This document shows positions 1 through 64,000 of a DNA stretch of 64,000 nt, one piece after another. Made by a program: the position numbers and the translations under genes. The number at the start of each line of letters is the position of its first letter. Positions within the stretch are counted from its first letter, which is position 1. The DNA comes from Opitutales bacterium (lineage in GTDB: Bacteria; Verrucomicrobiota; Verrucomicrobiia; Opitutales; PNEW01), in assembly GCA_963692525.1 (NCBI GenBank), contig OY829953.1:3908720-3972719 (forward strand). Reading direction: 5' to 3'. The notes under the pieces are model-generated. The model worked only from the letters and a program-made list of their open reading frames with translations, ran no database searches and was not told the origin of the DNA.

Positions 1-1
1 G

Positions 2-1426
2 ATACGCGTTGACTTATTTCAGGAAGCTTTAAACGCATCCGGTGCCGATGCGCTCAACCCCTTTGCTTCGGGCCCGGGTGAAAACAATAATGAGGCGATT
101 TACAACCGCATAACTACAGATGACATCCGCTATGGGAAAAGAGAATTCAATCAATTCAGCGGAGGCATCAGTACCGAACTCTTTGAACTACGAGCAGGTA
201 AAGTATTGGGTTATTTGGGCGGTGAGTACCGTGAGGAGTCGATGGTGAGAAACCAATCTGATCTCGCAGAGAATTTTCTTCTGTTCGGTTCGGGAGGCAC
301 GTCCGCAAAGGGAGACCGAGATATCAACGCCATTTATGGTGAACTGGCGATTCCCTTAACCCCCTGGCTGGAAAGTCATTTTGCTCTGCGTCGCGAAGAA
401 TACAGTGATTTTGGTAAATCAGTTAATCCAAAAATAGGTTTAAACTTTCAACCATCCTCCAAGTTACTAGTACGCGCATCGTATGCGGAAGGGTTTCAAG
501 CACCCTCTTTGGAACAGGCTTTTGGTGGTACCACTCGCGGCTTTATCCAAGAGCGCGATTTGCTGCGCTATAGATTGACCTTTAATCAAGAAACAGGGAT
601 GCCCTTTCCCTTTGATGATTTCAGGTCACGTGATGTCCGAACGACCGGCAACCCAAATCTCGAACCGGAAGAATCACAATATTTTAATATCGGCATCGTA
701 TATAATCCGGCAAAGATAAAGGATTTAACGATTGGTGTTAATTTTTGGCGATTAGAAATTGAGAATGTAATCAGTACCAGGAGGACGCTCGGTCTGCTTC
801 AGCGAGAAGTGAATTTATACAATGAAGACCCTTTAGCTTTTTTAACGATGGATCCCGAGACCCGTGGAGAGACAACCGGAATTTTTAGAAAACCGAATAC
901 ATTTTATGGTGGCTTCACCGTACCGGGGCACATTGATTTTATCCTCACCGAACAGAGGAATTTTGAGGGGGTAGATCTTCAGGGTCTCGACTTTGAATTG
1001 TTTTACCATTATCGGACTCAGACACAGGGCGATTTCTGGTTGCGAAGTTACACTGTTTTCTTTGACCAGTTCGTCAGTGGTGGTTTCGATCTCACTGGAT
1101 TCAGAGGAGTACCGGAGTATCAAACGCGTAATTCCCTGCAATGGATCAGCAGTAATCGTGATTTCTCTGCTTATCTCGCCGCTAATTATTCATCGGGTTA
1201 CCAGACCATATATGTTGGCGTTCCCCAAGTAGGCAGTTTTACCAACATTGATTTAAATCTTACTTATTCCGGTCTGTGGGACATGGACATTACTCTTGGT
1301 TTCCGTAATTTATTTGATCGCGATCCCCCTGCGGACGTAACTCGATCTGAAGGCTATGATGAAAATAACGGCGCTCACAACCCCTATGGTCGGATGGTCT
1401 TTTTATCGTTAAAGAAGAGATTCTGA
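2..1426 (+). CDS. TonB-dependent receptor / outer-membrane beta-barrel, C-terminal part (5' end outside window)
   Basis: The reading frame is open from nt 2, and the ORF-track start at 206 is internal. The sequence has a beta-barrel-like alternating pattern and ends ...LSLKKRF with the C-terminal Phe typical of OM barrels. Confidence 0.7.
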   Translation: MRVDLFQEALNASGADALNPFASGPGENNNEAIYNRITTDDIRYGKREFNQFSGGISTELFELRAGKVLGYLGGEYREESMVRNQSDLAENFLLFGSGGTSAKGDRDINAIYGELAIPLTPWLESHFALRREEYSDFGKSVNPKIGLNFQPSSKLLVRASYAEGFQAPSLEQAFGGTTRGFIQERDLLRYRLTFNQETGMPFPFDDFRSRDVRTTGNPNLEPEESQYFNIGIVYNPAKIKDLTIGVNFWRLEIENVISTRRTLGLLQREVNLYNEDPLAFLTMDPETRGETTGIFRKPNTFYGGFTVPGHIDFILTEQRNFEGVDLQGLDFELFYHYRTQTQGDFWLRSYTVFFDQFVSGGFDLTGFRGVPEYQTRNSLQWISSNRDFSAYLAANYSSGYQTIYVGVPQVGSFTNIDLNLTYSGLWDMDITLGFRNLFDRDPPADVTRSEGYDENNGAHNPYGRMVFLSLKKRF

Positions 1427-1429
1427 ACG

Positions 1430-3385
1430 ATGAAAATATGGGTAGCAGGATTTCTCAGCTTTATCTTGACCATTATGGGGCTCCAACTTTGGGCCGACGA
1501 TATCCCAGTTGAATCATTTTTTAAAAGCACCGGTTTTAGCAAGTTTCGCGTTTCCCCAAATGGAAAGTACTTGTCCGCATTGGCAGACTGGAAAGGCGCG
1601 ACAAACCTCTATGTAATCGATTTGAAATCCCGTACCCCGGTAAGAGTAACCGCTATTAAGGATCAGACGATCAAAGATTATTTTTGGGGAAATGATGATC
1701 GACTGGTATTCACCATGGATTACCACGGAAACGAATCGTGGGGACTATTCGCAGTTGATCGCGATGGGGAAAACCCAAGGGTCCTGGTTCCACCACTGAC
1801 ATCCACCGGCAGCTTTGTATTTCGCTACACCTGGCCTTTAGACCTCCTCAAAAAATCTCACGATGAAATTCTTGTCGTGAACAACGAAAGGAATGTCGAT
1901 TATCCTGATGTCTATCGCCTGAACATCAATGATGGTGGGAAAGTTCTAAGTGTTGCAAATCCCGGTACTTTCACAAAATGGTTTACCGATCAAAACAGCG
2001 ATGTTCGCCTCGCCGAGGCAAAGGACATTGATGGTAATACGAGCTATCACTATCGGGAAAGAGAGGACACGGAATGGGAGACGATCGCCAATTTCTCCTT
2101 TAAGGAAAAAAAATGGTCTCCTGCTGGACCTCAAAACAGGGAACACTTTCAAAATCTAAGACCACCGCAGCAGCCATTTGGTTATGATCGCAACATCCTT
2201 TACATCTCGAGCGATATCGACCGCGAAGTAGCCGCCCTGTATGAGTTTAATTTAAAAACACGTAAACGCGGAGGGATGCTCTTTGAGTGCCAATCGAATG
2301 ATGTTTCTCACTTAATTCTGTCCGATTTTATTCAAAAACCCGTGGGTGTTTATTTTGAAACTGATAAACTGCAGTCTTATTGGTTTCATAAAGAAAAACA
2401 AATGATCCAGGAATTTCTCGATCGCAAATTCCCAGGCCTAATCAGTGTTATCACCAGTGTGAGTGATGATCATTCACGTCTTGTGATTGCCAGTTACAGT
2501 GACCGTCATCCGGTAATTTTTTCGCTCCTCAGTATTATAGAGGGGAGATTGGATTTTGAAATCTTAGCCGACAACAGCATTATTGAACCTACACGCTTGA
2601 GCGAAGTGAAACCCATTGTATTTAAAGCGCGCGATGGGATCACTTTGCACGGTTATTTGACTTTGCCTAACGGTAAAAAACATAAAAATCTTCCCTTCAT
2701 AGTGCATCCCCATGGAGGGCCCTGGGTAAGAGATTCATGGGGCTATAATCCGGAATTACAATTTCTCGCCAGCCGGGGATTTGTTGTGTTACAAATAAAT
2801 TTTCGTTCCTCACAGGGCTATGGACGTGAATTCCTTCACGCGGGGGACAAACTTTGGGGAACAACGATGCAAACAGACTTAGTTGACGGAATCAATTGGG
2901 TTGTGGAACAGGGTATCGTTGATCGAAACCGTATTGGCATCTACGGCTCTAGTTATGGCGGCTATGCTACCATGGCTCAATTGGTTTTCTACCCGGAACT
3001 GTATCAATTTGGTATTACCGCTTTTGGCCCGATAGATTTAGTCAGCCTCATTAATTGGCGAAAAAAATGGAGGCAGAAGATTGCTTATGCTTTCTATACG
3101 AAAACAATTGGAGACCCTAAAGCAGATAAAGAGATGCTCAAAGCCTACTCACCTGTCAATTACCTGGAACGTATTCAGGCCCCTGTATTCATTGTTCATG
3201 GAACACGAGATGCCAGGGTACCCATCGATCAAGCAAAGAGGTTGCGCGCAGGATTAATCAAAGAAAACAAGGATTACGAGTGGCTCGTTAAGAAGGATGA
3301 AGGTCATGGGTTCAAAAAGACGAAAAATAAAATTGAACTTTATACGCGAATCGATGAGTTCCTCCAACCCTATCGCGACCAGTGA
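1430..3385 (+). CDS. S9 family serine peptidase (prolyl oligopeptidase / dipeptidyl aminopeptidase-like)
   Basis: 651 aa with an N-terminal hydrophobic signal and a propeller-like N half. The C-terminal hydrolase domain has the GSSYGGY nucleophile elbow, HGTRDARV and DEGHGF triad motifs. Confidence 0.85.
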   Translation: MKIWVAGFLSFILTIMGLQLWADDIPVESFFKSTGFSKFRVSPNGKYLSALADWKGATNLYVIDLKSRTPVRVTAIKDQTIKDYFWGNDDRLVFTMDYHGNESWGLFAVDRDGENPRVLVPPLTSTGSFVFRYTWPLDLLKKSHDEILVVNNERNVDYPDVYRLNINDGGKVLSVANPGTFTKWFTDQNSDVRLAEAKDIDGNTSYHYREREDTEWETIANFSFKEKKWSPAGPQNREHFQNLRPPQQPFGYDRNILYISSDIDREVAALYEFNLKTRKRGGMLFECQSNDVSHLILSDFIQKPVGVYFETDKLQSYWFHKEKQMIQEFLDRKFPGLISVITSVSDDHSRLVIASYSDRHPVIFSLLSIIEGRLDFEILADNSIIEPTRLSEVKPIVFKARDGITLHGYLTLPNGKKHKNLPFIVHPHGGPWVRDSWGYNPELQFLASRGFVVLQINFRSSQGYGREFLHAGDKLWGTTMQTDLVDGINWVVEQGIVDRNRIGIYGSSYGGYATMAQLVFYPELYQFGITAFGPIDLVSLINWRKKWRQKIAYAFYTKTIGDPKADKEMLKAYSPVNYLERIQAPVFIVHGTRDARVPIDQAKRLRAGLIKENKDYEWLVKKDEGHGFKKTKNKIELYTRIDEFLQPYRDQ

Positions 3386-3403
3386 TATGGGGTATCAAAA
3401 TAG

Positions 3404-3478
3404 CTTCGTCTTCGTCCTCTTTTTCCACAGCTTGCTATAACACGGACGAAGAGACTGACGTGGACGTAGACGAAGATT
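3404..3478. mobile_element. Shortest family-A element (75 bp, termini only)
   Basis: CTTCGTCTTCGTCC at the left end and GGACGTAGACGAAGATT at the right end are inverted copies. The right 37 nt match the right ends of the 14449-14802 and 26405-26820 elements. It sits 19 nt after the stop of the upstream gene. Confidence 0.55.
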
Positions 3479-3551
3479 AAAAATATAAACTTATTTGGAT
3501 CTTAATTCTTTATTTTATAAATTCGCGCTCTACTATTCGGTTTCAATTCGC

Positions 3552-4331
3552 ATGGAATTATCCTGTTGTATATGGGCCCTCAGCGGGCCGGAAGAAAAAG
3601 TATTAACTCAGATCGCCAACGCGGGTTTCAGTTGTATTGATCTTCAACCCTTTGTCTTTAATCCTGAAGACATTCAAACGCGTATTCATCACCTCAATCT
3701 TCAGGTTTCTTGTCTCGCCGCATCTTTTGGCATCCAAGAAGGCGTAGCACTCGATAGTGAGGACCCGTCTTCAACTGCCCAGGCGTTAGCCTATACCGGA
3801 AAGGCCCTTGAATATGGTAAAAATCTCGGTGCTAAAGTCGCCTACCTCGTACCGGGCGCAGATGGGAGTCCTGAGGCCCACTCCCGCTATGCGCGTTCAT
3901 ATTCCACCCTTGCCGATCAGGCTTCCACACTCGGATTAAAACTCTGCATCGAACACTTTCCCGGCAGTGCATTCCCAACCGCCTCTGCAACACTCAACTT
4001 TATACGGGGCATCGATCATCCCAATCTCTATCTTCTTCTCGATATTGGGCACACACAAATATCTAACGAAGACCCGGCCGAAGTCATCGCCTCCGCCGGA
4101 CCCAAACTTGGATATGTCCATTTGGACGACAACGACGGCCAAGGCGATTTACACTGGGCCCTGACGGACGGAGTCCAGACTGAAAATTCTCTTCGCCAGA
4201 CCTTTGAGGCGCTTGAAAAGATTCAATATAGTGGACCCGTCAGCCTGGAATTGAGCGCGAAACTGACCAATCCTCTCGATGCGTTAATACGCAGCAGAGA
4301 ATTGGTCCTAAACTTTGCATCGTTTAGTTAG
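3552..4331 (+). CDS. Sugar phosphate isomerase/epimerase (xylose isomerase-like TIM barrel)
   Basis: Family-typical motifs CIEHFPGS, LLLDIGH and YVHLDDNDG are present. The ORF track starts at TTG 3495; I prefer ATG 3552 (MELSCC...). Confidence 0.75.
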   Translation: MELSCCIWALSGPEEKVLTQIANAGFSCIDLQPFVFNPEDIQTRIHHLNLQVSCLAASFGIQEGVALDSEDPSSTAQALAYTGKALEYGKNLGAKVAYLVPGADGSPEAHSRYARSYSTLADQASTLGLKLCIEHFPGSAFPTASATLNFIRGIDHPNLYLLLDIGHTQISNEDPAEVIASAGPKLGYVHLDDNDGQGDLHWALTDGVQTENSLRQTFEALEKIQYSGPVSLELSAKLTNPLDALIRSRELVLNFASFS

Positions 4332-4386
4332 TCTTCCCTCCGGGTAGAGTTAATTACCATTTTTCACGCTTAAGCTTACCAGTAAT

Positions 4387-4734
4387 TCAGGCAGCAGCTG
4401 CAACCTTGGATGAATTCCTATTTGAATCTGTGGGGAATTTACCGCGCGACTTGAGATCAATAAACTCAACATTATGGGTTACGAGAACTATGCGACTGCG
4501 ATTTTCTCCCTCCTTATTTTGCCAGGTCTCCTGTTTAAGATAGCCGCTCAGCAATACCTTTGATCCCTTCTTTAAATAACTCTGCAAATGATCCTGATTC
4601 CAGACTTCAATCGGTAGAAACAGCGTTCGTTCTCCCTGATTACAGGCTAGAGTAAATTTGCAGAGGGTATTTTCTCTGAGGGGTACTACTTCAATATCAG
4701 CAGTGAGATTTCCTGTGATGTGCACAATGTTCAT
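4387..4734 (-). CDS. ssb: Single-stranded DNA-binding protein-like OB-fold protein, short, no acidic C-terminal tip
   Basis: VHITGNLTADIEV ... YLKKGSKVLLSGYLKQETWQNKEGENRSRIVLVTHNVEFI aligns by eye with the bacterial SSB OB fold. The tail ends ...NSSKVAAAA rather than the D-D-D-I-P-F type. Confidence 0.65.
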   Translation of the reverse strand: MNIVHITGNLTADIEVVPLRENTLCKFTLACNQGERTLFLPIEVWNQDHLQSYLKKGSKVLLSGYLKQETWQNKEGENRSRIVLVTHNVEFIDLKSRGKFPTDSNRNSSKVAAAA

Positions 4735-4916
4735 GTTTAATCCTTTCTTTTTTTAATGACTACACTAGTAAACATATGTTCACTAAATTATTTTTCAAGA
4801 TAATTATTAAATTTGTTGAGAAAAAAAAGATTGAGGCAAAATGATAGAAACTTACCAAATGAATGCAGTTATTACGGTTTCCTTAACCGCCAAGCTTTAT
4901 AAATAAGGCAATATTA

Positions 4917-5978
4917 ATGAAAAAAAATAATCCCTTCTCTGGACTGGATATCACCGCGGTCTATGGACTCCTATTCCCCGCATTATTCCTTCTCTTCATC
5001 GGGCACGGCTTCGCGGGTGAAAAACCGGAAGGTGACCCGTCAATCCTGTCACCCGGAGCTGAATTAGAGTTATTGTTTAGCGACACCTTTTTTGCTGAGG
5101 GTCCCGCCGTTGCACGCGATGGATCCGTTTACTTCAGCGATATTACCTTTACCTTCAGATCTAACATGCAGGCAGGGCGTATCTGGAATTATAATCCGGA
5201 AACCGGAATCACAAAGATATTCCGCTCCCCTAGTGGCATGTCCAATGGAATCAAGTTTGATGCGCGGGGAAGGATGATCGTCGCGGAGGGCGCAGATTAT
5301 GGCGGTCGCCGTGTTACGCGCACCGACCTGACGACCGGGAAGACTGAAATCATTGCAGGCTTATATCAGGGTCGACCTTTTAATTCGCCTAATGATATCG
5401 CGATCGACGAAAAGGAACGTATTTATTTTAGCGACCCACGGTATCTCGGGCATGAACCGATTGAACAACCCATCATGGGAGTCTATCGCGTCGATCCAGA
5501 TGGAACGATAGAATTAATCGTAACGGATGCGGGCAGACCGAATGGCATCGCAATTTCACCCGATCAGAAATCACTCTATGTAGTGAGCAATGATGATGGT
5601 TCACTCGGCTTTGATCGCCTGCCTGAAGACACCGTTTATCATAAAGGACGCATGGCTCTCTTGGCTTACGATCTTTCCGAAGCTGGCACGGCTTCCTTCA
5701 GAGAAGTCCTTGTCGATTACTCTCCACAAGATGGACCCGATGGTCTAACGGTCGACGTTGAAGGTAATCTCTACGTCGCGGTACGTGATTTAACAAGGTA
5801 TGGAATTTATGTCTACACGCCCACAGGAAAGGAATTAGCATACATTCCCACTCCACAGGTACCAACAAATGTTGGATTTGGCAGGGGGCAGGAAAGCAAC
5901 ACGCTTTATATTACCGCTGAATCAGATCTCTTACGAATAAAGGTAAATAAGAAAGGTTACCAACTTCCTCCTCGGTAG
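4917..5978 (+). CDS. SMP-30/gluconolactonase/LRE-like lactonase, secreted
   Basis: It has a signal peptide and repeated propeller motifs (AEGPAV, SNGIKFD, PNDIAID, PNGIAISPD, PDGLTVD). Confidence 0.8.
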   Translation: MKKNNPFSGLDITAVYGLLFPALFLLFIGHGFAGEKPEGDPSILSPGAELELLFSDTFFAEGPAVARDGSVYFSDITFTFRSNMQAGRIWNYNPETGITKIFRSPSGMSNGIKFDARGRMIVAEGADYGGRRVTRTDLTTGKTEIIAGLYQGRPFNSPNDIAIDEKERIYFSDPRYLGHEPIEQPIMGVYRVDPDGTIELIVTDAGRPNGIAISPDQKSLYVVSNDDGSLGFDRLPEDTVYHKGRMALLAYDLSEAGTASFREVLVDYSPQDGPDGLTVDVEGNLYVAVRDLTRYGIYVYTPTGKELAYIPTPQVPTNVGFGRGQESNTLYITAESDLLRIKVNKKGYQLPPR

Positions 5979-6062
5979 AGAATAATTATAATGGCCGATG
6001 CAGATCCTATTCCTCGCGCAGCGAGTTGAAGAATCAATTATGAATAATAGAGGAATGCTGCT

Positions 6063-7769
6063 ATGACTCTTGTTGATTGGTTGCTCGTGCTCGTAATCAA
6101 TGGGGGCATCGTTCTCTATGGAATCGTTGTATTCAGGGGTAAAGGTGAAAGTTTTGACTGGTACCTCGCCGCAAAATCAATGCCCTGGTGGGTCATTGGT
6201 TTATCAGCCTTTGGGACGGCGGTCGACAGCGGCGATTATGTTTCTATTGTCGGCGGATCCTATGAATTAGGATTATCCCAATTATCCTCCTGGTGGTTGG
6301 GAATAGCGGTGGGATGGATCGTCCTGAGTTTTTTCGTTATCGTTCCGATGTACCGATCCGGTGTTTTCACCAATGCTGAATGGCTTGAATTTCGTTTTGG
6401 ACCTGGTGCCCGTGTCATTGCTGTTCTCATCAACATACAATCCCGCACCAATGTTCTGGGTAATATATTTTTCTCGCTCTATCTCGTCCTGAAGATCGTC
6501 GCTAATATCGGTTCGGGTTGGAGCTGGATGATTGTCGTGGGTGTTGCGATAACATCCGCAGTCTACATTGTCCGTGGCGGCTTGAAAGCGGGAGTTTTTA
6601 CCGATGCTCTACAGAGCACTATTATGATTGTAGCCGCTTTTGTTTTATGGGGAGTGGTCTGGGTAAAAGGAGGGGGATGGACAGGTCTCAATGAAAGACT
6701 GGTTGCCATCGATCCCGAATTAGCGGATACCCTCCTTCATGTTGGCGGTTACTCTCCGGATGGTGTCCCTGCGATCGTTGTCATCTTCGGATTTATCGTT
6801 GTCTTAACAACCTACGCGGTGATCAACCAGTACGAAGCCATCCGTTTTCTTGGAGCGAAATCGGAATGGGATTTCAAGATGGCCGCACTGGTAGCGAGCG
6901 TCGCGACCGCGATATGCCTTTGGTTTAATGTAAGCCTCGGGCCGCTGGCACACGCCGACTTTCCAAATCTTGAAACCGTAGACGCGGCCTACCCTTTAAT
7001 GATGGTAAAATACCTGCCGCCCGGCCTTATTGGTCTGGTCGTGGCCGGACTCATAGCTGCAGCCTACTCTACTTTTGATTCCGTCGCGATCGGCATATCC
7101 AGCCTTTTTGTGCGGGATATATACGCCCGATTTATCGTAAGAAATGCCGATGACGCCCACTATACACTAGTCGGTCGAATTTCTGTTCCCTTCATTATCG
7201 CGCTCGGATTTATCTATGTTCCTTTTATCCAGGATGGCATGCTGCTTTTTTTCCTGAGGTTGGCTGGTGCCATCGCGGTACCACTTATGACCATTATTCT
7301 GATGGGCGTTTTTACCCGCGTCCACCGTCGCACTGGCATTTTCGGTCTCCTTGTCGGCCTGACTTACGGAATCCTGGCCATTATTGCCGATGCCAATCAA
7401 TGGGGATGGCCGATATGGATCACCCATACCTGGTGGACCTATTTGTGGAATATATTATTGCCCGCTACGACCATGCTTATCATTTCGCGAGTGATCAGTA
7501 TTTTTCATGGACCGATGAAAGAGGAGGAATATAAAGGCCTCGTTTACGAGAGACATACCGTTACCGCGGAATTAAGGGAGCTCATGGGACATCGCTTAAA
7601 AGTATTGGAAGGCACCTGGCTGCAGAAAACGCTGATCGAAGCGCCGATCAATCCTGAGTATCCTTTTAAAATACCGCCCGGAGGATTGCCCTGGTATCGA
7701 CGACCCGGGTTATTAGCGATAATTTACCTCATCATTGTCTGTTATTTGCTTTTTATTTTGCTATGGTAA
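6063..7769 (+). CDS. Sodium:solute symporter (SSS) family transporter
   Basis: 568 aa with about 13-14 hydrophobic helices and the GGLKAGVFTDALQ SSS signature region. Confidence 0.8.
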   Translation: MTLVDWLLVLVINGGIVLYGIVVFRGKGESFDWYLAAKSMPWWVIGLSAFGTAVDSGDYVSIVGGSYELGLSQLSSWWLGIAVGWIVLSFFVIVPMYRSGVFTNAEWLEFRFGPGARVIAVLINIQSRTNVLGNIFFSLYLVLKIVANIGSGWSWMIVVGVAITSAVYIVRGGLKAGVFTDALQSTIMIVAAFVLWGVVWVKGGGWTGLNERLVAIDPELADTLLHVGGYSPDGVPAIVVIFGFIVVLTTYAVINQYEAIRFLGAKSEWDFKMAALVASVATAICLWFNVSLGPLAHADFPNLETVDAAYPLMMVKYLPPGLIGLVVAGLIAAAYSTFDSVAIGISSLFVRDIYARFIVRNADDAHYTLVGRISVPFIIALGFIYVPFIQDGMLLFFLRLAGAIAVPLMTIILMGVFTRVHRRTGIFGLLVGLTYGILAIIADANQWGWPIWITHTWWTYLWNILLPATTMLIISRVISIFHGPMKEEEYKGLVYERHTVTAELRELMGHRLKVLEGTWLQKTLIEAPINPEYPFKIPPGGLPWYRRPGLLAIIYLIIVCYLLFILLW

Positions 7770-7821
7770 TATTTTGCGGCCCGGCACGTTTACTTACAGG
7801 TTGTAGTCCCCAATCATCATT

Positions 7822-8010
7822 ATGGAAAACGAAAAAAGAACCATCCAGCTGGAACTGATATACTCTGCGGTAATCCTGTTTTTGGTTGCCATTTTATTAT
7901 TGGCTTCAAACCTCTACAGCACTGATTTGTGGCTCGTAAAAACATTGATGGCTCTCGCGCTTTTTATCGTCAGTGCCATTCTGGGGAAAAAGTATTGGTC
8001 CAATCACTAG
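7822..8010 (+). CDS. Small two-helix membrane protein (hypothetical)
   Basis: 62 aa with two hydrophobic stretches, lying directly after the SSS gene. No family was recognised. Confidence 0.35.
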   Translation: MENEKRTIQLELIYSAVILFLVAILLLASNLYSTDLWLVKTLMALALFIVSAILGKKYWSNH

Positions 8011-8070
8011 AATGAATCTTCACAGTTTCAAGCACCCTATCGCGTATTCAACCACGCTTCGTGTAATGCC

Positions 8071-9972
8071 ATGAGTGAGCGTTCTTCAGCTGACATCTAC
8101 GAGGTGGTCATAGAGAAAGATGTGAGGGTTCCGATGCGCGATGGCGTGGAAATGGCAACAGATATTTTTCTTCCGGCTATAGAGGGAAAGGTACTATCTG
8201 AGAAAATGCCGACCCTGCTCTTCCGCACCCCCTATAACATAAGTGACAGTGAAAGCTCGAACGGTGAAGGATCATGGTATGCCCGCCGAGGATATGCCGT
8301 GGTACTTCAGGATTGCCGGGGTTGCTTCCGGTCCGGCGGTAAAGTCAACTTTCTCTTGCCGGAAGCTGAAGATGGCTACGATACCTTGTGCTGGATTGCA
8401 CAACAACCCTGGTCAAACGGAAAGGTGGGCAGCTGGGGAACTTCCTGGTGTGGCTGGACGCAGACCGCGATGGCCGCGATGGGCCCCAATCAACTGGTCA
8501 CGATGATTCCCAATATGAGCGGGTCAAACGCGCACAGCAGCAGTGTGCGCCAAGGCGGGGCGCTGGAACTGCGTTTTTTGGCCTGGGCGTTCTGGCATTC
8601 AGCGGGAAACACTCAGTCCGAATTAAAGGCCGACCCCAGTATCGATCCCGCCCTCAATTTTGGCGCTAATACCTTTGGTGACTGGCTCCAGCGCATGCCT
8701 ATTCGCAAAGGACAAACGCAATTGCGCCTCGTGCCACCGTACGAGGAATGGGCAATGGAACTGCTCACCCATAGCGATTACGACGACTACTGGCGACACC
8801 CAAGCTTTGCGCCATCGGAACATTGGGATAATTTCCCCGACATGCCGATGCTCCTCGTCGGCGGGTGGTATGATTCCTATACGCGGGCGACTTTCGAAAA
8901 CTACGTCGGTTTGTCTTCGCGTAAGAAAGGTCCGGTCAAGGTTCTCGTCGGTCCCTGGACTCATGGTTCGGCGACCGTCGAACAATCTTATTCAGGCGAT
9001 GTGGAATTCGGTCCCGATGCAGCACTTGCCAGCTTTCGCGATTTACATCTTTCCTGGTTTGATGCCGCATTAAAAGGACTGGGTTCGGGTATCGAAGACC
9101 ACCCGGCGGTGCGCATTTTCGTTATGGGCGGCGGTGACGGCTGTCGCACGAGAAACGGACACCTTTTTCATGGGGGATCCTGGCGGGATGAAAACGAATG
9201 GCCTTTGGCACGCACACAATTCACCTCTTATTACCTGCATGAAGATCAAGTGCTGCGGCTTCAGCCACCTGAGCAATCAAAAGCGGACATCACTTATCGC
9301 TTCGATCCTTCAAACCCTGTCCCTTCGATCGGTGGCTCAGTCTCGTCACTTCAGGGTGTTGGACCCATGCCCCCCGGCCTTACCGATCCCGGCCTCCTCA
9401 ATTTTGCGGCGCGATCGGAATCGATCATGAATGCGGGGGGATACGATCAAATAGAAACACCAGATTTTTATGGCTGCAAACCACCTTACCTCCCATTGGG
9501 TTCCCGAAATGATGTGATTGTCTTTCAAACTGAAGCTCTCGAGCACCATGTAGAAGTAACCGGCCCGATTAGCGTAACCCTTTGGGTATCCTCGTCCGCT
9601 CGCGATACCGACTTTACAGCCAAACTCATTGACCTTTACCCACCCAGCGCAGCCTACCCTTTCGGTTACGCCTTGAACCTCAGCGATAGCATCATGCGCT
9701 TGCGTTACCGGAACAGTCCAGAGACAAGCCAGTTTCTCCCACCGGGGGAAATTGGCCAATTGACGATCACCCTCTATCCCACGAGTAACCTCTTTGCCAC
9801 CGGTCACCGCATTCGGCTCGATATTTCCAGTTCCAACTTTCCAAGATTCGATGTCAACCCCAACACCGGTGAAAAGATTGGACTCAACCGCCGTCAAGTC
9901 AGCGCCGACAATTCAATCCACCTCGATTCCGAACACCCCTCCCACATTTTATTGCCTATCATCCCCTCATGA
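8071..9972 (+). CDS. CocE/NonD family hydrolase (X-Pro dipeptidyl-peptidase S15-like)
   Basis: 633 aa. The alpha/beta hydrolase N half has VVLQDCRG and GTSWCG, and the C-terminal jelly-roll has SSSNFPRFDVNPNTG. Confidence 0.8.
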   Translation: MSERSSADIYEVVIEKDVRVPMRDGVEMATDIFLPAIEGKVLSEKMPTLLFRTPYNISDSESSNGEGSWYARRGYAVVLQDCRGCFRSGGKVNFLLPEAEDGYDTLCWIAQQPWSNGKVGSWGTSWCGWTQTAMAAMGPNQLVTMIPNMSGSNAHSSSVRQGGALELRFLAWAFWHSAGNTQSELKADPSIDPALNFGANTFGDWLQRMPIRKGQTQLRLVPPYEEWAMELLTHSDYDDYWRHPSFAPSEHWDNFPDMPMLLVGGWYDSYTRATFENYVGLSSRKKGPVKVLVGPWTHGSATVEQSYSGDVEFGPDAALASFRDLHLSWFDAALKGLGSGIEDHPAVRIFVMGGGDGCRTRNGHLFHGGSWRDENEWPLARTQFTSYYLHEDQVLRLQPPEQSKADITYRFDPSNPVPSIGGSVSSLQGVGPMPPGLTDPGLLNFAARSESIMNAGGYDQIETPDFYGCKPPYLPLGSRNDVIVFQTEALEHHVEVTGPISVTLWVSSSARDTDFTAKLIDLYPPSAAYPFGYALNLSDSIMRLRYRNSPETSQFLPPGEIGQLTITLYPTSNLFATGHRIRLDISSSNFPRFDVNPNTGEKIGLNRRQVSADNSIHLDSEHPSHILLPIIPS

Positions 9973-10050
9973 TGTGCTGAAAAACCTCATGCGCTGAGAG
10001 CAATGTAATTTTATCGGTATGTAATTAATCTGAGTTATTAAGAAACTAAT

Positions 10051-10941
10051 ATGACAACGGCCAATGACACGAAACTAAGTGGAGGGGTATACACCCTTCT
10101 CTCAACACCATTCAATGAAGACGGAAGCCTGTTTGATTCACACAGCATGAGTCGCGAGATAGATTACATCCTCGAAGGTGGAGTAGATGGTCTCGTAGCG
10201 TGCGGAAAAGCGGGTGAGTTTGAGGGAATGAACCTCAATGAGATCGAGCAGGTATTGGATCATGTTCTTGAACATGTGAACGGCAGAGTGCCCGTCGGTA
10301 TGGGTATCATCTCTGTTGACCTCGACGATGCAATGAAAGCGGCAAAGATTGCCTCACGTAAAGGGGCCAGCTTTGCGATGGTAAAAAAACGTTCCTATAA
10401 AGACTTGCACTCTTTTTTCCTGAAAATTGCGGATGAGATACCGGTTATGCTCTATGACATGACCAATGAGGGAAAACTCAATATGCAACGCGATGTTCTC
10501 CCAATCGTTAACGATTGTGATCGCATTGCGGCATTGAAAGTAAGTGGAGATATTGGATCTTTTGAAGTGCTCAAGCATGAAACACTTTCTATCCCGGCCT
10601 TATGCGGATCAGATATGTATTCACTTATCACTTATCTCTGCGGGAGCGATGGCGTGATTGCCGGAAGCGCGGCTGTTATGCCCGATCATGAAGTTGTTCT
10701 ATACAAACTGGTGAAGGCGGAGAAATGGGATGAAGCGAGAGAACATTTCTATAATAAAATGCTACCACTCATTACATTCATAACACCTGATCCCTATGCA
10801 TTCTCAGTTGCCAAACACCTTCTCAAATGGAAGGGAATAATCGACCACGCAACAACGCGCCCACCCTACCCTAAAGCCGACGACTGGCATTTAGAAGAGG
10901 TGAAAAAACTGGCGATAAAACTGAAGCTAATTGAAAAATGA
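10051..10941 (+). CDS. DapA/NanA-family class I aldolase, divergent
   Basis: TPFNEDGS, GVDGLVACGKAGEFEGM (in place of GTTGE), MLYDM and a putative Schiff-base Lys in IAALKVSGD. Confidence 0.65.
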   Translation: MTTANDTKLSGGVYTLLSTPFNEDGSLFDSHSMSREIDYILEGGVDGLVACGKAGEFEGMNLNEIEQVLDHVLEHVNGRVPVGMGIISVDLDDAMKAAKIASRKGASFAMVKKRSYKDLHSFFLKIADEIPVMLYDMTNEGKLNMQRDVLPIVNDCDRIAALKVSGDIGSFEVLKHETLSIPALCGSDMYSLITYLCGSDGVIAGSAAVMPDHEVVLYKLVKAEKWDEAREHFYNKMLPLITFITPDPYAFSVAKHLLKWKGIIDHATTRPPYPKADDWHLEEVKKLAIKLKLIEK

Positions 10942-10962
10942 AAAATGTGAGAAAGGCATAAG

Positions 10963-11694
10963 ATGTGGAATTCAAAAAACACCAGTCCTGATTTGGAAAA
11001 AAGTAATGCTGATATAGCCATTCTGCCTGTAGGTGCGATCGAACAACATGACACGCATCTTCCTCTAGGCACCGATTGGATGGAAGCGGATGCCATTGGA
11101 GAGGGCATTGCCCGTGAATTAAATGCCTACCTGCTGCCAGCATTACCCTTTAGTAATTCCGAAGCGCATGCTGATTTTCGAGGGACGGTATCACTGAAAC
11201 ATGAAACGCTTGCCCTCGTAACTGAGGATCTCGTAACTTGCCTTTTTGCACAGGGCTTTAAAAAGGTCGTGATTGTAAATCTCCACGGTGGTAACACGAT
11301 TTTGAAGATCGCGGTGCGCAAACTGAATACGAATCGAAAAGACGGTAAAGTTCTGCTTATTACCCCAGGGACACCCCCGATTAATGAGCTGCGCGATATA
11401 TTCCCAGATTTAGACAACGATTTGCATGGCGGCGATTATGAAACTTCACTCATGCTGGCGATCGATGAATCTACAGTAGGAAAAGAGCGTCACGATCATG
11501 TTCCTCCCGGTAAATCCGCCGAATATTTTGACTACTTACCTATGAGCGCGATGAGTAAAACGGGAGTGTGGGGTAAATCAAGTTTAGCTTCTCGAGAAAA
11601 GGGAAAAAAAGCGTTTGCAATTGTTGTGAAACGTTACGCAGAACACATACGCGATACCTTTTCTCAGATCGAAGATGCAATTGATCAAGATTGA
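10963..11694 (+). CDS. Creatininase-family amidohydrolase
   Basis: Contains LPVGAIEQHDTHLPLGTD, VNLHGGN and HGGDYETS motifs. Confidence 0.8.
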   Translation: MWNSKNTSPDLEKSNADIAILPVGAIEQHDTHLPLGTDWMEADAIGEGIARELNAYLLPALPFSNSEAHADFRGTVSLKHETLALVTEDLVTCLFAQGFKKVVIVNLHGGNTILKIAVRKLNTNRKDGKVLLITPGTPPINELRDIFPDLDNDLHGGDYETSLMLAIDESTVGKERHDHVPPGKSAEYFDYLPMSAMSKTGVWGKSSLASREKGKKAFAIVVKRYAEHIRDTFSQIEDAIDQD

Positions 11695-11714
11695 TGTGTT
11701 AAGTGTAGTTTATA

Positions 11715-11970
11715 ATTCTTCGTCACCGTCTTCGTCTGCCTTTTCGTCTTTTATTTTTTAGCTGGTTTTAAGTAAAATATTCTTACAATCCAAGGTGGAG
11801 CGGGCTGCGATTCGGCTGAGCTCATCGAAGTCCTGTCCGACATAGCCTTGGCGACGGCTGATCCCTAGCACGCTTCTTCAATTACGACTTTCTCAAACGC
11901 GCTAGGGACAGCGCGTTCCACCTTTATATATTAAAGAATACTTACGATGAGGCAGACGAAGACGAAGATT
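11715..11970. mobile_element. Family-A element, 256 bp, filled form
   Basis: AATTCTTCGTC...CTTCGTC on the left and GACGAAGACGAAGATT on the right. The interior is GGTGGAGCGGGCTG + 54-nt core module + CCCTAGCACGC...GCGCTAGGG hairpin + CAGCGCGTTCCACC. It lies between convergent genes. Confidence 0.6.
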
Positions 11971-11993
11971 CTCATCCAACTTAACAACTGCCG

Positions 11994-12689
11994 TCACCGC
12001 TTTAACTCGGCGGAAATAAAGGTGGGAACGCAGTCGGGAGGCGGTACTTTTTGTGGCACCGGGTCCTCGACATCTGGAGCATGTCCGTGGCTGAAACCGG
12101 GAAAGTATGGAAATGAATAGCGATAGCGATAGCGGGCACGCCTTTCTGCGGCAAGAAGTCGGGCTTCTATTTCGGCCAAACGAGCTTCTTCTTCGGTGCG
12201 GGCAATCTCTTCATCGCGCTCAAGGAATGCCGCGTCTAATTGATCAGAGATATCATTATCGGGAAAAATGCGGTGGAAATTCCTCCAGTAGTGGATACGA
12301 CTTTCGGCTGAAGCGGTCTTGAATTTCAGACTGTTCAGCTTTTCTTTTTTCAGTTCGAGCCCCCTGATGATTCGCTGTTGATTACGCTCTTTGGCGAGTA
12401 AGACTGCGAGTTCGCGCCGTTTTTTCTCTCGGGCATGTTTCACTGCCGCCGCGCTTTCGTTGATGAGCTTAATTTCTGTCACTACACCATCGATAAATAT
12501 TACTTCACCTCGATCGAAAAAATAGGTCTGTTTTTCATTAACAGAAATAGCGCCGTTAGGGCTGCCGAGGACAGCCTGAACACGATTAATTGAATCCCCC
12601 TCTTTCACCACGGCAGAAAATCCGGTTGAGAAAGAAAATAAAACCACAAGGCTGAGAGGACCGCATATTCGCTTGGAAAGTGTCATCAT
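11994..12689 (-). CDS. Hypothetical secreted coiled-coil protein
   Basis: ATG 12689 gives MMTLSKRICGPLSLVVLFSF, a signal peptide; the ORF-track extension to 12803 is unlikely. It has a charged Arg/Glu-rich helical middle and a Pro-rich tail. Confidence 0.5.
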   Translation of the reverse strand: MMTLSKRICGPLSLVVLFSFSTGFSAVVKEGDSINRVQAVLGSPNGAISVNEKQTYFFDRGEVIFIDGVVTEIKLINESAAAVKHAREKKRRELAVLLAKERNQQRIIRGLELKKEKLNSLKFKTASAESRIHYWRNFHRIFPDNDISDQLDAAFLERDEEIARTEEEARLAEIEARLLAAERRARYRYRYSFPYFPGFSHGHAPDVEDPVPQKVPPPDCVPTFISAELKR

Positions 12690-12886
12690 TACTGTTGGAG
12701 AAAATATCGCGCTTGTTTGTTCCAATTTAATTACAAATAAACGAATTTCAAGTGGAAAAAGTATGCAAAAAAGTGTCTCATCAACGCGGTGATGATTGAT
12801 CAATTTATTCGTTCTTGCACAATGCTTGAATCCTCCTCGTATTGAATCATCACTTACCCATACGCTTATAATAAAAATTAATTAAA

Positions 12887-13798
12887 ATGTCATTGCGAAC
12901 ACTCTTCGAAAATAAATATTACGAATCGTTAAAATATTTTCGCTACTTCTATGACGATCTCAATGAATACGGTAATCCTGAACAAGCGGATGAAGCGTTC
13001 TATTTTATTTACGGTTTTGATGGATCACCCGGTCAAATCCGTTTCGCAATTCCCAGCCTTTATCAAAAGTTCCAGCACCGATTTTATATCCGTTCTCTCT
13101 CTCTTCCCGAGTTTTCGGCCAGCACTCCAATCTGGGAAAAATATTCACCGGAAAATCAAAATAAAAGAGAATCGAAAATAAATGAGGATCTTTGCGATCT
13201 TGCGAAAAAGTTTGAGAAGGTTTCAATCGTGGCATCAAGCACCGGGTTCTATGATTTTCTTCCCGTCTATCCCCAGCTATCAAAAGAGATCCAGAAATCA
13301 TTGCAGCTCTTCTGGGTCGCTTCGGCACCTGATTACGCAGAAAACAGTGCTTGGGAAAAACTATTTTTCCCTCTCAATGGTTTTGAGAAAAACGAATTTC
13401 GGTGGTTCGCTCTCCCAAACAGTAATCTTTTAACCTTCATTAATCCCGAAGCGAGTTTAACTTATAATTGGAAGTTTGGTGCTCAAAACAGGATATTATT
13501 CAAGCATGATCTTGAATCCCGTTTTAAAGTTTTTGGTTTTTCATGGACGTATTTATCCTCCGATTGCATGAACTGGCTCCTTAATCACTGCACTGAAAAT
13601 ATCACTGCGCCGATTGATATAAAGGCATACGTTTTATCAGCCACTAAAGATGGTTACTGGCAGGGTCAGTCTATACCTGAAATGAAACAAGTTATAAATA
13701 AATACATTACTCCTCAATCTATGATTTGGAAAGACAACTCTCACCTCTGGGTGAATACCCCGGAAAACATCAGTGAACTTCTATCCCTTGCTACTTAA
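12887..13798 (+). CDS. Hypothetical protein (possibly alpha/beta-hydrolase-like)
   Basis: A 303-aa AT-rich ORF. IVASSTG resembles a nucleophile elbow, but no family was recognised. Confidence 0.45.
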   Translation: MSLRTLFENKYYESLKYFRYFYDDLNEYGNPEQADEAFYFIYGFDGSPGQIRFAIPSLYQKFQHRFYIRSLSLPEFSASTPIWEKYSPENQNKRESKINEDLCDLAKKFEKVSIVASSTGFYDFLPVYPQLSKEIQKSLQLFWVASAPDYAENSAWEKLFFPLNGFEKNEFRWFALPNSNLLTFINPEASLTYNWKFGAQNRILFKHDLESRFKVFGFSWTYLSSDCMNWLLNHCTENITAPIDIKAYVLSATKDGYWQGQSIPEMKQVINKYITPQSMIWKDNSHLWVNTPENISELLSLAT

Positions 13799-13975
13799 TT
13801 GAGAGCAATTAGATTTTATTTTTTATTTCGTAATCCTTATTTTACGAATAAAAATACAAGTAAAAGATGCTTGTTAAAGATCCCTCATCCTGACAACATT
13901 GCATCACACTCAGTCTCTAAAAATATTTTCTGGTGATAAATTTAATGGTCTTCCCCTTACTATTATAGATTCCTT

Positions 13976-14353
13976 ATGAAAAAAGTTTTTTTAGTTGAAG
14001 ATAATAAAGACAATGCTGATTTGGTTCTCGATATGCTCAATGGCATATACGAGATAAAAATTTTCACCCACGCTATCGAGCTGTTTAATTATTTAGACCA
14101 GCCGGATTCTATCGTCCCCGATGTATTTCTCATGGATATTAATTTACCGGGGATGACCGGGGATGAGATATTAGAGAACATTCGTATTTATTCTAAATAT
14201 GACAAGGTCCCCGTCATTGCTGTTACCGCGCAGAAATTGGGAAATGATGAAGAACACTATATTAGTGTCGGTTTCGCCGGCTATATCGCCAAGCCCATTA
14301 CGGATAGCGATATTCTCATTCAATCAATTGAAGCTGCAGCCAATGTCAGCTAA
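13976..14353 (+). CDS. Stand-alone response-regulator receiver (CheY-like)
   Basis: LVEDN, FLMDINLPGMTG, VIAVTA and YIAKP receiver motifs are present. There is no output domain and no kinase nearby. Confidence 0.85.
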   Translation: MKKVFLVEDNKDNADLVLDMLNGIYEIKIFTHAIELFNYLDQPDSIVPDVFLMDINLPGMTGDEILENIRIYSKYDKVPVIAVTAQKLGNDEEHYISVGFAGYIAKPITDSDILIQSIEAAANVS

Positions 14354-14448
14354 TAAAAGCGGCGATACTCCCTCACTGACATTGAGCGAGGTTTTGCGTT
14401 AAGCAAACCACCCTTCCATTGGGAAGTGGATGGCTTACCCGATAACAG

Positions 14449-14802
14449 CTCTTCGTCTGCCTCTTAGTCTTCGTCCCAGACGCCCTAATACTTCATGATT
14501 ATTGTAGCTTAAGATGGAGCGGGCTGCGATTCGGCTGAGCTCATCGAAGTCCTGTCCGACATAGCCTTGGCGACGGCTGATGCATAGCACGCTCCTTCAA
14601 CTACAACTAACTTAAACGCGTTAGGGATCAGCCATCCTGGAGGGCCACGCTCCTGCCTGTCCGACATAGCCTTGGCATCGGCTGATCGTGGCCGTTAATA
14701 ACATTTCAAAGCGGACGCAATGGAATGCGTCCCTCCATTCCTTATAAAATAATAGGATCTCTATAACAGACGAAGAGCCTGACGTGGACAAAGACGAAGA
14801 TT
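14449..14802. mobile_element. Family-A element, 354 bp long form
   Basis: CTCTTCGTCTGC on the left and GACAAAGACGAAGATT on the right. It is nearly colinear with 26405-26820, including the GGAGGG-GGCCACG...CGTGGCC-GGACGCAatggaaTGCGTCC-CTCC module. Confidence 0.6.
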
Positions 14803-14824
14803 AGTAGAGCTGCCGCCTCACCGC

Positions 14825-15595
14825 TTAAACCGCGGTCCAACCTCCGTCTACCATGAGCGTATGACCTGTAACCAGATCGGAAGCGGAACTCGCGAGATAG
14901 ATAACGGCACCTAGAATATCCTCAGGCCGGCCGATGCGTTGTATAGGTTGACGCTCAAAATATTTTTCCTTGAAGTCCTCATTTTCAAATAAGGATTTTG
15001 TCAGTGGTGTTAATAAATAGGTGGGACCAATTGCGTTTACATTGATTCCATATTCTGCCCACTCCGCTGCCAGGGTACGGGTTAAATTGATAACTCCCGC
15101 CTTGCTTGCTGTATACGATGCCCGTTCATCAGATCCGATTACACCATTTATGGAGGAGATATTGATAATTTTCCCGGATCGCTTTTTTATCATTTCACGG
15201 GCGACAGACTGACTCGTAAAAAAGACCCCTTTTAAATTCACGTCCATCACGCGGTCCCACTCTTCCTCCGAAGTTTCGATCGCTTTTTTCCTGATGATGA
15301 CACCGGCATTGTTGACGAGAATATCAATCCTGCCAAAACTCTCTACGGCTCTTTCCACCATTTGCTCTACACTCTTTATTTTCCGCACGTCCAGTTCCAC
15401 GGTGATCGCCTCTCTCCCTCCTTTCCGAACTGCTTCAGCTGTCTCAAAGGCTGCTTCCTCCTTACCCGGGAGTTCGGTGACGACAACAGTTGCACCGGCT
15501 TGAGAAATTCCCAGGGCTATGGATCGCCCGATCCCGGAACCGCTTCCAGTGATTATCGCCACTTTCCCCGTTAAATCAAAATTTACTCCCTCCAT
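14825..15595 (-). CDS. Short-chain dehydrogenase/reductase (FabG-like)
   Basis: Contains TGSGSGIGRS, NNAG and YTASKAG motifs. Confidence 0.85.
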   Translation of the reverse strand: MEGVNFDLTGKVAIITGSGSGIGRSIALGISQAGATVVVTELPGKEEAAFETAEAVRKGGREAITVELDVRKIKSVEQMVERAVESFGRIDILVNNAGVIIRKKAIETSEEEWDRVMDVNLKGVFFTSQSVAREMIKKRSGKIINISSINGVIGSDERASYTASKAGVINLTRTLAAEWAEYGINVNAIGPTYLLTPLTKSLFENEDFKEKYFERQPIQRIGRPEDILGAVIYLASSASDLVTGHTLMVDGGWTAV

Positions 15596-15843
15596 CTATT
15601 TATCTCTCATCCTGCATTTCTCATTAAAAGTCTCCCTTCAATCTTTAAAACTGAGGTGACGTGAAAATGCGAGCCATCGATTAATATACCTTAGCTTAAT
15701 TCATTTGGTAAAATCTCTGTGAAAATGAAGTTACAGGAAAATATGAGGTTTACTCACTAAGTAAAATAAGTATAATACCCTATGTTTTATAACCCAATTT
15801 AGGAATGGCAGATTCTGGTTAATTACATTTAAGCATTAAAAGC

Positions 15844-16200
15844 ATGATGGAAGAAATTATCAATATACTCCCTGGTGAGACGATTATCACTCAAGGTGAA
15901 GAAGCTGATGGGTTTTACATTCTACATTCAGGGCAGGTAGAGGTGCTCAAAGACGGTGTTTTACTCAGTGTGCTTCAACAACCCGGCGCTTTATTTGGCG
16001 AGATGGGTGGTATGGTAAACAAGCCTCGAACCTGCTCGGTAAGAGCTAAAGGTCCGACAAAAGTGATCCATGTAATAACGACCAACTTGAAAGAGTTCAT
16101 CCTGAAAAATCCCGATACGGTCACAGAGATTTTCAAAACACTTTCCGGACGATTGGACCGCACGACCCAAAAGCTGGATCAATTGGCCAGGTCTTCTTAA
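15844..16200 (+). CDS. Cyclic-nucleotide-binding domain protein (domain only)
   Basis: 118 aa with the FGEMGG...RTCSVRA phosphate-binding cassette pattern. Confidence 0.7.
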   Translation: MMEEIINILPGETIITQGEEADGFYILHSGQVEVLKDGVLLSVLQQPGALFGEMGGMVNKPRTCSVRAKGPTKVIHVITTNLKEFILKNPDTVTEIFKTLSGRLDRTTQKLDQLARSS

Positions 16201-16221
16201 GCGATTATCATATACGGTAAT

Positions 16222-17367
16222 TTACCTCCTGCGGTCTGTTACATCCTGCGAACGCGGCCAGCTAAAGTAGGAGATATCGATATCACTTTTTCCCCCCATT
16301 ATCTCGGTCGCTAAACTGCGTCCGATAGCTGGTGAGCTGGCAAAACCGTTTCCGCTCCAACCGCAATCGCACCAGAATCCATCCACCTCTGGTATCCTTC
16401 CGATAATAGGATGTCCATCGGGAGACATATCATAGACCGCTGAAAAACCGCCCGTGAAATAAGTTTTCCTCATGACTGCAAACCGCTGATCCAGAGGTTT
16501 GCGAAAGACGGGGAGCTGATCCTCACTCAAGGTTTCATCGTAAGTGTCAGGATCCACGGGATCTTTTTCTGAGCCGAATAGACCCGACCTGAATATATTC
16601 TCATCGGCTTTTCGCAAATACACACCATGGGTTCCATCGGAGTAGACGGGATTTTCAATATTCATTTCCAGAGGCCGACGAAAGAGACAAACGGGAATGC
16701 GATGAACTTCAATGGGCAGTTGAATACCTGCATAAGCAGCGATGCGATCACTCCATGCGCCCGCACAATTGACAACGGTGCGCGTGCTGATTTCCCCCTC
16801 GTCCGTTTGAATTGCTTCTATACGCCCCTGAGAGACTTTAATTCCCGTAACACTTACCCCTTCGATGATCTCAGCACCCAGGCTTTTAGCAGCAGCAGCT
16901 AAGGATAAGGTTGTTAAATAAGGATCAGCATAACCACCTTCAGGAAATAAAACTGCTATTTCCTTTTCACCAAACTGTGCATTGGGGGCATAATTTTTCA
17001 ATTCATCGTTAGGAATAATCTGAAAATTCACCCCCTGGCTTTTCGCGAGATCAAGATCCCCCGCCAAAGCGTTTTTTTCTAACGAATCAGTTATTCTGAG
17101 AAATCCATTTTGCACAAATCCCGCAGAACCACCAACGTATTCACCCCATTGTTCAAACAATTTAGTCGATTCACTGACCAATTGGACATAAACCAGTTCA
17201 TTAAAAAGGGGGCGTATCATGGCACTCGATTTAGCCGTCGGTCCTGCAGCCATATGTTTCTTCTCAAGAAGGACGATCTTTCCCGCTTTTTCACGCGCCA
17301 AGTGAAAGGCCAGACTGGCGCCATGGACACCACCACCTACGATAACAATATCAGCTGTGTTAATCAT
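16222..17367 (-). CDS. FAD-dependent oxidoreductase (DAO / sarcosine-oxidase-beta-like)
   Basis: IVIVGGGVHGASLAFHLA dinucleotide-binding start; 381 aa. Confidence 0.8.
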   Translation of the reverse strand: MINTADIVIVGGGVHGASLAFHLAREKAGKIVLLEKKHMAAGPTAKSSAMIRPLFNELVYVQLVSESTKLFEQWGEYVGGSAGFVQNGFLRITDSLEKNALAGDLDLAKSQGVNFQIIPNDELKNYAPNAQFGEKEIAVLFPEGGYADPYLTTLSLAAAAKSLGAEIIEGVSVTGIKVSQGRIEAIQTDEGEISTRTVVNCAGAWSDRIAAYAGIQLPIEVHRIPVCLFRRPLEMNIENPVYSDGTHGVYLRKADENIFRSGLFGSEKDPVDPDTYDETLSEDQLPVFRKPLDQRFAVMRKTYFTGGFSAVYDMSPDGHPIIGRIPEVDGFWCDCGWSGNGFASSPAIGRSLATEIMGGKSDIDISYFSWPRSQDVTDRRR

Positions 17368-17636
17368 AATTCAGATTTTTAAGTCATTTAGCTTTGATTG
17401 CAGTAATTTAATCGCGAGATCACTTCAACATAGGGGCGGGGCGATCGTTATCAGATATAATCTTTTTCTCATTACTTGACATCTTATGAATATCGCCTGG
17501 CATTTTACGTCAATCTTCCTTCATTTTGCCATCGCGTATAGCTCCTATTAAAATTACATAAGATATTTTAATATAATAACTTATATAACTATTAGGATAC
17601 TGGCATCACTCGTGCTAGGTAGTCGCATAATAAGCG

Positions 17637-19118
17637 ATGGCATCCTTGAGTTATAATAGTGTTCGACCTGATCGCATTGACCGCAGTCTGTCAAAGGTTG
17701 GCGGAAGATGGGTTAACGATATACACTCCCAACTTAACCGTACCTGGGTAAACCGCGTGGTGAAGGTAGATTCGATTGGATCCATACAGCAGACTATCAT
17801 TTACGCCAGAAACGCAGGCAAAGAAATATGCATTGCTGGAGGGAGGCATGCGATGGGGGGACAACAATTCGCCAGTGACGCCATATTGATCGATACCACG
17901 GGATTAAATCGGGTGCTCCGCTTTGACTGCCAACGAGGAACAATCGAAGTTGAAGCCGGTATTCATTGGCCAGAATTAATTACTTACTTAAATACGGCAG
18001 AGAGGAATTCGACTTATTCCTGGTCTATCACTCAAAAGCAAACAGGTGCAGATCGACTGAGCATTGGCGGAGCCCTCGCTGCAAACATTCACGGGAGGGG
18101 GCTTTTCTTCAAACCCTTTATTCAGGACATCGAATCTTTCCTCTTGATTGATGCACGAGGTCTATTACTGCGGTGCAGTCGCCAGGAAAATTCCGATCTA
18201 TTTCGATTGGCAATTGGTGGTTACGGTCTTTTTGGCATTATATATTCGGTGACATTGCGACTGGTCCCCCGAAAAAAGATTAAACGGTATGTAGAAATAG
18301 AAGTAATTGAAAACTTGATCTGCGCTGTCAACAAACGCATCGATGATGGTTTTACTTATGGAGATTTTCAGTTTTCTACTGACGAGACATCTGAAGATTT
18401 TTTACGAAAAGGGGTGTTTTCCTCTTATCGCCCGATTGACACGGATATACCGATTCCGACTGACCAGAAAAAACTATCTGCTGACGATTGGAAAAACCTT
18501 TTGATGCTGGCGCACATCGATAAAGGAAAGGCATTTCAAATATACTCTGATTTTTATCTCTCTTCCTCTAATCAGTTGTACTACTCTGATACTCATCAGT
18601 TAAGTATTTATATTGATGACTACCATTGTGACATGGACTTGAATCTGGGTACCGTTAATCCGGCATCTGAAATTATCACAGAAATATTTGTCCCCAGAGA
18701 CATGCTTGAGGAATTCATGAGGATTGTGCGCGTCGATTTCATAGATAACGATGTCAACTTAATATACGGAACGATAAGAATGATCGAGAGAGACGATGAG
18801 AGCTATTTAGCCTGGGCAAAACAATCTTATGCCTGTGTTATTTTTAATCTTCACACTGAGCACACGAACGAAGGCATAGCGCACACAAAGGAAGCTTTCC
18901 GCCGTCTCATTGACATCGCAATCTATTTTGGCGGGAGTTATTATTTAACCTATCATAAATTTGCTACGCGCAGGCAGGTACAGGCTTGCTACCCAGAATT
19001 TCGAGCTTTTCTTCGACAAAAAATGCTGTATGACCCCGAAGAACGATTTCAGAGCGACTGGTACCGTCACCACAAAAGTTTATTCACTGAAAAAAACTTT
19101 GCAACTGTTCATGCGTGA
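17637..19118 (+). CDS. FAD-binding (PCMH-type) oxidase
   Basis: The N half has ICIAGGRHAMGGQQF and GIHWPEL typical of FAD_binding_4 oxidases; 493 aa. Confidence 0.65.
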   Translation: MASLSYNSVRPDRIDRSLSKVGGRWVNDIHSQLNRTWVNRVVKVDSIGSIQQTIIYARNAGKEICIAGGRHAMGGQQFASDAILIDTTGLNRVLRFDCQRGTIEVEAGIHWPELITYLNTAERNSTYSWSITQKQTGADRLSIGGALAANIHGRGLFFKPFIQDIESFLLIDARGLLLRCSRQENSDLFRLAIGGYGLFGIIYSVTLRLVPRKKIKRYVEIEVIENLICAVNKRIDDGFTYGDFQFSTDETSEDFLRKGVFSSYRPIDTDIPIPTDQKKLSADDWKNLLMLAHIDKGKAFQIYSDFYLSSSNQLYYSDTHQLSIYIDDYHCDMDLNLGTVNPASEIITEIFVPRDMLEEFMRIVRVDFIDNDVNLIYGTIRMIERDDESYLAWAKQSYACVIFNLHTEHTNEGIAHTKEAFRRLIDIAIYFGGSYYLTYHKFATRRQVQACYPEFRAFLRQKMLYDPEERFQSDWYRHHKSLFTEKNFATVHA

Positions 19119-19130
19119 GTGAGGGGCAAC

Positions 19131-19180
19131 AATCTTCGTCTTCGTCTCGCTGTAATAAGCACAATAGCACGGCAAGGGAA
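19131..19180. repeat. Family-A remnant (left terminus only)
   Basis: AATCTTCGTCTTCGTC followed by sequence resembling the interior of 3404-3478. No right terminus is present. Confidence 0.4.
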
Positions 19181-19201
19181 AATGATTTTGATTTAAAAGC
19201 C

Positions 19202-20572
19202 TTAATCTAAGGACCTCTCAATTCGGGGATAATAGATGGCTAAAAAAACAGCCCTCGCAAACATTAAGAGGATAAGTGAAAGCCAAAGCCCGTGGTTCCC
19301 CCAACGTGGCACGAATATCCAAACGGCGACGAGAAAAGAGCTGACTGCTAATAGCATACCGTTTCTCATTTCCACCGATCGCGTCGACGCAATAAATATT
19401 CCGTCCAGTTGATAGCTCCAGACAGAGATTAAGGGTGATACAATCAACCACGGCAAAAATTCCGTGGCTCTTAATCTAACATTTTCGATCCCGGTAATTG
19501 CATTGATGATATGTATGCCGAAGCACGCATAGATAATGGTATAAATACCGGCAAAGATTAAAGCCCACAGGGTAGTCGCTTTAATCGCGGCCCTAAAATG
19601 AGATCGACTGCGCATCCCATAGGCACTACCGGCAAGGGCTTCGACGGCAAAAGCAAAACCATCGAGTCCGAAGGCTAGAAAATGCTGCATATGCATAAGC
19701 ACCGCGTTTGCCGCTAGAGTTACCTCCCCCATTTTGGTACTCATCGCGGTGAAATAAAAAAAGGCGAAGATTACGCCTAAAGTTCTTATAAAGATATTGG
19801 CATTTACATGAATGAGCGCTTTCAAGCTGCGGGGATCGAATATGGCATGCGGCTTCCAACTCCCGCCCAAGCGATCGAAATTGAGTTTTATAATCCAAAG
19901 ACCAACGAAAACTGCAATGTACTCACTGATCAATGATGCTAGCCCTACTCCTTCCACTCCCCAGCCAAAGCCCAAAACAAAAAGAAGATCCAAAGCAACG
20001 TTGCAAAGATTAAGCGTTAATTGTACCCCCAGAGCGGCGCGGGTATTGTGTATGCCGACGAGACAGCCGAGGATAGCAAAATTTACGAGGGCCGCGGGAG
20101 CGCTCCAGATACGGACCGCGAAATAGCTTTGCGCCAGGCCTTCGAGTTGACGACTCCCCTCCAAGACTGAGAAAGCCAGTTTCGCGATGGGAAGTTGCAT
20201 CGCGATGACGAAAATACCAATGACAACTGCGATTAGCAGAGCACGGGCAAGAGCGACGCGAACTTCAGAAGCGTCACCCGCGCCATAAGCTTGGGCAATA
20301 AATCCCGAAGTCCCCATACGAAGAAAACCAAACCCCCAGTAGAGGAAGTTAAATACGACTGCCCCCAGCGCAACGGCACCCATATAGACGGCATCAGGCA
20401 AATGTCCAACCACGGCAGTATCGACTGCTCCCACGAGTGGCACCGTCAGATTTGAGAGAATAATCGGACCGGCTAGAACCCAGACTCGGCGATGCCAATC
20501 ACGCGTAGTAGACGGAAGCGTATGGTTAGATGGTTCCAGGGTTTTTTTGGTATTTGGGGTATCTTCAGCCAC
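19202..20572 (-). CDS. MATE family efflux transporter
   Basis: 456 aa, about 12 TM helices, with a DinF/NorM-like pattern throughout. Confidence 0.8.
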   Translation of the reverse strand: MAEDTPNTKKTLEPSNHTLPSTTRDWHRRVWVLAGPIILSNLTVPLVGAVDTAVVGHLPDAVYMGAVALGAVVFNFLYWGFGFLRMGTSGFIAQAYGAGDASEVRVALARALLIAVVIGIFVIAMQLPIAKLAFSVLEGSRQLEGLAQSYFAVRIWSAPAALVNFAILGCLVGIHNTRAALGVQLTLNLCNVALDLLFVLGFGWGVEGVGLASLISEYIAVFVGLWIIKLNFDRLGGSWKPHAIFDPRSLKALIHVNANIFIRTLGVIFAFFYFTAMSTKMGEVTLAANAVLMHMQHFLAFGLDGFAFAVEALAGSAYGMRSRSHFRAAIKATTLWALIFAGIYTIIYACFGIHIINAITGIENVRLRATEFLPWLIVSPLISVWSYQLDGIFIASTRSVEMRNGMLLAVSSFLVAVWIFVPRWGNHGLWLSLILLMFARAVFLAIYYPRIERSLD

Positions 20573-20728
20573 AACGAAGCATAAAATAAGAAGTTGGAGG
20601 TATGATGATCAGAAGAGGCTGATCAACATTAGACAGATAGACTTTACACTTCCCATAATATTTTAAATAATAATGAATCGGAACTGTTGATCAGGCCGAA
20701 AGGTAAATCTATTAAGGAGTGATTGATT

Positions 20729-21532
20729 ATGACACCAGAAGAAAGATACTTATTTGACCTTCAAGGTTTTCTATTCATACCAGGGGCGATTCCGCTGGGC
20801 TTGGTGCAACAAATGAATGATGAAATTGACAAGCTGGAACCGCTTAGTGATGCGGATGCGGCGCAATTGGGTTTCTACCGAAAATATCACGATGATAAAA
20901 AGAGTGGGTGGAGTGAAGAATATGATCCCGGTCGACCGCGCGATTATGACTGCAATATATTAAGAATAGGTGGACCTTTTGAGGCATTAGTCGACTGTCC
21001 TCAGACCCTGCCTTATATTGACGCGATGATCAACGAACCTCTCCGTCTTGATGGTTATATGTTTATGACACGCAATCAAGGGCGACACACAAATTTACAT
21101 CATGGCTATGCTGAGCTTTTATCTTACAGTGAATACGCGATTGATGAAGGGGAGTTTAAATGTGTAAGCGTGAAGGTTGCCTACGCACTGAGAGATGTCT
21201 CGATTGAAGAAGGTTCATTTGCCGTGATTCCGGGAAGCCATAAAAGTAATTTTGATAATCCTTTTGGAGGGGCGGTTCCCGATGAGAATCACCCGTTAAT
21301 TAAAGCCTGTCCGTGTAAAGCTGGAGATGCGGTGATATTCACCGAAGATCTTACCCACGGCGCAACAATCAATCAAAGCAATAAGACTCGTCGCACCCTG
21401 TTCATATCTTACGCGCCGGCATTTCAAACCCCCTGGGGGAAACTGGTGGATACAGCAGATGGTTTTGAGGAAAGAGCTACTCCCAGGCAATTGGAATTAA
21501 TTAAGGGACCCTCGCCATTTGCCATCGCATAA
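20729..21532 (+). CDS. Phytanoyl-CoA dioxygenase (PhyH) family Fe(II)/2OG oxygenase
   Basis: Contains FDLQGFL, FAVIPGSHKSNF and DLTHGA. AAGGAG lies 9 nt before ATG 20729; the ORF track began at TTG 20723. Confidence 0.75.
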   Translation: MTPEERYLFDLQGFLFIPGAIPLGLVQQMNDEIDKLEPLSDADAAQLGFYRKYHDDKKSGWSEEYDPGRPRDYDCNILRIGGPFEALVDCPQTLPYIDAMINEPLRLDGYMFMTRNQGRHTNLHHGYAELLSYSEYAIDEGEFKCVSVKVAYALRDVSIEEGSFAVIPGSHKSNFDNPFGGAVPDENHPLIKACPCKAGDAVIFTEDLTHGATINQSNKTRRTLFISYAPAFQTPWGKLVDTADGFEERATPRQLELIKGPSPFAIA

Positions 21533-21577
21533 GCTTTTTTAAAAAACACTATAATAATCTCCCGGTTACTGAATCAG

Positions 21578-22423
21578 ATGGAAAGTAAAGCTAAGAAAAA
21601 AGTAGAGCGAACAAATAAGTTGCAGACGGGAACCGGTGAACGTCACCTCTCAGATGAAGAGAGGCATTTTTTTGATGTCAGGGGATACCTGGTAGTGGAA
21701 AATTTCCTGAAGCCCGACCAGGTTAATGAAGCACGCGAAGCGCTGCAGAATACAGCTGAAAATCCCCTCGCGAGTATAACGGTCAATAAAAAAGATTCCG
21801 AATTTGAGCTGTTAAACATCGTTGAAAACGGTGGCATTATCGAGGATGCGATCACTTTCACGCGACTGCTCCAGGCAATGGAAGAAATAATCTGGGGCAG
21901 CCAGGTCAGGCTAGTCGCTTCCCGTGGACTGATCAGAGAACCCGGTAGTATAGAATTACTTACTCAAGGAGGAAAAGCTGATCCCAGGCGATATACAAGA
22001 TATCGCTGTTTTGTCGAAGGTGAATTTCGCTGCCTTATGACAACCTGTCTCGTTGCCCTTAATAATTGCGCGCATGGCAATGGAACGTTTTGTATAATTC
22101 CATCCAGTCATAAAAGTAATTTTTCCCACCCCTACAGCAACGTGTCCCTGGAAGCAGTTCCCGTCTTGAAAGACATCGCTCTAAAGGCCGGAGATGCGAT
22201 AATCTTCAGCGAAAATTTATCCCACGCGATGAAATCGCCAATTAATGAAACACACAATTGGCTCTCCTATCAATACGGTCCATCGTACATGTTGAGTTGG
22301 CCGGGTTGCGAAGCATCCATGGAACTACGCACAAGAACCGCGGATAGCGAAATTAAAACGCGCCTCTTAAAGACTCCCTATTACCACCCCTGGGATCATT
22401 ATTATAAAGATATTGTGGATTAG
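21578..22423 (+). CDS. Phytanoyl-CoA dioxygenase (PhyH) family protein, tandem paralog
   Basis: Contains FFDVRGYLVV, FCIIPSSHKSNF and NLSHA, with the same architecture as the upstream gene. Confidence 0.75.
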   Translation: MESKAKKKVERTNKLQTGTGERHLSDEERHFFDVRGYLVVENFLKPDQVNEAREALQNTAENPLASITVNKKDSEFELLNIVENGGIIEDAITFTRLLQAMEEIIWGSQVRLVASRGLIREPGSIELLTQGGKADPRRYTRYRCFVEGEFRCLMTTCLVALNNCAHGNGTFCIIPSSHKSNFSHPYSNVSLEAVPVLKDIALKAGDAIIFSENLSHAMKSPINETHNWLSYQYGPSYMLSWPGCEASMELRTRTADSEIKTRLLKTPYYHPWDHYYKDIVD

Positions 22424-22541
22424 GGGCAAAGGGGCAAAAAGATGTCATCGATATAACAGGTGTTTGATCAATTATTTCAGGTGGGGTTGCATTAAAATTA
22501 TTCCAATTGTAGCACGAAGCTCTATTTTCCATCTCTAAACA

Positions 22542-22573
22542 TTTTGACTTTTTGACCTTTTGACTTTTTGACT
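22542..22573 (+). repeat. (TTTTGACY)4 octamer array
   Basis: ttttgact ttttgacc ttttgact ttttgact, ending 8 nt before ATG 22582. It is identical to the array at 34291-34322. Confidence 0.9.
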
Positions 22574-22581
22574 TAACAACA

Positions 22582-23295
22582 ATGTCAACAGTGCTTATAA
22601 CTGGAGCAAACCGCGGAATTGGCCTGGCTTTGGTCAAAGAATTTCTAAAACAAGGTGACCGCGTTATTGCTACCGCTCGTCAACCTGACAAGGCAGATGA
22701 GTTAAATGCATTGAGCAAAACTTACCACGAACCGAATTACACTGTCATTCCAATGGATGTCACAAATGCCGATTCGGTGAATCAGGCTTATTCAAAAATC
22801 GCTCAATCATTTTCCAGCCTCGATATTCTCATAAATAACGCGGGTGTGAATCCTGATTCAAAAGATGAAAAATTTGAAGATATGGACATTGCGCATTTTG
22901 AGATGGCCTTCGATGTTAATGTTGTCGGCGTCGCACGTGTCTCTCGGAGTTTACTTCCGCTCCTCAGAAAAGGTAATGAACCGCGCATCATTAATATTTC
23001 ATCCGGCGCGGGATCAATAGCGATAAAAACTAATTTTAAACTCTACAGTTACAGTACTTCAAAAGCGGCATTAAACATGTTTTCCCGCACATTGGCCGCT
23101 GAATTAAAACCGGAGGAGATAATTGTTGTTGCCCTCAGTCCCGGCTGGGTCAGGACGGATATGGGAGGAGATGACGCTGAGATTTCACCAGAAGAATCGG
23201 CAAATTGCATCGTCAACACCGCTCATCGATTGACGATGGACAATTCAAGCCAGTTTTTTGGTCGTGACGGCAATCAGGACGATTATAATTGGTAA
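22582..23295 (+). CDS. Short-chain dehydrogenase/reductase
   Basis: Contains ITGANRGIGLA, NNAG and YSTSKAA motifs. Confidence 0.85.
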   Translation: MSTVLITGANRGIGLALVKEFLKQGDRVIATARQPDKADELNALSKTYHEPNYTVIPMDVTNADSVNQAYSKIAQSFSSLDILINNAGVNPDSKDEKFEDMDIAHFEMAFDVNVVGVARVSRSLLPLLRKGNEPRIINISSGAGSIAIKTNFKLYSYSTSKAALNMFSRTLAAELKPEEIIVVALSPGWVRTDMGGDDAEISPEESANCIVNTAHRLTMDNSSQFFGRDGNQDDYNW

Positions 23296-23356
23296 CACAG
23301 CTTTTACTCTGTTTTTAAATAGTCATTTTGAAGCAACAGATTAATAAATATAAGCA

Positions 23357-24148
23357 ATGAGTGATTTTGATTTAAGTTATGATTACAATTTAGGGTACGA
23401 CTATGTAAACTCGTTCGTCCAGTGGGACCAGAATACAGCGGACACTACACCGCGGTGCGCTTTGCACGCCAGTTGTAAAATACGTGGCAAAGGTGAAGAA
23501 TTCAGGGAGTATTTTTTAAGTCATCCCTGCGCGGGAGAAAAGATGTACGCGGAAAAGAATATTATAGCCCAACCCACGATGGAGTTTCATATTGTTTTTA
23601 GTGATGATGGACAATTCATGATTGTAAAACAATTTGATGACGCACCCGGTTTTGAACGCATGTCTTATCGCGTGGGTGATATTGTCGGTTCTAAACACAA
23701 CAAAGTGACGACGATTGATAAAATGGAAAGTGCACTGCGCTATTTTGTCGAAGTGGCGGAAATGACCAGCTACAAGGAAGTCCACGATGCGATGATGGAG
23801 AATAAACCCATCCTCGGAAGAACGCGTTACCTCACTTCAAATGGCGATGAAGAAATTGAGGTGGTGACTGAATACCCGGTAACCGTTATGAACGCCCGCC
23901 ACGAGCATGATAGCTGGCAGGTCGATACGGGCCCTATGCTCCTCCCCGATTTTTCAATTGAGCATGAACTCGAAGTATCCATCTTTCGACAGGCCTATGT
24001 TGTCTTTAACCGTTGGGACTACTCCGAATACGCGATGCGATTGCCGATAAAAATCGAAGGTGCCAGCTATCCTGTGCTTCATTATACGAATTGCGGCGCG
24101 CTTGGAACTGAGGTGCGCAATCAGTTGTACGTGGTTAAAGTTATTTAA
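23357..24148 (+). CDS. Hypothetical protein
   Basis: A 263-aa ORF with coding-like composition. No family was recognised. Confidence 0.5.
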   Translation: MSDFDLSYDYNLGYDYVNSFVQWDQNTADTTPRCALHASCKIRGKGEEFREYFLSHPCAGEKMYAEKNIIAQPTMEFHIVFSDDGQFMIVKQFDDAPGFERMSYRVGDIVGSKHNKVTTIDKMESALRYFVEVAEMTSYKEVHDAMMENKPILGRTRYLTSNGDEEIEVVTEYPVTVMNARHEHDSWQVDTGPMLLPDFSIEHELEVSIFRQAYVVFNRWDYSEYAMRLPIKIEGASYPVLHYTNCGALGTEVRNQLYVVKVI

Positions 24149-24259
24149 CCGGTAATCACTGCCAAAGGGTATAGGGTTAACCTATGGCTAATTTTATAAT
24201 CATTGACGATGATTTAGGTATTTTTATATCATATTTTTACACGCAACCATTGTGAATAA

Positions 24260-24877
24260 ATGAAAAAACTGCTTATTATTTTTGTCGTCATGGTTCTTTT
24301 CGCGGGCGGCTTTATTGCATACATTAAATTTTTTGCTGGAAAAAAATTGCCCAAAGCAGCCAAAACGCTCGTTGAAGTAACTGACAACCCGAAAATTCTT
24401 CCGCATTTTGTGGAATCGAATACTTACTTTGAAGAATCCATGGATTACCTCGTTGAAGACGCTGTCCCACCTTCGATACTATCCGATAATTCAGTAGGTG
24501 CTTCCTCTCAAATGCCGGCAAGTGTGCCTAAGACCGGTTCAGAACTTGAAATTGCTTTACCCGAAAATGATTGGGATGGCACGGTCCTGGTTCCGGATAT
24601 GAAATTGATGTCAAAAGCCTACAATTCATCTGTTTCTCTGCCTCGGGTCGAAGCTCATCCTTTGCAGAACAATCGTATTCGTGTTTGGGCGCGTATCCAA
24701 AATGAAACCAGAGGACCGCTCCGTCTCCAGGTAGCCTGCACCTTTCGCATCGAGGGAAGCCTCGATCATCAACAAAGCGGGTCTCAATTATTAACCCTGG
24801 CCAAAGGGACTTACCAGGATGTTATGTTTAATTCCCCTTCGGATGGGGTGCTTTCATACACCGTGCTCGTAAAGTAA
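24260..24877 (+). CDS. Hypothetical membrane-anchored protein
   Basis: It has an N-terminal TM helix (LLIIFVVMVLFAGGFIAYI) and a beta-rich C-terminal half. Confidence 0.5.
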   Translation: MKKLLIIFVVMVLFAGGFIAYIKFFAGKKLPKAAKTLVEVTDNPKILPHFVESNTYFEESMDYLVEDAVPPSILSDNSVGASSQMPASVPKTGSELEIALPENDWDGTVLVPDMKLMSKAYNSSVSLPRVEAHPLQNNRIRVWARIQNETRGPLRLQVACTFRIEGSLDHQQSGSQLLTLAKGTYQDVMFNSPSDGVLSYTVLVK

Positions 24878-24898
24878 ATTGAAAATCTAAAGATTTTC

Positions 24899-25022
24899 AG
24901 TGTTACGTTTTAGGTGTTAGGTTTTAAGTTTAATTCAAAAGATAGGTTCTAAACTAATAATTCCCAAATAAGTTAACGTTTTTGTGACGATACTTAACAC
25001 CTAACACCTAAAACGTAACACT
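24899..25022. repeat. 31-bp inverted repeat with 62-nt spacer
   Basis: The arm AGTGTTACGTTTTAGGTGTTAGGTTTTAAGT (24899-24929) pairs with 24992-25022 with one mismatch. TAACACTGCGACAGC then follows twice (25016-25030 and 25034-25048). Confidence 0.85.
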
Positions 25023-25065
25023 GCGACAGCCCCTAACACTGCGACAGCATACTTGTCTTAACCGA

Positions 25066-26208
25066 TTAAACAGCGACTTGTGCTTGAGCTCTAGTTTTTC
25101 GCGAAGCGCGAATGGCCTGACCAACGAGAGGAATGCATTTATGAATGTCATCCAGGCTGCAATAACCGAAAGCCAAGCGGAGAAAGGGAATATCCTTTTC
25201 ATTCACATGGTAGGCAGATCCAGGACCATACAGGATCCCTTCTTTTTCAAGAAGTGCCTCGAGCTTTAGTCTATCTACGTCGCTGGGAAATTGCACCCAG
25301 ATAAAAATACCACCAACAGGATGTGACCAGGTACAAATATCACTCACGCTAGATTCCAAACCGGCATAAACCGCATCTCTTTTTTCTTTCAGTACCAGGT
25401 TAGCTTTAGTGACATAGTCCCAAAGATTATCTTTAAGATAGGCCGCACAAACAGAAGCAGCCAAAAGGCTGTTCCCTCCGTCAAAACGACGTTCCATGAT
25501 GCGATCGAGCATGGGTTGCCGAGCGATAAGATAGCCTAAACGAAGGCCCGGTCCCAATATTTTCGAAAGCGAACATAAATAAATAATATTGGGACTTTCA
25601 CTCAAAGCATGAAGGGAGGGTTCTTTTTCACCTTCAAAATGAACATCTCCATAACAATTATCATCCACCACTACGGTGTTATATTTAAGCGCGACATCAA
25701 TAAGTTCCAAGCGACGGGATTTAGGCATCAGGATGCCCGTGGGATTATGGTATGTCGGTAAAGTATAGATAAAACGAGGAGGGGTACCTTTTGCGTGGAG
25801 TTCCTGCAACGTCTTTTCCAGAGCATCTATTTTCATTCCGTGTTCATCCATGGGAATACCAACCAGTTGTGCTCCCAGGCTTTTATAAATGCTGAGCGTC
25901 CCCGAATAAGTCAGCTCTTCAGTTATAATGATATCTCCCGGTCTTTCCATGAGTGCTTCAGCGATAAGAGTAACCGGCTGCATTGAACCATTCATTAAGG
26001 ATATATTATCTGGAGAAACCTCCACCCCTTCACGCTGGGATTCTCTCTCAGCCATCACTTCACGCAGCCCAAGATGTCCCAGTTCTCCAGGGTATCGCGC
26101 AAAATCAATACCGACCTCATTAATCGCTTTAACCGCGTACTCCGCTATATGTGCCGCGGGAAATGAAGCTGGATCAGTGCATCCGGAACGAAAATCATAA
26201 GTTTTCAT
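25066..26208 (-). CDS. PLP-dependent aminotransferase (class I/II)
   Basis: Contains YTLPTYHNPTG and SLSKILGPGLRLGY (the PLP lysine region). Confidence 0.85.
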   Translation of the reverse strand: MKTYDFRSGCTDPASFPAAHIAEYAVKAINEVGIDFARYPGELGHLGLREVMAERESQREGVEVSPDNISLMNGSMQPVTLIAEALMERPGDIIITEELTYSGTLSIYKSLGAQLVGIPMDEHGMKIDALEKTLQELHAKGTPPRFIYTLPTYHNPTGILMPKSRRLELIDVALKYNTVVVDDNCYGDVHFEGEKEPSLHALSESPNIIYLCSLSKILGPGLRLGYLIARQPMLDRIMERRFDGGNSLLAASVCAAYLKDNLWDYVTKANLVLKEKRDAVYAGLESSVSDICTWSHPVGGIFIWVQFPSDVDRLKLEALLEKEGILYGPGSAYHVNEKDIPFLRLAFGYCSLDDIHKCIPLVGQAIRASRKTRAQAQVAV

Positions 26209-26404
26209 AATTTCTTTCGATTAATTTTATAAAGCAGAATATTAAGCCAAATTTTAAAAAGCAAAAGAATATAAACAGCTATACCTATAATTCACACCCT
26301 GGACTCCAGATATATCTTCGGTTGTAGTTTTCGATCAAAACACGGCCGAATAACGAAGCAACCCTGGTAATAATAATCAACGGACTTAGGATAACGTGTA
26401 ATAG

Positions 26405-26820
26405 CTCTTCGTCTTCGCTTGCCACGTCGTAGACTTCTGCGAAGACGGGTATGCCTTCATCGTCTTGTAGGTTACACCTTGATACTTCATAAATATTGTA
26501 GCTTAAGGTGGAGCGGGCTGCGATTCGGCTGAGCTCATCGAAGTCCTGTCCGACATAGCCTTGGCGACAGCTGATCTCAAGCACGCTTCTTCAATTACGA
26601 CATAATTAAACGCGCTAGGGACAGCGCGTTCCACCTTAATATTGCCATAGAAATATGGAGGGCAACGCTCCTGCTTGTCGGCCATAGCCATGGCGTCGGC
26701 TGATCGTGGCCGTTGACAACATTTCAAAGCGGACGCAATGGAATGCGTCCCTCCATTCCTTATAAAATAATAGGATCTCTATAACAGACGAAGAGACTGA
26801 CGGGGACGAAGACGAAGATT
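26405..26820. mobile_element. Family-A element, 416 bp, longest copy
   Basis: CTCTTCGTCTTCGC on the left and GACGAAGACGAAGATT on the right, with all modules present (see findings). ORF-track entries 26285..26584 and 26503..26727 lie inside it and are not credible. Confidence 0.65.
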
Positions 26821-27127
26821 AATAGAATACACACCCCTCCGGGGCTTAGTTAAAGCTCCCCTCGTAACAGGGCAGAAGTGTGCGTGGCTAGTTTTTAATA
26901 GCGCTTCGACCTAAGTATAATCGGAAGAGTGGATGGGTGGATTATTTCCATCAGTCAACATCCAGTCTTCCAAACTTCTATCCATCCACTTTCTTTTATT
27001 ACACCTTCACCCGGATAGCCAGTCCTGGAATAATAAGCACCGAATTACCTCTTATTATATAAAGAAAGAAAGATTCAGGAATAACATGAAAAGTGCCTGA
27101 TATTGTTAACTTAAAATAAATACTGAA

Positions 27128-27685
27128 ATGAAAATAAAAATGATAAGAGTAATACTGGCGTCACTAATTTTTACATTAGCAGGATCTGCACATGGGTTTA
27201 CATTAGTTGGATCCTTGTATACTTTAGATGATAGTAGAGTAAAAATATCTGCCTACGATACACTATACGTTAAAATTAATGATCAAACAGGCGTATTTTC
27301 AACTGACGGTTATCTTTCAGACATTGGAGAGAAAGATCGTTTTAACCATCTAAGCCAGAGTATTAGCTCGGTCATTGAAAACAAAGAAATTCCGGTTGAT
27401 TTAAAGTTTGTTCGTTCCGGCAGTGACACTCCGGATGGTGTAACGGTCCTGAATATTGGTCTATTATCCTGGAGAATAAACCGTTTAGGTGAATTTGAGA
27501 CGCGTTTATCTGCCACCCTGAGTTCACCAGGTGGAAAGGAAAAACTTGGTATTTTTGTCGGGCGTTATATTACGATCGATTTCAATCCACCGGCGACGAC
27601 GATCGAACACTTGAAAACCTCTGCCCGTCGCGCTGCAGAGAAGCTAATCCCGGAACTTCAGTTTAGAATTATTAGCTCAAGCTAG
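27128..27685 (+). CDS. Hypothetical secreted protein
   Basis: Signal peptide (VILASLIFTLAGSAHG) and AT-rich composition. No family was recognised. Confidence 0.5.
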   Translation: MKIKMIRVILASLIFTLAGSAHGFTLVGSLYTLDDSRVKISAYDTLYVKINDQTGVFSTDGYLSDIGEKDRFNHLSQSISSVIENKEIPVDLKFVRSGSDTPDGVTVLNIGLLSWRINRLGEFETRLSATLSSPGGKEKLGIFVGRYITIDFNPPATTIEHLKTSARRAAEKLIPELQFRIISSS

Positions 27686-27740
27686 CTAATTCTATTTATT
27701 TAATAAGGTAAGAAAAGAGATTAATTACTCTTCGACTACG

Positions 27741-27774
27741 CCGTCAGTTCACACCCGTGATCTGACGGTTTTTC
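27741..27774 (+). terminator. Rho-independent terminator
   Basis: Stem CCGTCAG (27741-47) / CTGACGG (27762-68) followed by TTTTT, 55 nt after the stop at 27685. Confidence 0.7.
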
Positions 27775-28237
27775 TGTACAATAAATCCAACTGGTTATGT
27801 ATATACAGCGTAAACAATAAGGATTTATTCCTGTAAGCAATTGAATCGTTATCGCAAACTGAGTAATCATTAGTCGTAACTAAAAACTAGAGCCGCAGTT
27901 TTTAAGGTATGATTTTCTCTATTTGATAGAGCTTAAAACCTGGGTTTTACTTTTTTTTAAAATTCCAGTTAGCTTCAACGCTGCTCGCCAATTTTCACGC
28001 CTTGGATGAGTAATATCTCGGCTTGAAATTTTCGCCTATACCCTTGCGTATATCTGCGAAAGTCAGCCACTTGGGAATAATAGACGTTAGGGTCACAAGT
28101 AACGGCCACCCCATAGTACCATCACATTGGTAATCAGTGATTTTCACATTTTATTGACATGTGTTTTAGCACTATATTGTCGTCATTTTGAGTAGATACT
28201 GTAATATTAAAATCACTAACCATTAATTATTCTTATA

Positions 28238-28912
28238 ATGAAAACAATACCTACAATTGCAGAAATTTTTGTCGATGATCACACACGAAGATTAAATTTA
28301 CTTTTTCTTTTTTTGATAGCAATCAGTGCCGGTTTAATTTTCGGCGGCTGCACACAGACAACCTACACTTTTAAAGTAGATGCCATTAATAATCAGCAGA
28401 TGCTGGGAAACCTACCTGAATCCTATAAACTTGTTAGCTCGGTAATAAACGTTGAAGATCAACCGTTAATATTTGAAGAGACATCTGATTATATTAAAAC
28501 CGCACTATCGGGCAAAGGCTACTATGAAGCACCCGATCCTGATCAGGCGGAAATGGTTGTCGCTATTTCCTGCGGAGTGGGCGGACCGCAAACGACAAGC
28601 TTTAAAAGAGTCAGAGATCCCATTATCGGATCCAGCACGATGGTCGAAGAAAGTTACTACCCAGTTACAACCTATGAAAAGCACCTGCGTATGGAATCAA
28701 GTGACATTCGGCAGTTAGCTGAAAAAAAGAGGGCGACCCAGATTTGGAGGGTTGATATAAGATACTCAGATGAAAATTCAGATCTGAAAAAATATTTACC
28801 GATTATGGCTGCGGCGGCTATTCCCTATATTGGTGAAAAAACAGACGGCCTGGTAGAAATTGTTATCAAAGAAAACGACTCCGCTGTAAGTTTTATTAAA
28901 GAGGGTATTTAA
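28238..28912 (+). CDS. Hypothetical lipoprotein
   Basis: Hydrophobic leader ending LIFGGC (lipobox-like). AT-rich, and no family was recognised. Confidence 0.5.
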   Translation: MKTIPTIAEIFVDDHTRRLNLLFLFLIAISAGLIFGGCTQTTYTFKVDAINNQQMLGNLPESYKLVSSVINVEDQPLIFEETSDYIKTALSGKGYYEAPDPDQAEMVVAISCGVGGPQTTSFKRVRDPIIGSSTMVEESYYPVTTYEKHLRMESSDIRQLAEKKRATQIWRVDIRYSDENSDLKKYLPIMAAAAIPYIGEKTDGLVEIVIKENDSAVSFIKEGI

Positions 28913-28956
28913 TCTCTCAACAGCCTCAGAGTAGAACTCATTAGTGTTTGCTCAAT

Positions 28957-29000
28957 AAAAAAAGCGAAGTGCGCCTAAGCAGCGCGCTTCACTTTAGTTT
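28957..29000. terminator. Bidirectional terminator hairpin
   Basis: A7, then stem GAAGTGCGC / GCGCGCTTC (one G-U pair) with a 7-nt loop, then ACTTTAGTTT. On the minus strand the stem is followed by T7, so it serves the receiver gene ending at 29109. Confidence 0.6.
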
Positions 29001-29108
29001 GTGAGATCTTTGATTTAGTTTTATCTAAACTTATACGTGATAATCTGAGCAGATTACAATGTATTGGCTAATAGCCCGGTAAAATTCAATTAGCGTAATA
29101 CGACACTT

Positions 29109-29531
29109 CTATGAAACCGCTTTTGATAGTCCTGAATTCTGTAATTCAGAGCTATAATAAGTTTCCCCTTCGCTGATCGTCTTTACCGCGTGGTAAAATT
29201 CTTCAAATCCAGAAGTTTTAATCACATACCCATCGGCCTTTCCTTCGACTGCAATGTCATAAATCCTTTTCTCAGCAATACCCGAAAATATAATAACTTT
29301 CGTATCAGGTATTTTGCGTTTTAGAAAATGTAATATCTCAAGGCCATTTATAACCGGCAAATAAAGATCTAAGATTACGAGATCTGGATTCAGTCTGACG
29401 CAGTCGTCTTTTGCTTCAACGCCATCCTCACTGATTCCCACTATTTTATGATCCGGTATTATTTCATTTAAATACCTGATGAGAAGATTACGCACGATTT
29501 CATCATCTTCGATAATATAAATATTTTTCAT
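29109..29531 (-). CDS. Stand-alone response-regulator receiver (NarL-type receiver without HTH)
   Basis: IIEDD, VILDLYLPVINGLE, VIIFSG and YVIKT motifs are present. The protein stops right after a linker-like SEGETYYSS segment. No DNA-binding domain and no kinase nearby. Confidence 0.8.
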   Translation of the reverse strand: MKNIYIIEDDEIVRNLLIRYLNEIIPDHKIVGISEDGVEAKDDCVRLNPDLVILDLYLPVINGLEILHFLKRKIPDTKVIIFSGIAEKRIYDIAVEGKADGYVIKTSGFEEFYHAVKTISEGETYYSSELQNSGLSKAVS

Positions 29532-30115
29532 GTTTTAAGAGTCGGTTTAGATTATTACTTAATCGACCATTAATAATTGGAGTTAAGTCATTCACCTTTT
29601 CATCCTACTATCCCTATCAGTGCTCCAGTTAAAAACAGTTAATCCGGTAAACGATTTCAATCTCTCTGTCATTCCACTGTCCCTGCCATACAACGATTTA
29701 CAACAAATACTATTTATATATTAAGCGATTCTTTAAGCAAGAGTCATTGCTATTTAGATTCCATTTTTACATTTCTTTAACCAACAATTCCTCTAAATGA
29801 TGAGCTTGGAAAACACTCATTATAAGGTTCAACACTTATATTATAATGAAGTGAACAGATATCTAATACTCACGCTATCAGAACCCAACCAGGCTTTGAA
29901 AGCGTGTCTCTTAACCCTTCCGATTTACGCTCATTGGAGGGACTAATAATCTTTTGTGAATCTTAATAATCTTAAAATAATTCGATGGTATATAACTATC
30001 CAGGCAGCGTATCATTTATGAAATCCCCACCGATTAGTTCAAGTATTGACTTTGCTTTTAAAATGAGTAACTAAATATGCACCGAATGGTTTTTTAACTA
30101 AAAATTAATTAGCTC

Positions 30116-30292
30116 ATGAATTACGAGGAAGCACAAAAAGCAAAAGAAGAAGCTGAAGTTACATTAAAAAAGTACGCAGAACTTCAGGATATTTACAAGC
30201 AGCATGGTTATGATAACAACATAGATTTTATCAAAGCATTACTGGAGCTTGAAACTGAAAAAAATCGTATGCGGATTTTTGAAAGCTCTTAG
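30116..30292 (+). CDS. Possible small ORF (58 aa, helical, Lys/Glu-rich)
   Basis: An ATG-to-TAG frame below the ORF-track cutoff, and the only open frame in an 0.8-kb gap. There is no clear SD. Confidence 0.2.
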   Translation: MNYEEAQKAKEEAEVTLKKYAELQDIYKQHGYDNNIDFIKALLELETEKNRMRIFESS

Positions 30293-30345
30293 TTTTAGAT
30301 TATGCTGATCGGGTCTCTTTCTTTTAATCAATTACTTAGTGGAAA

Positions 30346-31531
30346 TTGAAAATCACGTCTATCAGCCCGTGGATAATAAATGTTCCATGGATGAAGCGTG
30401 TCGGTGAACCGAGCGCCAAAGATCGTCAATACTTCTTTGTCGAAGTTGACACCGATGAAGGCCTGATCGGTTGGGGGGAAATTACAACCTATCCCGGCCC
30501 AACGGCAAATCTAGCCGTGGCTTCCATGGTAAGGGAAATTGGTAAGGGATTAATTGGTCGTGATCCTTCTCATATCGAAACGTTGTGGCAGGAAACACTC
30601 AGGTCTTTGACTTATGTCGGTATACGAGGAGCAGCAAGTGCCGTGGTCAGCGCTATCGACATTGCGCTCTGGGACATTCGAGGAAAAGTTCTCGACCAAC
30701 CTATCTACATGCTGCTTGGTGGACCCGTCAGGGACCGAATCGGTCTATACTGTCACCCACCACAACCAGAGAATCCTGTAACTGCGGCAGCGGACGCGAA
30801 AGCTATTGTTGAATCAGGGCATCGCGCATTTAAATTCGACCCTTTCATGCACGCAATTCCTGAAGGAAATGCCGCTTACATGGATGGACAGATTTCAATT
30901 AAGGGAGCAGAAGAGGCAACTGAAATTACGGCAGCAATCAGAGAAGCAGTAGGCCCAAGCATTGAACTGCTTATTGATGCCCACGGTAAATATAACGTCC
31001 CCACTGCCATTGATCTTGCCCGAAGGATTGAGCCTTATGACATATTCTGGTTTGAGGAACCTTGCCCACCTGAAAGCTATCACGCGCTTAAGCAGGTGCG
31101 GGGGAAAAATAAACCTGAAGATCTCGGTCGGCGAAAGGCTATACACACGGTTTGAATTCATTCCTATATTTGAAGACAATCTCGCTGATTATATAATGCC
31201 TGACGTGACATGGACGGGCGGCATCAGTGAGCTTAAAAAGATCTCTACCCTGGCGGAGAGTTACTATATACCGGTTTCACCCCACGACGCCAGCGGGCCG
31301 ATTAACGTTATCGCAGGAGCCCAAGTGATGATGACGGTACCGAATTTCTATAAACTGGAGACGAGTAAGTACGACTTAAGTGACTATAATCCTTTTATTG
31401 ACTACCCATTAGATATCAGAAATGGAGATCTCTATCTTTCAGATCGACCGGGTCTTGGAATCAACCTCGATCGTGAATACATGAGTGCGCACGCAATGGA
31501 GGATTTTGCCGGACCCAAATCTTCTCAATAG
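30346..31531 (+). pseudogene. Enolase-superfamily MR/MLE enzyme interrupted by a 1-nt frameshift
   Basis: ORF 30346..31155 (N-terminal capping domain plus the start of the barrel, ...FWFEEPCPPE...LKQVRG) continues in the +1 phase as ORF 30962..31531 (KINLKISVGERLY...PDVTWTGGISE...). The join lies in the G5A5 run at 31100-31109; removing one base restores a single ~394-aa frame. Confidence 0.8.
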
Positions 31532-31577
31532 AGAATATCGCTGGTAGTTTTATCCCCGAAAAAGCATAGGACAAGTA

Positions 31578-33035
31578 ATGACAGATAATGGGCAAGATTT
31601 CGATTCCCGTCGTCTCGACCTGGCTGCTGATCCCTATCGTCCTCTCTATCATTTCCTGCCCCCGGCCAACTGGATGAATGATCCCAACGGCGCGATCTAT
31701 TGGAAAGGGAAATACCATTTATTCTACCAGTACAACCCCCATGGCTCTTTCCATGGCACCATGCATTGGGGACATACCGTAAGCGAAGATCTTGTCGTTT
31801 GGAAAGATTTGCCTATTGCCCTCTCACTGAACCCGGGCGAACCCGACGAGGGCGGCTGCTACAGCGGCGGTGCTTTTGATAACGATGGAGTCCCCACTTT
31901 CATTTATTACGGTAAAGATGCGGGTAATTGCATCGCGACAGGTGATGACGAATTAATCAACTGGAAGAAACATCCCGCTAACCCGGTGATTCCTCATCCC
32001 CCGAAAGGACAGGAAGAATGGGAACCTTTCGATCCTTGTGCATGGCGAGAAGATGATACCTGGTATTCGCTTTCTGGTGGCAGTTTCGAAGGGATTGGTG
32101 ACATCGCGTTCCTTTTTAAATCTGATGATTTAATTCATTGGGATTACATGCATCCTTTTTATGAAGGATATGAAGGCAAACCCCGTGAGTCCGACTGTGC
32201 CGTACCTGATTTCTTCCCGCTTGGAAATAAGCACATGTTGCTTTTCTCCAGTCACGCGCGAGGCCCACAGTATTATATCGGTACCTATCGCGATCATCGA
32301 TTTTACATTGAGAAGCATGGCAGGATGAATTACGGCGACTTTAACCTCGAAAGCGGTAATTTATCCGCAACGATAACTTTAAAAGATGATCAGGGCCGTC
32401 GTATTTTATTTGGTTGGATCGCAGAAGGGCGCAAATACAGAAGTCAACATGAGGCGGGTTGGGCGGGTATCGCATCCATTCCAAGAATACTCTCGCTGGA
32501 CAATGAAAACAATCTTTGCATTAAACCGGTACCCGAACTGGAGCAGCTTCGGCGCGAGCATCGTTCCTATACAAACCTTCAAATCTCATCGAATACATGT
32601 GCGATGATTGATGGAATTAAAGGAGACTGTCTTGAGATAGATGCAGAATTTGAACCGTGCGATGCGAATGAATTCGGTATTAATGTGCGGTGCTCTCCCG
32701 ATGGCAATGAGTTTACACGTATTGCTTATAATCAAGAACGTGACTGTTTGGAACTCGATCCAGAGTGGTCCAGCTTAAGTAAGGAAGTTGGTAATCTGAG
32801 TATCCAACGAGGCCCATTCAAACTCCGCGCGGGAGAAAGTTTAAAGTTACATATTTATTGTGATCGTTCTGTAATCGAAGTTTTCGCTAATAATCGGCAA
32901 TGCTTGACCAAACGGATCTACCCCGTCCGTGCAGATAGTCTCGCGCTGTCTCTCTTTTCTCAAAGCGGGGATGCCAAAGTACGATCGCTCAATATCTGGA
33001 AGATGGCGGCGATCTGGCCAACCGTAAATACCTGA
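31578..33035 (+). CDS. Glycoside hydrolase family 32 (beta-fructofuranosidase/levanase-like)
   Basis: NWMNDPNGAIYWKGKYHLFYQYNP nucleophile motif, a five-blade-propeller-like N part and a beta-sandwich C part. Confidence 0.9.
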   Translation: MTDNGQDFDSRRLDLAADPYRPLYHFLPPANWMNDPNGAIYWKGKYHLFYQYNPHGSFHGTMHWGHTVSEDLVVWKDLPIALSLNPGEPDEGGCYSGGAFDNDGVPTFIYYGKDAGNCIATGDDELINWKKHPANPVIPHPPKGQEEWEPFDPCAWREDDTWYSLSGGSFEGIGDIAFLFKSDDLIHWDYMHPFYEGYEGKPRESDCAVPDFFPLGNKHMLLFSSHARGPQYYIGTYRDHRFYIEKHGRMNYGDFNLESGNLSATITLKDDQGRRILFGWIAEGRKYRSQHEAGWAGIASIPRILSLDNENNLCIKPVPELEQLRREHRSYTNLQISSNTCAMIDGIKGDCLEIDAEFEPCDANEFGINVRCSPDGNEFTRIAYNQERDCLELDPEWSSLSKEVGNLSIQRGPFKLRAGESLKLHIYCDRSVIEVFANNRQCLTKRIYPVRADSLALSLFSQSGDAKVRSLNIWKMAAIWPTVNT

Positions 33036-33286
33036 ATATCAATTTTATGACAGGTATTTGGTAAAAAAATGTTAAAAGTTACTCCCCATGCATGATTAGG
33101 GTGTTTTACCTAGACATTTTTAAGTAACTTCCTTATTTTTTTGTTAAAAATAAAGCTCGGTTAATTTTGAATCCCCTATGAAACGGGTGGTTGCTTAAGG
33201 TAAGATTCATTTCTCCGATTTAACTATTTGAATGATCAGCACGGCGAGAGCCATTTTCAATATTACACAGAAAAGAGGAAAAACCA

Positions 33287-33964
33287 ATGGAATGGTACTA
33301 TGTAATGCACAATGAACAGGTCGGACCTATAGGGACTGAAGCTGTTAAGTCACTTTTAATGCAAGGGACACTTACCACAGAGGATTATGTCTGGAACGAA
33401 AAGCTAGGAGCTGACTGGGTCCCTATAGATGAGATCACAGAGTTTAGCGGTTCAAAAAATGATCCCGTAAATAATCTATCCTCAAGTGAAGGAGATGATT
33501 ATGGTAATGAGGATATTTCTACGGGAAAATATAGTATCGATCAGGTTGCCCACCATATAAACGTTCGCATGGCAGAAGGAGTTTCGAAAAATAAAATATT
33601 ACGTGAGCTGTCAGAAAATGGTGTGGCAGAAAAAATAGGATTTCAGCTTATACAAGAAGTAAACAGAAATCGGCATTCGGAACACCGAAGCGCTGGTTTG
33701 TTTCACATTTTTATCGGTATTGGCAGTATTATTGGTGGTCTCGCATTAAGCCTCGTCTTTTCCAGTGTCCTCGGAATGCTCGGGTTTGGCGTCGTCTTTT
33801 ATGGATTAATTATCGTGGGCGTCCTCGAGAGTCTGAATGGTTTACGCTATCTCATTTTTGGCGCGCTGAAGTTATCCGCGTGCATACCTATACTGGCTAT
33901 TATATTTATATCAGGGACATTGGTTGCGCTCTGGTTTTATAATATACCAAGTGTCTCTTCCTGA
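33287..33964 (+). CDS. GYF_2-domain membrane protein
   Basis: N-terminal WYYVMHNEQVGPI...DYVWNEKLGADWVPIDEI (GYF-like) and a C-terminal half with about 3-4 TM helices. Confidence 0.6.
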   Translation: MEWYYVMHNEQVGPIGTEAVKSLLMQGTLTTEDYVWNEKLGADWVPIDEITEFSGSKNDPVNNLSSSEGDDYGNEDISTGKYSIDQVAHHINVRMAEGVSKNKILRELSENGVAEKIGFQLIQEVNRNRHSEHRSAGLFHIFIGIGSIIGGLALSLVFSSVLGMLGFGVVFYGLIIVGVLESLNGLRYLIFGALKLSACIPILAIIFISGTLVALWFYNIPSVSS

Positions 33965-33971
33965 ACCTAAG

Positions 33972-33990
33972 GAAGAAGGATCCCTTCTTC
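33972..33990 (+). terminator. Hairpin after GYF gene (weak terminator candidate)
   Basis: GAAGAAGG atc CCTTCTTC, 8 nt after the stop. No T tract follows. Confidence 0.25.
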
Positions 33991-34108
33991 TATGCTCAGG
34001 GCAGGTTGGGTTCTGGGTTCACCGTACTGGGTTCAAAGCTAGAACTATGGCGGTGTGATACAGAATTCACGACGCAGGTTACTAGATTTAATGATATTGA
34101 TTAAGAAA

Positions 34109-34266
34109 GATGGAACGCGCTGTCCCTAGCGCGTTAGTTATAAGTATTAATAATAGAAGCGCGCTGAGGACCAACATTCGCCAAGGCTATGGCAGGCAGG
34201 ACTTCGATGAGCTCCCTTCGGCATGAGCTCAGGGCCGAATGCAGCCGAATCGCAGCCCGCTCCACC
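34109..34266. repeat. Family-A core in inverted orientation, long-insert variant, no terminal repeats
   Basis: GATGGAACGCGCTGTCCCTAGCGCG ... CGCAGCCCGCTCCACC, carrying the extra TTCGGC/GCCGAA hairpin variant also seen at 63920-63965. Confidence 0.7.
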
Positions 34267-34290
34267 TAAAACGCGTTCGCGTCTTCAACG

Positions 34291-34322
34291 TTTTGACTTT
34301 TTGACCTTTTGACTTTTTGACT
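34291..34322 (+). repeat. (TTTTGACY)4 octamer array
   Basis: The same 32-mer as 22542-22573, located 76 nt upstream of ATG 34399. Confidence 0.9.
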
Positions 34323-34398
34323 TTTATCATATTACCCTCGGTTTGAAAAATACCGGGATATATATTTTATTAATAAATATGATGAAGGAGATTAAAGA

Positions 34399-35283
34399 AT
34401 GCAGTTGAAGACAGTGGGCTTGTTAAGTCCGGGTGAAATGGGTCATGTCGTCGCGAAAGTGCTCATCGAAGAGGGAATGCCGGTAGTCACCTGCCTTGAG
34501 GACCGCAGTGAGTTGACTCGATCGCTGGCGAAGGAGGTTGGGATCCGTGAAGTTGAATCCTACAATCAATTCGTGAGCGAATCGGATATGATTCTCTCCA
34601 TTCTGGTTCCCGCGGAAGCAAAGAAAGTGGCCGAGAAAGTAGTGGTGGCGACTAAAGCAACCGGTGATCAGATTATCTACGTGGACTGTAATGCCATTGC
34701 CCCAAATACGACAAAGTCGATAAATAAAATAGTAACTGAAGCGGGCAACCAATTTGTGGATGCAGGAATTATTGGACCTCCACCAAGAAAAAAAACGACT
34801 ACACGTTTTTATGCCTCGGGCAAGGATGCGGGTAAATTTAAAGAATTGAGAAACTACGGTCTCGATATCCGTGTCGTTGGACCGGAGATCGGTCAGGCTT
34901 CGGGATTAAAAATGTGCTATGCCGCATTAACAAAAGGAACGGCCGCGTTATCGACGGAATTATTAGTCGCCGCATCAAAAATGGGACTTATAAAACCATT
35001 AGCCGAAGAATTTCAATTAAGTCAGCTACAGCCCTATACTGCATTGGAACGCGGACTTCCCGGCATGCCGACTAAAGCGCGACGCTGGATAGGTGAGATG
35101 GAAGAGATAGCTAAAACCTTTGAAGACGTTGGATTGACACCAAAAATATACCAGGGTGCAGCGGAATTATACCAGTTTGTCGGTAAGTCTTCTCTGGCCG
35201 ATGAAACATTCGAGTCGCGCGATAAAGATCGAACCTTAATTGAAATGATAGATATCCTGAAGGATACCTTAGAGAAATCCTGA
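34399..35283 (+). CDS. NAD(P)-binding dehydrogenase (6-phosphogluconate-dehydrogenase-like N domain, DUF1932-like C domain)
   Basis: VGLLSPGEMGHVVAKVL Rossmann start with AAGGAG upstream; 294 aa. Confidence 0.6.
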   Translation: MQLKTVGLLSPGEMGHVVAKVLIEEGMPVVTCLEDRSELTRSLAKEVGIREVESYNQFVSESDMILSILVPAEAKKVAEKVVVATKATGDQIIYVDCNAIAPNTTKSINKIVTEAGNQFVDAGIIGPPPRKKTTTRFYASGKDAGKFKELRNYGLDIRVVGPEIGQASGLKMCYAALTKGTAALSTELLVAASKMGLIKPLAEEFQLSQLQPYTALERGLPGMPTKARRWIGEMEEIAKTFEDVGLTPKIYQGAAELYQFVGKSSLADETFESRDKDRTLIEMIDILKDTLEKS

Positions 35284-35448
35284 ATCTTAATCGTCGAGAT
35301 ACCGAGATGTAATTAACAGGTAATTGAAAAAAATAAAGTTGATGATTCAGGATTCGGGAAGACAGTGATCAGTCGCTTTCGTTGTCTCTGTGGTGAAATT
35401 AAAGTTGCTCGCATTTTGCACTTCTTTGTCATTGCGAAGGTGGAACGC

Positions 35449-35560
35449 GGTGTCCCTACCGCGTTTAATAGTTACATTGAGTTAAGAAGCGCACTGAGAT
35501 CAGCCGTCGCCAAGGCTATGTCGGACAGGACTTCGATGAGCTCAGCCGAATCGCGGCGTG
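35449..35560. repeat. Family-A partial element (inverted orientation, G/C hairpin allele)
   Basis: GGTGGAACGCGGTGTCCCTACCGCG ... ATCAGCCGTCGCCAAGGCTATGTCGGACAGGACTTCGATGAGCTCAGCCGAATCGC. Confidence 0.7.
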
Positions 35561-35632
35561 TTTTATTTTTGACAAAGATTGGGAGGAAGATGTCATTCAA
35601 ACCAAATTCTTATTTTCTTCACCGCATACACG

Positions 35633-35691
35633 CATTTGAGGATATCGGGCTTCGCCCTCGGCACGCTTCACCGCATTCACGCATAACCGCC
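35633..35691 (-). repeat. C unit (GTGCCGAGGGCGAAGCCCGATATCCTCAAATG on the minus strand) with flanking homology
   Basis: It matches 50201-50232 and 59361-59392, and ends 12 nt before ATG 35703. Confidence 0.8.
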
Positions 35692-35702
35692 TATACACAA
35701 CA

Positions 35703-36938
35703 ATGAGTCATTTTAAAAAAGTCTGTCTTGATTGTGAGCGGGAAGAAACCGACCCCATGGCGATGGTTTGCACCAGCTGCTCCGGACTACTCGGGTTTCA
35801 CTATAGTTTCAAAGACGTGAGCTGGGATGATCGTTTTCAACACAATATGTGGCGCTATTGGCCGCTTTTACCGATTAATGATCCCGGTAGCCTCATTACT
35901 CTCGATGAAGGAGGGACTCCCCTCCTATCCACCCGAGCCTATGGCAACCATGAGATTTATGTAAAAGACGAGACGCGAAATCCCACGGGGTCGCACAAGG
36001 ATCGCGCTCTATCAGTGGCCATAAATCATGGGAAAAGTATCGGTGCTGAAGTCACTTATATCGTATCGACGGGAAGCGCGGGCGTTTCCAATGCAGCCTT
36101 ATCGGCTCGTGCCGGGATGCGCAGTGTAATCGTAATGTGCGAGGGCACCCCGGCGGAAAGACTCTATCCCCTCTATATGCTGGGTGCTACTCTTGTGGAA
36201 GTCAGTGGCGATATTGATCCGGTTGTTGATCTAGTCGCTGATATCTGCCGTGAGCATGGACTCTACTCTACTTCCACAAGCAGAAAGACAAATCCCTACC
36301 AAAGCGAGGGGAACAAAACGATTGCCTATGAAATTGTCGAACAATTAGGCCGCGCACCGGATTGGATGGTAGTACCTGTCGGCGGCGGCGGGAGTATCTC
36401 TGGCATTTGGCGGGGGTTTTGTGATCTAAAAAAATTAAATATAATTACCGCATGCCCGAAGATGATCGGCGTGGTTCCACACGATTACAATGCATTGGAA
36501 ATTGCTTTTGATCAGGGCATAGCGAATTGGAATGATGTTTTGGCTATGCCCTTTGAAGATGCTCCACCCTCGGTCCTAGTAAAATTAGCTCACCCTTACC
36601 CCCCTGACCAACTTGAATCACCACGCGCGATAAAAGCCTCAGAGGGCTTTTTTATCTCGGTCACCGATGAAGAAGCGTTGAACGCTCAACAAAAAATCGG
36701 CCATAGTGAGGGTCTGTATATAGAACCTTCGAGCGGCGCTTGCCTCGCGGGGTTAAGTAAATTAGTAGACTCTGGAAAGCTACAGCCTAAAGATAGCGTT
36801 GTCGCGATGATCAGCGGATCCGGTTTCAGAGAGACCGCGACGACTATGGAATGTCGACCGCTAAAGAAACAGTCGACTGATCTAAAAGAGCTGTCAACGA
36901 CGCTCGTAAAAGCGGCGCAAGTGGAAAGCTTGACCTGA
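35703..36938 (+). CDS. Threonine-synthase-like PLP enzyme (Trp-synthase-beta fold) with N-terminal Cys4 ribbon
   Basis: CLDCE...CTSCSG zinc-ribbon-like start, NPTGSHKDR PLP-lysine motif and a GGGGSISG glycine loop. Confidence 0.75.
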   Translation: MSHFKKVCLDCEREETDPMAMVCTSCSGLLGFHYSFKDVSWDDRFQHNMWRYWPLLPINDPGSLITLDEGGTPLLSTRAYGNHEIYVKDETRNPTGSHKDRALSVAINHGKSIGAEVTYIVSTGSAGVSNAALSARAGMRSVIVMCEGTPAERLYPLYMLGATLVEVSGDIDPVVDLVADICREHGLYSTSTSRKTNPYQSEGNKTIAYEIVEQLGRAPDWMVVPVGGGGSISGIWRGFCDLKKLNIITACPKMIGVVPHDYNALEIAFDQGIANWNDVLAMPFEDAPPSVLVKLAHPYPPDQLESPRAIKASEGFFISVTDEEALNAQQKIGHSEGLYIEPSSGACLAGLSKLVDSGKLQPKDSVVAMISGSGFRETATTMECRPLKKQSTDLKELSTTLVKAAQVESLT

Positions 36939-36970
36939 CATTAAAATCTCTCAATAGATCCTATTAATCT

Positions 36971-37657
36971 ATGCCTGACTGGAATAACGACACTGAGCTT
37001 TTTGATCTCCTCAAACGTGAGTTATTTTCTGCCGTTGTTGGAGATGTCATGGATGATATAGACTTGTCCCATCAATTTTTGCCAAGACAGATACAGCCCT
37101 TGCGGGATGATATGATCGTCATTGGCAGAGCGATGCCCGTGCAGGAAGCAGATTACGGGGATAAGGCACCTTTCGAGAAAGGGCGCGATAAACCTTTCGG
37201 TTTAATGTTTAAAGCCCTGGACGATTTGAATGAGGGGGAAGTCTACATAACATCCGGAGCTTCACCAACCTATGCCCTTTGGGGGGAACTCATGAGTGTG
37301 CGCGCTATGAAAAGAAAAGCTGTGGGTGCTGTTGTAAACGGGGTTAGTCGTGATACGAACGGCATTTTGAAATTAAATTTTCCTACTTTTTCTACCGGTC
37401 GGTACGCGCAGGACCAGGGCGTTCGCGGTCGGGTCATCGACTTTCGCTGCAGGATCGAGTTCCCCAATGGAGTTGAGGTAAGCCCCGGCGATATTGTTTT
37501 TGGCGATATTGACGGTGTTGTCATCATTCCCAAGGAGCACGAGGAGGATGTAGTCAATCGCGCGCTGGAAAAAGTCAGAGGTGAGAACATGGTTCGAAAA
37601 TCCATTGAAGAGGGAATGCCCTCTCAGGAAGCCTTCGATACCTATGGGATTATGTAA
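36971..37657 (+). CDS. RraA-like protein (HMG/oxaloacetate aldolase-decarboxylase fold)
   Basis: Contains GELMSVRAMKRKAVGAVVNGVSRD and GDIDGVVIIP motifs. Confidence 0.75.
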   Translation: MPDWNNDTELFDLLKRELFSAVVGDVMDDIDLSHQFLPRQIQPLRDDMIVIGRAMPVQEADYGDKAPFEKGRDKPFGLMFKALDDLNEGEVYITSGASPTYALWGELMSVRAMKRKAVGAVVNGVSRDTNGILKLNFPTFSTGRYAQDQGVRGRVIDFRCRIEFPNGVEVSPGDIVFGDIDGVVIIPKEHEEDVVNRALEKVRGENMVRKSIEEGMPSQEAFDTYGIM

Positions 37658-37697
37658 GGGGTTTGCGGGCAGGTAGTAATTCTCATCATACAAATAA

Positions 37698-37807
37698 GCT
37701 TCGTCTTCGTCCAATTTATTTCTATACTCCCAGTAACCTATGAGCGAGTGTAGGATTAGATGAAGTCTAGTGTTTCACTAATCCTTGAATACTCTGAGAC
37801 GAAGATT
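37698..37807. mobile_element. Family-A short element (110 bp)
   Basis: GCTTCGTCTTCGTCC on the left and CTGAGACGAAGATT on the right, with an internal GGATTAG/CTAATCC inverted repeat. Confidence 0.5.
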
Positions 37808-37835
37808 ATTTCTCAGCCTGTTTCTTGCAACCCAA

Positions 37836-37995
37836 GGTGGAGCGGGCTGCCTGACCGCCATAGCCTTGGCGTCGGCTGGTTCCCTAGCACGCTTCTTCAT
37901 TTACGACTTCATACAACGCGCCGAAGATCAGCCGTCGCCAAGGCTATATCGGAGAGGACTTCGATGAGCTCAGCCGAATCGCAACACGTTCCACC
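37836..37995. repeat. Family-A core, fully palindromic form with a core module on both arms
   Basis: GGTGGAGCGGGCTGC + CCATAGCCTTGGCGTCGGCTGG + central hairpin + ATCAGCCGTCGCCAAGGCTATATCGG...GAGCTCAGCCGAATCGC + GTTCCACC. Confidence 0.7.
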
Positions 37996-38085
37996 ATGAT
38001 CCTATATTAAATAAGCGGGACGAAAGGGAATCACCCCTTACGCCCCTTAGTTTAAACTTAAAAACTGCTAACTATTTCCTACGCC

Positions 38086-39591
38086 TTACAATGCGACGAC
38101 AACGGCCTTAGTTTGGGTATAATTGTTTAGAACCTCGTGGCCCATTTCCCGACCCCAACCGGATTGTTTATAGCCGCCGAATGGCAGCGCGGCATCGAAT
38201 ACATTGTAACAATTTACCCATACCGTACCGGCTCGTAGTTCAGCGGCGGTCCGATGCGCTTTAGAAATATCACTGGTCCACACCGCGGCGGCTAAACCGT
38301 AGGAACTATCATTAGCGTTTTGGATAAGCGGGTCGCCTTCCTTAAAGGGTTCGACAACCACGACAGGTCCGAAAATTTCTTCCTTAACAATTTTCATATC
38401 TTGATTCGTCTTGGTATATACCGTGGGTTGGACGAAATACCCGGAATCACCGAGACGATTACCACCCGCAACTTGTTCGGCTCCTTGCTCGACACCTGAA
38501 GCCATATAGCCGCAGACGCGTTCCAATTGTTCGTCTGAAACGAGCGGTCCCATTTCAGTGTCGCCAGCTAAACCAGGCCCGACTTTTATATTGTTGGCGT
38601 GTTCTGCAACACCACTAAGGACATCATCAAAAACGTCGGCTTCAACAAACAAGCGCGAGCCCGCGCAACAGCATTGGCCGTGATTGAAAAAGATCGCGTT
38701 TGCGGCACCTTCGATCGCGGCTCCTAAATCGGGGACGTCTTTATAAAGAACATTGGGGGATTTTCCTCCTAATTCCAGAGTAAGCTTTTTTAAATTCCCT
38801 GCGGCGGCCTGAACAATGAGTTTACCGACTTCAGTTGAACCCGTGAATGCGACTTTATCCACCCCATCATGAGCGGCTAATGCCGCCCCGGCTTCACCAT
38901 AACCGGGCACAATATTAACAACACCATCGGGGACGCCAGCTTCCGCAAGAAGTTCACCCAGGCGTATTGCACTCAGAGGTGTCTGTTCAGCGGGTTTGAG
39001 GACAATACTATTTCCGGTTGTTAAGGCAGGCCCTAATTTCCAGGCAGCCATAAGCAATGGAAAATTCCAGGGAATGATCTGTCCGACAACACCAACCGGT
39101 TCTCTCATTGTGTAAGCGTGATAACTGCCCGGCATAGAAATCGGAATCGTATTGCCTTCAAGCTTTGTCGCCCATCCAGCCATATAATGAAAGAGATCAA
39201 TCGCGAGTGGCAGATCCGCAACACTGGCAACCGCTTTGGGTTTTCCATTGTCGATCGATTCCAGTTCGGCAAACTCTTCGGCATTCTCCGCGATGAGATC
39301 CCCAATTTTCCAAACAATACTTCCTCTTTCTGAAGGTGTTAAATTACGCCAGACCCCTTTCTCAAAAGAGTGCCTCGCCGCTGACACCGCGCGTTCGATA
39401 TCCTCTTTGTCACCCTCGGCGACTTGAGTAATTTCTTCCCCTGTTGCCGGATTATACACGGGGAATGTTTTACCGGACGCAGCGCCGACCCATTGGCCGT
39501 CGATCAGCATCTGTTTCGGTGATGAGATAAATTCCTTTGCTTTTGGAGAAAACCCGACTTCGGGAAATGCAGCTTCTTGTGTTGCGATCAT
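38086..39591 (-). CDS. NAD(P)-dependent aldehyde dehydrogenase
   Basis: Contains PWNFP, ELGGKSP and FFNHGQCCCAGSR (catalytic Cys region); 501 aa. Confidence 0.9.
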   Translation of the reverse strand: MIATQEAAFPEVGFSPKAKEFISSPKQMLIDGQWVGAASGKTFPVYNPATGEEITQVAEGDKEDIERAVSAARHSFEKGVWRNLTPSERGSIVWKIGDLIAENAEEFAELESIDNGKPKAVASVADLPLAIDLFHYMAGWATKLEGNTIPISMPGSYHAYTMREPVGVVGQIIPWNFPLLMAAWKLGPALTTGNSIVLKPAEQTPLSAIRLGELLAEAGVPDGVVNIVPGYGEAGAALAAHDGVDKVAFTGSTEVGKLIVQAAAGNLKKLTLELGGKSPNVLYKDVPDLGAAIEGAANAIFFNHGQCCCAGSRLFVEADVFDDVLSGVAEHANNIKVGPGLAGDTEMGPLVSDEQLERVCGYMASGVEQGAEQVAGGNRLGDSGYFVQPTVYTKTNQDMKIVKEEIFGPVVVVEPFKEGDPLIQNANDSSYGLAAAVWTSDISKAHRTAAELRAGTVWVNCYNVFDAALPFGGYKQSGWGREMGHEVLNNYTQTKAVVVAL

Positions 39592-39857
39592 GTCCTATTC
39601 CTTTCTTGTTGAGAGCTTGTTTATCCTAAAACGATAGCTATAATATGATCACAACAATGACTTTTTCCAATTAAAATCAGTATTTGATCATATTTTTATC
39701 CATGTCCGCTGAATGTGCCCCCTGATGTGCTATGCCGCTTCATTTCTCACCATGACAAGAGAATAATATGGCTTCTCATTTATCTATTTGCTTAGATTTA
39801 CCCTACTTTCAACTGAATAATTGAACCATTCTTTAAACTGGAAACCGTAAAAACCCG

Positions 39858-40613
39858 ATGAGTAAAAAAGTGCTAATAACCGGAATGAGTGGATTGATAG
39901 GTGGTGCGGTGCGCAAGCAGTTAGACGGGAAGTATGAGCTCAGCGCGCTCAATCGCAGTGATGTCCCCGGGGTTAAATGTCTACAGGCTGATATCGCGGA
40001 CTTAGATGCGATCCGGCCCGCATTTGAGGGTCAGGATGTAGTCGTCCATCTGGCCGCCTTTGCGAAATTAGGTGCAACTTGGGATAAGATTCATAATGCC
40101 AATGTCATTGGCACATACAATGTCTTTGAAGCGTCAAGACTAGCGGGGGTTAAACGGATTATATCCGCCAGCAGTGGGGCAACGATTGCTGGTTGGGAGA
40201 GAGAGTTTCCCTACAAAGCCATTGCCGAAGGTAATTATGATGAAGTCCCAGACTCCTGGGAAATGATGACGCATGAATCGGTTACGCGTCCGATCGGTCT
40301 TTATGGAGCGAGTAAAATATGGGGTGAAGCCCTGGCACGTCACTTCACAGATACAACCGATCTCTCCATCATTTGCCTGCGCATAGGCGGGGTGAATAGC
40401 GAAGACCGGCCCCTTCAAACGCGCCAGAATGCAATCTGGTGCAGTCAACGTGACATTGCACAGTTAATAGAAAAATGCATCGAAGCACCTGACAACCTCA
40501 AATACGATATTTTCTACGGCGTATCGAACAACAAGTGGAGTTACCGCGATATTACCCATGCCCGCGAGGTCGTCGGCTTCGAACCCCAGGACTCAGCTGA
40601 CAAATTCCTATGA
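39858..40613 (+). CDS. NAD-dependent epimerase/dehydratase family protein
   Basis: ITGMSGLIGGAV Rossmann motif and YGASK catalytic pair. Confidence 0.8.
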   Translation: MSKKVLITGMSGLIGGAVRKQLDGKYELSALNRSDVPGVKCLQADIADLDAIRPAFEGQDVVVHLAAFAKLGATWDKIHNANVIGTYNVFEASRLAGVKRIISASSGATIAGWEREFPYKAIAEGNYDEVPDSWEMMTHESVTRPIGLYGASKIWGEALARHFTDTTDLSIICLRIGGVNSEDRPLQTRQNAIWCSQRDIAQLIEKCIEAPDNLKYDIFYGVSNNKWSYRDITHAREVVGFEPQDSADKFL

Positions 40614-40621
40614 ATTTAATA

Positions 40622-40636
40622 GCTTTGTCTTCGTCC
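40622..40636. repeat. Solo family-A terminus
   Basis: GCTTTGTCTTCGTCC differs at one position from the terminus at 37698. It lies 9 nt after the stop codon and has no partner terminus. Confidence 0.35.
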
Positions 40637-40793
40637 TTAAAACTACGCCGGAGCGAGTCTCTTTTTCTCTAATAATATAACTGGAGTTCTCTTAAGGATA
40701 AAGAGGAAGATAGCCTAACTTAGGCCAATTGCTTGCCCCCCTTGACACCGACTAATATACAACCCACACCTAACGCTCCCTGGGAACGACATC

Positions 40794-41669
40794 ATGAGCC
40801 ATAAATACTCGGTTATCCTTTGCACCCTTGCCGCAGATGGTGGTGACGTCTGGAAAAATCCTCGCGAAGTATTGGAAACGGTTGCGGAAGCGGGATACGA
40901 TGGCGTCGACCTCGATGCGGAACCGGATAGAATCCCTGAAGAGAAATTCAACGAGGTACGAGATATGGCTACTTCCCTCGGGTTGAAGATCCCGTTTCTC
41001 GTTGGAGCCTGGGGTTACTGGCACGCTGGTGAAGAGCGCAATTTGGCCTCACCTGATGCCGCCATCCGCGCTAATGCAGTCGCTTACGCGAAAAAATGTG
41101 TCGACCTGGCAGCTACATTCGACGAACCCCCGTGCTATGAAATAGTGCCCTGCCCTGTCGAATCCGGTTACCCGCGTACGAGCATACCCTATAGCGAATT
41201 GCGCGAGAATTTTTTACGGACGACGGAGGAAATTGCAAAATACGCCGCTGAACGTAATGTGAATATTGCGATCGAGCCGATAAATCGATTCGAGTCGTAT
41301 GCCGGATTCATGAATACTATTCCTGAGGTAATGAGCTTAATTGATCAGCTTGAGATGGACAACCTCTATATCCTTGCAGACTTTTTTCACGTCAACATGG
41401 AAGACGGCCCAATTACCGAAGCTTTGCAGCGGGCGGGTGAACGACTCTACCACATCCACCTGGCCGACAGCAACCGTCAGGCGCCCGGGACCGGGCACAT
41501 CGATTTCCTCGACGTAATCCGTACCCTGAATGAAATTGGGTTCGACGGTTACCTGGCACTGGACAGCATCCCCGCATTACCCGACTGGAAAACACTCGTG
41601 CGTCAGACGCTGCCGTTTATGAAACAAATGGAAGCCGCCGCCGCTTTGCAGGAGAAAATAAGACACTGA
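40794..41669 (+). CDS. Sugar phosphate isomerase/epimerase (xylose isomerase-like TIM barrel)
   Basis: Contains GYDGVDL, IAIEPINRFE, LADFFHVNMED and YHIHLADSNR motifs. Confidence 0.8.
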   Translation: MSHKYSVILCTLAADGGDVWKNPREVLETVAEAGYDGVDLDAEPDRIPEEKFNEVRDMATSLGLKIPFLVGAWGYWHAGEERNLASPDAAIRANAVAYAKKCVDLAATFDEPPCYEIVPCPVESGYPRTSIPYSELRENFLRTTEEIAKYAAERNVNIAIEPINRFESYAGFMNTIPEVMSLIDQLEMDNLYILADFFHVNMEDGPITEALQRAGERLYHIHLADSNRQAPGTGHIDFLDVIRTLNEIGFDGYLALDSIPALPDWKTLVRQTLPFMKQMEAAAALQEKIRH

Positions 41670-41673
41670 TCGA

Positions 41674-41838
41674 GTCAAAAGGTCAAAAAGGGAGGAGCGC
41701 TGATGCGCGTATTAAATTATAAGATAATTAACTTTATACAAGCATTGCTACTTTTTACTGATCACTGATAAATGATTTCTGTCTAGACATCCTGCATCAT
41801 CCAACGTTTTGACCTTTTGACTTTTTGACCTTTTGACT
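41674..41838. repeat. Inverted pair of octamer arrays flanking a 116-bp AT-rich core
   Basis: (GTCAAAAR)2 at 41674-41689 and (TTTTGACY)4 at 41807-41838, lying between convergent genes. Confidence 0.85.
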
Positions 41839-41842
41839 AAAT

Positions 41843-42538
41843 TCATTCATGCGGGATAACGCGGCGCTGGAGTTTTTCGAGGGTAAACTCATCGCTTTTT
41901 AAAAATTTAAAGAAATCGGCTTCTTCCTTGAGCACCTCCTTGGCGCGCTTCGCGACATCCTCGGTGATGTCTTTCGGGACGGAGACCAGCCCGCTTTCAT
42001 CACCGTGCAGCAGGTCACCCGGGGCAACAGTCAGTCCACCAACTTCAATACTAATATTGAAGTCGAGGAAGGCGCCGTATCCGTGTGAGACAACCCATCC
42101 GGCAGAAAATACCTGAAAATCTGGCGTGCGCTTGCGGATCGCCGTTCGGTCACGGCAGTTAGCATCGGTGACGACCCCCACCATACCAAGCCTCTCGGCA
42201 AAGGTGCAAAACATGTCCCCGAAAAGGCAGCAGCGTTTGCGATCGTGTCCGACATGTTGAACAACAAGGATGACAGGATTTGGTGCCGCATCGATTTGCG
42301 CGACGAGGTCGTCAACCCGCGAGGTTCTTCTGTCGCCGGGCGTGGTGGAATCGGCGGTCGCGGTAAGCGCGTAGCCGACCATCGGTGCACCGATTTCAGG
42401 AAATTGACAGATCAATTCATTGTTGGCGAATCCCATCGTCGGATCACGCACCTCGAAATGTTCAATCGCGTTAGATATTGTTGCGCTGTCGTATCCACGC
42501 AGATCCTCGATTACTTTTGGTATAGATTTTTCACTCAT
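41843..42538 (-). CDS. RraA-like protein, second paralog
   Basis: Contains YDSATISNAIE, VGVVTDANCRD and GDLLHGDESGLVSVP. Confidence 0.75.
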   Translation of the reverse strand: MSEKSIPKVIEDLRGYDSATISNAIEHFEVRDPTMGFANNELICQFPEIGAPMVGYALTATADSTTPGDRRTSRVDDLVAQIDAAPNPVILVVQHVGHDRKRCCLFGDMFCTFAERLGMVGVVTDANCRDRTAIRKRTPDFQVFSAGWVVSHGYGAFLDFNISIEVGGLTVAPGDLLHGDESGLVSVPKDITEDVAKRAKEVLKEEADFFKFLKSDEFTLEKLQRRVIPHE

Positions 42539-42556
42539 AAAATTATCTCAATTGAT

Positions 42557-43414
42557 TTAGAATGGAGCGATGTTTAAGACCGCTTTCTCCTCCGGAGTGA
42601 AGGCCGCGATCTGCTCGGTGCTCATTCCACGAAGGTGTGTGTTCGGCGGGATCCCCGCTTCTAGACCCCACATCCGGCGCTCCTCTGCGGTCATCGCGGC
42701 GCGCAACTCCGGTGGGACAAAGCGATAAGAATCGTTGAACCCCTTGATCCACCATCGCTGGAAGTAAAAGATAAGTGAATACCTCGGGGAATCGCTAGAA
42801 TTGGTACCGCCGGTATGCCATAATCCCGAATCCCACATGACGACAGAGCCGGCTGGTGCTTCAGCAATGATCCATCCCGGAGGCAAAGTTTCAGGCTCTT
42901 CTGGTGGAACTTCAAGTGACAAATGGGATCGCGGCCAGATCATCGGTCCCCCGGTCTCTTTCGTGAAATCAGACACCGCCCACACCGACTGAATAGCCAT
43001 GGGGTAATGCTTGCCATCAATAAATGGTTTTACCGTAAAGTCGGGCCAATCGGTGTGTAGATTTCCTCCATGCTTGCTCCAATTCTTTTTACCGGTCGGC
43101 AATGGTGTCCGGATTGTGACATCGTGCGCAAACATGTCATCACCCAACACGCGCCGTGCAACCTCAACCGGCTCCGGGTTGCGCAGTGGCATCCCATAGA
43201 AATGAGGGTGCTTGCTTTGGACATTGAATGACATACGCAGATTTTCATTCTGTAACCCATATTTTCGCCCTAGGGTCTCTTCAGCATCCAAGGTCTCTTC
43301 GATCGCCTGCTTCGTCGCATCGATCTCCGAAGATGACATAACAACGTGAATAATCGTGTATCCCTCACGTTTAAGTTCAGTTGTATGTCGGTCGATGTCC
43401 AAAGTCATCATCAC
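42557..43414 (-). CDS. Phytanoyl-CoA dioxygenase (PhyH) family protein, third paralog
   Basis: Contains LKREGYTII, GNLHTDWP, MIWPRSH and LWHTGG motifs. Confidence 0.75.
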   Translation of the reverse strand: MMMTLDIDRHTTELKREGYTIIHVVMSSSEIDATKQAIEETLDAEETLGRKYGLQNENLRMSFNVQSKHPHFYGMPLRNPEPVEVARRVLGDDMFAHDVTIRTPLPTGKKNWSKHGGNLHTDWPDFTVKPFIDGKHYPMAIQSVWAVSDFTKETGGPMIWPRSHLSLEVPPEEPETLPPGWIIAEAPAGSVVMWDSGLWHTGGTNSSDSPRYSLIFYFQRWWIKGFNDSYRFVPPELRAAMTAEERRMWGLEAGIPPNTHLRGMSTEQIAAFTPEEKAVLNIAPF

Positions 43415-43575
43415 AATTTTATTCTATCAGGCTCTTATCTAATGGGAGACGGGTCAATCGATTTCGTTGCTGGTATTCAATCCCCTACATAAAACCTAAA
43501 ACTCATGGCACGCCATAGCGGAGTGATGGCGGCTAAAACTTAACAAAAAAAAATCTATCGATTTTTTTATCCTTT

Positions 43576-46119
43576 TCACCGGCTATGAACCGTCAACCCT
43601 TCGAATTTTGGTTTACCGGGTGTGATAAAACTTAAAATGTACCCCAGAATAATTCCCGCTGTCATACCGACAAAGGCATAAAGGAAGAAATGAATCTCGG
43701 TATATTGTTTTACAAAATACAATATAAAGACACTTAAAAACGTTCCGAGAATAGCGCCGGAGCTATTCGTGCGATTAGTAAAAATGCCGAGCGCAAATAC
43801 TCCTCCTACCGCTCCACCAAACAGGCTTAGTGCGATAATAAATACATCCCACATCGAAGAGCTGTCCATTTTTGCCATCCAAAGGGCTGCTCCCGTGCCA
43901 AACATACCGAGCAATCCAGTCAACCAGCGCGAGACCGTAAGAAGATGATGATCGGTAGCCGCCGGTTTGAAACGTTTATAGAAATCAGTGACGATCACCG
44001 TCGCCGTGCTATGCATCGAACTGTCCAGGCTCGACATCGCAGCGGCAAAAATCCCAGCAATGATAATACCACTGAGTCCAATAGGGACATTCTGAACAAT
44101 AAACAAAGGGACAATTGCATCGGTTGCCAGGGTTGGATTTAATTTTTCTGGATGCGTTTTATAAAAGACATAGAGAACAGTTCCCAAACCAAACGCGATA
44201 AAAGACCAGGGAATTGAAAACAGGCAATCGCACCATATCGCTTTTTTCGCCTCCTTTGCATTCGACGTCGTCATGATTCGCTGAACGATCGTTTGATCGG
44301 TGCTGAAGTTAAGCAGGCGATAAATCAGCGCATTCATTAGAACAACCCATAATACCGCTTCCGTGTAATCCCATTTTAAAACGGCCAGCTTCATCTTCTT
44401 ATCTTCAAAGGCCACGTCAAAGAAAGTCCCCACCCCGCCATCAATGCCCGAGATAACGAGCACGATACAGAGTATCGCACCACCCATGAGAACGAAAAGT
44501 TGAATTACATCCGTCCAGATGACCGCTGCCATGCCGCCCATCACCGTATAGAGAGTGGCGAATACACCCATGAGAAGAATGCAGGTGTATTTATCGATAC
44601 CGGTTACCGCAGAGAGCGCGAGTGCGGGCAGGAAAAGAACCACGCTCATACGTCCGAGGATTTGAAAGAGACAGAATAAAGCAGCAATAATTAGACGAAC
44701 GTAGATATTAAATCTTGCTTCAAGGTATTCGTAAACAGAAGTGATCTGTAATTTGTGATAAAAGGGTACGATCATGCTATTAACAAACGGGACAATGATA
44801 AACCAAATGAATATAGCGGAAAAATAGACCCAGTTAGTGGCAAAGGCTTTTGCGGGAATAGCCATAAATCCAATCGAGCTCACACCTGTGGCCAGCATGC
44901 TCAACCCCGCCGCCCAGAAAGGAATTCGCTGCCCGGCTAACAAATAATCTTTCGTCGTTTTTTCCCGCTTGGAAAAATAAAATCCCATACCCATAAGTAT
45001 GACCAGATAAACAATGAGGGAGACGTAATCGAGGAGATGAAAGTACCTTTTAATTATGCTTTTTGTTCGCGCGTGATAAACTTTGGGAGTTTTAAATCCC
45101 AACGAAGTTTCACCACCTGCTAAAACGTATCCGTCAGCAAAGGGAACGATGCCGGTTTTTACCACGCCTTGCGGCGTGTGTCCGAATGTCACCCAGGTGT
45201 CGGTAATTGTGTGATATGCAATAATATCATCTGAATATTGAATCTCGTCATTCAACGAACTCATCGCGTAGTTATCAGAACCGCTGAATATCATGATATG
45301 CGACTTACCGACAGTAGCTCCCGCTGCCTGGAATGAGGCGCGTGGCATTTCGACAATCTGTTTCCAGCGCTTACTTAAATCATCTACTTTCGGATCATAG
45401 AAATAAGCATCTTTAAGATGCTCATCATCACGCTTACCACTAAAGAGATAGAGAACAGGGTGGTAACCGTTGTTTTGGACAATCAGTGTCGCGCCGTACC
45501 GTTCTAAACCGGGAAATGGTTGTAGTTCCTGCCAATCTGACATCTCACCCGGTGTAAGATCTAAGCTCCAGAAATTATTGAGTGTTCCCTCTTCATTCAT
45601 TCCCCCCGCTACATAGATCTTATTCCCCATGTATGCTGCTGCTAAACCGAAACATTTTTGCGGGAGACCGGGTAAATCTTTTCTTACAATTTCTTTCGTC
45701 TCTTTATTCCAGATTAAAACATATACATCATCGTAAGTGTTGTTTTCATTACGTCCACCCAGGCAGACAAGACCTTCATCGGTAACGACCGAAGCGCCCT
45801 GGGTTACAGGGTGCGGCAATTTAAAATCTGTATACCAGTGGTATTCTTCACCTGTTTTTCCTAAAACGTAAATGGAATCATGAGTGACGCTCTCTATACC
45901 ATTGCTAATGGCTTGAACTGATCGTGACCCCCCGGCGATAATCAATACGCCATTGCTAGTTCCGATAAAAGCTCCGGCAAAGCCCGCCTTATTGGGATAA
46001 TCCGGTAATTCCTCCCAGGTGAATAATTCATCAGAGGTATTGTTTTTACCGGATTCTGCCGCGATGGAAGAGCAGAGTGTAATTAAAAAAAAGAAGAATA
46101 CTAATAGACTGTATCGCAT
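43576..46119 (-). CDS. Fusion protein: signal peptide + six-blade Kelch (NanM-like mutarotase) propeller + SSS sodium:solute symporter
   Basis: ATG 46119 gives MRYSLLVFFFFLITLCSSIAAES. About 350 aa carry six Kelch-like blades (IIAGGSRS, VCLGGRNENN, YVAGGMNEEG, YLFSGKRDDE, MIFSGSDN, YVLAGGETS), followed by about 13 TM helices with an SSS pattern. The ORF-track start at 46215 is probably an extension. Confidence 0.75.
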   Translation of the reverse strand: MRYSLLVFFFFLITLCSSIAAESGKNNTSDELFTWEELPDYPNKAGFAGAFIGTSNGVLIIAGGSRSVQAISNGIESVTHDSIYVLGKTGEEYHWYTDFKLPHPVTQGASVVTDEGLVCLGGRNENNTYDDVYVLIWNKETKEIVRKDLPGLPQKCFGLAAAYMGNKIYVAGGMNEEGTLNNFWSLDLTPGEMSDWQELQPFPGLERYGATLIVQNNGYHPVLYLFSGKRDDEHLKDAYFYDPKVDDLSKRWKQIVEMPRASFQAAGATVGKSHIMIFSGSDNYAMSSLNDEIQYSDDIIAYHTITDTWVTFGHTPQGVVKTGIVPFADGYVLAGGETSLGFKTPKVYHARTKSIIKRYFHLLDYVSLIVYLVILMGMGFYFSKREKTTKDYLLAGQRIPFWAAGLSMLATGVSSIGFMAIPAKAFATNWVYFSAIFIWFIIVPFVNSMIVPFYHKLQITSVYEYLEARFNIYVRLIIAALFCLFQILGRMSVVLFLPALALSAVTGIDKYTCILLMGVFATLYTVMGGMAAVIWTDVIQLFVLMGGAILCIVLVISGIDGGVGTFFDVAFEDKKMKLAVLKWDYTEAVLWVVLMNALIYRLLNFSTDQTIVQRIMTTSNAKEAKKAIWCDCLFSIPWSFIAFGLGTVLYVFYKTHPEKLNPTLATDAIVPLFIVQNVPIGLSGIIIAGIFAAAMSSLDSSMHSTATVIVTDFYKRFKPAATDHHLLTVSRWLTGLLGMFGTGAALWMAKMDSSSMWDVFIIALSLFGGAVGGVFALGIFTNRTNSSGAILGTFLSVFILYFVKQYTEIHFFLYAFVGMTAGIILGYILSFITPGKPKFEGLTVHSR

Positions 46120-46279
46120 GGGATAGCCACTACCGAGCCCCGCAATTGCGAGGCGACATCTTTCAAAGGCACTGCTTAAGTGTAGAAACATCTTCAAGAG
46201 GTACAAAAAACACAAGAAAAAGATTTAGGGAAAGGTATAGTGGCCACGACAACGCGTAGCCCACCTGGTGAATTTTTTT

Positions 46280-46338
46280 CTGGAGGGCCACGCTCCTGCC
46301 TGTCGGCCATAGCCTTGGCGTCGGCTGATCGTGGCCGT
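46280..46338 (+). repeat. Solitary core-in-stem module
   Basis: CTGGAGG-GCCACG-ctcctgcc-TGTCGGCCATAGCCTTGGCGTCGGCTGAT-CGTGGCC-GT, identical in plan to the internal modules at 14638-14696, 26655-26713 and 61319-61378 (inverted). Confidence 0.8.
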
Positions 46339-46438
46339 AGACTTTAAAATACGATTTACCTTTTAATGTATACACTTCGTGCTGTTATATTAACATTTTA
46401 CGAGAGAAGAACCGTTTTTAAAAAAAGGAACCCGAACA

Positions 46439-48061
46439 ATGAAAAGTATGATTGTCGCGCCGCAGCCACAGGCGGTGGAAGAAGGGGCTAAAGTCTTAAT
46501 GAACGGCGGTAACGCAATCGATGCAGCGGTGACATGCGCCTTTGTCCAGATGATTGTTGATTTTCACTGTTGTGGTATCGGTGGCTATATTTTATGTACG
46601 CTGCAACCGGCACTTACCTCTTCCGAGGGTAATATGAAAGCCGCGGTTCTGGATGCCCCTGCTTTGGCGGGATCAAAAGTCGATCCCACGATGTGGGTGG
46701 ATAAAGTTATCCGTCCCAATCCTGACGGGTGGGGTTACTTTCTGGAAGGTAAAGTAAACGAATGCGGTTATCAGTCGATTTGTACGCCGGGTACAGTCAA
46801 AGGGTTATCAACCCTATTGCAACAATGGGGCACTATATCCTGGGGGCAGGTCATCCGCCCGGCAGCGCAGATTGCTGAAGAGGGATTCATCGTAGGTTCC
46901 ACGCTTGCAGATTCATGGAAGAGTAAAGCCAAGTTCCCTGAATCTTCCACGATGCTTGACTACATTAAGGAAAACAAGGAAGCCAGCCGGATTTACCTTA
47001 TAGCTAACGGCAGTCCTTATGACGCTGGTGAACGACTGCACAATCCGGACTACGCAAGCACCCTGCTGCGCCTCGCGCAAGAAGGCCCAAATGACTTTTA
47101 TGAAGGCGAGTTGGCTAATAATATGCTTCAGGACCTGGAAGCCAATGACAGTTTTGTTACAGCCGAGGATTTTAAAAATTATCGAATCCGTGAGGATGAA
47201 GCACTCGTCGGTACTTATCAGGAATTTTCACTAAGCACCGTTCTTCCCCCGCATGGCGGTCCAACCCTGCTCGCGATCCTCAACATTCTCGAAGGGTACG
47301 ACCTGTCATCTTATGATCATAATTCCGCCGATTACATTTATCTTATATCGATGGCAATGAAAGCTGCATTCGCCGATCGCAATAAACATTTAGCGGACAC
47401 TACTTTCGTCGATCTACCGTTGGAATGGATGGTATCAAAGGAGCGTGCAAATGAGTGGCGTAAGCACATCGACTCCGGTCAACCTATTGATGTATCTTTC
47501 ACTCCGTTCGAATCTCCAGACACGACTCATGTTACCGTCGTCGATAGTAAGGGGAACTGTGTAGCCCTTACTCACTCGCTTGGCATGTCTTCGGGAGTAA
47601 TTACTCCAGGGTTGGGATTTATGTATAATAATTCGATGATCAATTACCATCCCCTGGCCGGTCACCCGAATTCCTATGCCCCGGGTAAAAGTCGAACTAC
47701 CGGCATGGCACCCACGATTATTTATAAGGAGGGTAAACCGGTCCTTGTTCTTGGCGCCCCGGGCGCAACACGAATTATAACTTCAATATTGCAAGTAATC
47801 CTCAACGTGATTGATTTTGGAATGAGCATCAGCGACGCGGTTCACGCCCCCCGCTGTGATTGCGAAGGTGATTTGATTCAATGCCAGGCCCGAATCCCTG
47901 AAATGGTCTGTGCTGAGATACGGAAAAAACATCCAGTAGTACGCATGCCTTACAGCCATGGGGGATTAGGCTTGGTACACGCGATTACCATAGATCCAGT
48001 GAGCGGTAAACTTTCCGGAGCCGCCGATACCGGCAGTGACGGCATGGCAATGGAAGTGTAA
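46439..48061 (+). CDS. ggt: Gamma-glutamyltransferase (Ntn hydrolase)
   Basis: 540 aa. DTTHVTVVD is the autoprocessing/catalytic Thr site, with GGNAIDAAV near the N terminus. Confidence 0.85.
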   Translation: MKSMIVAPQPQAVEEGAKVLMNGGNAIDAAVTCAFVQMIVDFHCCGIGGYILCTLQPALTSSEGNMKAAVLDAPALAGSKVDPTMWVDKVIRPNPDGWGYFLEGKVNECGYQSICTPGTVKGLSTLLQQWGTISWGQVIRPAAQIAEEGFIVGSTLADSWKSKAKFPESSTMLDYIKENKEASRIYLIANGSPYDAGERLHNPDYASTLLRLAQEGPNDFYEGELANNMLQDLEANDSFVTAEDFKNYRIREDEALVGTYQEFSLSTVLPPHGGPTLLAILNILEGYDLSSYDHNSADYIYLISMAMKAAFADRNKHLADTTFVDLPLEWMVSKERANEWRKHIDSGQPIDVSFTPFESPDTTHVTVVDSKGNCVALTHSLGMSSGVITPGLGFMYNNSMINYHPLAGHPNSYAPGKSRTTGMAPTIIYKEGKPVLVLGAPGATRIITSILQVILNVIDFGMSISDAVHAPRCDCEGDLIQCQARIPEMVCAEIRKKHPVVRMPYSHGGLGLVHAITIDPVSGKLSGAADTGSDGMAMEV

Positions 48062-48073
48062 TAAAAATCGGGG

Positions 48074-48330
48074 GGCCAGAGAGCCAGAAAATCGGAAAGC
48101 CAGCGAGAAGGAACAAGTGATTCATGACGTTGTATAAGAAGCGTGTCGGGGGAGCCAGCCTTCCTTGTTTAGTCTCAGACTACATCGATTAATCAGACAG
48201 TCCGACTATCTGGTCCTCTGGTTTGGTAGATGTCGTTCCACGACTGCGGAACTCGGTACTGACTTTCCGACATTCCGGTTTTCCGGTATTCTGGATTTCT
48301 GGATTTCTGGCCCTCTGGTTTTCAGGATGT
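48074..48330. repeat. Composite low-complexity/palindromic intergenic block including a D unit
   Basis: GCCAGAGAGCCAGAAAATCGGAAAGCCAGC on the left is answered by TTCCGGTTTTCCGGTATTCTGGATTTCTGGATTTCTGGCCCTCTGG on the right. The D unit at 48210-48261 matches 59431-59482. Confidence 0.7.
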
Positions 48331-48336
48331 CTCTCC

Positions 48337-48759
48337 TCACCATTCCTTTAAGCCGAGTAGATCATTTATTGCGCTTACGATATATCTCCAAATGAAACCA
48401 TATAAAATGGGGATGATAATGAGGGGCAAGTATTGTAACGCACCCGTTAGACCAAACAATAATTCTGGTAAGCCGATCATAAATACTCCGCTCAATGCAG
48501 CAATGAAACCGAGTAGCGCGCCCCACCCCCATAAACGTATATTTCTATTCTTTATCGGACATTTCTCTCCTATCACAAAATAAAGCATATTCCATAACCC
48601 GAAGAGAATGGGTAAAAAATGGGGAATGAATTGGAGGGGAATAGTTATTGCTGCGCTATGCCCGGAAAATATCAAAAGGGAATAAACAAAAGGAAGAAGT
48701 GTTGCTGGAAATGCCAAACCCCCGATGAAAATTTTTATATACAGTTTTTCGTTTTCCAT
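48337..48759 (-). CDS. Hypothetical 4-TM membrane protein
   Basis: 140 aa with four hydrophobic helices. No family was recognised. Confidence 0.5.
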   Translation of the reverse strand: MENEKLYIKIFIGGLAFPATLLPFVYSLLIFSGHSAAITIPLQFIPHFLPILFGLWNMLYFVIGEKCPIKNRNIRLWGWGALLGFIAALSGVFMIGLPELLFGLTGALQYLPLIIIPILYGFIWRYIVSAINDLLGLKEW

Positions 48760-48770
48760 TTTTATAACCC

Positions 48771-49592
48771 CTACTTATATCGTGACTCCCAGTTTTTGGC
48801 TACACTAAAACATGCTTTAAGTATGCCATCGCATGTCGTTGGAGTGGATTGTACTTCAAGTGTCCTTGAACCCGTAAAATTCAATACTGACAATCTGTCG
48901 ATAAACGCGTCCCAGTCAATGATACCCCTCCCCGGCACCCAGTGCCGATCGCCGTCTCCGTCCGTATCATGCAAATGTAAAGTGAACAATCTATCTGCGG
49001 CCACGTTTAACTGCTGCAGCGGATCATGTCCCGCGAACCTGGCGTGAGTAGTATCGAGACATAAGCCTACATGTTCCCTGGGCATGTCCACTATTAAAGC
49101 TTGCAGTTCTTCCATCGAATGAAAAGGCCTCGATGTCCCGCGATGCGGCAGATTTTCCAATGCCATCTTGATTCCAGCATCAGATGCGCTGTCAACCAAC
49201 GCGAGAATGGATTCTCTAGAATTCGCTGTGCTCGCATTTCGATTTTCTTCGGTATAATCAAGCGAATAGCCATTGACGTGCACAACAACCGATTCAGCTC
49301 CCAGCTCCTTGAACACAATAAACGATCGGGCTATCACTTCAATCGAAGCTTTTCTTTTTTCCTTATTGAGAGAGGCCAAATCGATATCAGTAATTGGGCT
49401 GTGACCGACGCGCATCGAAAGATCCAGGCGCTTCATAAGCGCTTGCACCGCATTCGTCGAGTGCTCGCTTGCATTGAAATGTGGGGGATCCCATAACAAC
49501 TCAATCTCGTTAAAGCCCGCGTTCTTTATCCTTTGGAGACCGGGCTCCAAGTCTTCATCTTGAACAATCAGAGTGCTGATGCCGTAGTGCAT
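48771..49592 (-). CDS. Sugar phosphate isomerase/epimerase (xylose isomerase-like TIM barrel)
   Basis: Contains GFNEIEL, VVVHVNG, MALENLPHRG, LCLDTTHA and TLHLHDTDGDGDRH. Confidence 0.8.
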   Translation of the reverse strand: MHYGISTLIVQDEDLEPGLQRIKNAGFNEIELLWDPPHFNASEHSTNAVQALMKRLDLSMRVGHSPITDIDLASLNKEKRKASIEVIARSFIVFKELGAESVVVHVNGYSLDYTEENRNASTANSRESILALVDSASDAGIKMALENLPHRGTSRPFHSMEELQALIVDMPREHVGLCLDTTHARFAGHDPLQQLNVAADRLFTLHLHDTDGDGDRHWVPGRGIIDWDAFIDRLSVLNFTGSRTLEVQSTPTTCDGILKACFSVAKNWESRYK

Positions 49593-49598
49593 CTATTA

Positions 49599-49674
49599 GT
49601 CAAAAGGTCAAAAAGTCAAAAGGTCAAAAAGGAAATGCGATTAAGCTTTTGACTATTTGACCAGTACCTTTGAC
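49599..49674. repeat. Inverted octamer arrays filling the gap between two cistrons
   Basis: (GTCAAAAR)4 at 49599-49630 starts 6 nt from the ATG (49592, minus strand). The degenerate CTTTTGAC TATTTGAC ... CTTTGACC at 49646-49674 abuts the upstream stop at 49675. Confidence 0.85.
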
Positions 49675-50139
49675 CTATTCTAAAACTTCCGGAACAATCA
49701 TCCAAGCAATAGACCAATTGTCAATTTCCCGGTATTCTAGGCAGAGAATTCCGCCGTTTTGAAAGATAACAACATCTGAATTTTCGTCGGCGATTACGAG
49801 CAGTGCCGCAAGTCTATTTAGAAAAGGTAAATGCCCAACGATCATAATGTCGGCTCCACCCTCTTCTATCACCTGTTTCATATCTCCTACCGGATCATTG
49901 GGGGATAATCCATCACGCTCGATTAATTCGCACGACGAGGCAATCGATGGATGTAAAATCTCGGCTGTATGGCGCGCGCGCGTCTTACCACTGTGCCAAA
50001 GACTGCCGATTCTCAGACTTAACGATTTTAGGGCGACAGCTACTTTTTCAACATCACGAATACCCTTATCAGTAAGTCCACGATCAGGGTCTTCCTCTTT
50101 CGATTTTGCTTCGCCGTGTTGGACCAGGTATAAGCGCAT
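49675..50139 (-). CDS. sixA: SixA-like phosphohistidine phosphatase (histidine phosphatase superfamily)
   Basis: MRLYLVQHGEA (Q in place of the usual R of the RHG motif), HSGKTRARHTAE and VGHLP; 154 aa. Confidence 0.65.
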   Translation of the reverse strand: MRLYLVQHGEAKSKEEDPDRGLTDKGIRDVEKVAVALKSLSLRIGSLWHSGKTRARHTAEILHPSIASSCELIERDGLSPNDPVGDMKQVIEEGGADIMIVGHLPFLNRLAALLVIADENSDVVIFQNGGILCLEYREIDNWSIAWMIVPEVLE

Positions 50140-50145
50140 ATATCA

Positions 50146-50296
50146 GTCAAAAGGTCAAAAAGTCAAAAGGTCAAAAGGATATGCGTGAACGCGATTAAGC
50201 GTACCGAGGGCGAAGCCCGACATCCTCAAATGTGGAAATAACTTTCACCCTTAAACTTTTTGACCTTTTGACCTTTTGACCTTTTGACCTTTTGAC
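50146..50296. repeat. Inverted octamer arrays flanking a C unit
   Basis: (GTCAAAAR)4 at 50146-50177 starts 6 nt from ATG 50139 (minus strand). The C unit is at 50201-50232 and (CTTTTGAC)5 at 50256-50296. A GCGAC aagg GTCGC hairpin follows. Confidence 0.9.
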
Positions 50297-50315
50297 GTCG
50301 CGACAAGGGTCGCTA

Positions 50316-50969
50316 CTATAGTTCTTCCAACACTATTGCTCGAGTCCAGAATGCGGTGGCGTGTCGCATTCTGACGGGAAGACCGATAAAGAAAACACGT
50401 GGTTTAGTGATTTGATCAAAACCCCTTCCATTGTCGATAAACCCGATTCCGGCGAGCAGGAGTTTGGCATCCGGAGTCGGCGCCTGGTCCAAGGGAGTAC
50501 CCGGTGGAGCGAGCGTTATGTTTTCTAATCCTAATGCCTTTATACCCGTTTCTACGAGCCAGTCGACCGCTTCAAATGTAAGATAGGCACCGTCCGGACT
50601 ACTCCACGCAAGGACAATGTCATTTTGCTTTACGCCAGCATTTTTAAAATCGGTCGGGGTAAGGGGTTGACCCGCTTTCTCTGTAAAGTTACAGGCCACG
50701 GCTTCTCCCAGGTAAGTTTCAATCGGCATTGAGGCGAGATCCGCACCGGTCTCCGAAAATTTATAGGAAGCTTCAACGTGCGTTCCGTTATGAGTCTGGC
50801 TCCTGATAAAATGCATGCGGGCATTGTCATCTGAATGATAAAACTCGGAGAGCTCAACCGGACGCCCATTAATGGGTTTCCCGTGTCGATGGTGCCCATC
50901 CGTCTTCTGTTCACTGGGAATTAATTCGTGTGATAAATCTATGATACGGTAGTTAGATAGTTTAATCAT
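50316..50969 (-). CDS. Cyclase-family protein (kynurenine-formamidase-like fold), divergent
   Basis: SQTHNGTHVEA resembles the HxGTHxD motif, but the downstream D/H residues are not obvious. Confidence 0.55.
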   Translation of the reverse strand: MIKLSNYRIIDLSHELIPSEQKTDGHHRHGKPINGRPVELSEFYHSDDNARMHFIRSQTHNGTHVEASYKFSETGADLASMPIETYLGEAVACNFTEKAGQPLTPTDFKNAGVKQNDIVLAWSSPDGAYLTFEAVDWLVETGIKALGLENITLAPPGTPLDQAPTPDAKLLLAGIGFIDNGRGFDQITKPRVFFIGLPVRMRHATAFWTRAIVLEEL

Positions 50970-50986
50970 TGACCCATTCCTTCTTA

Positions 50987-52252
50987 TTAAAGTTGATCAA
51001 TCACGGGTCCGCTTTCGGTCCTCGCATAGAGCTCCGCCCAATCTGTTGATCCATCGTCAGGTTTAACGTCCATTTTCACGCCACGTTCTTGAGCGGGAAC
51101 ATTACCGGCGAGAGCGTCATTTCTGCATTGCGTCATGTCAGAATAATGACGCACATGACCACTACTCCAGATTACCGAGAGGATCTGTCGCGGCACAGGA
51201 AGTTTATAAGGCGGTTCCATCTTATATCGAGTAAGCGCCTCTTCATCTATTTCGATACCCAGCCCCGGTCCATCCGGCACACGCGCGTAACCACCTTGTA
51301 TCGTCAAGGGTTCAACAAGAAGATCATCAGCGTAATTATTCAGACAATTCACCGCCGGCCACTGGGCAAACTTCAGCACCGCGCCGAGATGCAATGACAA
51401 AGTCGTTGTCAAACCAGTCCCCACCAACTGTAACCAAAAAGGTTTTTCAAAGGCCTCGCTCAGCTGGCCTTCTCGCAGCACCCTCTCTACGCCCCCGCCA
51501 ATAACAAATCCATCACACACTTCATCGCGAACAACGCTGGGGAATGGTGGATTGGAAAAATGAAGCGCGATCGGGTGCTTAATTTTTTGCCGCAATTGAT
51601 GATGCCCTTCAATGTCGTGCTGCATGATGGGCGACTCATAAATGGCAATGCGTTCAAATTCGTCCAGTTCCGTTAAGACCGGCGTAGCGTTACCGGCATT
51701 CAGCAGCATCTGGTTCCAGTCGAGATCGAGTTCGAAATAGTGAGGGGATACTTTACTGATTGCTTTCACTTGCTCATAGACGTCCCACCAGGGGCGCGCC
51801 TTGATCTTGTATGAAGTATAGCCATGCTCTAGCGCCTCCTTTGCTTCGGCGGCAAATTCTTCAGGCGGAAAATCGATGTTCCACCAGGAGATCGGACACC
51901 ATTCGCGGACACGGGGTAAATTGAATAGGCGGTAGGCGGGAACACCCAGCGCTTTACCCACGACATCATACATGGCCATTTGCAAGCCCGCGCCGAGGGA
52001 ATCATCACCGAGGAAATCGGCGGGATTGCCACCCTTAACTCGCTCAATCGCTTCATCGGAAACACAACCAAAGGTGTAATGAATAATTGTTTCCCCGAAA
52101 CCAACAATGTCAGGAGAGTCAGTGGATAAACGAATGATTTCAGTGACCCGCCACTGGTAGACTTCGCGGACATTCCATTTTTCACAACGTGGGGTAAACG
52201 GCACCGCGACAACGATGCGTTCGACATCGGTTATTTTTAAATTTCCGGCCAT
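50987..52252 (-). CDS. Enolase-superfamily enzyme (mandelate racemase/muconate lactonizing family)
   Basis: 421 aa with the N-terminal capping domain and barrel pattern (YKIKARPW, ELDLDWN, IAIYESP). Confidence 0.7.
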   Translation of the reverse strand: MAGNLKITDVERIVVAVPFTPRCEKWNVREVYQWRVTEIIRLSTDSPDIVGFGETIIHYTFGCVSDEAIERVKGGNPADFLGDDSLGAGLQMAMYDVVGKALGVPAYRLFNLPRVREWCPISWWNIDFPPEEFAAEAKEALEHGYTSYKIKARPWWDVYEQVKAISKVSPHYFELDLDWNQMLLNAGNATPVLTELDEFERIAIYESPIMQHDIEGHHQLRQKIKHPIALHFSNPPFPSVVRDEVCDGFVIGGGVERVLREGQLSEAFEKPFWLQLVGTGLTTTLSLHLGAVLKFAQWPAVNCLNNYADDLLVEPLTIQGGYARVPDGPGLGIEIDEEALTRYKMEPPYKLPVPRQILSVIWSSGHVRHYSDMTQCRNDALAGNVPAQERGVKMDVKPDDGSTDWAELYARTESGPVIDQL

Positions 52253-52272
52253 TGTATTATCTCCTGAATGAA

Positions 52273-52995
52273 TTAAGGATGAAACTCGGGGATTTCTTCA
52301 ACCTTAGTGCCGTCAATCATTCCGGCGACAAATTGAGCGGTATTTTCAACGATCGATTCTATCATCGCGGCACCCGCTTCAGCTGTTGCCTCCAACGGCT
52401 CTTTATCTTCCTGCTCCTGCATGGCATCGTGGCGCACATTTTCGGGAAAAACGGCGAGGGCAAAAGCGGTTTCAAGTTCCTGAGCGTGACCCGGGTAGCG
52501 CTTAGTCTTTAAATTCGCGTCGGCAACATCCTTGGAGAGAAAGTCCCAATAGGGGGCAAAAGTAAGGTTAATTTCAAGCCGCTGGAGATATTGTCCCCAC
52601 ATTCCCTCGCAGGGGGCAATATTTCCCCCATGGCCGTTGAGCACGAGAATATTAGTAAACCCGGCGTCGTTCATACTGCGTATGGTATCAAACAATACTC
52701 CCAGCCAACTGCCCGGTAGTGCGGTCAAGGTTCCAATATGCCGCATGTGATGTTCGCTGATCCCAATGCTCATTGAAGGAGCGACTAAAACTTGCGGATG
52801 GAGCCGTTTGGCAACTTCTATCGAAATGTGCATGACACTCCGCCAGTCATGCTCCATGGATAAATGTTCAAGGTGCTGCTCGATAGCGGCGACAGGAATG
52901 ATGCACGCTTTCAGTTCTCCGCTCTGCATCCGCTCTCGGAATTCTCTTCGTGTGTGTTTAGTCAAAAGGACTTGGTTATTTTCTGCTGCTGACAT
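52273..52995 (-). CDS. Creatininase-family amidohydrolase, second paralog
   Basis: Contains IPVAAIEQHLEHLSMEHD, VLNGHGGN and PGHAQELET motifs. Confidence 0.8.
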   Translation of the reverse strand: MSAAENNQVLLTKHTRREFRERMQSGELKACIIPVAAIEQHLEHLSMEHDWRSVMHISIEVAKRLHPQVLVAPSMSIGISEHHMRHIGTLTALPGSWLGVLFDTIRSMNDAGFTNILVLNGHGGNIAPCEGMWGQYLQRLEINLTFAPYWDFLSKDVADANLKTKRYPGHAQELETAFALAVFPENVRHDAMQEQEDKEPLEATAEAGAAMIESIVENTAQFVAGMIDGTKVEEIPEFHP

Positions 52996-53186
52996 CGTTT
53001 CCTTTCAGGATTATGAGGGTTAATGTATTAAGTGTGGTGAATAAACTCCAGATCAATGAGACGCTATCTCTTTTTTAATTACTAAAACGGGTATGCTCAT
53101 ACTTTTAAACGGGGTGACGAAAGTCCACATCAGCTCTGCGGGGACGTAGATACCGGCTTTTGGGAAAACATTCATATATATAAAAG

Positions 53187-53711
53187 TTATTCTTTTTTCC
53201 TTTGCAGCTCTTTTTGATAAAGCGCCGTTCCATAAAATTCATAGGATGCCGCAGCATCCGGAACATCCACGACGTGGACTGTGAAACGAGAAGGTAAACC
53301 GTTATCTGGTAAATATTCCTGAAAGAAATTCCGGTAGGCATAGGCTTCGCGCAGCCTTTTTTGTTCAGCTGCGTATCCCTCAGGGTCGACAAGTGGATTT
53401 GGAGATTTCGGTTGGCAACCAAAGGCATGAATTTCAATAAAATCTACTTCCTTCAATGAATCACAGATCCCTGCATCGATCAGCCATTTCTCCCAGCACT
53501 TGAATACAAGGGGAATTTCTTTCTCCGGATCCATTGAAACGAGTTCGTCTCTTTCTAATACTGCTTTCGCTGAATACCCTCCGGTCAATCCTGAAAAACA
53601 GATCTTCAGATCTCCATCCGGAAGTGCTTCCGTTACAAGAGAAGACAAAACAGCTTGATCCCCTTCATAATAATAAGTCAACTTTCCACGCTTTTTTATC
53701 TTAAATGCCAT
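53187..53711 (-). CDS. Hypothetical protein
   Basis: A 174-aa ORF. No family was recognised. Confidence 0.45.
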   Translation of the reverse strand: MAFKIKKRGKLTYYYEGDQAVLSSLVTEALPDGDLKICFSGLTGGYSAKAVLERDELVSMDPEKEIPLVFKCWEKWLIDAGICDSLKEVDFIEIHAFGCQPKSPNPLVDPEGYAAEQKRLREAYAYRNFFQEYLPDNGLPSRFTVHVVDVPDAAASYEFYGTALYQKELQRKKE

Positions 53712-53874
53712 GACCGAGTAATGTTTATTTAAGACTATTCTTTACTGTGTTTAAATCCTTATCTTTGAAAGGTTCTTTATTTTTAAATAGACCTTTATCT
53801 TCCTCTAAAATTTAGCAATCTATATAGTGTAAGTTATATACGAACGAATTCGAAGATTAAAAATTCAAGCAAAT

Positions 53875-54075
53875 CACCCCAGCGGGGTGTAACATTCGTA
53901 GCCCGCAGCGTAAGCTGTGGGTTAAAATATGTGCCATATAAATTAAGCCCCAGCGGGGCGACACAATAACCGTCGAAAGCGATGTTGTGTCGCCCCGCTG
54001 GGGCTCTGAATTATAAAATATCACTCCCACCCACAGCTCACGCTGTGGGCTAAACCTATGCCGCCCCTCCGGGGC
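53875..54075. repeat. Mirror-symmetric array of five hairpins
   Basis: CACCCCagcGGGGTG (53875-89). CCCGCAGC-GTAA-GCTGTGGG (53902-21). A 20-bp perfect stem, GCCCCAGCGGGGCGACACAA / TTGTGTCGCCCCGCTGGGGC (53947-54004). CCCACAGC-TCAC-GCTGTGGG (54030-49). GCCCCtccGGGGC (54063-75). Confidence 0.85.
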
Positions 54076-54206
54076 TGATAGAGTACGTTAAGGATAAGTT
54101 TTAACATCTTCCTTTTTACATTAATTCGTAAGTATCTAACAGTGATGAGGGGGAAGCCGATGACCAAGATAACCGTGATTATACTTTGCCTTAATGCCTT
54201 TTATAA

Positions 54207-55079
54207 TCAGCCTTTAAGGGCGCCGGCGGCAACACCTTTAACAATCTGCCTTTGGAGTATTACATAAAAGAGAAGTGTGGGGATGAGCACTAAGACGAGT
54301 CCCGCAAAACAAACTCCCCAGTCGCTGCGATATTGTGATGTAATCGCAATATTTGCCAGGCCCAGGGGCAGGGTCCGAATACTTTCACTGCCTTCACCGG
54401 ATAGAAACATGTAGGCAATGAAGTACTCATTCCAGAACGAGAGAAAGGTAAATATAGCCACCGTTACGAGACCGGGACGGGCGAGCGGCAACATTATGCT
54501 CCAGAAAATCCGCCATTCACTACAACCGTCAATTTGTGCGGCTTCGTGAAGCGATCGGGGTAATGTTTTAAAAAAACCTGCGAGGATAAAGATGGCAAAG
54601 GGCAGTCCCCCGGCAATATAGACAAGGGTCAGGCCGAAACGTGAATTAAGTAACCCCCACTCGCGCATTTGAAAAAAGAGAGGAATGATCGACAATTGCA
54701 CGGGTATCATGAGCCCGGATAGAAAGAGGTAAAACATTACCGTCCCACCGGGAATACGAAATCGGCTCAGGGCATAGGCTGCCATCGATGCAAGCATCAG
54801 GCAGAGAGTGAGCGCGCAAGCCGTTACGAGAGCGCTATTGAGAAAATACTGCGAGAAATGGGCGCCAACCCAGGCACGCTCAAAGTTTTCCCATTGCAGA
54901 TTATTCAGATCGGGAAGGGCAAAAGGTTCGATGAATATCTCCTGGTCCGTTTTTAAAGCTGTGTAGTTCATCCATATCAAAGGATAAACAACCACGATAA
55001 GATAACAAAGGAGCACGCTGAAAATCAGCATCTTCACGATCGGTTCAAGGAATGGCTTTTTGCCCGGTCTGGTTTTCAT
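54207..55079 (-). CDS. Carbohydrate ABC transporter permease (MalG/UgpE-like)
   Basis: Six TM helices and the EAA loop EAAQIDGCSEWRIFWSIMLPLARPG. There is a 4-nt overlap with the upstream gene. Confidence 0.85.
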   Translation of the reverse strand: MKTRPGKKPFLEPIVKMLIFSVLLCYLIVVVYPLIWMNYTALKTDQEIFIEPFALPDLNNLQWENFERAWVGAHFSQYFLNSALVTACALTLCLMLASMAAYALSRFRIPGGTVMFYLFLSGLMIPVQLSIIPLFFQMREWGLLNSRFGLTLVYIAGGLPFAIFILAGFFKTLPRSLHEAAQIDGCSEWRIFWSIMLPLARPGLVTVAIFTFLSFWNEYFIAYMFLSGEGSESIRTLPLGLANIAITSQYRSDWGVCFAGLVLVLIPTLLFYVILQRQIVKGVAAGALKG

Positions 55080-57355
55080 TGATAGACCTCCGTTGTCTCC
55101 CGTTTCATCAATCGCAGCGTAACCATCGCGCCAAAGAATACTAAGATAAATAATAGGACCGCGATCGCCGTCGCCTGACCTACCTTAAATTCCTTAAACA
55201 TCGTGGTAACCATATAGGTGGCCATGACATGCGTATTCGAAGTCGGCCGTTGGCTGGTCAGTAGCCAGATATATTCAAACGTTTTTAACCCGCCGATAAC
55301 CATGAAAACCGCGGATATCGTCAGCGCTTCCCAGATCTGCGGTATGGTAATGAAAATAAACTGTTGCCAGGTGGTAGCACCATCGATCGACGCCGCATCG
55401 TATAAGGCAGTGTCCACGTTTTCCATTGCGGCGAGGTAGAGAATCATGTTAAATCCGCAAGCACCCCAGATCGCGATCGGAATGAGCGACCAGTATAAAT
55501 GTTCCTGTGACAACCAGGGGAAATTTTCAAACTGTGTAAAGCCCAGCCCGACAAGCGCCCCATTAACCAGTCCACCCTGGGGATCGTAGGCGTTCATCCA
55601 CAAAAGGGTGATCGCGATGGCTCCCATGATATTGGGAAAGAAAAAACAGATGCGAAACATATTGCTGCCCCAGACCCGTCGGCTGATAAGAAAGGAAATG
55701 GAAAGCGCGATCGGAATGACAAAAAGAGGCGGAACAAACATGACGAATAAATTATTTTTAAGCGCCTTCCAAAATACATCGCTCTCAAACAGAAGTCGTT
55801 TGAAATGCAGCAATCCCACATACTCTCGATCCGTAATTCCATCCCACCGGGTAAAGGCCCAGACAAAAGATTCCAACGATGGTTTAATGGAAAAGACCAG
55901 ATACATCACCATCGCCGGTCCTATGGATAAAAGCACATAGCGCGCATTCAACTTGCCCGGAGAAAAACTGACCGACTTTATTTTTTTCCTCGCTTTAAGC
56001 TCGATGTAAATCGTGTATACAAAAGCGGCTACTATAATGAAAACAAGAAGAGATCCAGCCATGGTATGACGATAGACCACTTGATTTGGGTTTATACTGA
56101 TGAACCTTTCTTTTTCTGCCGCTGCTTCGAGAAAATCACCGAATTCTTCGGGAGAAATTTCATTATACATGAGCATCGCCCGCGCGTCTTCTTCTGCTTG
56201 ACCCATCCCAGGATAAGGGGGTGTTGAGCCAAATGGGGTACCATAGGTAGCCGTTGAGTTTTCAATGATCAATGCCACATCATGCATCAGCGGTGAGTAG
56301 CTTTCCAGAGGTGTTCCGATGATCGCGGTAGAGGCATCCCGCCTTTCGGTGAAAGTTTTTGCCCATCGCCGGGAAGTCATGTAACGAAAAAAATCAACTG
56401 TTACGTCTATATTTTCCACCTCATTAAAAAGGAAGAAATAACCGCTTCCGGCCTGGACCGCATTCCGGGAGCCTATTCCCTCTGGGAAAACAGGCATATT
56501 AAATGCCCCGAGCTCAAATTCCTCAGGAATTTTACCTGTCATTTCGCTCACCATCCATGAACCGTTGGCGATCATCGCGCTATTGCCTTGAAAAAACTGT
56601 AATTGGGAACCGGTGTGACTCATACCTTCCCACCCCTCCTGGAAATAATGGGTGGCAAGCCGCTGAAGAATCCCCGCGGCTTTTTTGAAGTGAGGATTGG
56701 AACGCGTCCCTTTCTCGAGAAGATTATAACGTCGATACGCATCCGGCCCCACCAGGTTGTAATAAGCCGCTCTTAAAATCATATCGCCATAGCTCATGTA
56801 AACACCGGGGAAAGCGAAGGGCGCAATATTGACTGCTTTGACTTGGTCGCAGAGGCTGAACAGCTCATCCCAGGTTTGAGGAATTTTCCATCCATTATCT
56901 CTGAACAGGGTTTTGTTATAAAAAATCACCCTCGTGGCATAGGCAAAAGGGACTGCCCAAACATGCTCGCCGTCTTGCCAATGCTCAAGTGCCCCAGGAA
57001 GAAAAGTATCACGCCATCGGGCATCGCCTTCCCAATTCGGTCCTTCCAGGTAGGGCCCCAGGTCAAGAATTTTCCCCGCTTGAATTAAGTTATACCATGC
57101 CGAGTCTGCTGTTGTCGCGTTAGGATAATTACCTTCAATGACACGAATACGCACCTGATCCGGCATACGTGGATCGCCGTAAAGATTGATCTTAACACCG
57201 GGATGTTCTTTCTCATAGGCGCGCGCGACATCCTGATATATTTTGACCCCATACCCACCCTCGAAAATGGGAATATCAATCTCAATGGGCTCTTCGGCAA
57301 AGAGCGTGTATGCAAAAATCAAAGTGAGGGTGATTGTGATTACTTTGATTTTCAT
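55076..57355 (-). CDS. Fusion: extracellular solute-binding protein (family 1) + linker TM + ABC permease (MalF/UgpA-like)
   Basis: ATG 57355 gives a signal peptide (MKIKVITITLTLIFAYTLFA). About 430 aa are SBP-like, followed by one extra TM (SLLVFIIVAAFVYTIYI), then a permease with the loop YDAASIDGATTWQQFIFITIPQ. The ORF-track TTG at 57379 is probably an extension. Confidence 0.75.
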   Translation of the reverse strand: MKIKVITITLTLIFAYTLFAEEPIEIDIPIFEGGYGVKIYQDVARAYEKEHPGVKINLYGDPRMPDQVRIRVIEGNYPNATTADSAWYNLIQAGKILDLGPYLEGPNWEGDARWRDTFLPGALEHWQDGEHVWAVPFAYATRVIFYNKTLFRDNGWKIPQTWDELFSLCDQVKAVNIAPFAFPGVYMSYGDMILRAAYYNLVGPDAYRRYNLLEKGTRSNPHFKKAAGILQRLATHYFQEGWEGMSHTGSQLQFFQGNSAMIANGSWMVSEMTGKIPEEFELGAFNMPVFPEGIGSRNAVQAGSGYFFLFNEVENIDVTVDFFRYMTSRRWAKTFTERRDASTAIIGTPLESYSPLMHDVALIIENSTATYGTPFGSTPPYPGMGQAEEDARAMLMYNEISPEEFGDFLEAAAEKERFISINPNQVVYRHTMAGSLLVFIIVAAFVYTIYIELKARKKIKSVSFSPGKLNARYVLLSIGPAMVMYLVFSIKPSLESFVWAFTRWDGITDREYVGLLHFKRLLFESDVFWKALKNNLFVMFVPPLFVIPIALSISFLISRRVWGSNMFRICFFFPNIMGAIAITLLWMNAYDPQGGLVNGALVGLGFTQFENFPWLSQEHLYWSLIPIAIWGACGFNMILYLAAMENVDTALYDAASIDGATTWQQFIFITIPQIWEALTISAVFMVIGGLKTFEYIWLLTSQRPTSNTHVMATYMVTTMFKEFKVGQATAIAVLLFILVFFGAMVTLRLMKRETTEVYQ

Positions 57356-57375
57356 GCAATAAAAACTTTCAATAT

Positions 57376-58401
57376 TCAATTTGTGGCAAGGCCGTTGATT
57401 ATATGTGCGATACCATTCACCACGCGCGCCATCCGGGGATAGTCAATCTTGTCCGGTGTATCAGCCGGCGTGTGGTAATAATCATAACGGAAAAGCGCGG
57501 TGTCGGTTATCATAATTGCAGGGTAGCCGGCCTTCCAAAAAGACCAATGATCCGACCACCCTACCCCGGTTACCCATCCAGGTGCCGCGGTCCCTTCGGA
57601 GGGAAATGGTGTATTTTCCCGAAAAGTAGCAATCGCCCGTCGCACCAAACCACGCGATGAAAGATTTCCGACAAAGCCGATGAAATTGGCAACATTCGGA
57701 TAAAAGAAACTAAAAGGAAAGGGATATCGCTGGCTGCCCACTTCATCTGAGTAATAGCCGATCGTTTCAAGTGAAAGCATGGCGATAATTTTTTCACCGC
57801 GCTGCCTGGAACGGGTCGCGTAAACAAGGCTCCCCATTCGAGAAGTCTGGAAGAAGGGCGGTTCTTCATTAACGAATGCGACAAAGCGGACGGTCCGGGA
57901 TAGTTTATTATTAGACAGGAGACGAGCTGCTTCAATTAGCCCTGCAACCCCAGAGGCATTATCGTTAGCGCCGGGACAACCACTGACCGAATCATAATGA
58001 GCACCGACAATGATAATTTCGTCGGGTAAGGTTGTTCCTGATAACTCAGCTTCAAGATTAGTCACGGTTACACCATCAACCTTGTATGCTTGTTGTTTTA
58101 CCTCGTAACCTAAATCGGTAAACGCTTCTTCAATGTAATTCGCAGAAGATATTAAGCCCTGATATTGCCAGACATTTCGCTCCCCTATCTTTTTCGCCAG
58201 GATGTTTAAATGTTTTTCAAGCTGACGACGCGTAATTTCCTCATCATCAGATAGCGGTTGAAAAGGGCCTGAATAAGAATTTTTTGGCATCCAAACGACG
58301 TATAATATAAATGTGGTCAGAATTATAATAATAATCGTTATTTGTATGAGCAACATATACCACTTACTAGAGATCTTTAGGGCTATATAAGCCGAAATCA
58401 T
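57376..58401 (-). CDS. M28 family metallopeptidase, membrane-anchored
   Basis: N-terminal TM, then IIVGAHYDS, GANDNASGVAGLIEAAR, FVAFVNEEPPF and SDHWSF motifs. Confidence 0.85.
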   Translation of the reverse strand: MISAYIALKISSKWYMLLIQITIIIIILTTFILYVVWMPKNSYSGPFQPLSDDEEITRRQLEKHLNILAKKIGERNVWQYQGLISSANYIEEAFTDLGYEVKQQAYKVDGVTVTNLEAELSGTTLPDEIIIVGAHYDSVSGCPGANDNASGVAGLIEAARLLSNNKLSRTVRFVAFVNEEPPFFQTSRMGSLVYATRSRQRGEKIIAMLSLETIGYYSDEVGSQRYPFPFSFFYPNVANFIGFVGNLSSRGLVRRAIATFRENTPFPSEGTAAPGWVTGVGWSDHWSFWKAGYPAIMITDTALFRYDYYHTPADTPDKIDYPRMARVVNGIAHIINGLATN

Positions 58402-58536
58402 CGGTGAATGGTGAAATAATTAATATTAATTGAAAACAGGATATGTCGAAATCAAGAGCTGAATCAATTTCCTATTAATCGTCAGTACTTTTTAAGTCGA
58501 CATTAGACTTTCGGCCTTCGAACTTATGACTAAAAA

Positions 58537-59271
58537 ATGAAAGCACTTCTCGTAAGGGTTGGAATTGATAGCGCTTTTGGTAATTGGAATGCGCCGATAG
58601 ATCCGCAATCGAGGGAATTTGTTTACCTTCCCATTCCAGAAGTTATGCCGAGCCATAAGCATCTGGAGCGTCGTTATACCGAGACCTTGCCAGTATTAAA
58701 ACAGTTTTGTGAAAAATATAAATTGGATTTAGCGCGTGATCTTAATTTTCCAACTTCTCTCTTAAATAAAAAAATGCATTTGGATCCGGATTTCCATGAA
58801 CTGACTTATGGTGATAATGGTGCTAGACGCGGCGTTAATATGTCCCGTATGAAATCTGGTGATGTTCTTGCCTTTTATTCAAGTTTGCGACCAATTAAAG
58901 CGTGTGCGCATACTCTAATATATGCTATAATTGGTCTTTATGTAGTTAAAGAAGTTGTTTCTGTAGGAGAAGTGCAGAAGAAGCTATGGAAACAGAATGC
59001 TCATACCCGTAGAGCAAATCCGCTGGCAGCGGAGATTGTCGTGAGAGCAGAAAAGAATGAATCAGGGCGCTTGGAAAGCTGCATCCCGATTGGGGAGTGG
59101 CGTGATCGAGCTTATCGTGTGCGCGGGGATCTTATTAAAAAGTGGGGAGGAATATCAGTAAATAATGGCTACATACAACGTAGTGCCGTACCACCAGCAC
59201 TTACTCACCCCCAGCGATTTTATGACTGGTTTTTAAAGCAAAACGTCACGCTTATTAAGACGAATAATTAA
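58537..59271 (+). CDS. Hypothetical protein (possible nucleotide-modification-associated fold; unverified)
   Basis: 244 aa. The N terminus, LLVRVGIDSAFGNWNAPIDPQSREFVYLPIPE, reminds me of an R-x-G-x-D-S ... P-I-P-[DE] signature. That is recollection only, with no search run. Confidence 0.5.
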   Translation: MKALLVRVGIDSAFGNWNAPIDPQSREFVYLPIPEVMPSHKHLERRYTETLPVLKQFCEKYKLDLARDLNFPTSLLNKKMHLDPDFHELTYGDNGARRGVNMSRMKSGDVLAFYSSLRPIKACAHTLIYAIIGLYVVKEVVSVGEVQKKLWKQNAHTRRANPLAAEIVVRAEKNESGRLESCIPIGEWRDRAYRVRGDLIKKWGGISVNNGYIQRSAVPPALTHPQRFYDWFLKQNVTLIKTNN

Positions 59272-59279
59272 GTTTATAG

Positions 59280-59535
59280 GTCAAAAAGTCGAAAAGTATA
59301 CGCGTACCGAGGTCGAAGTCCGACATCCTCACATGCGTTTAAGCGGTTATGCGATAAAGAGTGCCGAGGGCGAAGCCCGACATCCTCAAATGGGAATAAG
59401 CGGATACTGCTATGAATTTCCTGCAACACTCTGACCTTCTGGCTTGGAAGATGTCGTTCCGCGAATATGGAACTCGGAACCGGTTCTCTAGCCTTCCTGC
59501 ATAAATCCGCAATCGCATATCGCAAATCGACAATT
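59280..59535. repeat. Mosaic of octamers, two C units, a D unit and AATCCGCAATCG motifs
   Basis: GTCAAAAA GTCGAAAA at 59280-59295, C units at 59304-59335 and 59361-59392, the D unit at 59431-59482, and AATCCGCAATCGCATATCGCAAATCG at 59507-59532. It fills the whole gap between convergent genes. Confidence 0.85.
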
Positions 59536-59539
59536 GTTA

Positions 59540-60271
59540 TCATCCTCTCCCTAAATACAACTGCCCTACGGGTAGAGTGATACACTCATACATATTTACG
59601 TGGGGAGGTAAAGTAACTACGGTGAGCACAACCTTTGCAATATCATCAACAGACATCATGGGTTCCTGGTCTTGGACAGAATCACTCACCACTCGCCGCT
59701 CGATCGCAACATTGCCTGGATGCACACAACTGGCGGCAACCCCAAAATCACGCCCTTCGAGGGCGGTAGCCTTCGTTAATCCCGCAATACCAAATTTGGT
59801 CGCGACATAAGGAGCTGAATTCAGGCGAGGCATCTGGCCCGAAATGCTGCCAATATTGACTATCCTTCCACCTCCCTGCCCTTTCATGATTTTCATCGCT
59901 TCCCGACTACAGAGAAACGTTCCTGTGAGGTTCAAATCGACGACCTGACTCCATTCCTGAAGCGATAATTCATCTATCGATTTACCTACACTTATACCCG
60001 AATTATTAATCAGGATATCCAGACGCCCAAAACTATCCATCGTCTGTTTGAATAGGGCGATGACTGCTTCTTCTTTAGTAATATCAGTCGGAATTACTTT
60101 AACTTCCGAATTATATTCTTTTAGTTCATCTGCGGTCTTTTGCAGATTATCTTCATTACGTGAAGCGAGTACAAGCTGTGCGCCCGCACCGGCTAACGCT
60201 CGAGAAATACCTTTACCAATACCAGTACCGGCTCCCGTAACGATGGCGATTTTACCTTCTAATTCACTCAT
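59540..60271 (-). CDS. Short-chain dehydrogenase/reductase
   Basis: Contains VTGAGTGIGKG, NNSG and YVATKFG motifs. Confidence 0.85.
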   Translation of the reverse strand: MSELEGKIAIVTGAGTGIGKGISRALAGAGAQLVLASRNEDNLQKTADELKEYNSEVKVIPTDITKEEAVIALFKQTMDSFGRLDILINNSGISVGKSIDELSLQEWSQVVDLNLTGTFLCSREAMKIMKGQGGGRIVNIGSISGQMPRLNSAPYVATKFGIAGLTKATALEGRDFGVAASCVHPGNVAIERRVVSDSVQDQEPMMSVDDIAKVVLTVVTLPPHVNMYECITLPVGQLYLGRG

Positions 60272-60500
60272 GGTTTTTTTATTTTTAATTTATATTTGCT
60301 TTTTAAATACGTGTGTTTTGCCAATCTTTACAACAATTCATCATAACTGGAAGCAAAGGCATTAGTGAGCTTTATATTTTAAGACGCTCAATTTACACAA
60401 TAGTAAAATGGAGAAATAACGATGTGTGACTGATAACCATTCACTGGTTAGAGATTCTTCTATTCAATCGAAAATCGAACATCCCGCAATCCGCAATCGT

Positions 60501-60627
60501 CAGTGGCCCTCCAGAAGGGCTGTTCCAGAGCTCGCTTCTTTAATTACGACAAATCTAACGCGGTAGGGACACCGCGTTCCACCTTGATTTTGTATTATAT
60601 AGACGAAGAGGTAGACGTAGACGAAGC
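60501..60627. repeat. Family-A right half (G/C hairpin allele) with right terminus
   Basis: CAGTGGCCCTCCAG ... AACGCGGTAGGGACACCGCGTTCCACC ... AGACGAAGAGGTAGACGTAGACGAAGC. Confidence 0.65.
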
Positions 60628-60641
60628 TTTATATAATAAAA

Positions 60642-61115
60642 CTAATAATTAAGGGGCTGATTTATTTTTATAGGACGCATGAAGGTATAACGAAATTGTC
60701 CATGCAGTGTCGTCTCTTTCATTTTCCAACCTAAATATTTATAAAACCCATTAGCACGAGAATGCGGATCGGCCCCGGTATCCAACCAGATTTCATCATA
60801 GCCCTGTTCCCATAACCAGTGCATGGCCAATTCTAATAAACCGCGACCTATACCTTGACCTTCATAGTCGGGTAAAACAAATAAAGCCCAAACAGATCGT
60901 GTCCGTTTATTGGCAATAGAAAAACCGACCAAAAGGTCATCGGATTCCGCTACCCATCCTTTGCAATCAGACTTAAAGGCCTCTTTCACACTTTCCTGCG
61001 TTATCCCCATATTTCTCAACTCCAGGAGAGACAAGTAGTTCTCTCTCACTTTTACGCGTACCTTAAAAATGGTCGGGATATCCTCGGCTATGGCTTCACG
61101 AAATATCATCTGCAA
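60642..61115 (-). CDS. GNAT family N-acetyltransferase
   Basis: 157 aa. LPDYEGQGIGRGLLE is the acetyl-CoA-binding Q/RxxGxG motif. Confidence 0.8.
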   Translation of the reverse strand: MQMIFREAIAEDIPTIFKVRVKVRENYLSLLELRNMGITQESVKEAFKSDCKGWVAESDDLLVGFSIANKRTRSVWALFVLPDYEGQGIGRGLLELAMHWLWEQGYDEIWLDTGADPHSRANGFYKYLGWKMKETTLHGQFRYTFMRPIKINQPLNY

Positions 61116-61197
61116 AATAAATAATCGAGAAAGATCCTATAAACACCCTATGTATAGATCAAGAAAAAGCGGATAATCCCTCCTACTTCCACCTTGA

Positions 61198-61545
61198 ATA
61201 ATCTTCGTCTGCGTCTTTAATAAGGCTCCTTAGAAATGGAGGGACGCACGGAGCATGTCGGCCATAGTACCGCAACAGCGAAGACGACGGCTGATTGCGT
61301 CCGTTTGACAAGATGGTTACGGCCACGATCAACCGACGCCAAGGCTATGGCCGACAGGCAGGAGCGTGGCCCTCCAGGCGACGGCTGACCCCAAGCGCGC
61401 TTCTTCATTTACAACTCACTTAAACGCGCTAGGGACCAACCTTCGCCAAGGCTATGGCTGGCAGGACTTCGATGAGCTCAGCCGAATCGCAGCGCGTTCC
61501 ACCATGATATTATAGTTAATGATTGGACAGACGAAGACGAAGATT
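61198..61545. mobile_element. Family-A element, 348 bp, inverted module order, with an extra nested core
   Basis: AATAATCTTCGTCTGCGTC on the left and GACGAAGACGAAGATT on the right. The GGACGCA/TGCGTCC hairpin carries a 47-nt core-like insert in its loop. Confidence 0.6.
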
Positions 61546-61581
61546 TCAATTACTCAATGCCTTATTCTGGCATATTTCCAT

Positions 61582-62688
61582 TCAAAAATCATTATCACTC
61601 TCGAGCATTGAAATAGATAAGGGAGTACCCTTCCTTTCTCCATGCATCATAGCGACTCGCTGACATAGGGGAGTCAGTTGGCTTGCGATATATTTTGCTC
61701 CCTCATTATTGGGATGAAATCCATCTGGAAAAAAGAACCCGTATGAATTCGGTGAATCGTAATCCATGTCCTTTAAATTGAGAACCATTGCATCTTTATA
61801 AAATTCATCACGAATTTTATTATTATAGCTAAGAATACCACTTAACCGCGGCGCACGATTGGATACAGGAGGTAAGATAAGAATAATTTCGGTATTGTGT
61901 TCACTTGCCGCGGTGACAAAAGTTTTAAAATTAGCAATCGCATCCTCCATCGGAACTCTCACATTCTTATTAATCTGAGAATGTTGGCCGGCAGGTTGTT
62001 TTATGTACGTTTGATAAAGTGATTCGAATGCGAGGTAAGTGTGAGTTTTTTGAATCCATTTAAGAGGAGCGGCATGAGTAAACTGCAAGAGGTTTAGATA
62101 CTGGTTGTCAGTTAAGAGGGGTGTTTCCCAGATATCATTCCATCCAAAGTAAATAATGAGGAGATCCGGGTTGACCTTGGAAAACCACCTATCGAATACA
62201 ACTTTTCCTTGACTGCTGCTGTAGCCGGGCTGCGAAAAGTTGTAGACTTTAAATGCACCTGACTGTTCACCTAATCTCTCTTCCAATATCGACTGAAACG
62301 TAAGGCGATAATCTAAAATGCCCCAACCAAAAGCACACGAGTCTCCAAGGATCATAACCTTTGTCTCATTATCACTATGCAGATTTGGATCATAAACATT
62401 ACCGCGAAAGCCTAAAGCGTTAATACCCGTATAGCCCTGAATCGGTTCTCCTGATGGATTTTGCTGAACGTGAAATAATAAGCCAGCATCAGGATGTGAG
62501 AGCTCATTTTCTCTCAATGTATATTTTATCGTGCTGGGAATGTTACTTGCCGCATAAGCGGGTAAACCAAGTTTGCGAAAATTGATATAGAGTGGTCGGG
62601 CAAAAAAACAGGTTAACTCAAGACCTCCAAAAAAGAGCCCAACAACGATGGCCGCAAAAAACATCCTCTTCTTTAAAGAAAAGTTCAT
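61582..62688 (-). CDS. SGNH/GDSL hydrolase, membrane-anchored
   Basis: ATG 62688 is preceded by AGGAGG. It has an N-terminal TM, then ILGDSCAFGWG (block I), GWND and DGFHPN (block V). The ORF-track start at 62772 is probably an extension. Confidence 0.8.
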   Translation of the reverse strand: MNFSLKKRMFFAAIVVGLFFGGLELTCFFARPLYINFRKLGLPAYAASNIPSTIKYTLRENELSHPDAGLLFHVQQNPSGEPIQGYTGINALGFRGNVYDPNLHSDNETKVMILGDSCAFGWGILDYRLTFQSILEERLGEQSGAFKVYNFSQPGYSSSQGKVVFDRWFSKVNPDLLIIYFGWNDIWETPLLTDNQYLNLLQFTHAAPLKWIQKTHTYLAFESLYQTYIKQPAGQHSQINKNVRVPMEDAIANFKTFVTAASEHNTEIILILPPVSNRAPRLSGILSYNNKIRDEFYKDAMVLNLKDMDYDSPNSYGFFFPDGFHPNNEGAKYIASQLTPLCQRVAMMHGERKGTPLSISMLESDNDF

Positions 62689-63068
62689 TTGCCTCCTCTT
62701 TTCCTGATCACCTGAAGTACCTTTATCACGATTGGGAACACCAGGTTTATAATCTCTGTATTTTAGTGCCATTCTTCTTTATATTACACTGCTACACTTA
62801 CTGTAAATTCGGATAAAATTCATTTGCAGTGGTTAGTCTCTCAAAACGAACTAATTTTCTGTATAATTCAATGTCATTTTTTTTCTAAAGTGCAATATTA
62901 GAAAATTGACTCCCGCCTGACACTTTGAACCTGTCTCTTAACTCTTAACACTGAATAATTTAATTTTTTTCACTTTTTCCGGGAAGAAAATGGTGCGTCA
63001 CGGCTCTAAGTTTATAATTCAGTGTTTTCGTACATTGTTAACTTATAAACAAACACATACTTATAAAT

Positions 63069-63440
63069 ATGAAATATATTAGCAGTCTTTTGACATGTTG
63101 TATTCTCTTACCTCTTCTCACCGCCTTGGGTTCTGGCGATTATTCGCCACCGCCACGCACCACAGATCATAGTTCCATCTCGTCGGCATCGGCCACTAAA
63201 AACAATATCGATGGGACCCGTTTCAATCTTGGTAAAAATATATATTTGGGGAAGATTGATTTACCGGCAGATCCTATTAATGAGGCAAATTACGAAACGC
63301 AAAATAAAATTCTCACCAAATTGAAAATAACTTTACCTAAAAGCGTAGTAAAAAAACTCGACGCTGCAGCTTTCTCGGGCCGTTTAACTAAAAAGCAATT
63401 TGATAGTTTAAGGTATTTTTTAATTAAACGTTTTAAGTAG
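63069..63440 (+). CDS. Hypothetical secreted protein
   Basis: Signal peptide (LLTCCILLPLLTALGSG); 123 aa and Lys-rich. No family was recognised. Confidence 0.45.
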   Translation: MKYISSLLTCCILLPLLTALGSGDYSPPPRTTDHSSISSASATKNNIDGTRFNLGKNIYLGKIDLPADPINEANYETQNKILTKLKITLPKSVVKKLDAAAFSGRLTKKQFDSLRYFLIKRFK

Positions 63441-63484
63441 AACTAAGCTGAATGGTGTTAGGATAGAACGTATGGATTTGTCGT

Positions 63485-63692
63485 ATTAGTCTTCGTCTCT
63501 GGCTAATATAGATTATCTTGCAATCCATGGTGGAGCGGGCTGTCCCTAGCACGCTTCTTCAATTACAACTTAATCAAACGCGCTAGGGACAGCGCGTTCC
63601 ACCTATCTATTCTATTAATAACTGGATGGACGAGGAGGCTGACCCGTCTTCGCAGTAGTCTACGACGTGGCAAGCGCGGACAGAGACGAAGA
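63485..63692. mobile_element. Family-A element, empty form (no core module)
   Basis: ATTAGTCTTCGTC on the left and GACAGAGACGAAGATG on the right. The interior GGTGGAGCGGGCTG-TCCCTAGCACGC ... GCGCTAGGGACAGCGCGTTCCACC is an uninterrupted 26-bp-arm palindrome. Confidence 0.6.
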
Positions 63693-63727
63693 TGATTGTT
63701 ATACATAGCAGTGAATCAAGCGCGGGC

Positions 63728-63811
63728 CACCCCGGAAGGGGTGAAGGTAAATAGCCAGGGGTTTTAAACCCCTGGTACAATGATTATAATATAAGCGCCC
63801 TGAAGGGGCGC
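63728..63811. repeat. Three GC-rich hairpins
   Basis: CACCCCggaaGGGGTG (63728-43), CCAGGGGTTTtAAACCCCTGG (63755-75) and GCGCCCtgaagGGGCGC (63795-811). The CACCCC...GGGGTG-type first hairpin and overall plan match the 53875-54075 family. Confidence 0.8.
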
Positions 63812-63861
63812 AGGCATTCTGATTACCCTGAAGTTTTGGTTAGAGCGTATGGATTCGTCAT

Positions 63862-64000
63862 ATTAGTCTTCGTCTCTGGCAAATATAGATTATCTTGCAA
63901 TCCATGGTGGAGCGGGCTGCGATTCGGCTGCATTCGGCCCTGAGCTCATGCCGAAGGGAGCTCATCGAAGTCCTGTCCGACATAGCCTTGGCGACGGCTG
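63862..64000. repeat. Family-A element, filled form, truncated by window end
   Basis: The same 85-nt left part as 63456-63542, but GGGCTG is followed by the long core module (CGATTCGGCTGCATTCGGCCCTGAGCTCATGCCGAAGGGAGCTCATCGAAGTCCTGTCCGACATAGCCTTGGCGACGGCTG). Confidence 0.7.

What the first reader, a model, noticed from the sequence alone, without database searches (positions are those of the whole stretch)
22542..22573. (TTTTGACY)n octanucleotide arrays at nine loci, three ending 6-8 nt before a start codon
Perfect 8-nt-period arrays of 2-5 units occur at 22542-22573, 34291-34322 (an identical 32-mer), 41674-41689, 41807-41838, 49599-49630, 49646-49674 (degenerate), 50146-50177, 50256-50296 and 59280-59295. 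In sense orientation they sit immediately upstream of ATG 22582 (8 nt away), ATG 49592 on the minus strand (6 nt) and ATG 50139 on the minus strand (6 nt). That leaves no room for a Shine-Dalgarno sequence, although other genes here have AGGAGG or AAGGAG. A fourth array lies 76 nt upstream of ATG 34399. Possible roles include an SD-independent U-rich translation element, a protein-binding array, or a copy-number-variable spacer. I cannot tell which from sequence alone.
Basis: seen in the sequence. Interest (0 to 1): 0.7.

Follow-up and report, generated by a model that had tools for sequence, protein, structure and literature searches.

The report
Octamer-repeat arms of foldback intergenic elements
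The (TTTTGACY)n runs are real, but they are the outward-facing repeat arms of hairpin-forming spacer elements that fill the gaps between genes in a marine Opitutales bacterium and end a few bases from start and stop codons alike, so they are not a dedicated ribosome-binding substitute.

Summary
In detail: 22 two-unit matches against 0.01 expected by chance. The arrays are not start-codon elements. They are the terminal arms of inverted-repeat intergenic elements that read 5'-(GTCAAAAR)n - variable core - (YTTTTGAC)n-3'. All 13 pairs found are in that order. In 53 arrays from the window and two related Opitutales genomes, the 3' end of the T-rich strand lies within 15 nt of a coding boundary 35 times, against 6.7 expected. 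Twenty of those boundaries are starts and 15 are stops. The inner side is that close to a gene only once. "Sense orientation before ATG" therefore follows from the inverted-repeat geometry. The array at 22542 also has a decayed partner arm at 22424-22441, directly after the upstream stop codon. Only about 17% of gene starts in this lineage have a Shine-Dalgarno-like motif, so "no room for SD" is not special. Relatives show unit-number changes (4 vs 2, 4 vs 3, 4 vs 1), decay, and replacement by other repeat-armed hairpin families at the same junctions. The closest known analogues are cyanobacterial STRR, long simple sequence repeats, the TAACTGA repeats of Beggiatoaceae, and REPIN/BIME. Function is inferred: REP-like RNA hairpins, with a tolerated U-rich leader. 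I rate it a new variant of a known kind, of moderate interest.

The parts
22424..22441 (+). Decayed A-rich arm (GGGCAAAGGGGCAAAAAG). It starts directly after stop codon TAG 22421-22423 of the PhyH-like ORF 21578..22423.
   Evidence: The orthologous position reads GGTCAAAAGGGCAAAAAG in L105 and has three clean GTCAAAAR units in L107.
22442..22541 (+). Core (spacer) of the element at the primary locus.
   Evidence: It is partly conserved in L105, L106 and L107.
22542..22573 (+). T-rich arm of 4 units (Y = T,C,T,T). It ends 8 nt before ATG 22582 of a short-chain dehydrogenase gene.
   Evidence: The same 4 units occur in L105 (99% aa identity) and L106 (92%). L107 (81%) has 3 units plus 1 degenerate unit.
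34271..34290 (+). Inner end module: the palindrome ACGCGTTCGCGT followed by the pyrimidine-rich CTTCAACG.
34291..34322 (+). T-rich arm of 4 units, 76 nt upstream of ATG 34399. That gene has its own AAGGAG.
   Evidence: L106 has only 1 unit plus TTTTAACT at this position.
41673..41690 (-). A-rich arm as read on the + strand, 2 units, beginning 3 nt after the stop codon of ORF 40794..41669.
41691..41806 (.). Core between convergent genes. It begins with the mirrored end module AGGGAGGA-GCGCTGATGCGC.
41807..41838 (+). T-rich arm of 4 units, ending 4 nt before the stop codon of the convergent ORF 41843..42538(-).
   Evidence: stem between the arms, z -3.2.
49598..49631 (-). T-rich arm on the minus strand, 4 units, ending 5 nt before ATG 49592(-) of the AP_endonuc_2 gene.
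   Evidence: L100 has 2 units here, a clean 16-nt difference.
49647..49674 (+). Degenerate partner arm. It abuts stop codon 49675-49677 of the His_Phos_1 ORF 49675..50139(-).
   Evidence: fold -28.8 kcal/mol, z -2.8.
50145..50178 (-). T-rich arm on the minus strand, 4 units, ending 5 nt before ATG 50139(-).
   Evidence: L086 has 3 units. L100 has 3 units plus 1 degenerate unit.
50179..50257 (.). Core carrying the GCGTGAACGC palindrome and the dispersed motif CCGAGGGCGAAGCCCGACATCC (50204-50225).
   Evidence: (family D14).
50258..50297 (+). Partner arm of 5 units, 18 nt from stop codon 50316-50318 of the cyclase ORF 50316..50969(-). It is absent in L086, L100 and L103.
   Evidence: In the sense RNA it forms a 33-bp stem with 50145-50178 (-80.8 kcal/mol, z -9.6).
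59279..59296 (-). A-rich arm as read on the + strand (GGTCAAAAAGTCGAAAAG), beginning 7 nt after the stop codon of ORF 58537..59271.
   Evidence: The L016 ortholog has 1 unit here plus a 4-unit T-arm 6 nt from the convergent stop codon.
58508..58531 (+). Degenerate T-arm (CTTTCGGCCTTCGAACTTATGACT), ending 5 nt before ATG 58537.
   Evidence: The same position holds clean TTTTGACCTTTTGACT in L086 and TTTCGACATTAGACTTTTGACA in L016.

Best explanation
The (TTTTGACY)n arrays are the outward-facing terminal arms of a lineage-specific family of foldback, hairpin-forming intergenic repeat elements in an Opitutales (Verrucomicrobiota) chromosome. A complete element reads 5'-(GTCAAAAR)n - [AGGGAAGAG-type purine run] - [GCGY-N4-RCGC palindrome] - variable core - [RCGC-N4-GCGY palindrome] - [pyrimidine run] - (YTTTTGAC)n-3'. 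It occupies essentially the whole spacer between two genes, so each arm ends 0-15 nt from a start or stop codon. Those points are shown directly.

The next points are shown by comparison with relatives. The arms behave like microsatellites: they gain and lose whole 8-nt units, decay to degenerate or 7-nt units, lose one arm, or are replaced by other repeat-armed hairpin families at the same junction. Their position is inherited vertically down to about 75-80% identity.

The rest is inferred. When both arms are co-transcribed they pair into a long stem of up to 33 bp, with the upstream stop codon and the downstream start codon at its foot. I expect this to act like REP/BIME elements: a barrier to 3' exonucleases, a possible RNase III processing or partial termination site, and an occluder of the downstream start region that must be opened by the ribosome finishing the upstream gene. 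The U-rich arm is tolerated next to the ATG because this lineage initiates mostly without a Shine-Dalgarno sequence. Spread and turnover most likely occur by slippage plus recombination or gene conversion among the many dispersed copies. A dedicated transposase is not excluded.
For: Architecture. All 13 array pairs less than 400 nt apart are in A-arm..T-arm order and none is reversed, across convergent, co-directional and divergent gene pairs. Of 53 arrays, the outer distance is smaller than the inner distance in 46 against 7 (p=4e-8). The median outer distance is 10 nt and the median inner distance 143 nt. The outer side is within 15 nt of a gene in 35 cases against 6.7 expected under uniform placement, and the inner side in 1 case. 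The 35 boundaries split into 20 starts and 15 stops.

The inner end module is conserved: C at position -2 in 66 of 69 arrays, G avoided in the flank, an RCGC-N4-GCGY palindrome, and a last unit ending in T in 50 of 69.

The primary locus has a partner arm directly after the upstream stop codon. It is decayed in the window and clean in L107.

Predicted stems: -80.8 kcal/mol with z -9.6, z -3.2, z -2.8, and z -3.8 for L107.

Turnover: 4 vs 2 units, 4 vs 3, 4 vs 1. One arm is present only in the window. A different family of repeat-armed hairpins sits at the same junction in L100 and in L108.

Three other repeat-armed inverted-repeat families close spacers elsewhere in the window. SD-like motifs occur at only 17% of gene starts.

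REP precedent for hairpins near stop codons comes from PMC12306157, which cites Liang et al. 2015 and Newbury et al. 1987.
Against: There are no expression data, so co-transcription of the two arms, RNA pairing and any effect on stability or translation are all untested.

Paired arrays also occur between divergent genes (3 of 13 pairs), where the arms would not lie on one transcript.

The hairpin is not strictly maintained. At the primary locus in the window it folds no better than shuffled sequence (z +0.64), yet the T-arm stays perfect. The Y/R variants of the two arms do not co-vary consistently; I compared these by eye in the sequences.

No target-site duplication, uniform core or transposase was found, so the way new copies arise is unknown. 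Why both ends lie so close to coding sequence is explained only loosely, as the element being the whole spacer.

Gene calls behind the statistics are crude ORF calls. Most of the loci were also retrieved because they contain arrays.
Confidence: 0.6

Rival explanations
1. SD-independent translation element. The U-rich (UUUUGACY)n leader just upstream of the AUG recruits ribosomes, through ribosomal protein S1 or a Csp/CsrA-like RNA-binding protein, or serves as the site of a post-transcriptional regulator. This is what was proposed for the TAACTGA repeats of Beggiatoaceae.
For: Twenty arrays end 5-15 nt before a start codon, with a sharp mode at 7-8 nt, and none of those gaps has an SD. T-arms upstream of starts persist in relatives even where the partner A-arm has decayed or is absent. 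The precedent is PMC4679880. In the T orientation the array carries TGA in all three frames just before the AUG, read directly from the sequence, which would stop any upstream translation close to the start.
Against: Fifteen arrays abut stop codons in the equivalent geometry, including both sides of a convergent gene pair. The orientation before ATG is forced by the inverted-repeat structure. SD-less starts are the norm here, about 83%. When both arms are present the leader is predicted to be locked in a long duplex. The array at 34291 lies 76 nt upstream of a gene with its own AAGGAG.
Confidence: 0.15
2. Non-autonomous mobile element (MITE- or REPIN-like). The arrays are terminal inverted repeats recognised by a transposase encoded elsewhere in the genome. 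Single arrays are decayed remnants.
For: The polarity of the arms is fixed (13/13). The sub-terminal palindrome and terminal nucleotide are conserved. Copy number is high, 9 arrays in 64 kb. Singlets occur alongside doublets, as with REP and REPIN (PMC3116915). A different element family sits at the same junction in close relatives.
Against: Flanks inspected show no consistent target-site duplication. Cores are heterogeneous, 30-305 nt. No clean empty-site versus filled-site pair was seen, only replacements and unit changes. No transposase lies in the window. Positions are inherited vertically down to about 75% identity. Two divergent gene pairs have only 18-19 nt of non-element DNA between them, which is hard to reconcile with simple insertion.
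Confidence: 0.25
3. Bidirectional transcription terminator or insulator. The two arms form a stem, and the outer UUUU-containing units serve as the U-tract. Transcription entering from either side stops before the next gene, while transcripts that start inside the core carry only one arm and read out.
For: A-rich 5' arm and T-rich 3' arm is the polarity of a bidirectional intrinsic terminator. Canonical terminators and sigma-70-type promoters are not enriched over shuffles in the first 20 kb. Four of eight long convergent spacers in the window are closed by repeat-armed inverted repeats. A hairpin of some family is kept at the same convergent junction in the window, L100 and L103.
Against: The consensus scan finds no terminator-like site in the elements. 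The loops are 30-305 nt long and the stems are AU-rich. Two of the other three repeat-armed families have the opposite polarity, T-rich 5' arm and A- or purine-rich 3' arm, so polarity looks like a family trait. Pairs occur at divergent junctions. No convincing outward promoter was found in the one core scanned, at the primary locus.
Confidence: 0.2
4. Functionless microsatellite by-product. These are slippage-prone T-rich octamers that arise and decay neutrally in spacers of a genome that tolerates them.
For: Whole-unit gains and losses, decay to degenerate or 7-nt units, and non-covarying arms are all seen. Similar TTTYGRCN arrays embedded in mosaics of other 7-8-nt arrays occur in many phyla without any clear placement rule. 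This fits the long simple sequence repeat literature summarised in PMC4679880.
Against: Neutral slippage does not explain the strict outward polarity, the tight abutment to coding boundaries (35 observed vs 6.7 expected), the conserved inner end module, or the invariable A..T order of pairs.
Confidence: 0.2
5. Double-stranded DNA binding array for a nucleoid-associated or regulatory protein, or a phase-variable contingency switch.
For: The motif is iterated, and TTGAC resembles a -35 hexamer. Unit number varies between relatives.
Against: An 8-bp period puts successive sites on different faces of the helix. Spacing to the ATG leaves no room for a -10 element, by inspection. The adjacent genes are ordinary metabolic enzymes, not surface or virulence genes. 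Unit number is identical in the 99% and 92% relatives at the primary locus.
Confidence: 0.07

Closest known systems
TAACTGA heptamer direct repeats of marine Beggiatoaceae, cyanobacteria and Bacteroidetes (MacGregor 2015, PMC4679880)
   Same: Both are short tandem arrays of 2-6 units at many intergenic loci. Both often end a few nucleotides before a start codon that lacks a ribosome-binding site. Both have a scattered cross-phylum distribution, and function is unknown in both. In both, the forward orientation contains stop codons in all three frames because the period is not a multiple of 3.
   Different: There, 147 of 170 sets point toward a start codon, 12 toward a stop codon, and there is a single inverted repeat. 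Here, starts and stops are about equal (20 vs 15), and the arrays are arms of inverted repeats (13 pairs). The unit is an octamer with a different sequence, and a conserved palindrome plus pyrimidine-run inner module is attached.
Cyanobacterial STRR (short tandemly repeated repetitive sequences) and long simple sequence repeats (Mrazek 2007, as summarised in PMC4679880)
   Same: Both are dispersed intergenic tandem arrays of 5-11-nt units, with different unit families juxtaposed in mosaics and slippage-type copy-number change. The scan also hit Tolypothrix, Phormidium and Aerosakkonema.
   Different: STRR units are heptamers of different sequence (from my own knowledge: CCCCAGT, TTGGTCA, CAACAGT). 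No rule of outward polarity or abutment to coding boundaries has been described for them. The host here is a verrucomicrobium.
REP / BIME / REPIN elements of Proteobacteria (PMC3116915, PMC12306157)
   Same: Both are extragenic, highly repeated, occur as inverted doublets that fold into hairpins with decaying singlets, and lie close to stop codons. REP elements have documented RNA-level roles in mRNA stabilisation, attenuation and ribosome stalling when close to the stop codon. Both are inherited vertically over long times.
   Different: REP arms are single imperfect palindromes of about 20-35 nt with a GTAG-type head, not tandem octamer arrays. REPINs are uniform in size and linked to a RAYT transposase. 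Here the cores are heterogeneous and no RAYT is known.
Eukaryotic foldback transposons (Drosophila FB, Galileo, Tetris; PMC3573991, PMC4079207)
   Same: Both have long terminal inverted repeats built internally from short tandem repeats, with variable arm length and variable or absent middle segments.
   Different: Foldback transposons are eukaryotic, kilobase-scale and associated with a transposase. Nothing here shows transposition.

Membership tests
Long simple sequence repeats / STRR-type tandem arrays | Head-to-tail perfect or near-perfect copies of a 5-11-nt unit, longer than chance | tested here: met
   2-5 units of 8 nt, 22 matches against 0.01 expected.
Long simple sequence repeats / STRR-type tandem arrays | Many dispersed, mainly intergenic loci per genome | tested here: met
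   Nine loci in 64 kb. Sixty-one arrays in 264 kb of Opitutales DNA, essentially all outside ORFs.
Long simple sequence repeats / STRR-type tandem arrays | STRR proper: the specific cyanobacterial heptamer units | tested here: not met
   The unit is the octamer TTTTGACY. The STRR unit sequences are taken from my own knowledge.
TAACTGA-type start-proximal repeats (MacGregor 2015) | Strong bias to forward orientation immediately upstream of start codons; rarely toward stops; almost never inverted | tested here: not met
   Twenty starts against 15 stops within 15 nt, and 13 inverted pairs. In BOGUAY the figures are 147 toward starts, 12 toward stops and 1 inverted repeat.
TAACTGA-type start-proximal repeats (MacGregor 2015) | Canonical RBS absent between repeat and start codon | tested here: met
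   Gaps of 5-11 nt contain no GGAG-type motif. However, only 17% of all starts have such a motif.
REPIN / REP-RAYT | [quoted passage not shown] | tested here: met
REPIN / REP-RAYT | Each arm is a single imperfect palindrome (REP) of conserved sequence; the doublet is of uniform length | tested here: not met
   Arms are tandem octamers of 2-5 units, and cores vary from 30 to 305 nt.
REPIN / REP-RAYT | A cognate RAYT (Y1 transposase) gene flanked by the repeats | not testable with these tools
   No transposase was found among the ORFs of the window that were scanned, nor among the called genes of the related loci apart from one HTH_Tnp_1 in L108. The rest of the genome could not be scanned.
MITE | Terminal inverted repeats flanked by a target-site duplication | tested here: not met
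   Inverted ends are present, but the flanks show no consistent duplication (inspection). TATT at 49594-97/49675-78 is the only candidate.
MITE | Filled and empty sites with precise boundaries between related genomes | tested here: inconclusive
   Relatives show unit changes, arm loss and replacement by other families rather than clean insertions.
Intrinsic (Rho-independent) terminator | Short-loop G+C-rich stem immediately followed by a U-tract | tested here: not met
   The consensus scan finds none in the elements. The stems are AU-rich with 15-300-nt loops. Only the A..T polarity fits.
Phase-variation contingency repeat | Repeat inside an ORF or between promoter hexamers of a surface or virulence gene; unit number varies among close strains | tested here: not met
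   The neighbours are metabolic enzymes. Unit number is identical at the primary locus in the 99% and 92% relatives. Variation is seen only between more distant genomes.
Integron gene-cassette attC | attC with R''/R' core sites (RYYYAAC / GTTRRRY), co-oriented cassette array next to intI | tested here: not met
   No such core sites occur in the arms. The elements are dispersed over 37 kb, and the flanking genes lie in all orientations.

The most novel reading that the evidence does not exclude
The repeat-armed hairpins are a bacterial counterpart of foldback elements that define gene boundaries. Their microsatellite termini would be recognised by an unknown enzyme, or serve as portable homology, so that whole spacers, or genes bracketed by T-arm...A-arm, are exchanged cassette-fashion. 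One example fits: the His_Phos_1 gene is flanked by directly repeated end modules, and it is absent together with the cyclase gene from L101. At the same time the U-rich arm, with TGA in all three frames 5-8 nt before the AUG, would work as an SD-independent (re)initiation pad. The recurrence of the same octamer at multiple loci in Phycisphaerae, Planctomycetaceae, Bacteroidales and cyanobacteria would then reflect a shared mechanism rather than coincidence.
Probability: 0.15. Interest if true: 0.75.

Novelty: new variant of a known kind. Interest (0 to 1): 0.45.

Why it matters
Short tandem arrays next to start codons have been noted in cyanobacteria and Beggiatoaceae for decades without a mechanism. 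This lineage offers a cleaner anatomy: a strict outward polarity, both arms present, a conserved inner module, and a graded series of relatives at 99% to 74% identity in which arms expand, decay and are swapped. That makes several questions directly testable with existing long-read MAGs and metatranscriptomes. Do such arrays act as RNA hairpins like REP elements? Are they leaders for SD-less initiation? Are they recombination substrates? It is also a practical warning for annotation. In these genomes promoters, terminators and ribosome-binding sites cannot be inferred from E. coli-type consensus sequences.

Tried and rejected
Promoter reading. TTGAC units as -35 boxes cannot work for the adjacent gene, because the array ends 5-8 nt from the ATG and leaves no place for a -10 element and a transcription start (inspection). 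The scan finds no promoter using the arrays for those genes.

Canonical terminator. None was found in the elements.

Known RNA families. No Rfam match even at E<=1. Only Acido-Lenti-1 was found, elsewhere in the window.

Phage origin. Only 3 hits in 2.9 million viral contigs.

Exact-sequence literature search. It returned only an unrelated mammalian Nur77 response element.

RNA-level selection through G·U-tolerant variants. The sense transcript of the 50145/50258 element pairs perfectly through G·U. In L057, however, the sense transcript carries the A·C mismatches instead, so there is no consistent signal (inspection).

Polarity as proof of terminator function. Rejected because the other repeat-armed families have their own fixed polarities, and two of them are opposite.

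Extension of the outward-polarity rule to other phyla. It is not seen there.

Perfect-repeat census. It under-detects these arrays because Y alternates between C and T.

Pairing of the array with the 16S anti-SD tail. By inspection, using my own knowledge of the usual GAUCACCUCCUUA tail, no complementarity exists.
Full report
OBSERVATION. A two-unit pattern, TTTTGACYTTTTGACY with up to one mismatch, matches 22 times in the window against 0.01 expected from dinucleotide-preserving shuffles. Tandem Repeats Finder reports the main arrays independently. The gaps to ATG 22582, 49592(-) and 50139(-) are 8, 5 and 5 nt and contain no GGAG-type motif. The array at 34291 lies 76 nt upstream of ATG 34399, which has its own AAGGAG. 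The adjacent ORFs are ordinary enzymes: a short-chain dehydrogenase, xylose-isomerase-like TIM barrels, a histidine phosphatase, a cyclase and an RraA-like protein. The SDR start at 22582 is credible, because the Pfam adh_short match begins at residue 3.

SOURCE ORGANISM. The window lies on a 1.17-Mb metagenome-assembled contig. It is about 92% identical in DNA to an Opitutales MAG (CBDCNV01, locus L086) and about 80% identical to another (CBDANS01, L016). Protein look-ups gave syntenic loci from further relatives at 99%, 96%, 92%, 89%, 81%, 75% and 74% amino-acid identity. No transposase or phage gene was found among the window ORFs scanned. The content is chromosomal metabolism.

ANATOMY. 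Where two arrays lie within 400 nt of each other, they always read 5'-(GTCAAAAR)n ... (YTTTTGAC)n-3'. This holds for 13 of 13 pairs in the window plus 25 loci of the two Opitutales MAGs, and no pair has the opposite order. It holds for convergent gene pairs (41673/41807), co-directional pairs (49598/49647, 50145/50258) and divergent pairs (for example L086 269-548, L029 5567-5798, L030 4292-4441). An inverted repeat looks the same from both strands. A gene to the right on the + strand, or to the left on the - strand, therefore necessarily sees TTTTGACY in sense upstream of its ATG. A gene that ends at the element sees GTCAAAAR in sense after its stop codon.

The real regularity is polarity and abutment. 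Using crude ORF calls on 264 kb (85% coding), 53 arrays had measurable distances on both sides. The side toward which the T-rich strand points 3' (the outer side) is closer to a coding boundary than the inner side in 46 cases against 7 (binomial p=4e-8). The median distances are 10 nt (outer) and 143 nt (inner). The outer side is within 15 nt of a gene in 35 cases, against 6.7 expected for uniform placement, and the inner side in one case. The 35 boundaries are 20 start codons, at distances that pile up at 7-8 nt, and 15 stop codons, at -2 to 13 nt. In some of these the stop codon overlaps the last bases of the array.

The inner edge of the array is also conserved. It is a pyrimidine run with C at -2 in 66 of 69 arrays and almost no G, preceded by a small RCGC-N4-GCGY palindrome. 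The last unit ends in T in 50 of 69 arrays. When it ends in G, another palindromic module follows. Cores are heterogeneous, 30-305 nt. They contain other tandem arrays, (GCGGAAAT)n, (GAACAGT)12 and (CCCTGAA)9, and shared motifs such as CCGAGGGCGAAGCCCGACATCC.

THE PRIMARY LOCUS IS ALSO A PAIR. Directly after the TAG stop codon of the upstream PhyH-like gene, the window has GGGCAAAGGGGCAAAAAG (22424-22441). The 99% relative has GGTCAAAAGGGCAAAAAG, and the 81% relative has three clean GTCAAAAR units. The T-arm has the same four units (T,C,T,T) in the window and in the 99% and 92% relatives, and three units plus one degenerate unit in the 81% relative. In the 74% relative the junction holds a different inverted repeat, built from GGTTTAGG.../...CTAACAC units.

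EVOLUTION.
- At the His_Phos_1 to AP_endonuc_2 junction, the window has four units and the 96% relative has two, a clean 16-nt difference in an otherwise conserved context. The 75% relatives have degenerate 7-nt units that abut the ATG.
- Upstream of His_Phos_1, every relative that carries this gene has a T-arm (4, 3, 3+1, or degenerate units), but the five-unit partner arm exists only in the window. Some of the others (L100, L103, L104) have (GGATGCA)n there, and its copy number differs even between the two 75% assemblies.
- At the convergent junction 41670-41842, the 96% relative carries a GGTGTTA/TAACACC-type inverted repeat instead. The 75% relatives carry a degenerate GTCAAAG-type hairpin.
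- At 34291, the 92% relative has one unit plus TTTTAACT. The window additionally has an insertion of about 160 nt from another dispersed family inside the ACGCG palindrome.
- Upstream of ATG 58537, the window has a degenerate array, CBDCNV01 has two clean units plus a large mosaic with (GTCAAAAG)5 and (GGGTTCA)9, and CBDANS01 has degenerate units plus an inserted PF05635 gene.

Positions are therefore inherited over long times, while unit number and sequence turn over as in microsatellites, and whole modules are exchanged.

THE ARRAYS ARE NOT UNIQUE IN THIS GENOME. At least three other unit families form repeat-armed inverted repeats that close spacers in the window:
- TCTTCG/CGAAGA hexamers (3398-3484, 11717-11968, 61200-61545);
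- CCAGAAA/TTTCTGG-type octamers (48062-48336, -43 kcal/mol end-to-end duplex);
- GGTGTTA/TAACACC (24894-25023).

Each family has its own fixed polarity, and two of them are opposite to the TTTTGACY family. Polarity is therefore a family trait rather than proof of terminator function.

SD USAGE. Only 31 of 178 crude gene starts (17%) have GGAG/GAGG/AGGA at -18..-4, and the upstream regions are about 65-70% A+T. An array occupying the SD position is unremarkable in this lineage.

STRUCTURE. As sense RNA, the 50145/50258 element forms a 33-bp uninterrupted stem (-80.8 kcal/mol, z -9.6) whose 3' foot is 5 nt from the AUG. The 49598/49647 and 41673/41807 elements give z -2.8 and -3.2. The clean ortholog of the primary locus gives z -3.8, while the decayed window copy gives z +0.64. 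Consensus scans find neither terminators nor promoters that use the arrays, and canonical motifs are not enriched over shuffles in the first 20 kb. No Rfam family matches.

DISTRIBUTION. Many come from the two Opitutales MAGs. Several others each come from particular Phycisphaerae, Planctomycetaceae, Bacteroidales, Prevotella and Alteromonadaceae MAGs, plus cyanobacteria. Outside Opitutales the arrays sit inside longer mosaics of related TTTYGRCN units and other 7-8-nt arrays, and they do not show the outward-abutment rule. Viral contigs have only three hits. I could not run control octamers, so I do not know whether this recurrence is exceptional.

INTERPRETATION. Three things are shown. The arrays are the terminal arms of foldback-type intergenic elements with a conserved end module. 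They fill spacers up to the coding boundaries. They evolve by unit slippage, decay and module exchange.

The mechanism is inferred. When co-transcribed, the arms form a long stem bracketing the spacer, which would act as REP/BIME hairpins do. Those roles are protection of upstream 3' ends, processing, attenuation, and interference with ribosomes terminating within about 15 nt (PMC12306157). The stem would also occlude the downstream start until it is opened. The U-rich arm is a tolerated, possibly favourable, SD-less leader.

Several points count against a purely RNA-level role. Pairs occur at divergent junctions. The A-arm has decayed at the primary locus while the T-arm remains perfect. The arms do not co-vary. 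The origin of new copies is unresolved: I found no target-site duplication, no uniform core and no transposase.

One comparison hints at recombination between end modules. His_Phos_1 is flanked by directly repeated end modules, gcttaatcgc...tcc-(TTTTGACY)4. In the 89% relative L101, both it and the cyclase gene are absent. There, the MR_MLE_C stop codon is followed by a J1-like core, (TTTTGACA)2 and the AP_endonuc_2 ATG.

COMPARISON WITH KNOWN SYSTEMS. The closest description in the literature is MacGregor's TAACTGA repeats. These are 2-6 units that end a few nt before start codons lacking an RBS, with scattered occurrence in Beggiatoaceae, cyanobacteria and Bacteroidetes and unknown function. 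They differ in being almost exclusively start-directed and not inverted. Cyanobacterial STRR and Mrazek's long simple sequence repeats cover the tandem-array aspect. REPIN/BIME covers the inverted-doublet, near-stop-codon and RNA-hairpin aspects. Eukaryotic foldback transposons are the only described elements whose inverted termini are themselves tandem repeats. The present elements fail defining features of each family (see the membership table). I therefore file them as a new variant of known kinds of bacterial intergenic repeats, not as a member of any one family.

VERDICT. The translation-element interpretation is largely replaced by "outer arms of hairpin-forming spacer elements", and copy-number variability is confirmed. 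Interest is moderate (0.45). The anatomy is unusually regular, and the graded set of relatives makes old questions about start-proximal tandem repeats testable. The class of phenomenon is known, and no function is demonstrated.

Noticed in passing
window 54030-54076 (+); 53946-54005; 53049-54203: There is an Acido-Lenti-1 sRNA match (44.5 bits, gathering score 37), next to a perfect 21-nt inverted repeat at 53946-53966/53985-54005. Both lie in a 1.15-kb segment, which includes ORF 53187..53711 with no Pfam hit. That segment corresponds to only about 72 nt in the 92%-identical relative L086.
   Followed up: partly
window 3398-3484, 11717-11968, 19128-19146, 37693-37711, 61200-61545: A second repeat-armed inverted-repeat family is built from TCTTCG/CGAAGA hexamers. 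It also abuts gene ends and flanks the large dispersed repeats D1/D3/D7. Its polarity, pyrimidine arm first, is opposite to the TTTTGACY family.
   Followed up: partly
window 48062-48336 and 24894-25023: Two further repeat-armed hairpins occur between convergent genes. One uses CCAGAAA/TTTCTGG-type octamers, with an end-to-end duplex of -43 kcal/mol (z -4.6). The other is a 32-nt, 97% complementary GGTGTTA/TAACACC-type inverted repeat. The latter family replaces the TTTTGACY element at orthologous junctions in L100 and L108.
   Followed up: partly
window 11792-11929, 14511-14648, 26505-26642, 63473-63610; 34110-34270: Large dispersed intergenic repeat families (138 nt, 43 nt and 58 nt) carry the hairpin AACGCGCT-AGGGAC-AGCGCGTT. 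One copy is inserted in the window, relative to L106, inside the ACGCG palindrome next to the 34291 array.
   Followed up: partly
window 50204-50225, 59307-59328, 59364-59385, 35640-35661(-): A 22-nt dispersed motif, CCGAGGGCGAAGCCCGACATCC, has 4 copies against 0 expected. It also occurs in the cores of array-flanked elements in L086 and L100.
   Followed up: partly
L016 ~5230-5560 (window-sense strand); L103 527-925; L104 532-930: A PF05635 (23S rRNA intervening-sequence, four-helix-bundle) gene sits inside the array-flanked divergent spacer upstream of the Nmad3 gene in the 75-80% relatives. It is absent from the window at 58402-58536.
   Followed up: no
window 49675-50969 vs L101 9880-10010: The cyclase and His_Phos_1 genes are absent from the 89% relative L101. 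There, the MR_MLE_C stop codon is followed by a J1-like core, (TTTTGACA)2 and the AP_endonuc_2 ATG. In the window, His_Phos_1 is bracketed by directly repeated end modules. This suggests gene gain or loss by recombination between modules.
   Followed up: partly
whole window and related Opitutales loci: Only about 17% of crude gene starts have an SD-like tetramer. Sigma-70-type promoters and intrinsic terminators are not enriched over shuffles in the first 20 kb. Expression signals in this lineage appear non-canonical.
   Followed up: partly
window 4387-4734 (-): A short ORF of 115 aa matches the SSB family (PF00436, E 6e-17). It stands alone between a convergent and a divergent neighbour.
   Followed up: no
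L103 9325-9490 vs L104 9300-9490: Two near-identical assemblies differ in the copy number of a (CAGGATR)n heptamer array directly after the cyclase stop codon. This is direct evidence of rapid slippage in these spacers.
   Followed up: no

Follow-up and report, generated by a model that had tools for sequence, protein, structure and literature searches.

REP sequences are usually lineage-specific, and the way in which REP-like hairpins spread is still unsettled. For REPs of the GTAG type, the presumed mobile unit is the doublet and not one hairpin alone, and to our knowledge a candidate enzyme is known for this type only. A role as protein sites has been proposed for the BIMEs of E. coli. The GC clusters of yeast mitochondria are very small hairpin repeats, and sponge mitochondria reportedly contain repetitive hairpin-forming elements. 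Integron attC sites are folded single strands in which an unpaired central spacer separates the conserved basal stem from a second stem, with a terminal structure that varies greatly in length, and known Y1 systems require a fixed target of 4–5 nt next to the left end.

Canonical REPs carry a GT[AG]G tag 0–2 nt 5' of the hairpin foot (PMC6006769), followed by 7–20 fully paired basal nucleotides and, optionally, a bulge of 1–3 nt plus an upper stem. In the published 'long hairpin' layout the foot bears a 4-nt tag, and a bulge lies between the basal and the upper stem (PMC6006769; PMC3733652); insertion of REPs into other palindromes has been described (PMC3733652). The CGTC-tagged REPs of Di Nocera et al. 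(2013) show a CGTC tag, an 8–9-bp stem starting from A-T pairs, a 4–5-nt loop and a CCA tail (PMC3733652). Stem-loops with this tag occur in several phyla without an identified dedicated transposase, some of them in mosaic intergenic clusters such as dRS3/NIME of Neisseria (PMC3733652).

The locus compared here with these systems is a 416-bp composite that lies in a 64-kb window (the whole stretch of DNA analyzed) from an Opitutales bacterium and contains two copies of a 30-nt hairpin unit. Like REPs and BIMEs of Enterobacteria and Pseudomonas (RAYT/TnpA-REP) and like REPINs, the unit is an imperfect palindrome in the range of 20–40 nt, high-copy and intergenic. Further traits shared with REP/BIME sequences are the unpaired 4-nt tag at the 5' foot followed by basal stem, mismatch or bulge and upper stem; mosaic clustering, with no duplication at the insertion point and most copies without an adjacent transposase; and insertion inside other palindromes. 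By contrast, the tag of the unit is CNTG and not GT[AG]G, its basal stem has 6 bp, one position of which is often unpaired, instead of 7–20 fully paired nucleotides, and units are mostly singletons whereas REPs form inverted doublets. Moreover, the unit core is common to several phyla whereas vertical inheritance within one lineage is the norm for REPs, and no RAYT was found in the window and 87 genome loci, unlike the situation of RAYT-associated REPs.

With CGTC-tagged REPs the unit shares a tagged stem-loop, presence in several phyla and the absence of an identified dedicated transposase, but its consensus shows no CGTC tag, 8–9-bp stem starting from A-T, 4–5-nt loop or CCA tail. As to IS200/IS605 elements and their palindrome-associated derivatives, the model inferred for the unit would share with them a folded single strand, hairpin recognition, lack of duplication and precise excision; however, these elements combine a strict left-end target of 4–5 nt with two different subterminal hairpins, whereas the unit has one hairpin and a weak G/TG preference. 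The mitochondrial hairpin elements are, like the unit, tiny hairpins for which no transposase is known and which spread into intergenic regions and at times into genes, but they are organellar, unrelated in sequence and devoid of a conserved tag or internal loop. Similarity to attC is confined to the folded single-strand architecture, since units are dispersed singly and have neither RYYYAAC/GTTRRRY boxes nor cassette ORFs nor an integrase context.

Anatomy of the composite and its relatives in the window

A previous sequence-only reading had presented the 416 bp as the longest member of a family present at 13 or more loci, with a MITE-like transposon as the implied interpretation. Its description of the sequence was accurate, the inverted termini being GTCTTC/GAAGAC hexamer arrays (the right end, GACGAAGAGACTGACGGGGACGAAGACGAAGATT, is inverted relative to the left-end array), and all interior modules that it listed were found in the order given, including a 54-nt core-bearing insert that is a real discrete piece. 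This copy lies between divergent genes and not after a stop codon, where, or between convergent genes, that reading had placed most copies. The composite is a nested stack of small, non-coding, hairpin-forming DNA repeats (Table 1) and, in the predicted ssDNA fold, the whole of it folds with its termini paired (z = -4.9). The hexamer-array shell contains in its loop two hairpin scaffolds, GGTGGAGCGGGCTG...CAGCGCGTTCCACC and GGAGGG...CCCTCC, and the loops of these scaffolds contain the 30-nt units. Each scaffold module was found both with and without an element inserted in its loop. The module-2 scaffold, whose stems covary, is also present in Lacunisphaera and Oleiharenicola. Some units have a 24-nt companion hairpin, fam2, in front of them; fam2 was seen in Opitutales loci only and lies immediately 5' of a 30-nt unit in eight of its nine occurrences. 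Rather than a single transposon, the 416-bp feature is a mosaic of hairpin repeats nested in one another.

Table 1. Positions of the composite, its parts and the other family members in the window
Feature	Position	Strand	Evidence or remarks
Whole composite (outer hairpin shell and nested contents)	26405..26820	+	Sequence, self-BLAST, fold
Left terminus, GTCTTC-type hexamer array, CTCTTCGTCTTCGC	26405..26418	+	Printed sequence
Sub-terminal module	26419..26456	+	Inverted copy at 63636-63686, 86% complementary over 51 nt
Scaffold arm A, GGTGGAGCGGGCTG	26507..26520	+	
fam2, 24-nt hairpin insert, CGATTCGGCTGAGCTCATCGAAGT	26521..26544	+	
30-nt hairpin unit, copy 1, CCTGTCCGACATAGCCTTGGCGACAGCTGA, slightly decayed	26545..26574	+	Covariance model 47.5 bits, E = 5e-10
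Scaffold inner hairpin B, ...AGCACGC...GCGCTAGGGA	26575..26621	+	
Scaffold arm A', CAGCGCGTTCCACC, pairing with arm A	26622..26635	+	
Module 2, TGGAGGG-(GCAACG...CGTGGCC hairpin with unit 2)-(GGACGCA ATGGAA TGCGTCC hairpin)-CTCCA	26656..26755	+	Repeat search
30-nt hairpin unit, copy 2, CTTGTCGGCCATAGCCATGGCGTCGGCTGA	26674..26703	+	Covariance model 45.2 bits, E = 2e-9
Right terminus, GAAGAC-type hexamer array, last letters GACGAAGACGAAGATT	26787..26820	+	
Minimal shell: two inverted hexamer arrays, short spacer, nothing nested	3401..3478	+	
Composite with termini, scaffold A/B, fam2 and unit 11832-11861, without module 2	11715..11970	+	
Colinear sibling composite	14449..14802	+	84% identity to the 26405 copy over 347 nt; units 14551-14580, 14656-14685; fam2 14527-14550
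Solo terminus AATCTTCGTCTTCGTC	19131..19146	+	
Scaffold A/B with fam2, 27-nt insert nested inside fam2, decayed unit 34171-34200	34107..34270	-	
Truncated scaffold with fam2 and unit 35500-35529	35437..35557	-	
Composite, both scaffold arms with a unit, the two oppositely oriented (37850-37879 +, 37928-37957 -)	37696..37998	+	
Solo terminus	40620		
Isolated module-2 hairpin with unit 46299-46328	46280..46342	+	Best covariance-model score in the window, 53.9 bits
Truncated copy	60501..60629	+	The orthologous CBDCNV01 site (locus L051) has a full element, to which this copy is inverted
Full composite, units 61329-61358 (-), 61436-61465 (-)	61200..61545	-	L051 ortholog has termini and a 26-nt spacer only
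Composite with empty scaffold GGTGGAGCGGGCTG|TCCCTAGC..., arm A from 63529	63485..63694	+	
Composite cut by the window end, unit 63972-64000	63862..64000	+	

Self-BLAST, repeat search and the printed sequences revealed members at every site listed by the sequence-only reading, among them the colinear sibling at 14449. Copies in the window are mutually diverged (78–98% identity). A covariance model detected 14 units in the window, all with E ≤ 4e-5 and all between called ORFs, and a 28-nt core pattern had eight exact matches where none was expected. A long-P3 unit at 61254–61294 (+) occupies the GGACGCA hairpin loop of the composite at 61200..61545, and the L051 ortholog of 63485..63694 carries fam2 plus a unit where hairpin B stands in the window copy. 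Unit subtype tracks the host scaffold, and the homology between the 26405 and 14449 copies stops at the termini; because of this, composites would appear to amplify as wholes.

Structure and probable mobility of the 30-nt unit

The unit has the formula C-N-T-G + NCNGCC-AUA-[variable hairpin]-GAC-GGCUGN. The tag CNTG at its 5' side is unpaired; NCNGCC and GGCUGN then form a basal stem of 6 bp, above which lie a conserved 3x3 internal loop with AUA opposite GAC and an upper hairpin that is free in sequence and 8 to ~40 nt long. CCTG was the predominant tag (119 of 165), followed by CTTG (24), CGTG (9) and CATG (5), and neither GTAG nor GTGG occurred among the 165. The third basal-stem pair was unpaired in 37 of 90 sequences, and some variants carried a GUA/GAA internal loop. 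Covariation is strong at the closing pair and in the inner hairpin, and the hairpin is under selection. Among 92 distinct sequences the closing pair N4-N29 was CG in 34, UA in 33, UG in 12, AU in 3 and other in 7, with a covariation score of 0.184 versus 0.109 in shuffles (0/500 reached 0.184) and of 0.058 or less with the partners slid; 51 distinct upper hairpins contained 167 Watson-Crick pairs, one G-T and three A-C. Units are mostly single, with an inverted pair in one scaffold (37850+/37928-) and tandem pairs in loci L055 and L101.

Rfam (release 15) at the gathering threshold yielded no match for the 26405–26820 element or for units, and E-value scans gave nothing for the element (E up to 10) or for eight other loci (E up to 1). 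A literal search of the literature for the core sequence had no match, and literature searches for Dependentiae repeats and for Opitutus structured RNAs brought up nothing relevant. The unit is absent from the catalogues searched and represents an uncatalogued non-coding repeat family, in agreement with the earlier statement that the family was unrecognized. The sole match in the gathering scan of the window was Acido-Lenti-1 at 54030. The unit core resembles the 5' end of 5S rRNA and the tRNA acceptor/D-arm, a kinship that was rejected because its pairing register is different and neither the 5S nor the tRNA model of Rfam matches. Also rejected were a sigma-54 promoter (unfit spacing), a hammerhead core (motif absent) and, for units preceding solute-binding-protein genes, a signal-peptide coding reading (in-frame stop codon).

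Comparison with empty sites, a check proposed by the sequence-only reading, was productive: 18 of 173 distinct unit junctions had an exact empty counterpart, with no duplication at any of them. Filled and empty contexts came from several unrelated phyla; among them were arrays of octamer repeats, a tRNA-like gene and, for one unit inside another, a unit loop. Scaffolds were found both empty and filled, and at locus L037 the difference between two paralogs that share their inner loop is exactly 30 nt. One unit lies in the D-loop of a tRNA-like gene that ARAGORN recognizes only once the 30 nt are deleted. Conservation of the left flank is weak: position -1 is G in 66% of cases, and TG precedes the unit in 34%. 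Target-site duplications, also suggested as a check, were not consistently present at 14 TIR-bounded copies, and none was found at unit ends. Exact presence/absence gives no direction and is compatible with insertion or excision, and gene conversion could yield some of the pairs.

Distribution, orientation and neighbors

The possibility that the family is confined to this contig was refuted by its presence in the related Opitutales MAG CBDCNV01, in a syntenic stretch (~96% identity) and at ~28 other loci. At orthologous intergenic sites of this close genome, the termini stay while the interior is missing, replaced or inverted. The unit core was found in MAGs of Verrucomicrobiota, Dependentiae/TM6, Peribacteria, Saccharibacteria and Sumerlaeota, and a metagenome scan gave at least 120 loci; beyond this genome and phylum the core sits in unrelated flanking sequence. 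Distribution is patchy, copy number differs strongly between genomes, and CBDCNV01 and Babeliaceae OY969927.1 are unit-rich. The core is near-identical across phyla, an identity partly enforced by the search pattern of the genome scan itself. There was a single match among 2.9 million viral contigs and no significant unit match in plasmids.

In co-directional intergenic regions, 19 units were sense and 13 antisense to the genes, without bias, and antisense units were also found within a tRNA-like gene and within other units. A subset lies in sense orientation just upstream of solute-binding-protein genes. All-against-all clustering of neighboring ORFs gave no family common to different phyla. 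A Pfam scan of 85 such ORFs showed housekeeping genes with no recurrent family, and ORFs bracketed by two units were likewise housekeeping genes. The lack of sense/antisense bias and the housekeeping neighbors without a recurrent family point to behavior at the DNA rather than the mRNA level. An orientation bias relative to replication is expected for IS200/IS605 elements; by local GC skew, a noisy proxy, units were split 42 against 43, showing no bias.

The earlier report of no transposase in the window stands for Y1, IS3 and IS481, the types tested, and for these types no transposase was linked to units in the window and genome loci. In particular, tblastn with approximate IS200 and IS608 TnpA queries found no Y1/RAYT gene in the window and 87 genome loci (~0.78 Mb). 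The only IS200 near a unit, on metagenome contig L155, has end hairpins unrelated to it. As for a transposase flanked by the same termini, another lead of the sequence-only reading, the IS3 and IS481 copies at the CBDCNV01 loci compared here do not carry the hexamer-array termini.

Explanations for the mosaic and their implications

On balance, we consider it probable that the 416-bp feature is a nested mosaic of intergenic hairpin repeats of the REP/BIME kind, with a REP-like, hairpin-targeting unit moved in trans. The 30-nt unit would be a tiny non-autonomous mobile DNA, which an enzyme from another locus, most likely an HUH/Y1 enzyme of the RAYT or IS200-IS605 sort, would cut and paste or copy in the form of a folded single strand; both the single-strand route and the enzyme class are suggested by analogy with these systems. 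Insertion would proceed without duplication, preferably after G or TG, in exposed loops of other hairpins and in short tandem repeats. Composites, as scaffold plus unit or as whole shells, may then be amplified as wholes, and recombination among the many copies may reshuffle them by inversion, replacement and deletion. Several observations count against parts of this reading: the weak left-flank target (G/TG) against a Y1-type mechanism, the absence of strand bias by GC skew, noisy as this proxy is, against a lagging-strand ssDNA transposon, the near-identical core across phyla, atypical for REPs, against the REP-like character, and the lack of an enzyme in ~0.78 Mb against the reading as such.

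Alternatively, the unit, perhaps together with module 2, could be a functional RNA spread by selection, such as a hairpin that binds a protein and whose AUA/GAC internal loop (in variants GUA/GAA) is loop-E-like, an mRNA stabilizer or processing site, or a small ribozyme. A conserved internal loop and basal stem with a terminal hairpin free in sequence and length are typical of RNA motifs, covariation is strong, the closing pair tolerates U-G far more than C-A (19 versus 3), the GUA/GAA variants occur, and the sense units upstream of solute-binding-protein genes would fit. We nevertheless regard this explanation as unlikely: units show no orientation bias relative to flanking genes and lie antisense in a tRNA-like gene and in other units, pairs of the upper hairpin are almost all Watson-Crick (1 G-T in 171), unlike variable RNA helices, Rfam does not match even at E-values up to 10, and multi-copy, present/absent behavior is that of mobile DNA.

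Less probable still is a classical MITE, in which the whole TIR-to-TIR element would be non-autonomous and recognized by a DDE transposase through its AATCTTCGTCTTCGTC TIRs, the shorter copies being deletion derivatives. The inverted termini AATCTTCGTCTTCGTC / GACGAAGACGAAGATT at the shell ends, two colinear copies with homology ending at the termini, a typical element size and the IS3 and IS481 transposases of CBDCNV01 speak in its favor. However, those transposases are not associated with these termini and neither type occurs in the window, the 14 TIR-bounded copies have no consistent target-site duplication, termini-only shells exist, and orthologous sites keep the termini while the interior is absent, replaced or inverted. 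In addition, modules recur alone outside a TIR context (46280), and the 30-nt core extends far outside the genome and the phylum, in unrelated flanks. The notion of a single MITE-like transposon with 26405–26820 as its longest member therefore failed on the missing duplication, the interior swaps, the separate nested modules and the range of the core.

Improbable as a full account is that the repeats are host-domesticated sites at which a nucleoid, gyrase/IHF-type or replication/repair protein binds the cruciform or the duplex. Selection would then maintain them and recombination would copy them passively, without dedicated transposition. Units are intergenic, orientation-independent and set amid housekeeping genes, their core sequence is strongly constrained, and recombination between copies clearly occurs; but passive recombination fails to explain exact 30-nt insertions in a tRNA-like gene, octamer arrays and hairpins of different phyla, or the patchy distribution with strongly different copy numbers. 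A role as host sites is compatible with REP-like units moved in trans and does not exclude it. Finally, an assembly or chimeric artefact from a mis-assembled metagenomic contig is practically out of the question because the family recurs in independent assemblies, one of them a 4.5-Mb MAG of two contigs, both at syntenic and at non-syntenic sites, and its copies have diverged from one another.

Returning to the REP-like, hairpin-targeting unit, a bolder version can be put forward tentatively, as one that may well not hold: the 30-nt CNTG hairpin would be a hitherto unrecognized, exceptionally small mobile DNA that moves singly, with exposed loops and short tandem repeats as its targets, and has crossed distant phyla, including reduced-genome symbionts (TM6, CPR). 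It would be mobilized either by enzymes of a family yet to be described or by some host activity that is ubiquitous, and would constitute a third super-family beside the GTAG and CGTC REPs. Exact filled and empty sites of a single 30-nt hairpin are found in many unrelated contexts and phyla. The signature of the unit (tag, basal stem, internal loop) is sharply defined and therefore any enzyme that recognizes it should be identifiable, a testable question being which gene family accompanies the unit across thousands of MAGs. For annotation, mosaics of this kind fill intergenic regions, can interrupt tRNA-like genes and create spurious ORFs in MAGs. Units may serve as natural markers of strain-level turnover in Opitutales, TM6 and CPR genomes and, if they do form a third super-family, they would provide a tractable system for how REP-like sequences move.

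Nested anatomy of the element

The non-coding element at 26405-26820 is a stack of nested pieces (see table). It opens with CTCTTCGTCTTCGC and closes with GACGAAGACGAAGATT, as the sequence-only reading had claimed, and every module named in that reading was present in the claimed order. The proposed near-colinear sibling was recovered by self-BLAST at 14480-14802 (84% identity over 347 nt), and further family members were borne out by partial matches at 3435, 11792, 34107, 35437, 37847-37995, 46281, 60529, 61294-61503, 63539-63676 and 63906-64000; an independent repeat search of the window returned the same families. A search for the terminal motif that allowed up to 3 mismatches gave 16 sites in the window. 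The predicted single-strand fold pairs both ends of the element, at -74.7 kcal/mol versus -54.1 ± 4.2 for shuffles (z = -4.9). The repeat family is real, and all copies of the element in the window lie between long ORFs. The 26405 copy, however, does not follow a stop codon: it separates a minus-strand aminotransferase gene from an unknown plus-strand gene, the two being transcribed divergently.

The fam2 insert was seen solely at Opitutales loci, those of the window, of CBDANS01 and of the MAG CBDCNV01. Among 9 occurrences, 8 have a 30-nt unit directly 3' of fam2, and the exception, in L067, is a degenerate fam2 copy. Comparison with Rfam 15, suggested by the earlier reading, gave no match to the element or the units, either with the gathering threshold or with permissive E-values; Acido-Lenti-1 is the sole Rfam family in the window. 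Two other repeats were observed, a hairpin family unrelated to the element and a 68-nt repeat that is also present in CBDCNV01 and at L077, around 3786-3900.

Repeat modules and other features located in the window and, where a locus number (L) is given, in related sequences
Feature	Position	Strand	Remarks
Outer shell	26405-26418 and 26787-26820		inverted GTCTTC/GAAGAC hexamer arrays
Shell with short spacer alone	3401-3478		another in L051
Scaffold 1, arm A	26507-26520		pairs with arm A' (26622-26635)
Scaffold 1, hairpin B	26575-26621		enclosed by arms A/A'
Scaffold 2 (module 2)	26656-26755		GGAGGG…CCCTCC, two hairpins
fam2	26521-26544		24-nt insert between arm A and hairpin B
30-nt unit	26545-26574		between arm A and hairpin B
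Second 30-nt unit	26674-26703		loop of first module-2 hairpin
Third small insert	63905; 34107-34270	+; -	nested within fam2; positions are those of the copies that carry it
Long unit variant	61254-61294		in GGACGCA hairpin loop
TTTTGACY octamer arrays	22542-22574, 34291-34325, 41807-41838, 49598-49632, 50146-50178, 50258-50296		
CTCTTG-context unit sub-type	L050 ~7067, L053 ~4172-4251, L057 ~6878, L048 ~3233, L063 ~6476		
Other hairpin repeat family	50180-50232, 59283-59335, 59340-59392, 35622-35690 (inverted)		four copies, …GCGTACCGAGGGCGAAGCCCGACATCCTCAAATG
68-nt repeat	48209-48276, 59430-59497		…GGTAGATGTCGTTCCACGACTGCGGAACTCGG…, with GTTCC…GGAAC hairpin
Acido-Lenti-1 RNA (Rfam)	54030-54076	+	full-length match, 44.5 bits vs gathering score 37

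Structure and distribution of the 30-nt unit

The conserved atom is the 30-nt unit, which is found beyond the source organism. Its first four bases, CNTG, are unpaired (CCTG 119, CTTG 24, CGTG 9 and CATG 5 among 165). Bases 4-9 (NCNGCC) pair with GGCUGN in a basal stem, which is accompanied by a conserved 3x3 internal loop, AUA opposite GAC (GUA/GAA in variants), and by an upper hairpin free in sequence and in length, up to ~40 nt, as in GC-CUUG-GC, GCUC-GAUA-GAGC, GCCC-AAC-GGGC or GCUCC-GCA-GGAGC. The flanks vary among all matches, yet mostly form a stem enclosing the unit. A covariance model made from 66 sequences detected 14 units in the window (E <= 4e-5) and 133 across the genome loci and the window. 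In the alignment fitted to this model the closing pair was CG 34, UA 33, UG 12, AU 3 and other 7, in agreement with raw regular-expression counts (T-A 44, C-G 40, T-G 10, A-T 4, non-pairs 9), and the third upper-stem pair was CG 80 and UA 10. The covariation score was 0.184, a value attained in 0 of 500 shuffles, versus 0.109 ± 0.007 for shuffled alignments, and a slid-partner control gave at most 0.058. The 51 distinct upper hairpins contained 167 Watson-Crick pairs, 1 G-T and 3 A-C.

The degenerate core CTGNCNGNCATAGCCNTGGCNNCNGCTG matched the window exactly 8 times, whereas 100 shuffles gave an expectation of 0. When 185,579 species-representative genomes, a set that does not include the window, were scanned, 87 loci were recovered, ca. 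28 of them in CBDCNV01, of which the window organism is a close relative, since window 58800-63715 is syntenic with it at ~96% identity. With taxonomy taken from MAG record titles, the core was also present in other Verrucomicrobiota (Lacunisphaera, Oleiharenicola, Cephaloticoccus), in Dependentiae/TM6/Babeliales, including a closed 1.3-Mb chromosome, in Peribacteria, Saccharibacteria and Sumerlaeota, and in several MAGs labelled Pseudomonadota. Two matches, one within a coding repeat of Ramlibacter and the other from an Actinomycetota MAG, seem to be fortuitous. Because the genome scan demanded exact identity at 21 fixed positions, part of the cross-phylum identity of the core was forced by the query itself. 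In metagenomes, a scan that loosened the upper hairpin alone gave at least 120 loci; among those on contigs of high GC, some whose tag is not CNTG probably match by chance or lie in coding sequence. Viral contigs held one core match, and a plasmid search returned no significant match to the core. The family is therefore not confined to one contig, a possibility raised at the outset, as the core occurs in other genomes, phyla and metagenomes.

A different recurrent scaffold, reading (T)GTCATCCTG…GGATC and GGAGTGATT, was observed around units in the low-GC TM6-like loci L015, L022, L030, L040, L054, L056 and L078 and in many metagenome loci; it seems to be a further hairpin repeat family, widespread in its own right.

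Filled and empty sites and the nature of the unit

The unit comes and goes as one discrete module, by insertion or excision. In Opitutales the scaffold was seen empty as GGTGGAGCGGGCTG/TCCCTAGC… (slash, junction) and filled with exactly CCTG…GGCTGN between the two junction bases, in either arm; at L037, two paralogous scaffold copies with an identical inner loop differ by exactly the 30 nt. When the 14-nt flanks of each unit were joined and searched for in the collected genome and metagenome loci and the window, exact or near-exact empty sites, in which insertion and precise excision look alike, were found for 18 of 173 distinct junctions. Their contexts included Opitutales scaffolds, module 2 in Oleiharenicola, three further Verrucomicrobiota repeat contexts, metagenome contig L095, a perfect palindrome in an uncultured bacterium (GGGGCAATTCATG/AATTGCCCC) and octamer repeat arrays (…CTTT/TGAC…). 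Two more contexts belong to this set. At metagenome locus L158 (~7000-7060) the CUUG loop that a unit interrupts is that of a second unit (…CGGCCGTAGCCTTG/unit/GCGAAGGCTGA…), a case of self-nesting. In the Peribacteria MAG CAYFMH01 (L034, 2598-2703) a unit lies antisense in the D-loop of a tRNA-like gene, with an 8-nt anticodon loop, paralogous to the adjacent tRNA-Lys, which provides the empty site; ARAGORN calls this gene solely once the 30 nt are taken out. None of the 18 filled/empty junction pairs showed a duplication, and the shell makes no target-site duplication of the kind the sequence-only reading had proposed to look for, none being found at its ends. The base just before the unit is G in 66% of contexts, and TG precedes the unit in 34%; the first base of the right flank is seldom C.

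The intergenic TTTTGACY arrays (GTCAAAAG on the opposite strand; 4-5 copies each in the window) also occur in CBDCNV01 and a metagenome contig, some being split by a unit at …TTT/TGAC…. They resemble the TAACTGA heptamer repeats reported from intergenic regions of Beggiatoaceae (PMC4679880). A unit sub-type in the context CTCTTG/unit/TGGCTATTC lies in sense orientation shortly upstream of several genes, which in L050, L053 and L057 are paralogous SBP_bac_5 solute-binding-protein genes; this context also exists without a unit, in L053.

Long-hairpin REPs are intergenic, multi-copy sequences of ~30 nt with a 4-nt unpaired foot tag, basal stem, internal loop and upper stem, which insert in other palindromes and form mosaic clusters, e.g. 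BIMEs and NIMEs (PMC6006769, PMC3733652). The unit has the same architecture as defined there. Unlike REPs, it has a CNTG tag, a shorter basal stem, mostly single copies and a core sequence common to several phyla, which places it outside the GTAG and CGTC super-families. We lean towards a nested mosaic of REP/BIME type as the explanation of the whole feature, with a tagged hairpin of a new kind as its atom. Exact presence or absence without duplication, the preference for loops and the near-pure Watson-Crick pairing of the upper hairpin point to an element that acts at the DNA level and takes up its fold single-stranded.

That the unit is instead a functional RNA seems unlikely. Features that would suit an RNA are an internal loop resembling loop E, a terminal hairpin free to vary and tolerance of U-G at the closing pair, but the unit is orientation-independent and is inserted in a tRNA-like gene and in its own loop. 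Its orientation is unbiased: with genes called as simple long ORFs, 19 units were sense and 13 antisense in co-directional intergenic regions, a further 22 lay between convergent genes and 15 between divergent ones, and orientation relative to local GC skew was 42 to 43.

Most economically, the tagged hairpin would be moved in trans by an HUH/Y1-type enzyme. Three findings make this mechanism less secure: the target consensus is weak, no strand bias was seen and the sequence examined contains no candidate gene. No Y1 homolog was detected in the 0.78 Mb searched and, consistent with the earlier statement that no transposase lies in the window, Y1 homologs, IS3 and IS481 are all absent there. 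ORF clustering and Pfam scans tied no neighbour gene to the units, returning housekeeping genes. The single IS200 found, in metagenome contig L155, was rejected as a linked transposase (its end hairpins are unrelated to the units), as were IS3 and IS481 of CBDCNV01 as movers, their ends differing from the element termini and neither being in the window.

Turnover between close relatives

The window was compared with its syntenic locus in CBDCNV01, L051. A 1.35-kb insertion at 2265-3611 of L051, absent from the window at ~63285, interrupts a coding region whose window ortholog spans 63069-63440. Its ORFs (2296-3375) share a BLAST cluster with rve-domain (IS3/IS481-type) transposase ORFs, so the insertion is probably an IS.

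In L051 the counterpart of the full 346-bp composite (61200-61545) consists of the termini and a 26-nt unrelated spacer. Between identical arms, the scaffold at 63529 carries hairpin B in the window versus fam2 and a unit in L051, and the truncated copy at 60501-60629 represents a segment of a complete L051 composite in reversed orientation, its right terminus retained. These differences show that shell positions are stable while interiors are exchanged, inverted or deleted. Unit subtype follows the host scaffold, being TCGGCC…GTC…A in module 2, TCCGAC…GAC…A in scaffold A/fam2 and CCGGCC…GAC…G in the short-tandem-repeat context, which indicates that composites multiply as wholes after a small number of insertions.

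Follow-up and report, generated by a model that had tools for sequence, protein, structure and literature searches.

A 30-nt hairpin module in the REP loops of an Opitutales bacterium is probably a non-autonomous mobile element

Introduction

What is a 29-nt sequence that recurs along a bacterial chromosome, mostly at the apex of longer hairpins, and how did it come to lie there? The question is raised by a stretch of 64 kb from an Opitutales genome, called here the window, which is part of a gene-dense bacterial chromosome of about 45% GC with ordinary metabolic genes and in which acidic-looking GACGAAGA repeats are also present. A haloarchaeal origin, to which these repeats and the GC content could point, was rejected, the window being 93-96% identical to an Opitutales MAG. 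A preliminary description of the window regarded the 29-mer as a conserved single-stranded motif presented on different stems, either a recognition site for a protein or an RNA or the active end of a small hairpin-targeting mobile unit.

Several known systems bear on this question. Y1 HUH transposases such as those of IS608 and the RAYTs read a hairpin together with a few adjacent bases, and cut and join single-stranded DNA. The working of these enzymes has been summarised (PMC11893778). REPIN-RAYT systems are described as lineage-specific and mostly vertically inherited. CGTC-tagged REPs are elements of 28-30 nt, oriented by a 5' (C/T)GTC tag, similar across phyla and with 'no dedicated transposase' (PMC3733652). 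A link with SsnA was established in 2025: this nuclease binds the single-stranded form of the hairpin and cuts a few bases upstream (PMC11893778), and ssnA is present in 81% of SRM-rich genomes, SRM standing for the Ssn-related motif.

The reading that we favour, at a probability of about 0.6, is that the 29-mer makes up the body of a non-autonomous REP-like DNA element, a discrete unit of 30 nt moved in trans by an enzyme acting on single strands, likely a Y1 HUH transposase of the RAYT/IS200 type. The stems that host it belong to known systems (REP, REPIN and RAYT); the novelty lies in the 30-nt unit, which matches no described family.

A 30-nt hairpin present in 14 copies

The discrete 30-nt unit, hereafter the module, has the consensus CYTGTC-NGCC-ATAGC-YTYR-GCGAM-GGCNGA. 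A short 5' tag (CYTG/TGTC) is followed by an imperfect hairpin made of a 6-bp lower helix, an ATA/GAC internal mismatch region, an upper helix of 2-3 bp and a tiny or variable apical loop, canonically of 4 nt and of 7 to 40 nt in variants. The copy that gave rise to this study, CCTGTCGGCCATAGCCTTGGCGTCGGCTGA, occupies 46299..46328 on the plus strand and is scored at 49.1 bits (E 3e-11, match start 46298) by the covariance model CM R1, which was built from 30 variants of the module and run without filters. Over the window, CM R1 returned 14 module matches, all with E <= 2e-4 where none is expected by chance, and these coincide with all 14 positions listed in the preliminary description, including those at 61253 and 63977. 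A degenerate 29-mer gave 10 matches in the window at <=3 mismatches against 0 in 100 shuffles, and the 12-mer ATAGCCTTGGCG recovered the remaining copies that it had missed. The 14 copies found in these 64 kb are intergenic throughout, save for one doubtful ORF overlap. Nine lie on the plus strand and five on the minus strand, so that no clear one-strand bias appears in the window, where GC skew is weak.

The core of the module is itself a hairpin, with covariation in two helices. In the lower helix (UCNGCC/GGCNGA), the third pair alternates between GU, AU and CG (29, 27 and 14, respectively, among the genome loci), and in the upper helix (GCY/RGC) the third pair is shared between CG and UA (50 and 50 among the metagenome loci). 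Module cells are paired in 92.6 to 97.9% of cases, compared with 86 to 91% after shuffling and 11 to 59% when the partners are slid, two of the alignments behind these figures having been fitted to the model. The motif first described as single-stranded is thus an imperfect hairpin with covarying pairs of its own. One of the covarying pairs closes a loop of 2 nt, an arrangement that would suit a DNA palindrome better than an RNA hairpin. As an imperfect palindrome of 30 nt, extragenic and present in many copies and in both orientations, the module has the generic characters of a REP.

The host stems are REP hairpins

The stems in which the modules are lodged are REP hairpins of a REP/RAYT system, organised as two kinds of REPIN. 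They share with other REPs a hairpin of 25-35 nt, a 5' head (TGGAG or GGTGG), inverted pairing as REPINs and an extragenic location, and in relatives they flank RAYT genes. The 'different stems' of the preliminary description are, in the window, two REP families and not arbitrary hosts. GTAG-tagged REPs have been reported in abundance from Opitutus terrae, with GTAG altered to GTGG in one of the families (PMC3733652).

The module at 46299 sits in a hairpin of the first family, REP1, at 46281..46336 (plus strand), composed of a TGGAG head (46281-46285) and of the arms GGCCACG (46286-46292) and CGTGGCC (46330-46336), with a loop remnant CTCCTG read from the sequence at 46293-46298; DNA folding predicts this stem. 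When compared by eye with the REP1 consensus, the segment 46242..46266 (minus strand; GGCCACG-ACAACG-CGTAGCC-CACCT) appears to be a decayed, empty, inverted REP1 and would be the head-to-head partner of the filled unit. Two inverted REP1 units form the type B REPIN, found at 14638..14737 (plus strand, left unit filled and right unit empty), at 26656-26755 and at 61237-61376, where both halves are filled. REP1 loops carry modules at 14656..14685 (plus, CM start 14655), 26674..26703 (plus, CM start 26673, in a stem with one mismatch) and 61329..61358 (minus, CM start 61327), and a divergent variant with a long loop of 41 nt occupies a GGACGCA/TGCGTCC REP1 hairpin at 61254..61294 (plus, 32.3 bits, CM start 61253). 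A half module, GGCGACGGCTGA, abuts the end of a type B REPIN at 61377..61388 (plus). Three recurrent host stems had initially been distinguished; the GGCCACG/CGTGGCC and GGACGCA/TGCGTCC stems are real but turn out to be homologous halves of one REPIN of about 100 nt, and are therefore not independent hosts.

The second family, REP2, has the form GGTGG-A[AG]CG[CG]GCT-G^TCCCT-AGC[AG]CG[CT]T, the core being placed in the loop just before TCCCT. Two inverted REP2 units constitute the type A REPIN, exemplified at 11794..11922 (plus strand, left loop filled) and found also at 14513-14650, 26507-26635, 34109-34266, 35439-35580, 37836-37995, 61377-61503 and from 63906 onward, as well as at 63529..63603 (plus strand), where both REP2 loops are empty (GCTG|TCCCT). 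REP2 loops carry modules on the plus strand at 11832..11861 (CM start 11831), 14551..14580 (CM start 14550), 26545..26574 (CM start 26544) and 63972..64000 (CM start 63977, cut by the window end), and on the minus strand at 61436..61465 (CM start 61434) and 34171..34200, a divergent copy of 24.5 bits (CM start 34169). The host REP2 of the module at 35500..35529 (minus, CM start 35498) has a degenerate head, and one REPIN is filled in both halves, on the left at 37850..37879 (plus, CM start 37849) and on the right at 37928..37957 (minus, CM start 37926). The third arm pair of the preliminary description, GGTGGAGCGGGCTG/CAGCGCGTTCCACC, does recur, as the outer arms of this second REPIN, but the stem that encloses the core there is AGCGGGCT/AGCACGCT. 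A second nested mini-hairpin, CGATTCGGCTGAGCTCATCGAAGT, lies directly 5' of the module at 11808..11831 (plus) and is found in 9 of the 14 module-bearing loops; its copies at 63906 and 34266 are split at CTG^AGC by a 28-nt relative.

Counted by eye, 14 of the approximately 23-24 REP hairpins of the window are filled, and the module is co-oriented with the 5' head of its host REP in all 14 cases. When 13 copies were folded as single-stranded DNA, the enclosing stem was recovered for the majority, with energies that are not exceptional; thermodynamic folding was dropped as a proof of the stems, the z-scores (+1.1 to -2.0) being too weak to be evidence.

Filled and empty sites, target preference and nesting

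Comparison of occupied and vacant hairpins defines the limits of the added sequence. Within a 377-nt tandem duplication of the window whose flanks are 93% identical, the REPIN at 63529-63603 is empty and its paralogue from 63906 onward is filled, the extra sequence being placed at the GCTG|TCCCT point and ending in the module. At 37836 in the window and in copies from related genomes, only a C and the module are found at this same point. In locus L069 of a related genome, the REP upstream of a RAYT gene is the empty GGCTCGCAGGGACGCGAGCC, and the downstream REP is identical but for 29-30 nt added there. The GGACGCA hairpin likewise exists in an empty form (14700, 26720 and the related locus L051) and in a filled form (61244 and L025). 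A host of another kind is found in a Dependentiae contig (L003), where a partial copy of a tRNA-Arg gene carries two modules and the adjoining intact gene is uninterrupted at that place; the idea of a tRNA intron was discarded, the carrier being a partial, non-functional copy. No target duplication was seen at the filled/empty junctions compared or in the flanks of the copies. Static comparisons of this sort have the same appearance whether the module was inserted or deleted; we favour insertion as the probable direction.

The ends of the module are fixed. In the commonest subfamily, CCGCC/GGCGG, the element is exactly 30 nt long in 104 unique copies, which are followed on the 3' side by AGC in 32% of cases (A 0.62, G 0.61, C 0.51) and preceded on the 5' side by CGA or CGT in 30%. 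At the 5' end, 116 of 148 copies of the subfamily retain C[CT]TG/TGTC, although the TC of this tag is able to pair with the 3' GA. The target preference that emerges from some 150 copies, taken from genomes, from metagenomes and from phage contigs of 33-70% GC in all, is CG[AT]^AGC; the 3' flank of Opitutales modules is mostly TCC or TGC. Small hairpin loops harbour further modules at GCGA^AG, and one module (L139) is located inside a classical TGTC-ATTGC...GCAAT-CCA hairpin. The module is a host for itself as well: 12 copies are nested at CC[AG]T^AGC within an outer copy, and the lower helices of these outer copies differ from one another yet pair (CCAGCC/GGCTGG, CCCGGC/GCCGGG, CCCTTC/GAAGGG, TCCTCC/GGAGGA).

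The proposed association of the core with stems holds in part beyond this genome, where flanking stems exceed the controls without being present at every copy. Of 155 unique copies, 17% adjoin a perfect helix of at least 6 bp, against 3.6% when flanks are swapped, a roughly five-fold difference, and a looser test gives 40% against 17%; by the strict test, most copies outside Opitutales lack an obvious flanking stem. The suggestion of a small hairpin-targeting mobile unit is upheld in spirit by the filled and empty sites, the fixed ends, the target preference and the nesting, but the 29-mer is not the active end of something larger, since the whole 30-nt unit is the element.

Distribution across phyla and phages

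A genome scan with CATAGCCTTGGCGNCGGCTGA identified 78 loci, most of them in Opitutales, Lacunisphaera or Opitutaceae and others in several Peribacteria MAGs, two Dependentiae MAGs, one Andersenbacteria MAG, a Deltaproteobacteria MAG (three contigs), Desulfatiglans and a gammaproteobacterial MAG. A contig labelled 'Devosia' looks mis-binned because its flank equals Lacunisphaera flanks. Scanning of viral contigs gave 39 loci, with the full signature in about 20, and that of metagenomes at least 120 stretches ranging from 33 to 70% GC; BLAST matches in cultured plasmids and phages were at chance level only. Composites of the TGGAGGG stem and the core recur in Lacunisphaera and Peribacteria. Being near-identical in several bacterial phyla and in phage contigs, the module looks like a tiny non-autonomous mobile element. 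A protein-coding reading of the motif (..AKAMADK..) was also considered and rejected, since it may be real coding sequence only in one Saccharibacteria locus (L041) and the other copies are intergenic. A literature search for the exact module sequence returned nothing relevant.

RAYT genes and other neighbours

Three homologous Y1 transposase genes are present among the retrieved loci, one (L061) in another Opitutales MAG carrying the same repeat elements as the window and two (L069 and L078) in other Opitutia. They match NCBIfam NF047646, the REP-associated tyrosine transposase, with 87.4 bits for L061, 71.1 for L069 and 98.9 for L078 (cut-off 80), and Pfam Y1_Tnp as well. Each is flanked by TGGAGG-headed hairpins, and those of L061, TGGAGGGCCACG-CTCCGT-CGTGGCC and TGGAGGGACGCA-CTCCGT-TGCGTCC, are the first two stems of the window without the core. 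The host stems thus show the arrangement typical of REP/RAYT systems, in which the repeat stands in inverted copies on either side of a RAYT gene.

The relation of the module itself to these genes is looser. The 1.7 Mb of DNA centred on modules contains four RAYT genes, and the adjacent REP holds a module in two of the four (L069 and L223), inside the RAYT's own REP and on one side only; in L223 its position within a GTAG-tagged hairpin is GA^AG. No module accompanies the RAYT genes of L061 and L078, RAYT-flanking REPs are mostly empty, and no RAYT gene flanked by the module itself was found in these loci. These cases suggest a link between module and RAYT, but the adjacency may be an indirect one: modules reside in REPs, and it is REPs that border the RAYT genes. 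Neither a Pfam scan of 94 flanking ORFs nor an all-against-all clustering of the 4140 ORFs within 1.5 kb of a module disclosed a recurrent neighbouring gene beyond related loci. An autonomous version with cargo between half-sites was rejected, as no unpaired halves bracket genes.

Comparison with known systems

The module resembles REPs in its size, in its imperfect palindrome preceded by a 5' tag, in its occurrence in both orientations and in the absence of target duplication. Unlike the repeat that flanks RAYT genes, it is a second, smaller hairpin placed in REP loops; it also differs from REPs in showing a target preference of its own and in nesting within its own copies. Its near-identity across phyla, as opposed to the lineage-specific character of REPIN-RAYT systems, is unusual for REPs.

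Closest in form are the CGTC-tagged REPs (Neisseria dRS3/NTS, Rickettsia RPE-4 and RPE-6), a superfamily whose 5' tag is CGTC, TGTC or CCTC (Di Nocera 2013), and the SRMs cut by SsnA GIY-YIG nucleases, with which the module shares a length of 28-30 nt, a 5' (C/T)GTC tag (TGTC in most module copies), a stem of about 9 bp, a loop of 4-5 nt, the lack of an attached transposase gene, similarity in distant phyla and occasional residence inside other palindromes. It differs in the features that define this superfamily, however: it has two fixed stem mismatches and, instead of an 8-9-bp stem starting with A/T and a CCA tail, its stem starts with CGCC, AGCC or GGCC and its tail is GA followed by A/T. 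None of 170 modules matches the SRM pattern HGTCWYN(0-2)YYVSBRHN(0-5)WNVSBRGN(0-2)RNCYNB in register, because the A/T-start stem is missing. No ssn gene stands next to a module in the 1.7 Mb, where two cd10448 GIY-YIG genes were found, each 2.8-3.2 kb from a module; that of L127 is flanked by classical CGTC-AT hairpins and not by the module. The window contains no Ssn-like gene and no SRM match.

Elements derived from IS200/IS605 resemble the module in lacking the usual terminal inverted repeats and target duplication, in hairpin recognition, in insertion beside a short specific target and in strand specificity. They differ in having two different subterminal hairpins and a length of at least 100 nt, in contrast to a single hairpin of 30 nt. 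No TnpA or TnpB gene with module ends was found and no transposase recurs among the neighbours. A PATE derived from this family was discarded, since there is a single hairpin and no half-sites bracket cargo. The module is not a MITE either, because target duplication is absent at the filled/empty junctions; its sole inverted repeat is the 6-bp lower helix. IS1397 and ISKpn1 are autonomous elements of the IS3 family, 1.4 kb long, that insert in REP hairpin loops with target duplications. They target REP loops as the module does, whereas the module is 30 nt long, gene-less and free of duplication. A known RNA family was ruled out by searches of Rfam, which gave no match at the gathering threshold over the whole window and none at E <= 10 over 11700-15000, a segment holding three copies; inspection by eye gave nothing in support of a likeness to ribozymes, k-turns, 5S or SRP.

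Alternative readings

The resemblance to CGTC-tagged REPs invites the view that the module is the recognition hairpin of an Ssn-family GIY-YIG single-strand nuclease, a divergent relative of the NTS/SRM repeats, and that the RAYTs are bystanders. The TGTC tag, the size, the cross-phylum similarity and the absence of an adjacent gene agree with it, as do the module lodged inside a classical hairpin in L139 and the attribution to SsnA of formerly orphan CGTC-tagged REPs (PMC11893778). We nevertheless hold it to be rather unlikely, given the lack of any fit to the SRM pattern among the 170 modules, the distance and scarcity of Ssn-like genes, the classical hairpins that flank the one in L127, and a window devoid of both gene and SRM. 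Ssn nucleases would still be the main alternative to a Y1 enzyme as partner. A function as RNA, in which the module would be a processing, stability or protein-binding hairpin kept by selection and carried by REPs, seems to us unlikely. Covariation of both helices and conservation of the loop nucleotides are what it would lead one to expect; at one position, moreover, the pair found most often is G-U when the strand is read as written, which the opposite strand would show as C-A, and several of the copies in phages are followed immediately by a ribosome-binding site and start codon. Against it, the transcriptional bias that the preliminary description had proposed to look for is absent, copies showing no preference for the direction of flanking genes (13 versus 10 in co-directional gaps, and 21 convergent versus 11 divergent gaps); downstream genes are unrelated, Rfam is silent over the window and, for 11700-15000, even at E <= 10, and a 2-nt loop closed by a covarying pair is disfavoured in RNA hairpins. 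Self-nesting, insertion in a tRNA fragment and filled/empty sites are, furthermore, the behaviour of a DNA element.

Were the core an original part of these REPs, empty hairpins would be deletion products and no independent movement would have taken place. The proportion of filled hairpins in the window and the recurrence of TGGAGGG-stem-plus-core composites in Lacunisphaera and Peribacteria can be read in this way, yet we find it quite unlikely: the hosts of the same module include two unrelated REP families, its own copies, a tRNA fragment, GAAG tetraloops and intergenic stretches of phages, the REPs that flank RAYT genes are mostly empty, and no repeats flank the module that would be able to drive a precise deletion. 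E. coli BIME-1/RIP elements carry an IHF site between two REPs. The core could by analogy be a double-stranded binding site for a host protein, in keeping with its position at the centre of REP palindromes and with an upper helix that forms a near-palindromic 8-mer (GCCTTGGC, GCTTAAGC or GCCATGGC). Compensatory changes preserve pairing and not sequence, however, such a site would hardly be expected to stay conserved among phyla whose nucleoid proteins differ greatly, and the fixed ends and target preference indicate an inserted unit; this last reading is very improbable.

A proposed mechanism

In the mechanism that we favour, the module would have been inserted in the loops of two REP families in this Opitutales genome, an enzyme provided in trans having cut and joined it as a single strand. 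It would land where a short target is exposed in single-stranded form, CG[A/T]^AGC in most lineages and ^TCCC in Opitutales, an exposure that would make hairpin loops favoured sites, the module's own internal loop included. Fixed ends, the absence of duplication, a short target, a strand lock relative to the host REP and a liking for loops are all consistent with a hairpin-reading enzyme that cuts and joins single-stranded DNA, for which a Y1 HUH transposase of the RAYT/IS200 type would be the most likely candidate. Weighing against this mechanism are the shortage of strict flanking stems outside Opitutales, the unexceptional folding energies, the even spread of the window copies over both strands, the near-identity across phyla and the phage copies placed before ribosome-binding sites.

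A broader proposal may be put forward more tentatively: the module would be the smallest site-specific mobile DNA yet described, gene-less and inserting without duplication at CG[A/T]^AGC in loops, borrowing Y1 enzymes (RAYT/IS200-type) or other single-strand enzymes, and spread between phyla (Verrucomicrobiota, CPR lineages, Dependentiae and Desulfobacterota) partly on phages.

Significance and turnover

REPs are usually viewed as lineage-specific passengers of one domesticated transposase, and the module provides a counter-example; conservation across phyla, a defined target and nesting within its own copies lift it above the routine. It also offers a simple, testable substrate for studying how gene-less hairpin repeats move, a question that had stayed open for a decade in the case of CGTC-tagged REPs, and its sequence is a sharp marker when metagenomes are scanned. 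Identification of the partner enzyme would provide a tool for single-stranded DNA that is specific for both sequence and structure.

The layers described here, an outer inverted-repeat shell enclosing a REPIN, itself made of REPs that enclose the module, may represent a common and overlooked build of intergenic DNA. Their turnover can be followed in a relative, the Opitutales MAG contig of L051, which is 93-96% identical to the window over 58800-63715. The REPIN cluster at 61237-61503 is missing at the orthologous site of this relative, about 95% identical, and the neighbouring intergenic site is rearranged there, so that these composite elements are dynamic at the species level.

Nested architecture of the REPIN clusters

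In the window, the inverted arms TCTTCGTC ... GACGAAGA flank the REPIN clusters at a distance of 30-80 nt, for example at 11717-11735 / 11955-11962, 14450-14475 / 14769-14800 and 61202-61209 / 61530-61537. The 8-mers TCTTCGTC and GACGAAGA have only 15 and 16 occurrences in the window, respectively, nearly all of them close to REPIN clusters, and the arms are also encountered alone at 3396-3490. They constitute an outer palindromic shell enclosing the REPINs, which brings the nesting of hairpins to four levels.

The loops of the REP2 hairpins, which form type A REPINs when paired in inverted orientation, contain a 24-nt mini-hairpin, CGATTCGGCTGAGCTCATCGAAGT, directly 5' of the module, the 30-nt hairpin insert of REP loops. 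It occupies 11808-11831, and eight further type A copies have it at the equivalent position. In two copies (63920-63971 and 34201-34252), a 28-nt relative, CATTCGGCCCTGAGCTCATGCCGAAGGG, interrupts the mini-hairpin at CTG^AGC and is followed on its 3' side by AGC, likewise the target of the main module.

Rearrangement of REPIN sites

The intergenic site at 60412-60613 harbours the same REPIN types as positions 6029-6406 of L051, a contig from an Opitutales MAG about 95% identical to the window. Since these REPINs are inverted and have lost different parts between the two genomes, intergenic REPIN sites appear, from this sequence comparison, to be hotspots of rearrangement.

Modules and other hairpins in further genomic settings

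In a Dependentiae MAG (L003, 1-400), the intact tRNA-Arg gene has a partial copy beside it, in which two modules and another hairpin insert are present, and a second tRNA-like fragment of this locus has a module with a long loop at the same position in the D-arm. In six other loci (L033, L052, L056, L063, L185 and L196), a tRNA gene is followed by a module within 100 nt.

In four viral contigs (L080, L091, L099 and L106), a ribosome-binding site and a start codon immediately follow the module on its 3' side. The phage genes concerned are unrelated and encode, for instance, amidase-like and phosphoesterase-like proteins. Such a placement might point to an influence on translation or on the stability of the mRNA.

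A Deltaproteobacteria MAG (L029, 3543-3651) carries three modules in tandem with a period of 37-38 nt, and an inverted copy lies 180 nt beyond them. This array resembles the repeats found in type III toxin-antitoxin systems, but the analysis identified no toxin-like gene.

At L127 (3270-3760), classical CGTC-AT...AT-C hairpins with long loops flank a GIY-YIG (Ssn-like) gene on both sides, providing an independent example, on a metagenome contig, of the published NTS-ssnA-NTS arrangement.

Other intergenic features of the window

An Rfam match to the Acido-Lenti-1 RNA (54030-54076, plus strand; 44.5 bits against a gathering score of 37, E 8e-7) is located in an intergenic gap with a minus-strand gene on either side. 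Repeat families D2 and D5 are intergenic arrays with a period of 8 nt, (TTTTGACY)n or the complementary sequence, and lie on the plus strand at about 22540-22575, 34290-34325, 41805-41837 and 50257-50300 and on the minus strand at 49600-49635, 50146-50180 and 59279-59295; start codons lie just downstream of some of them.
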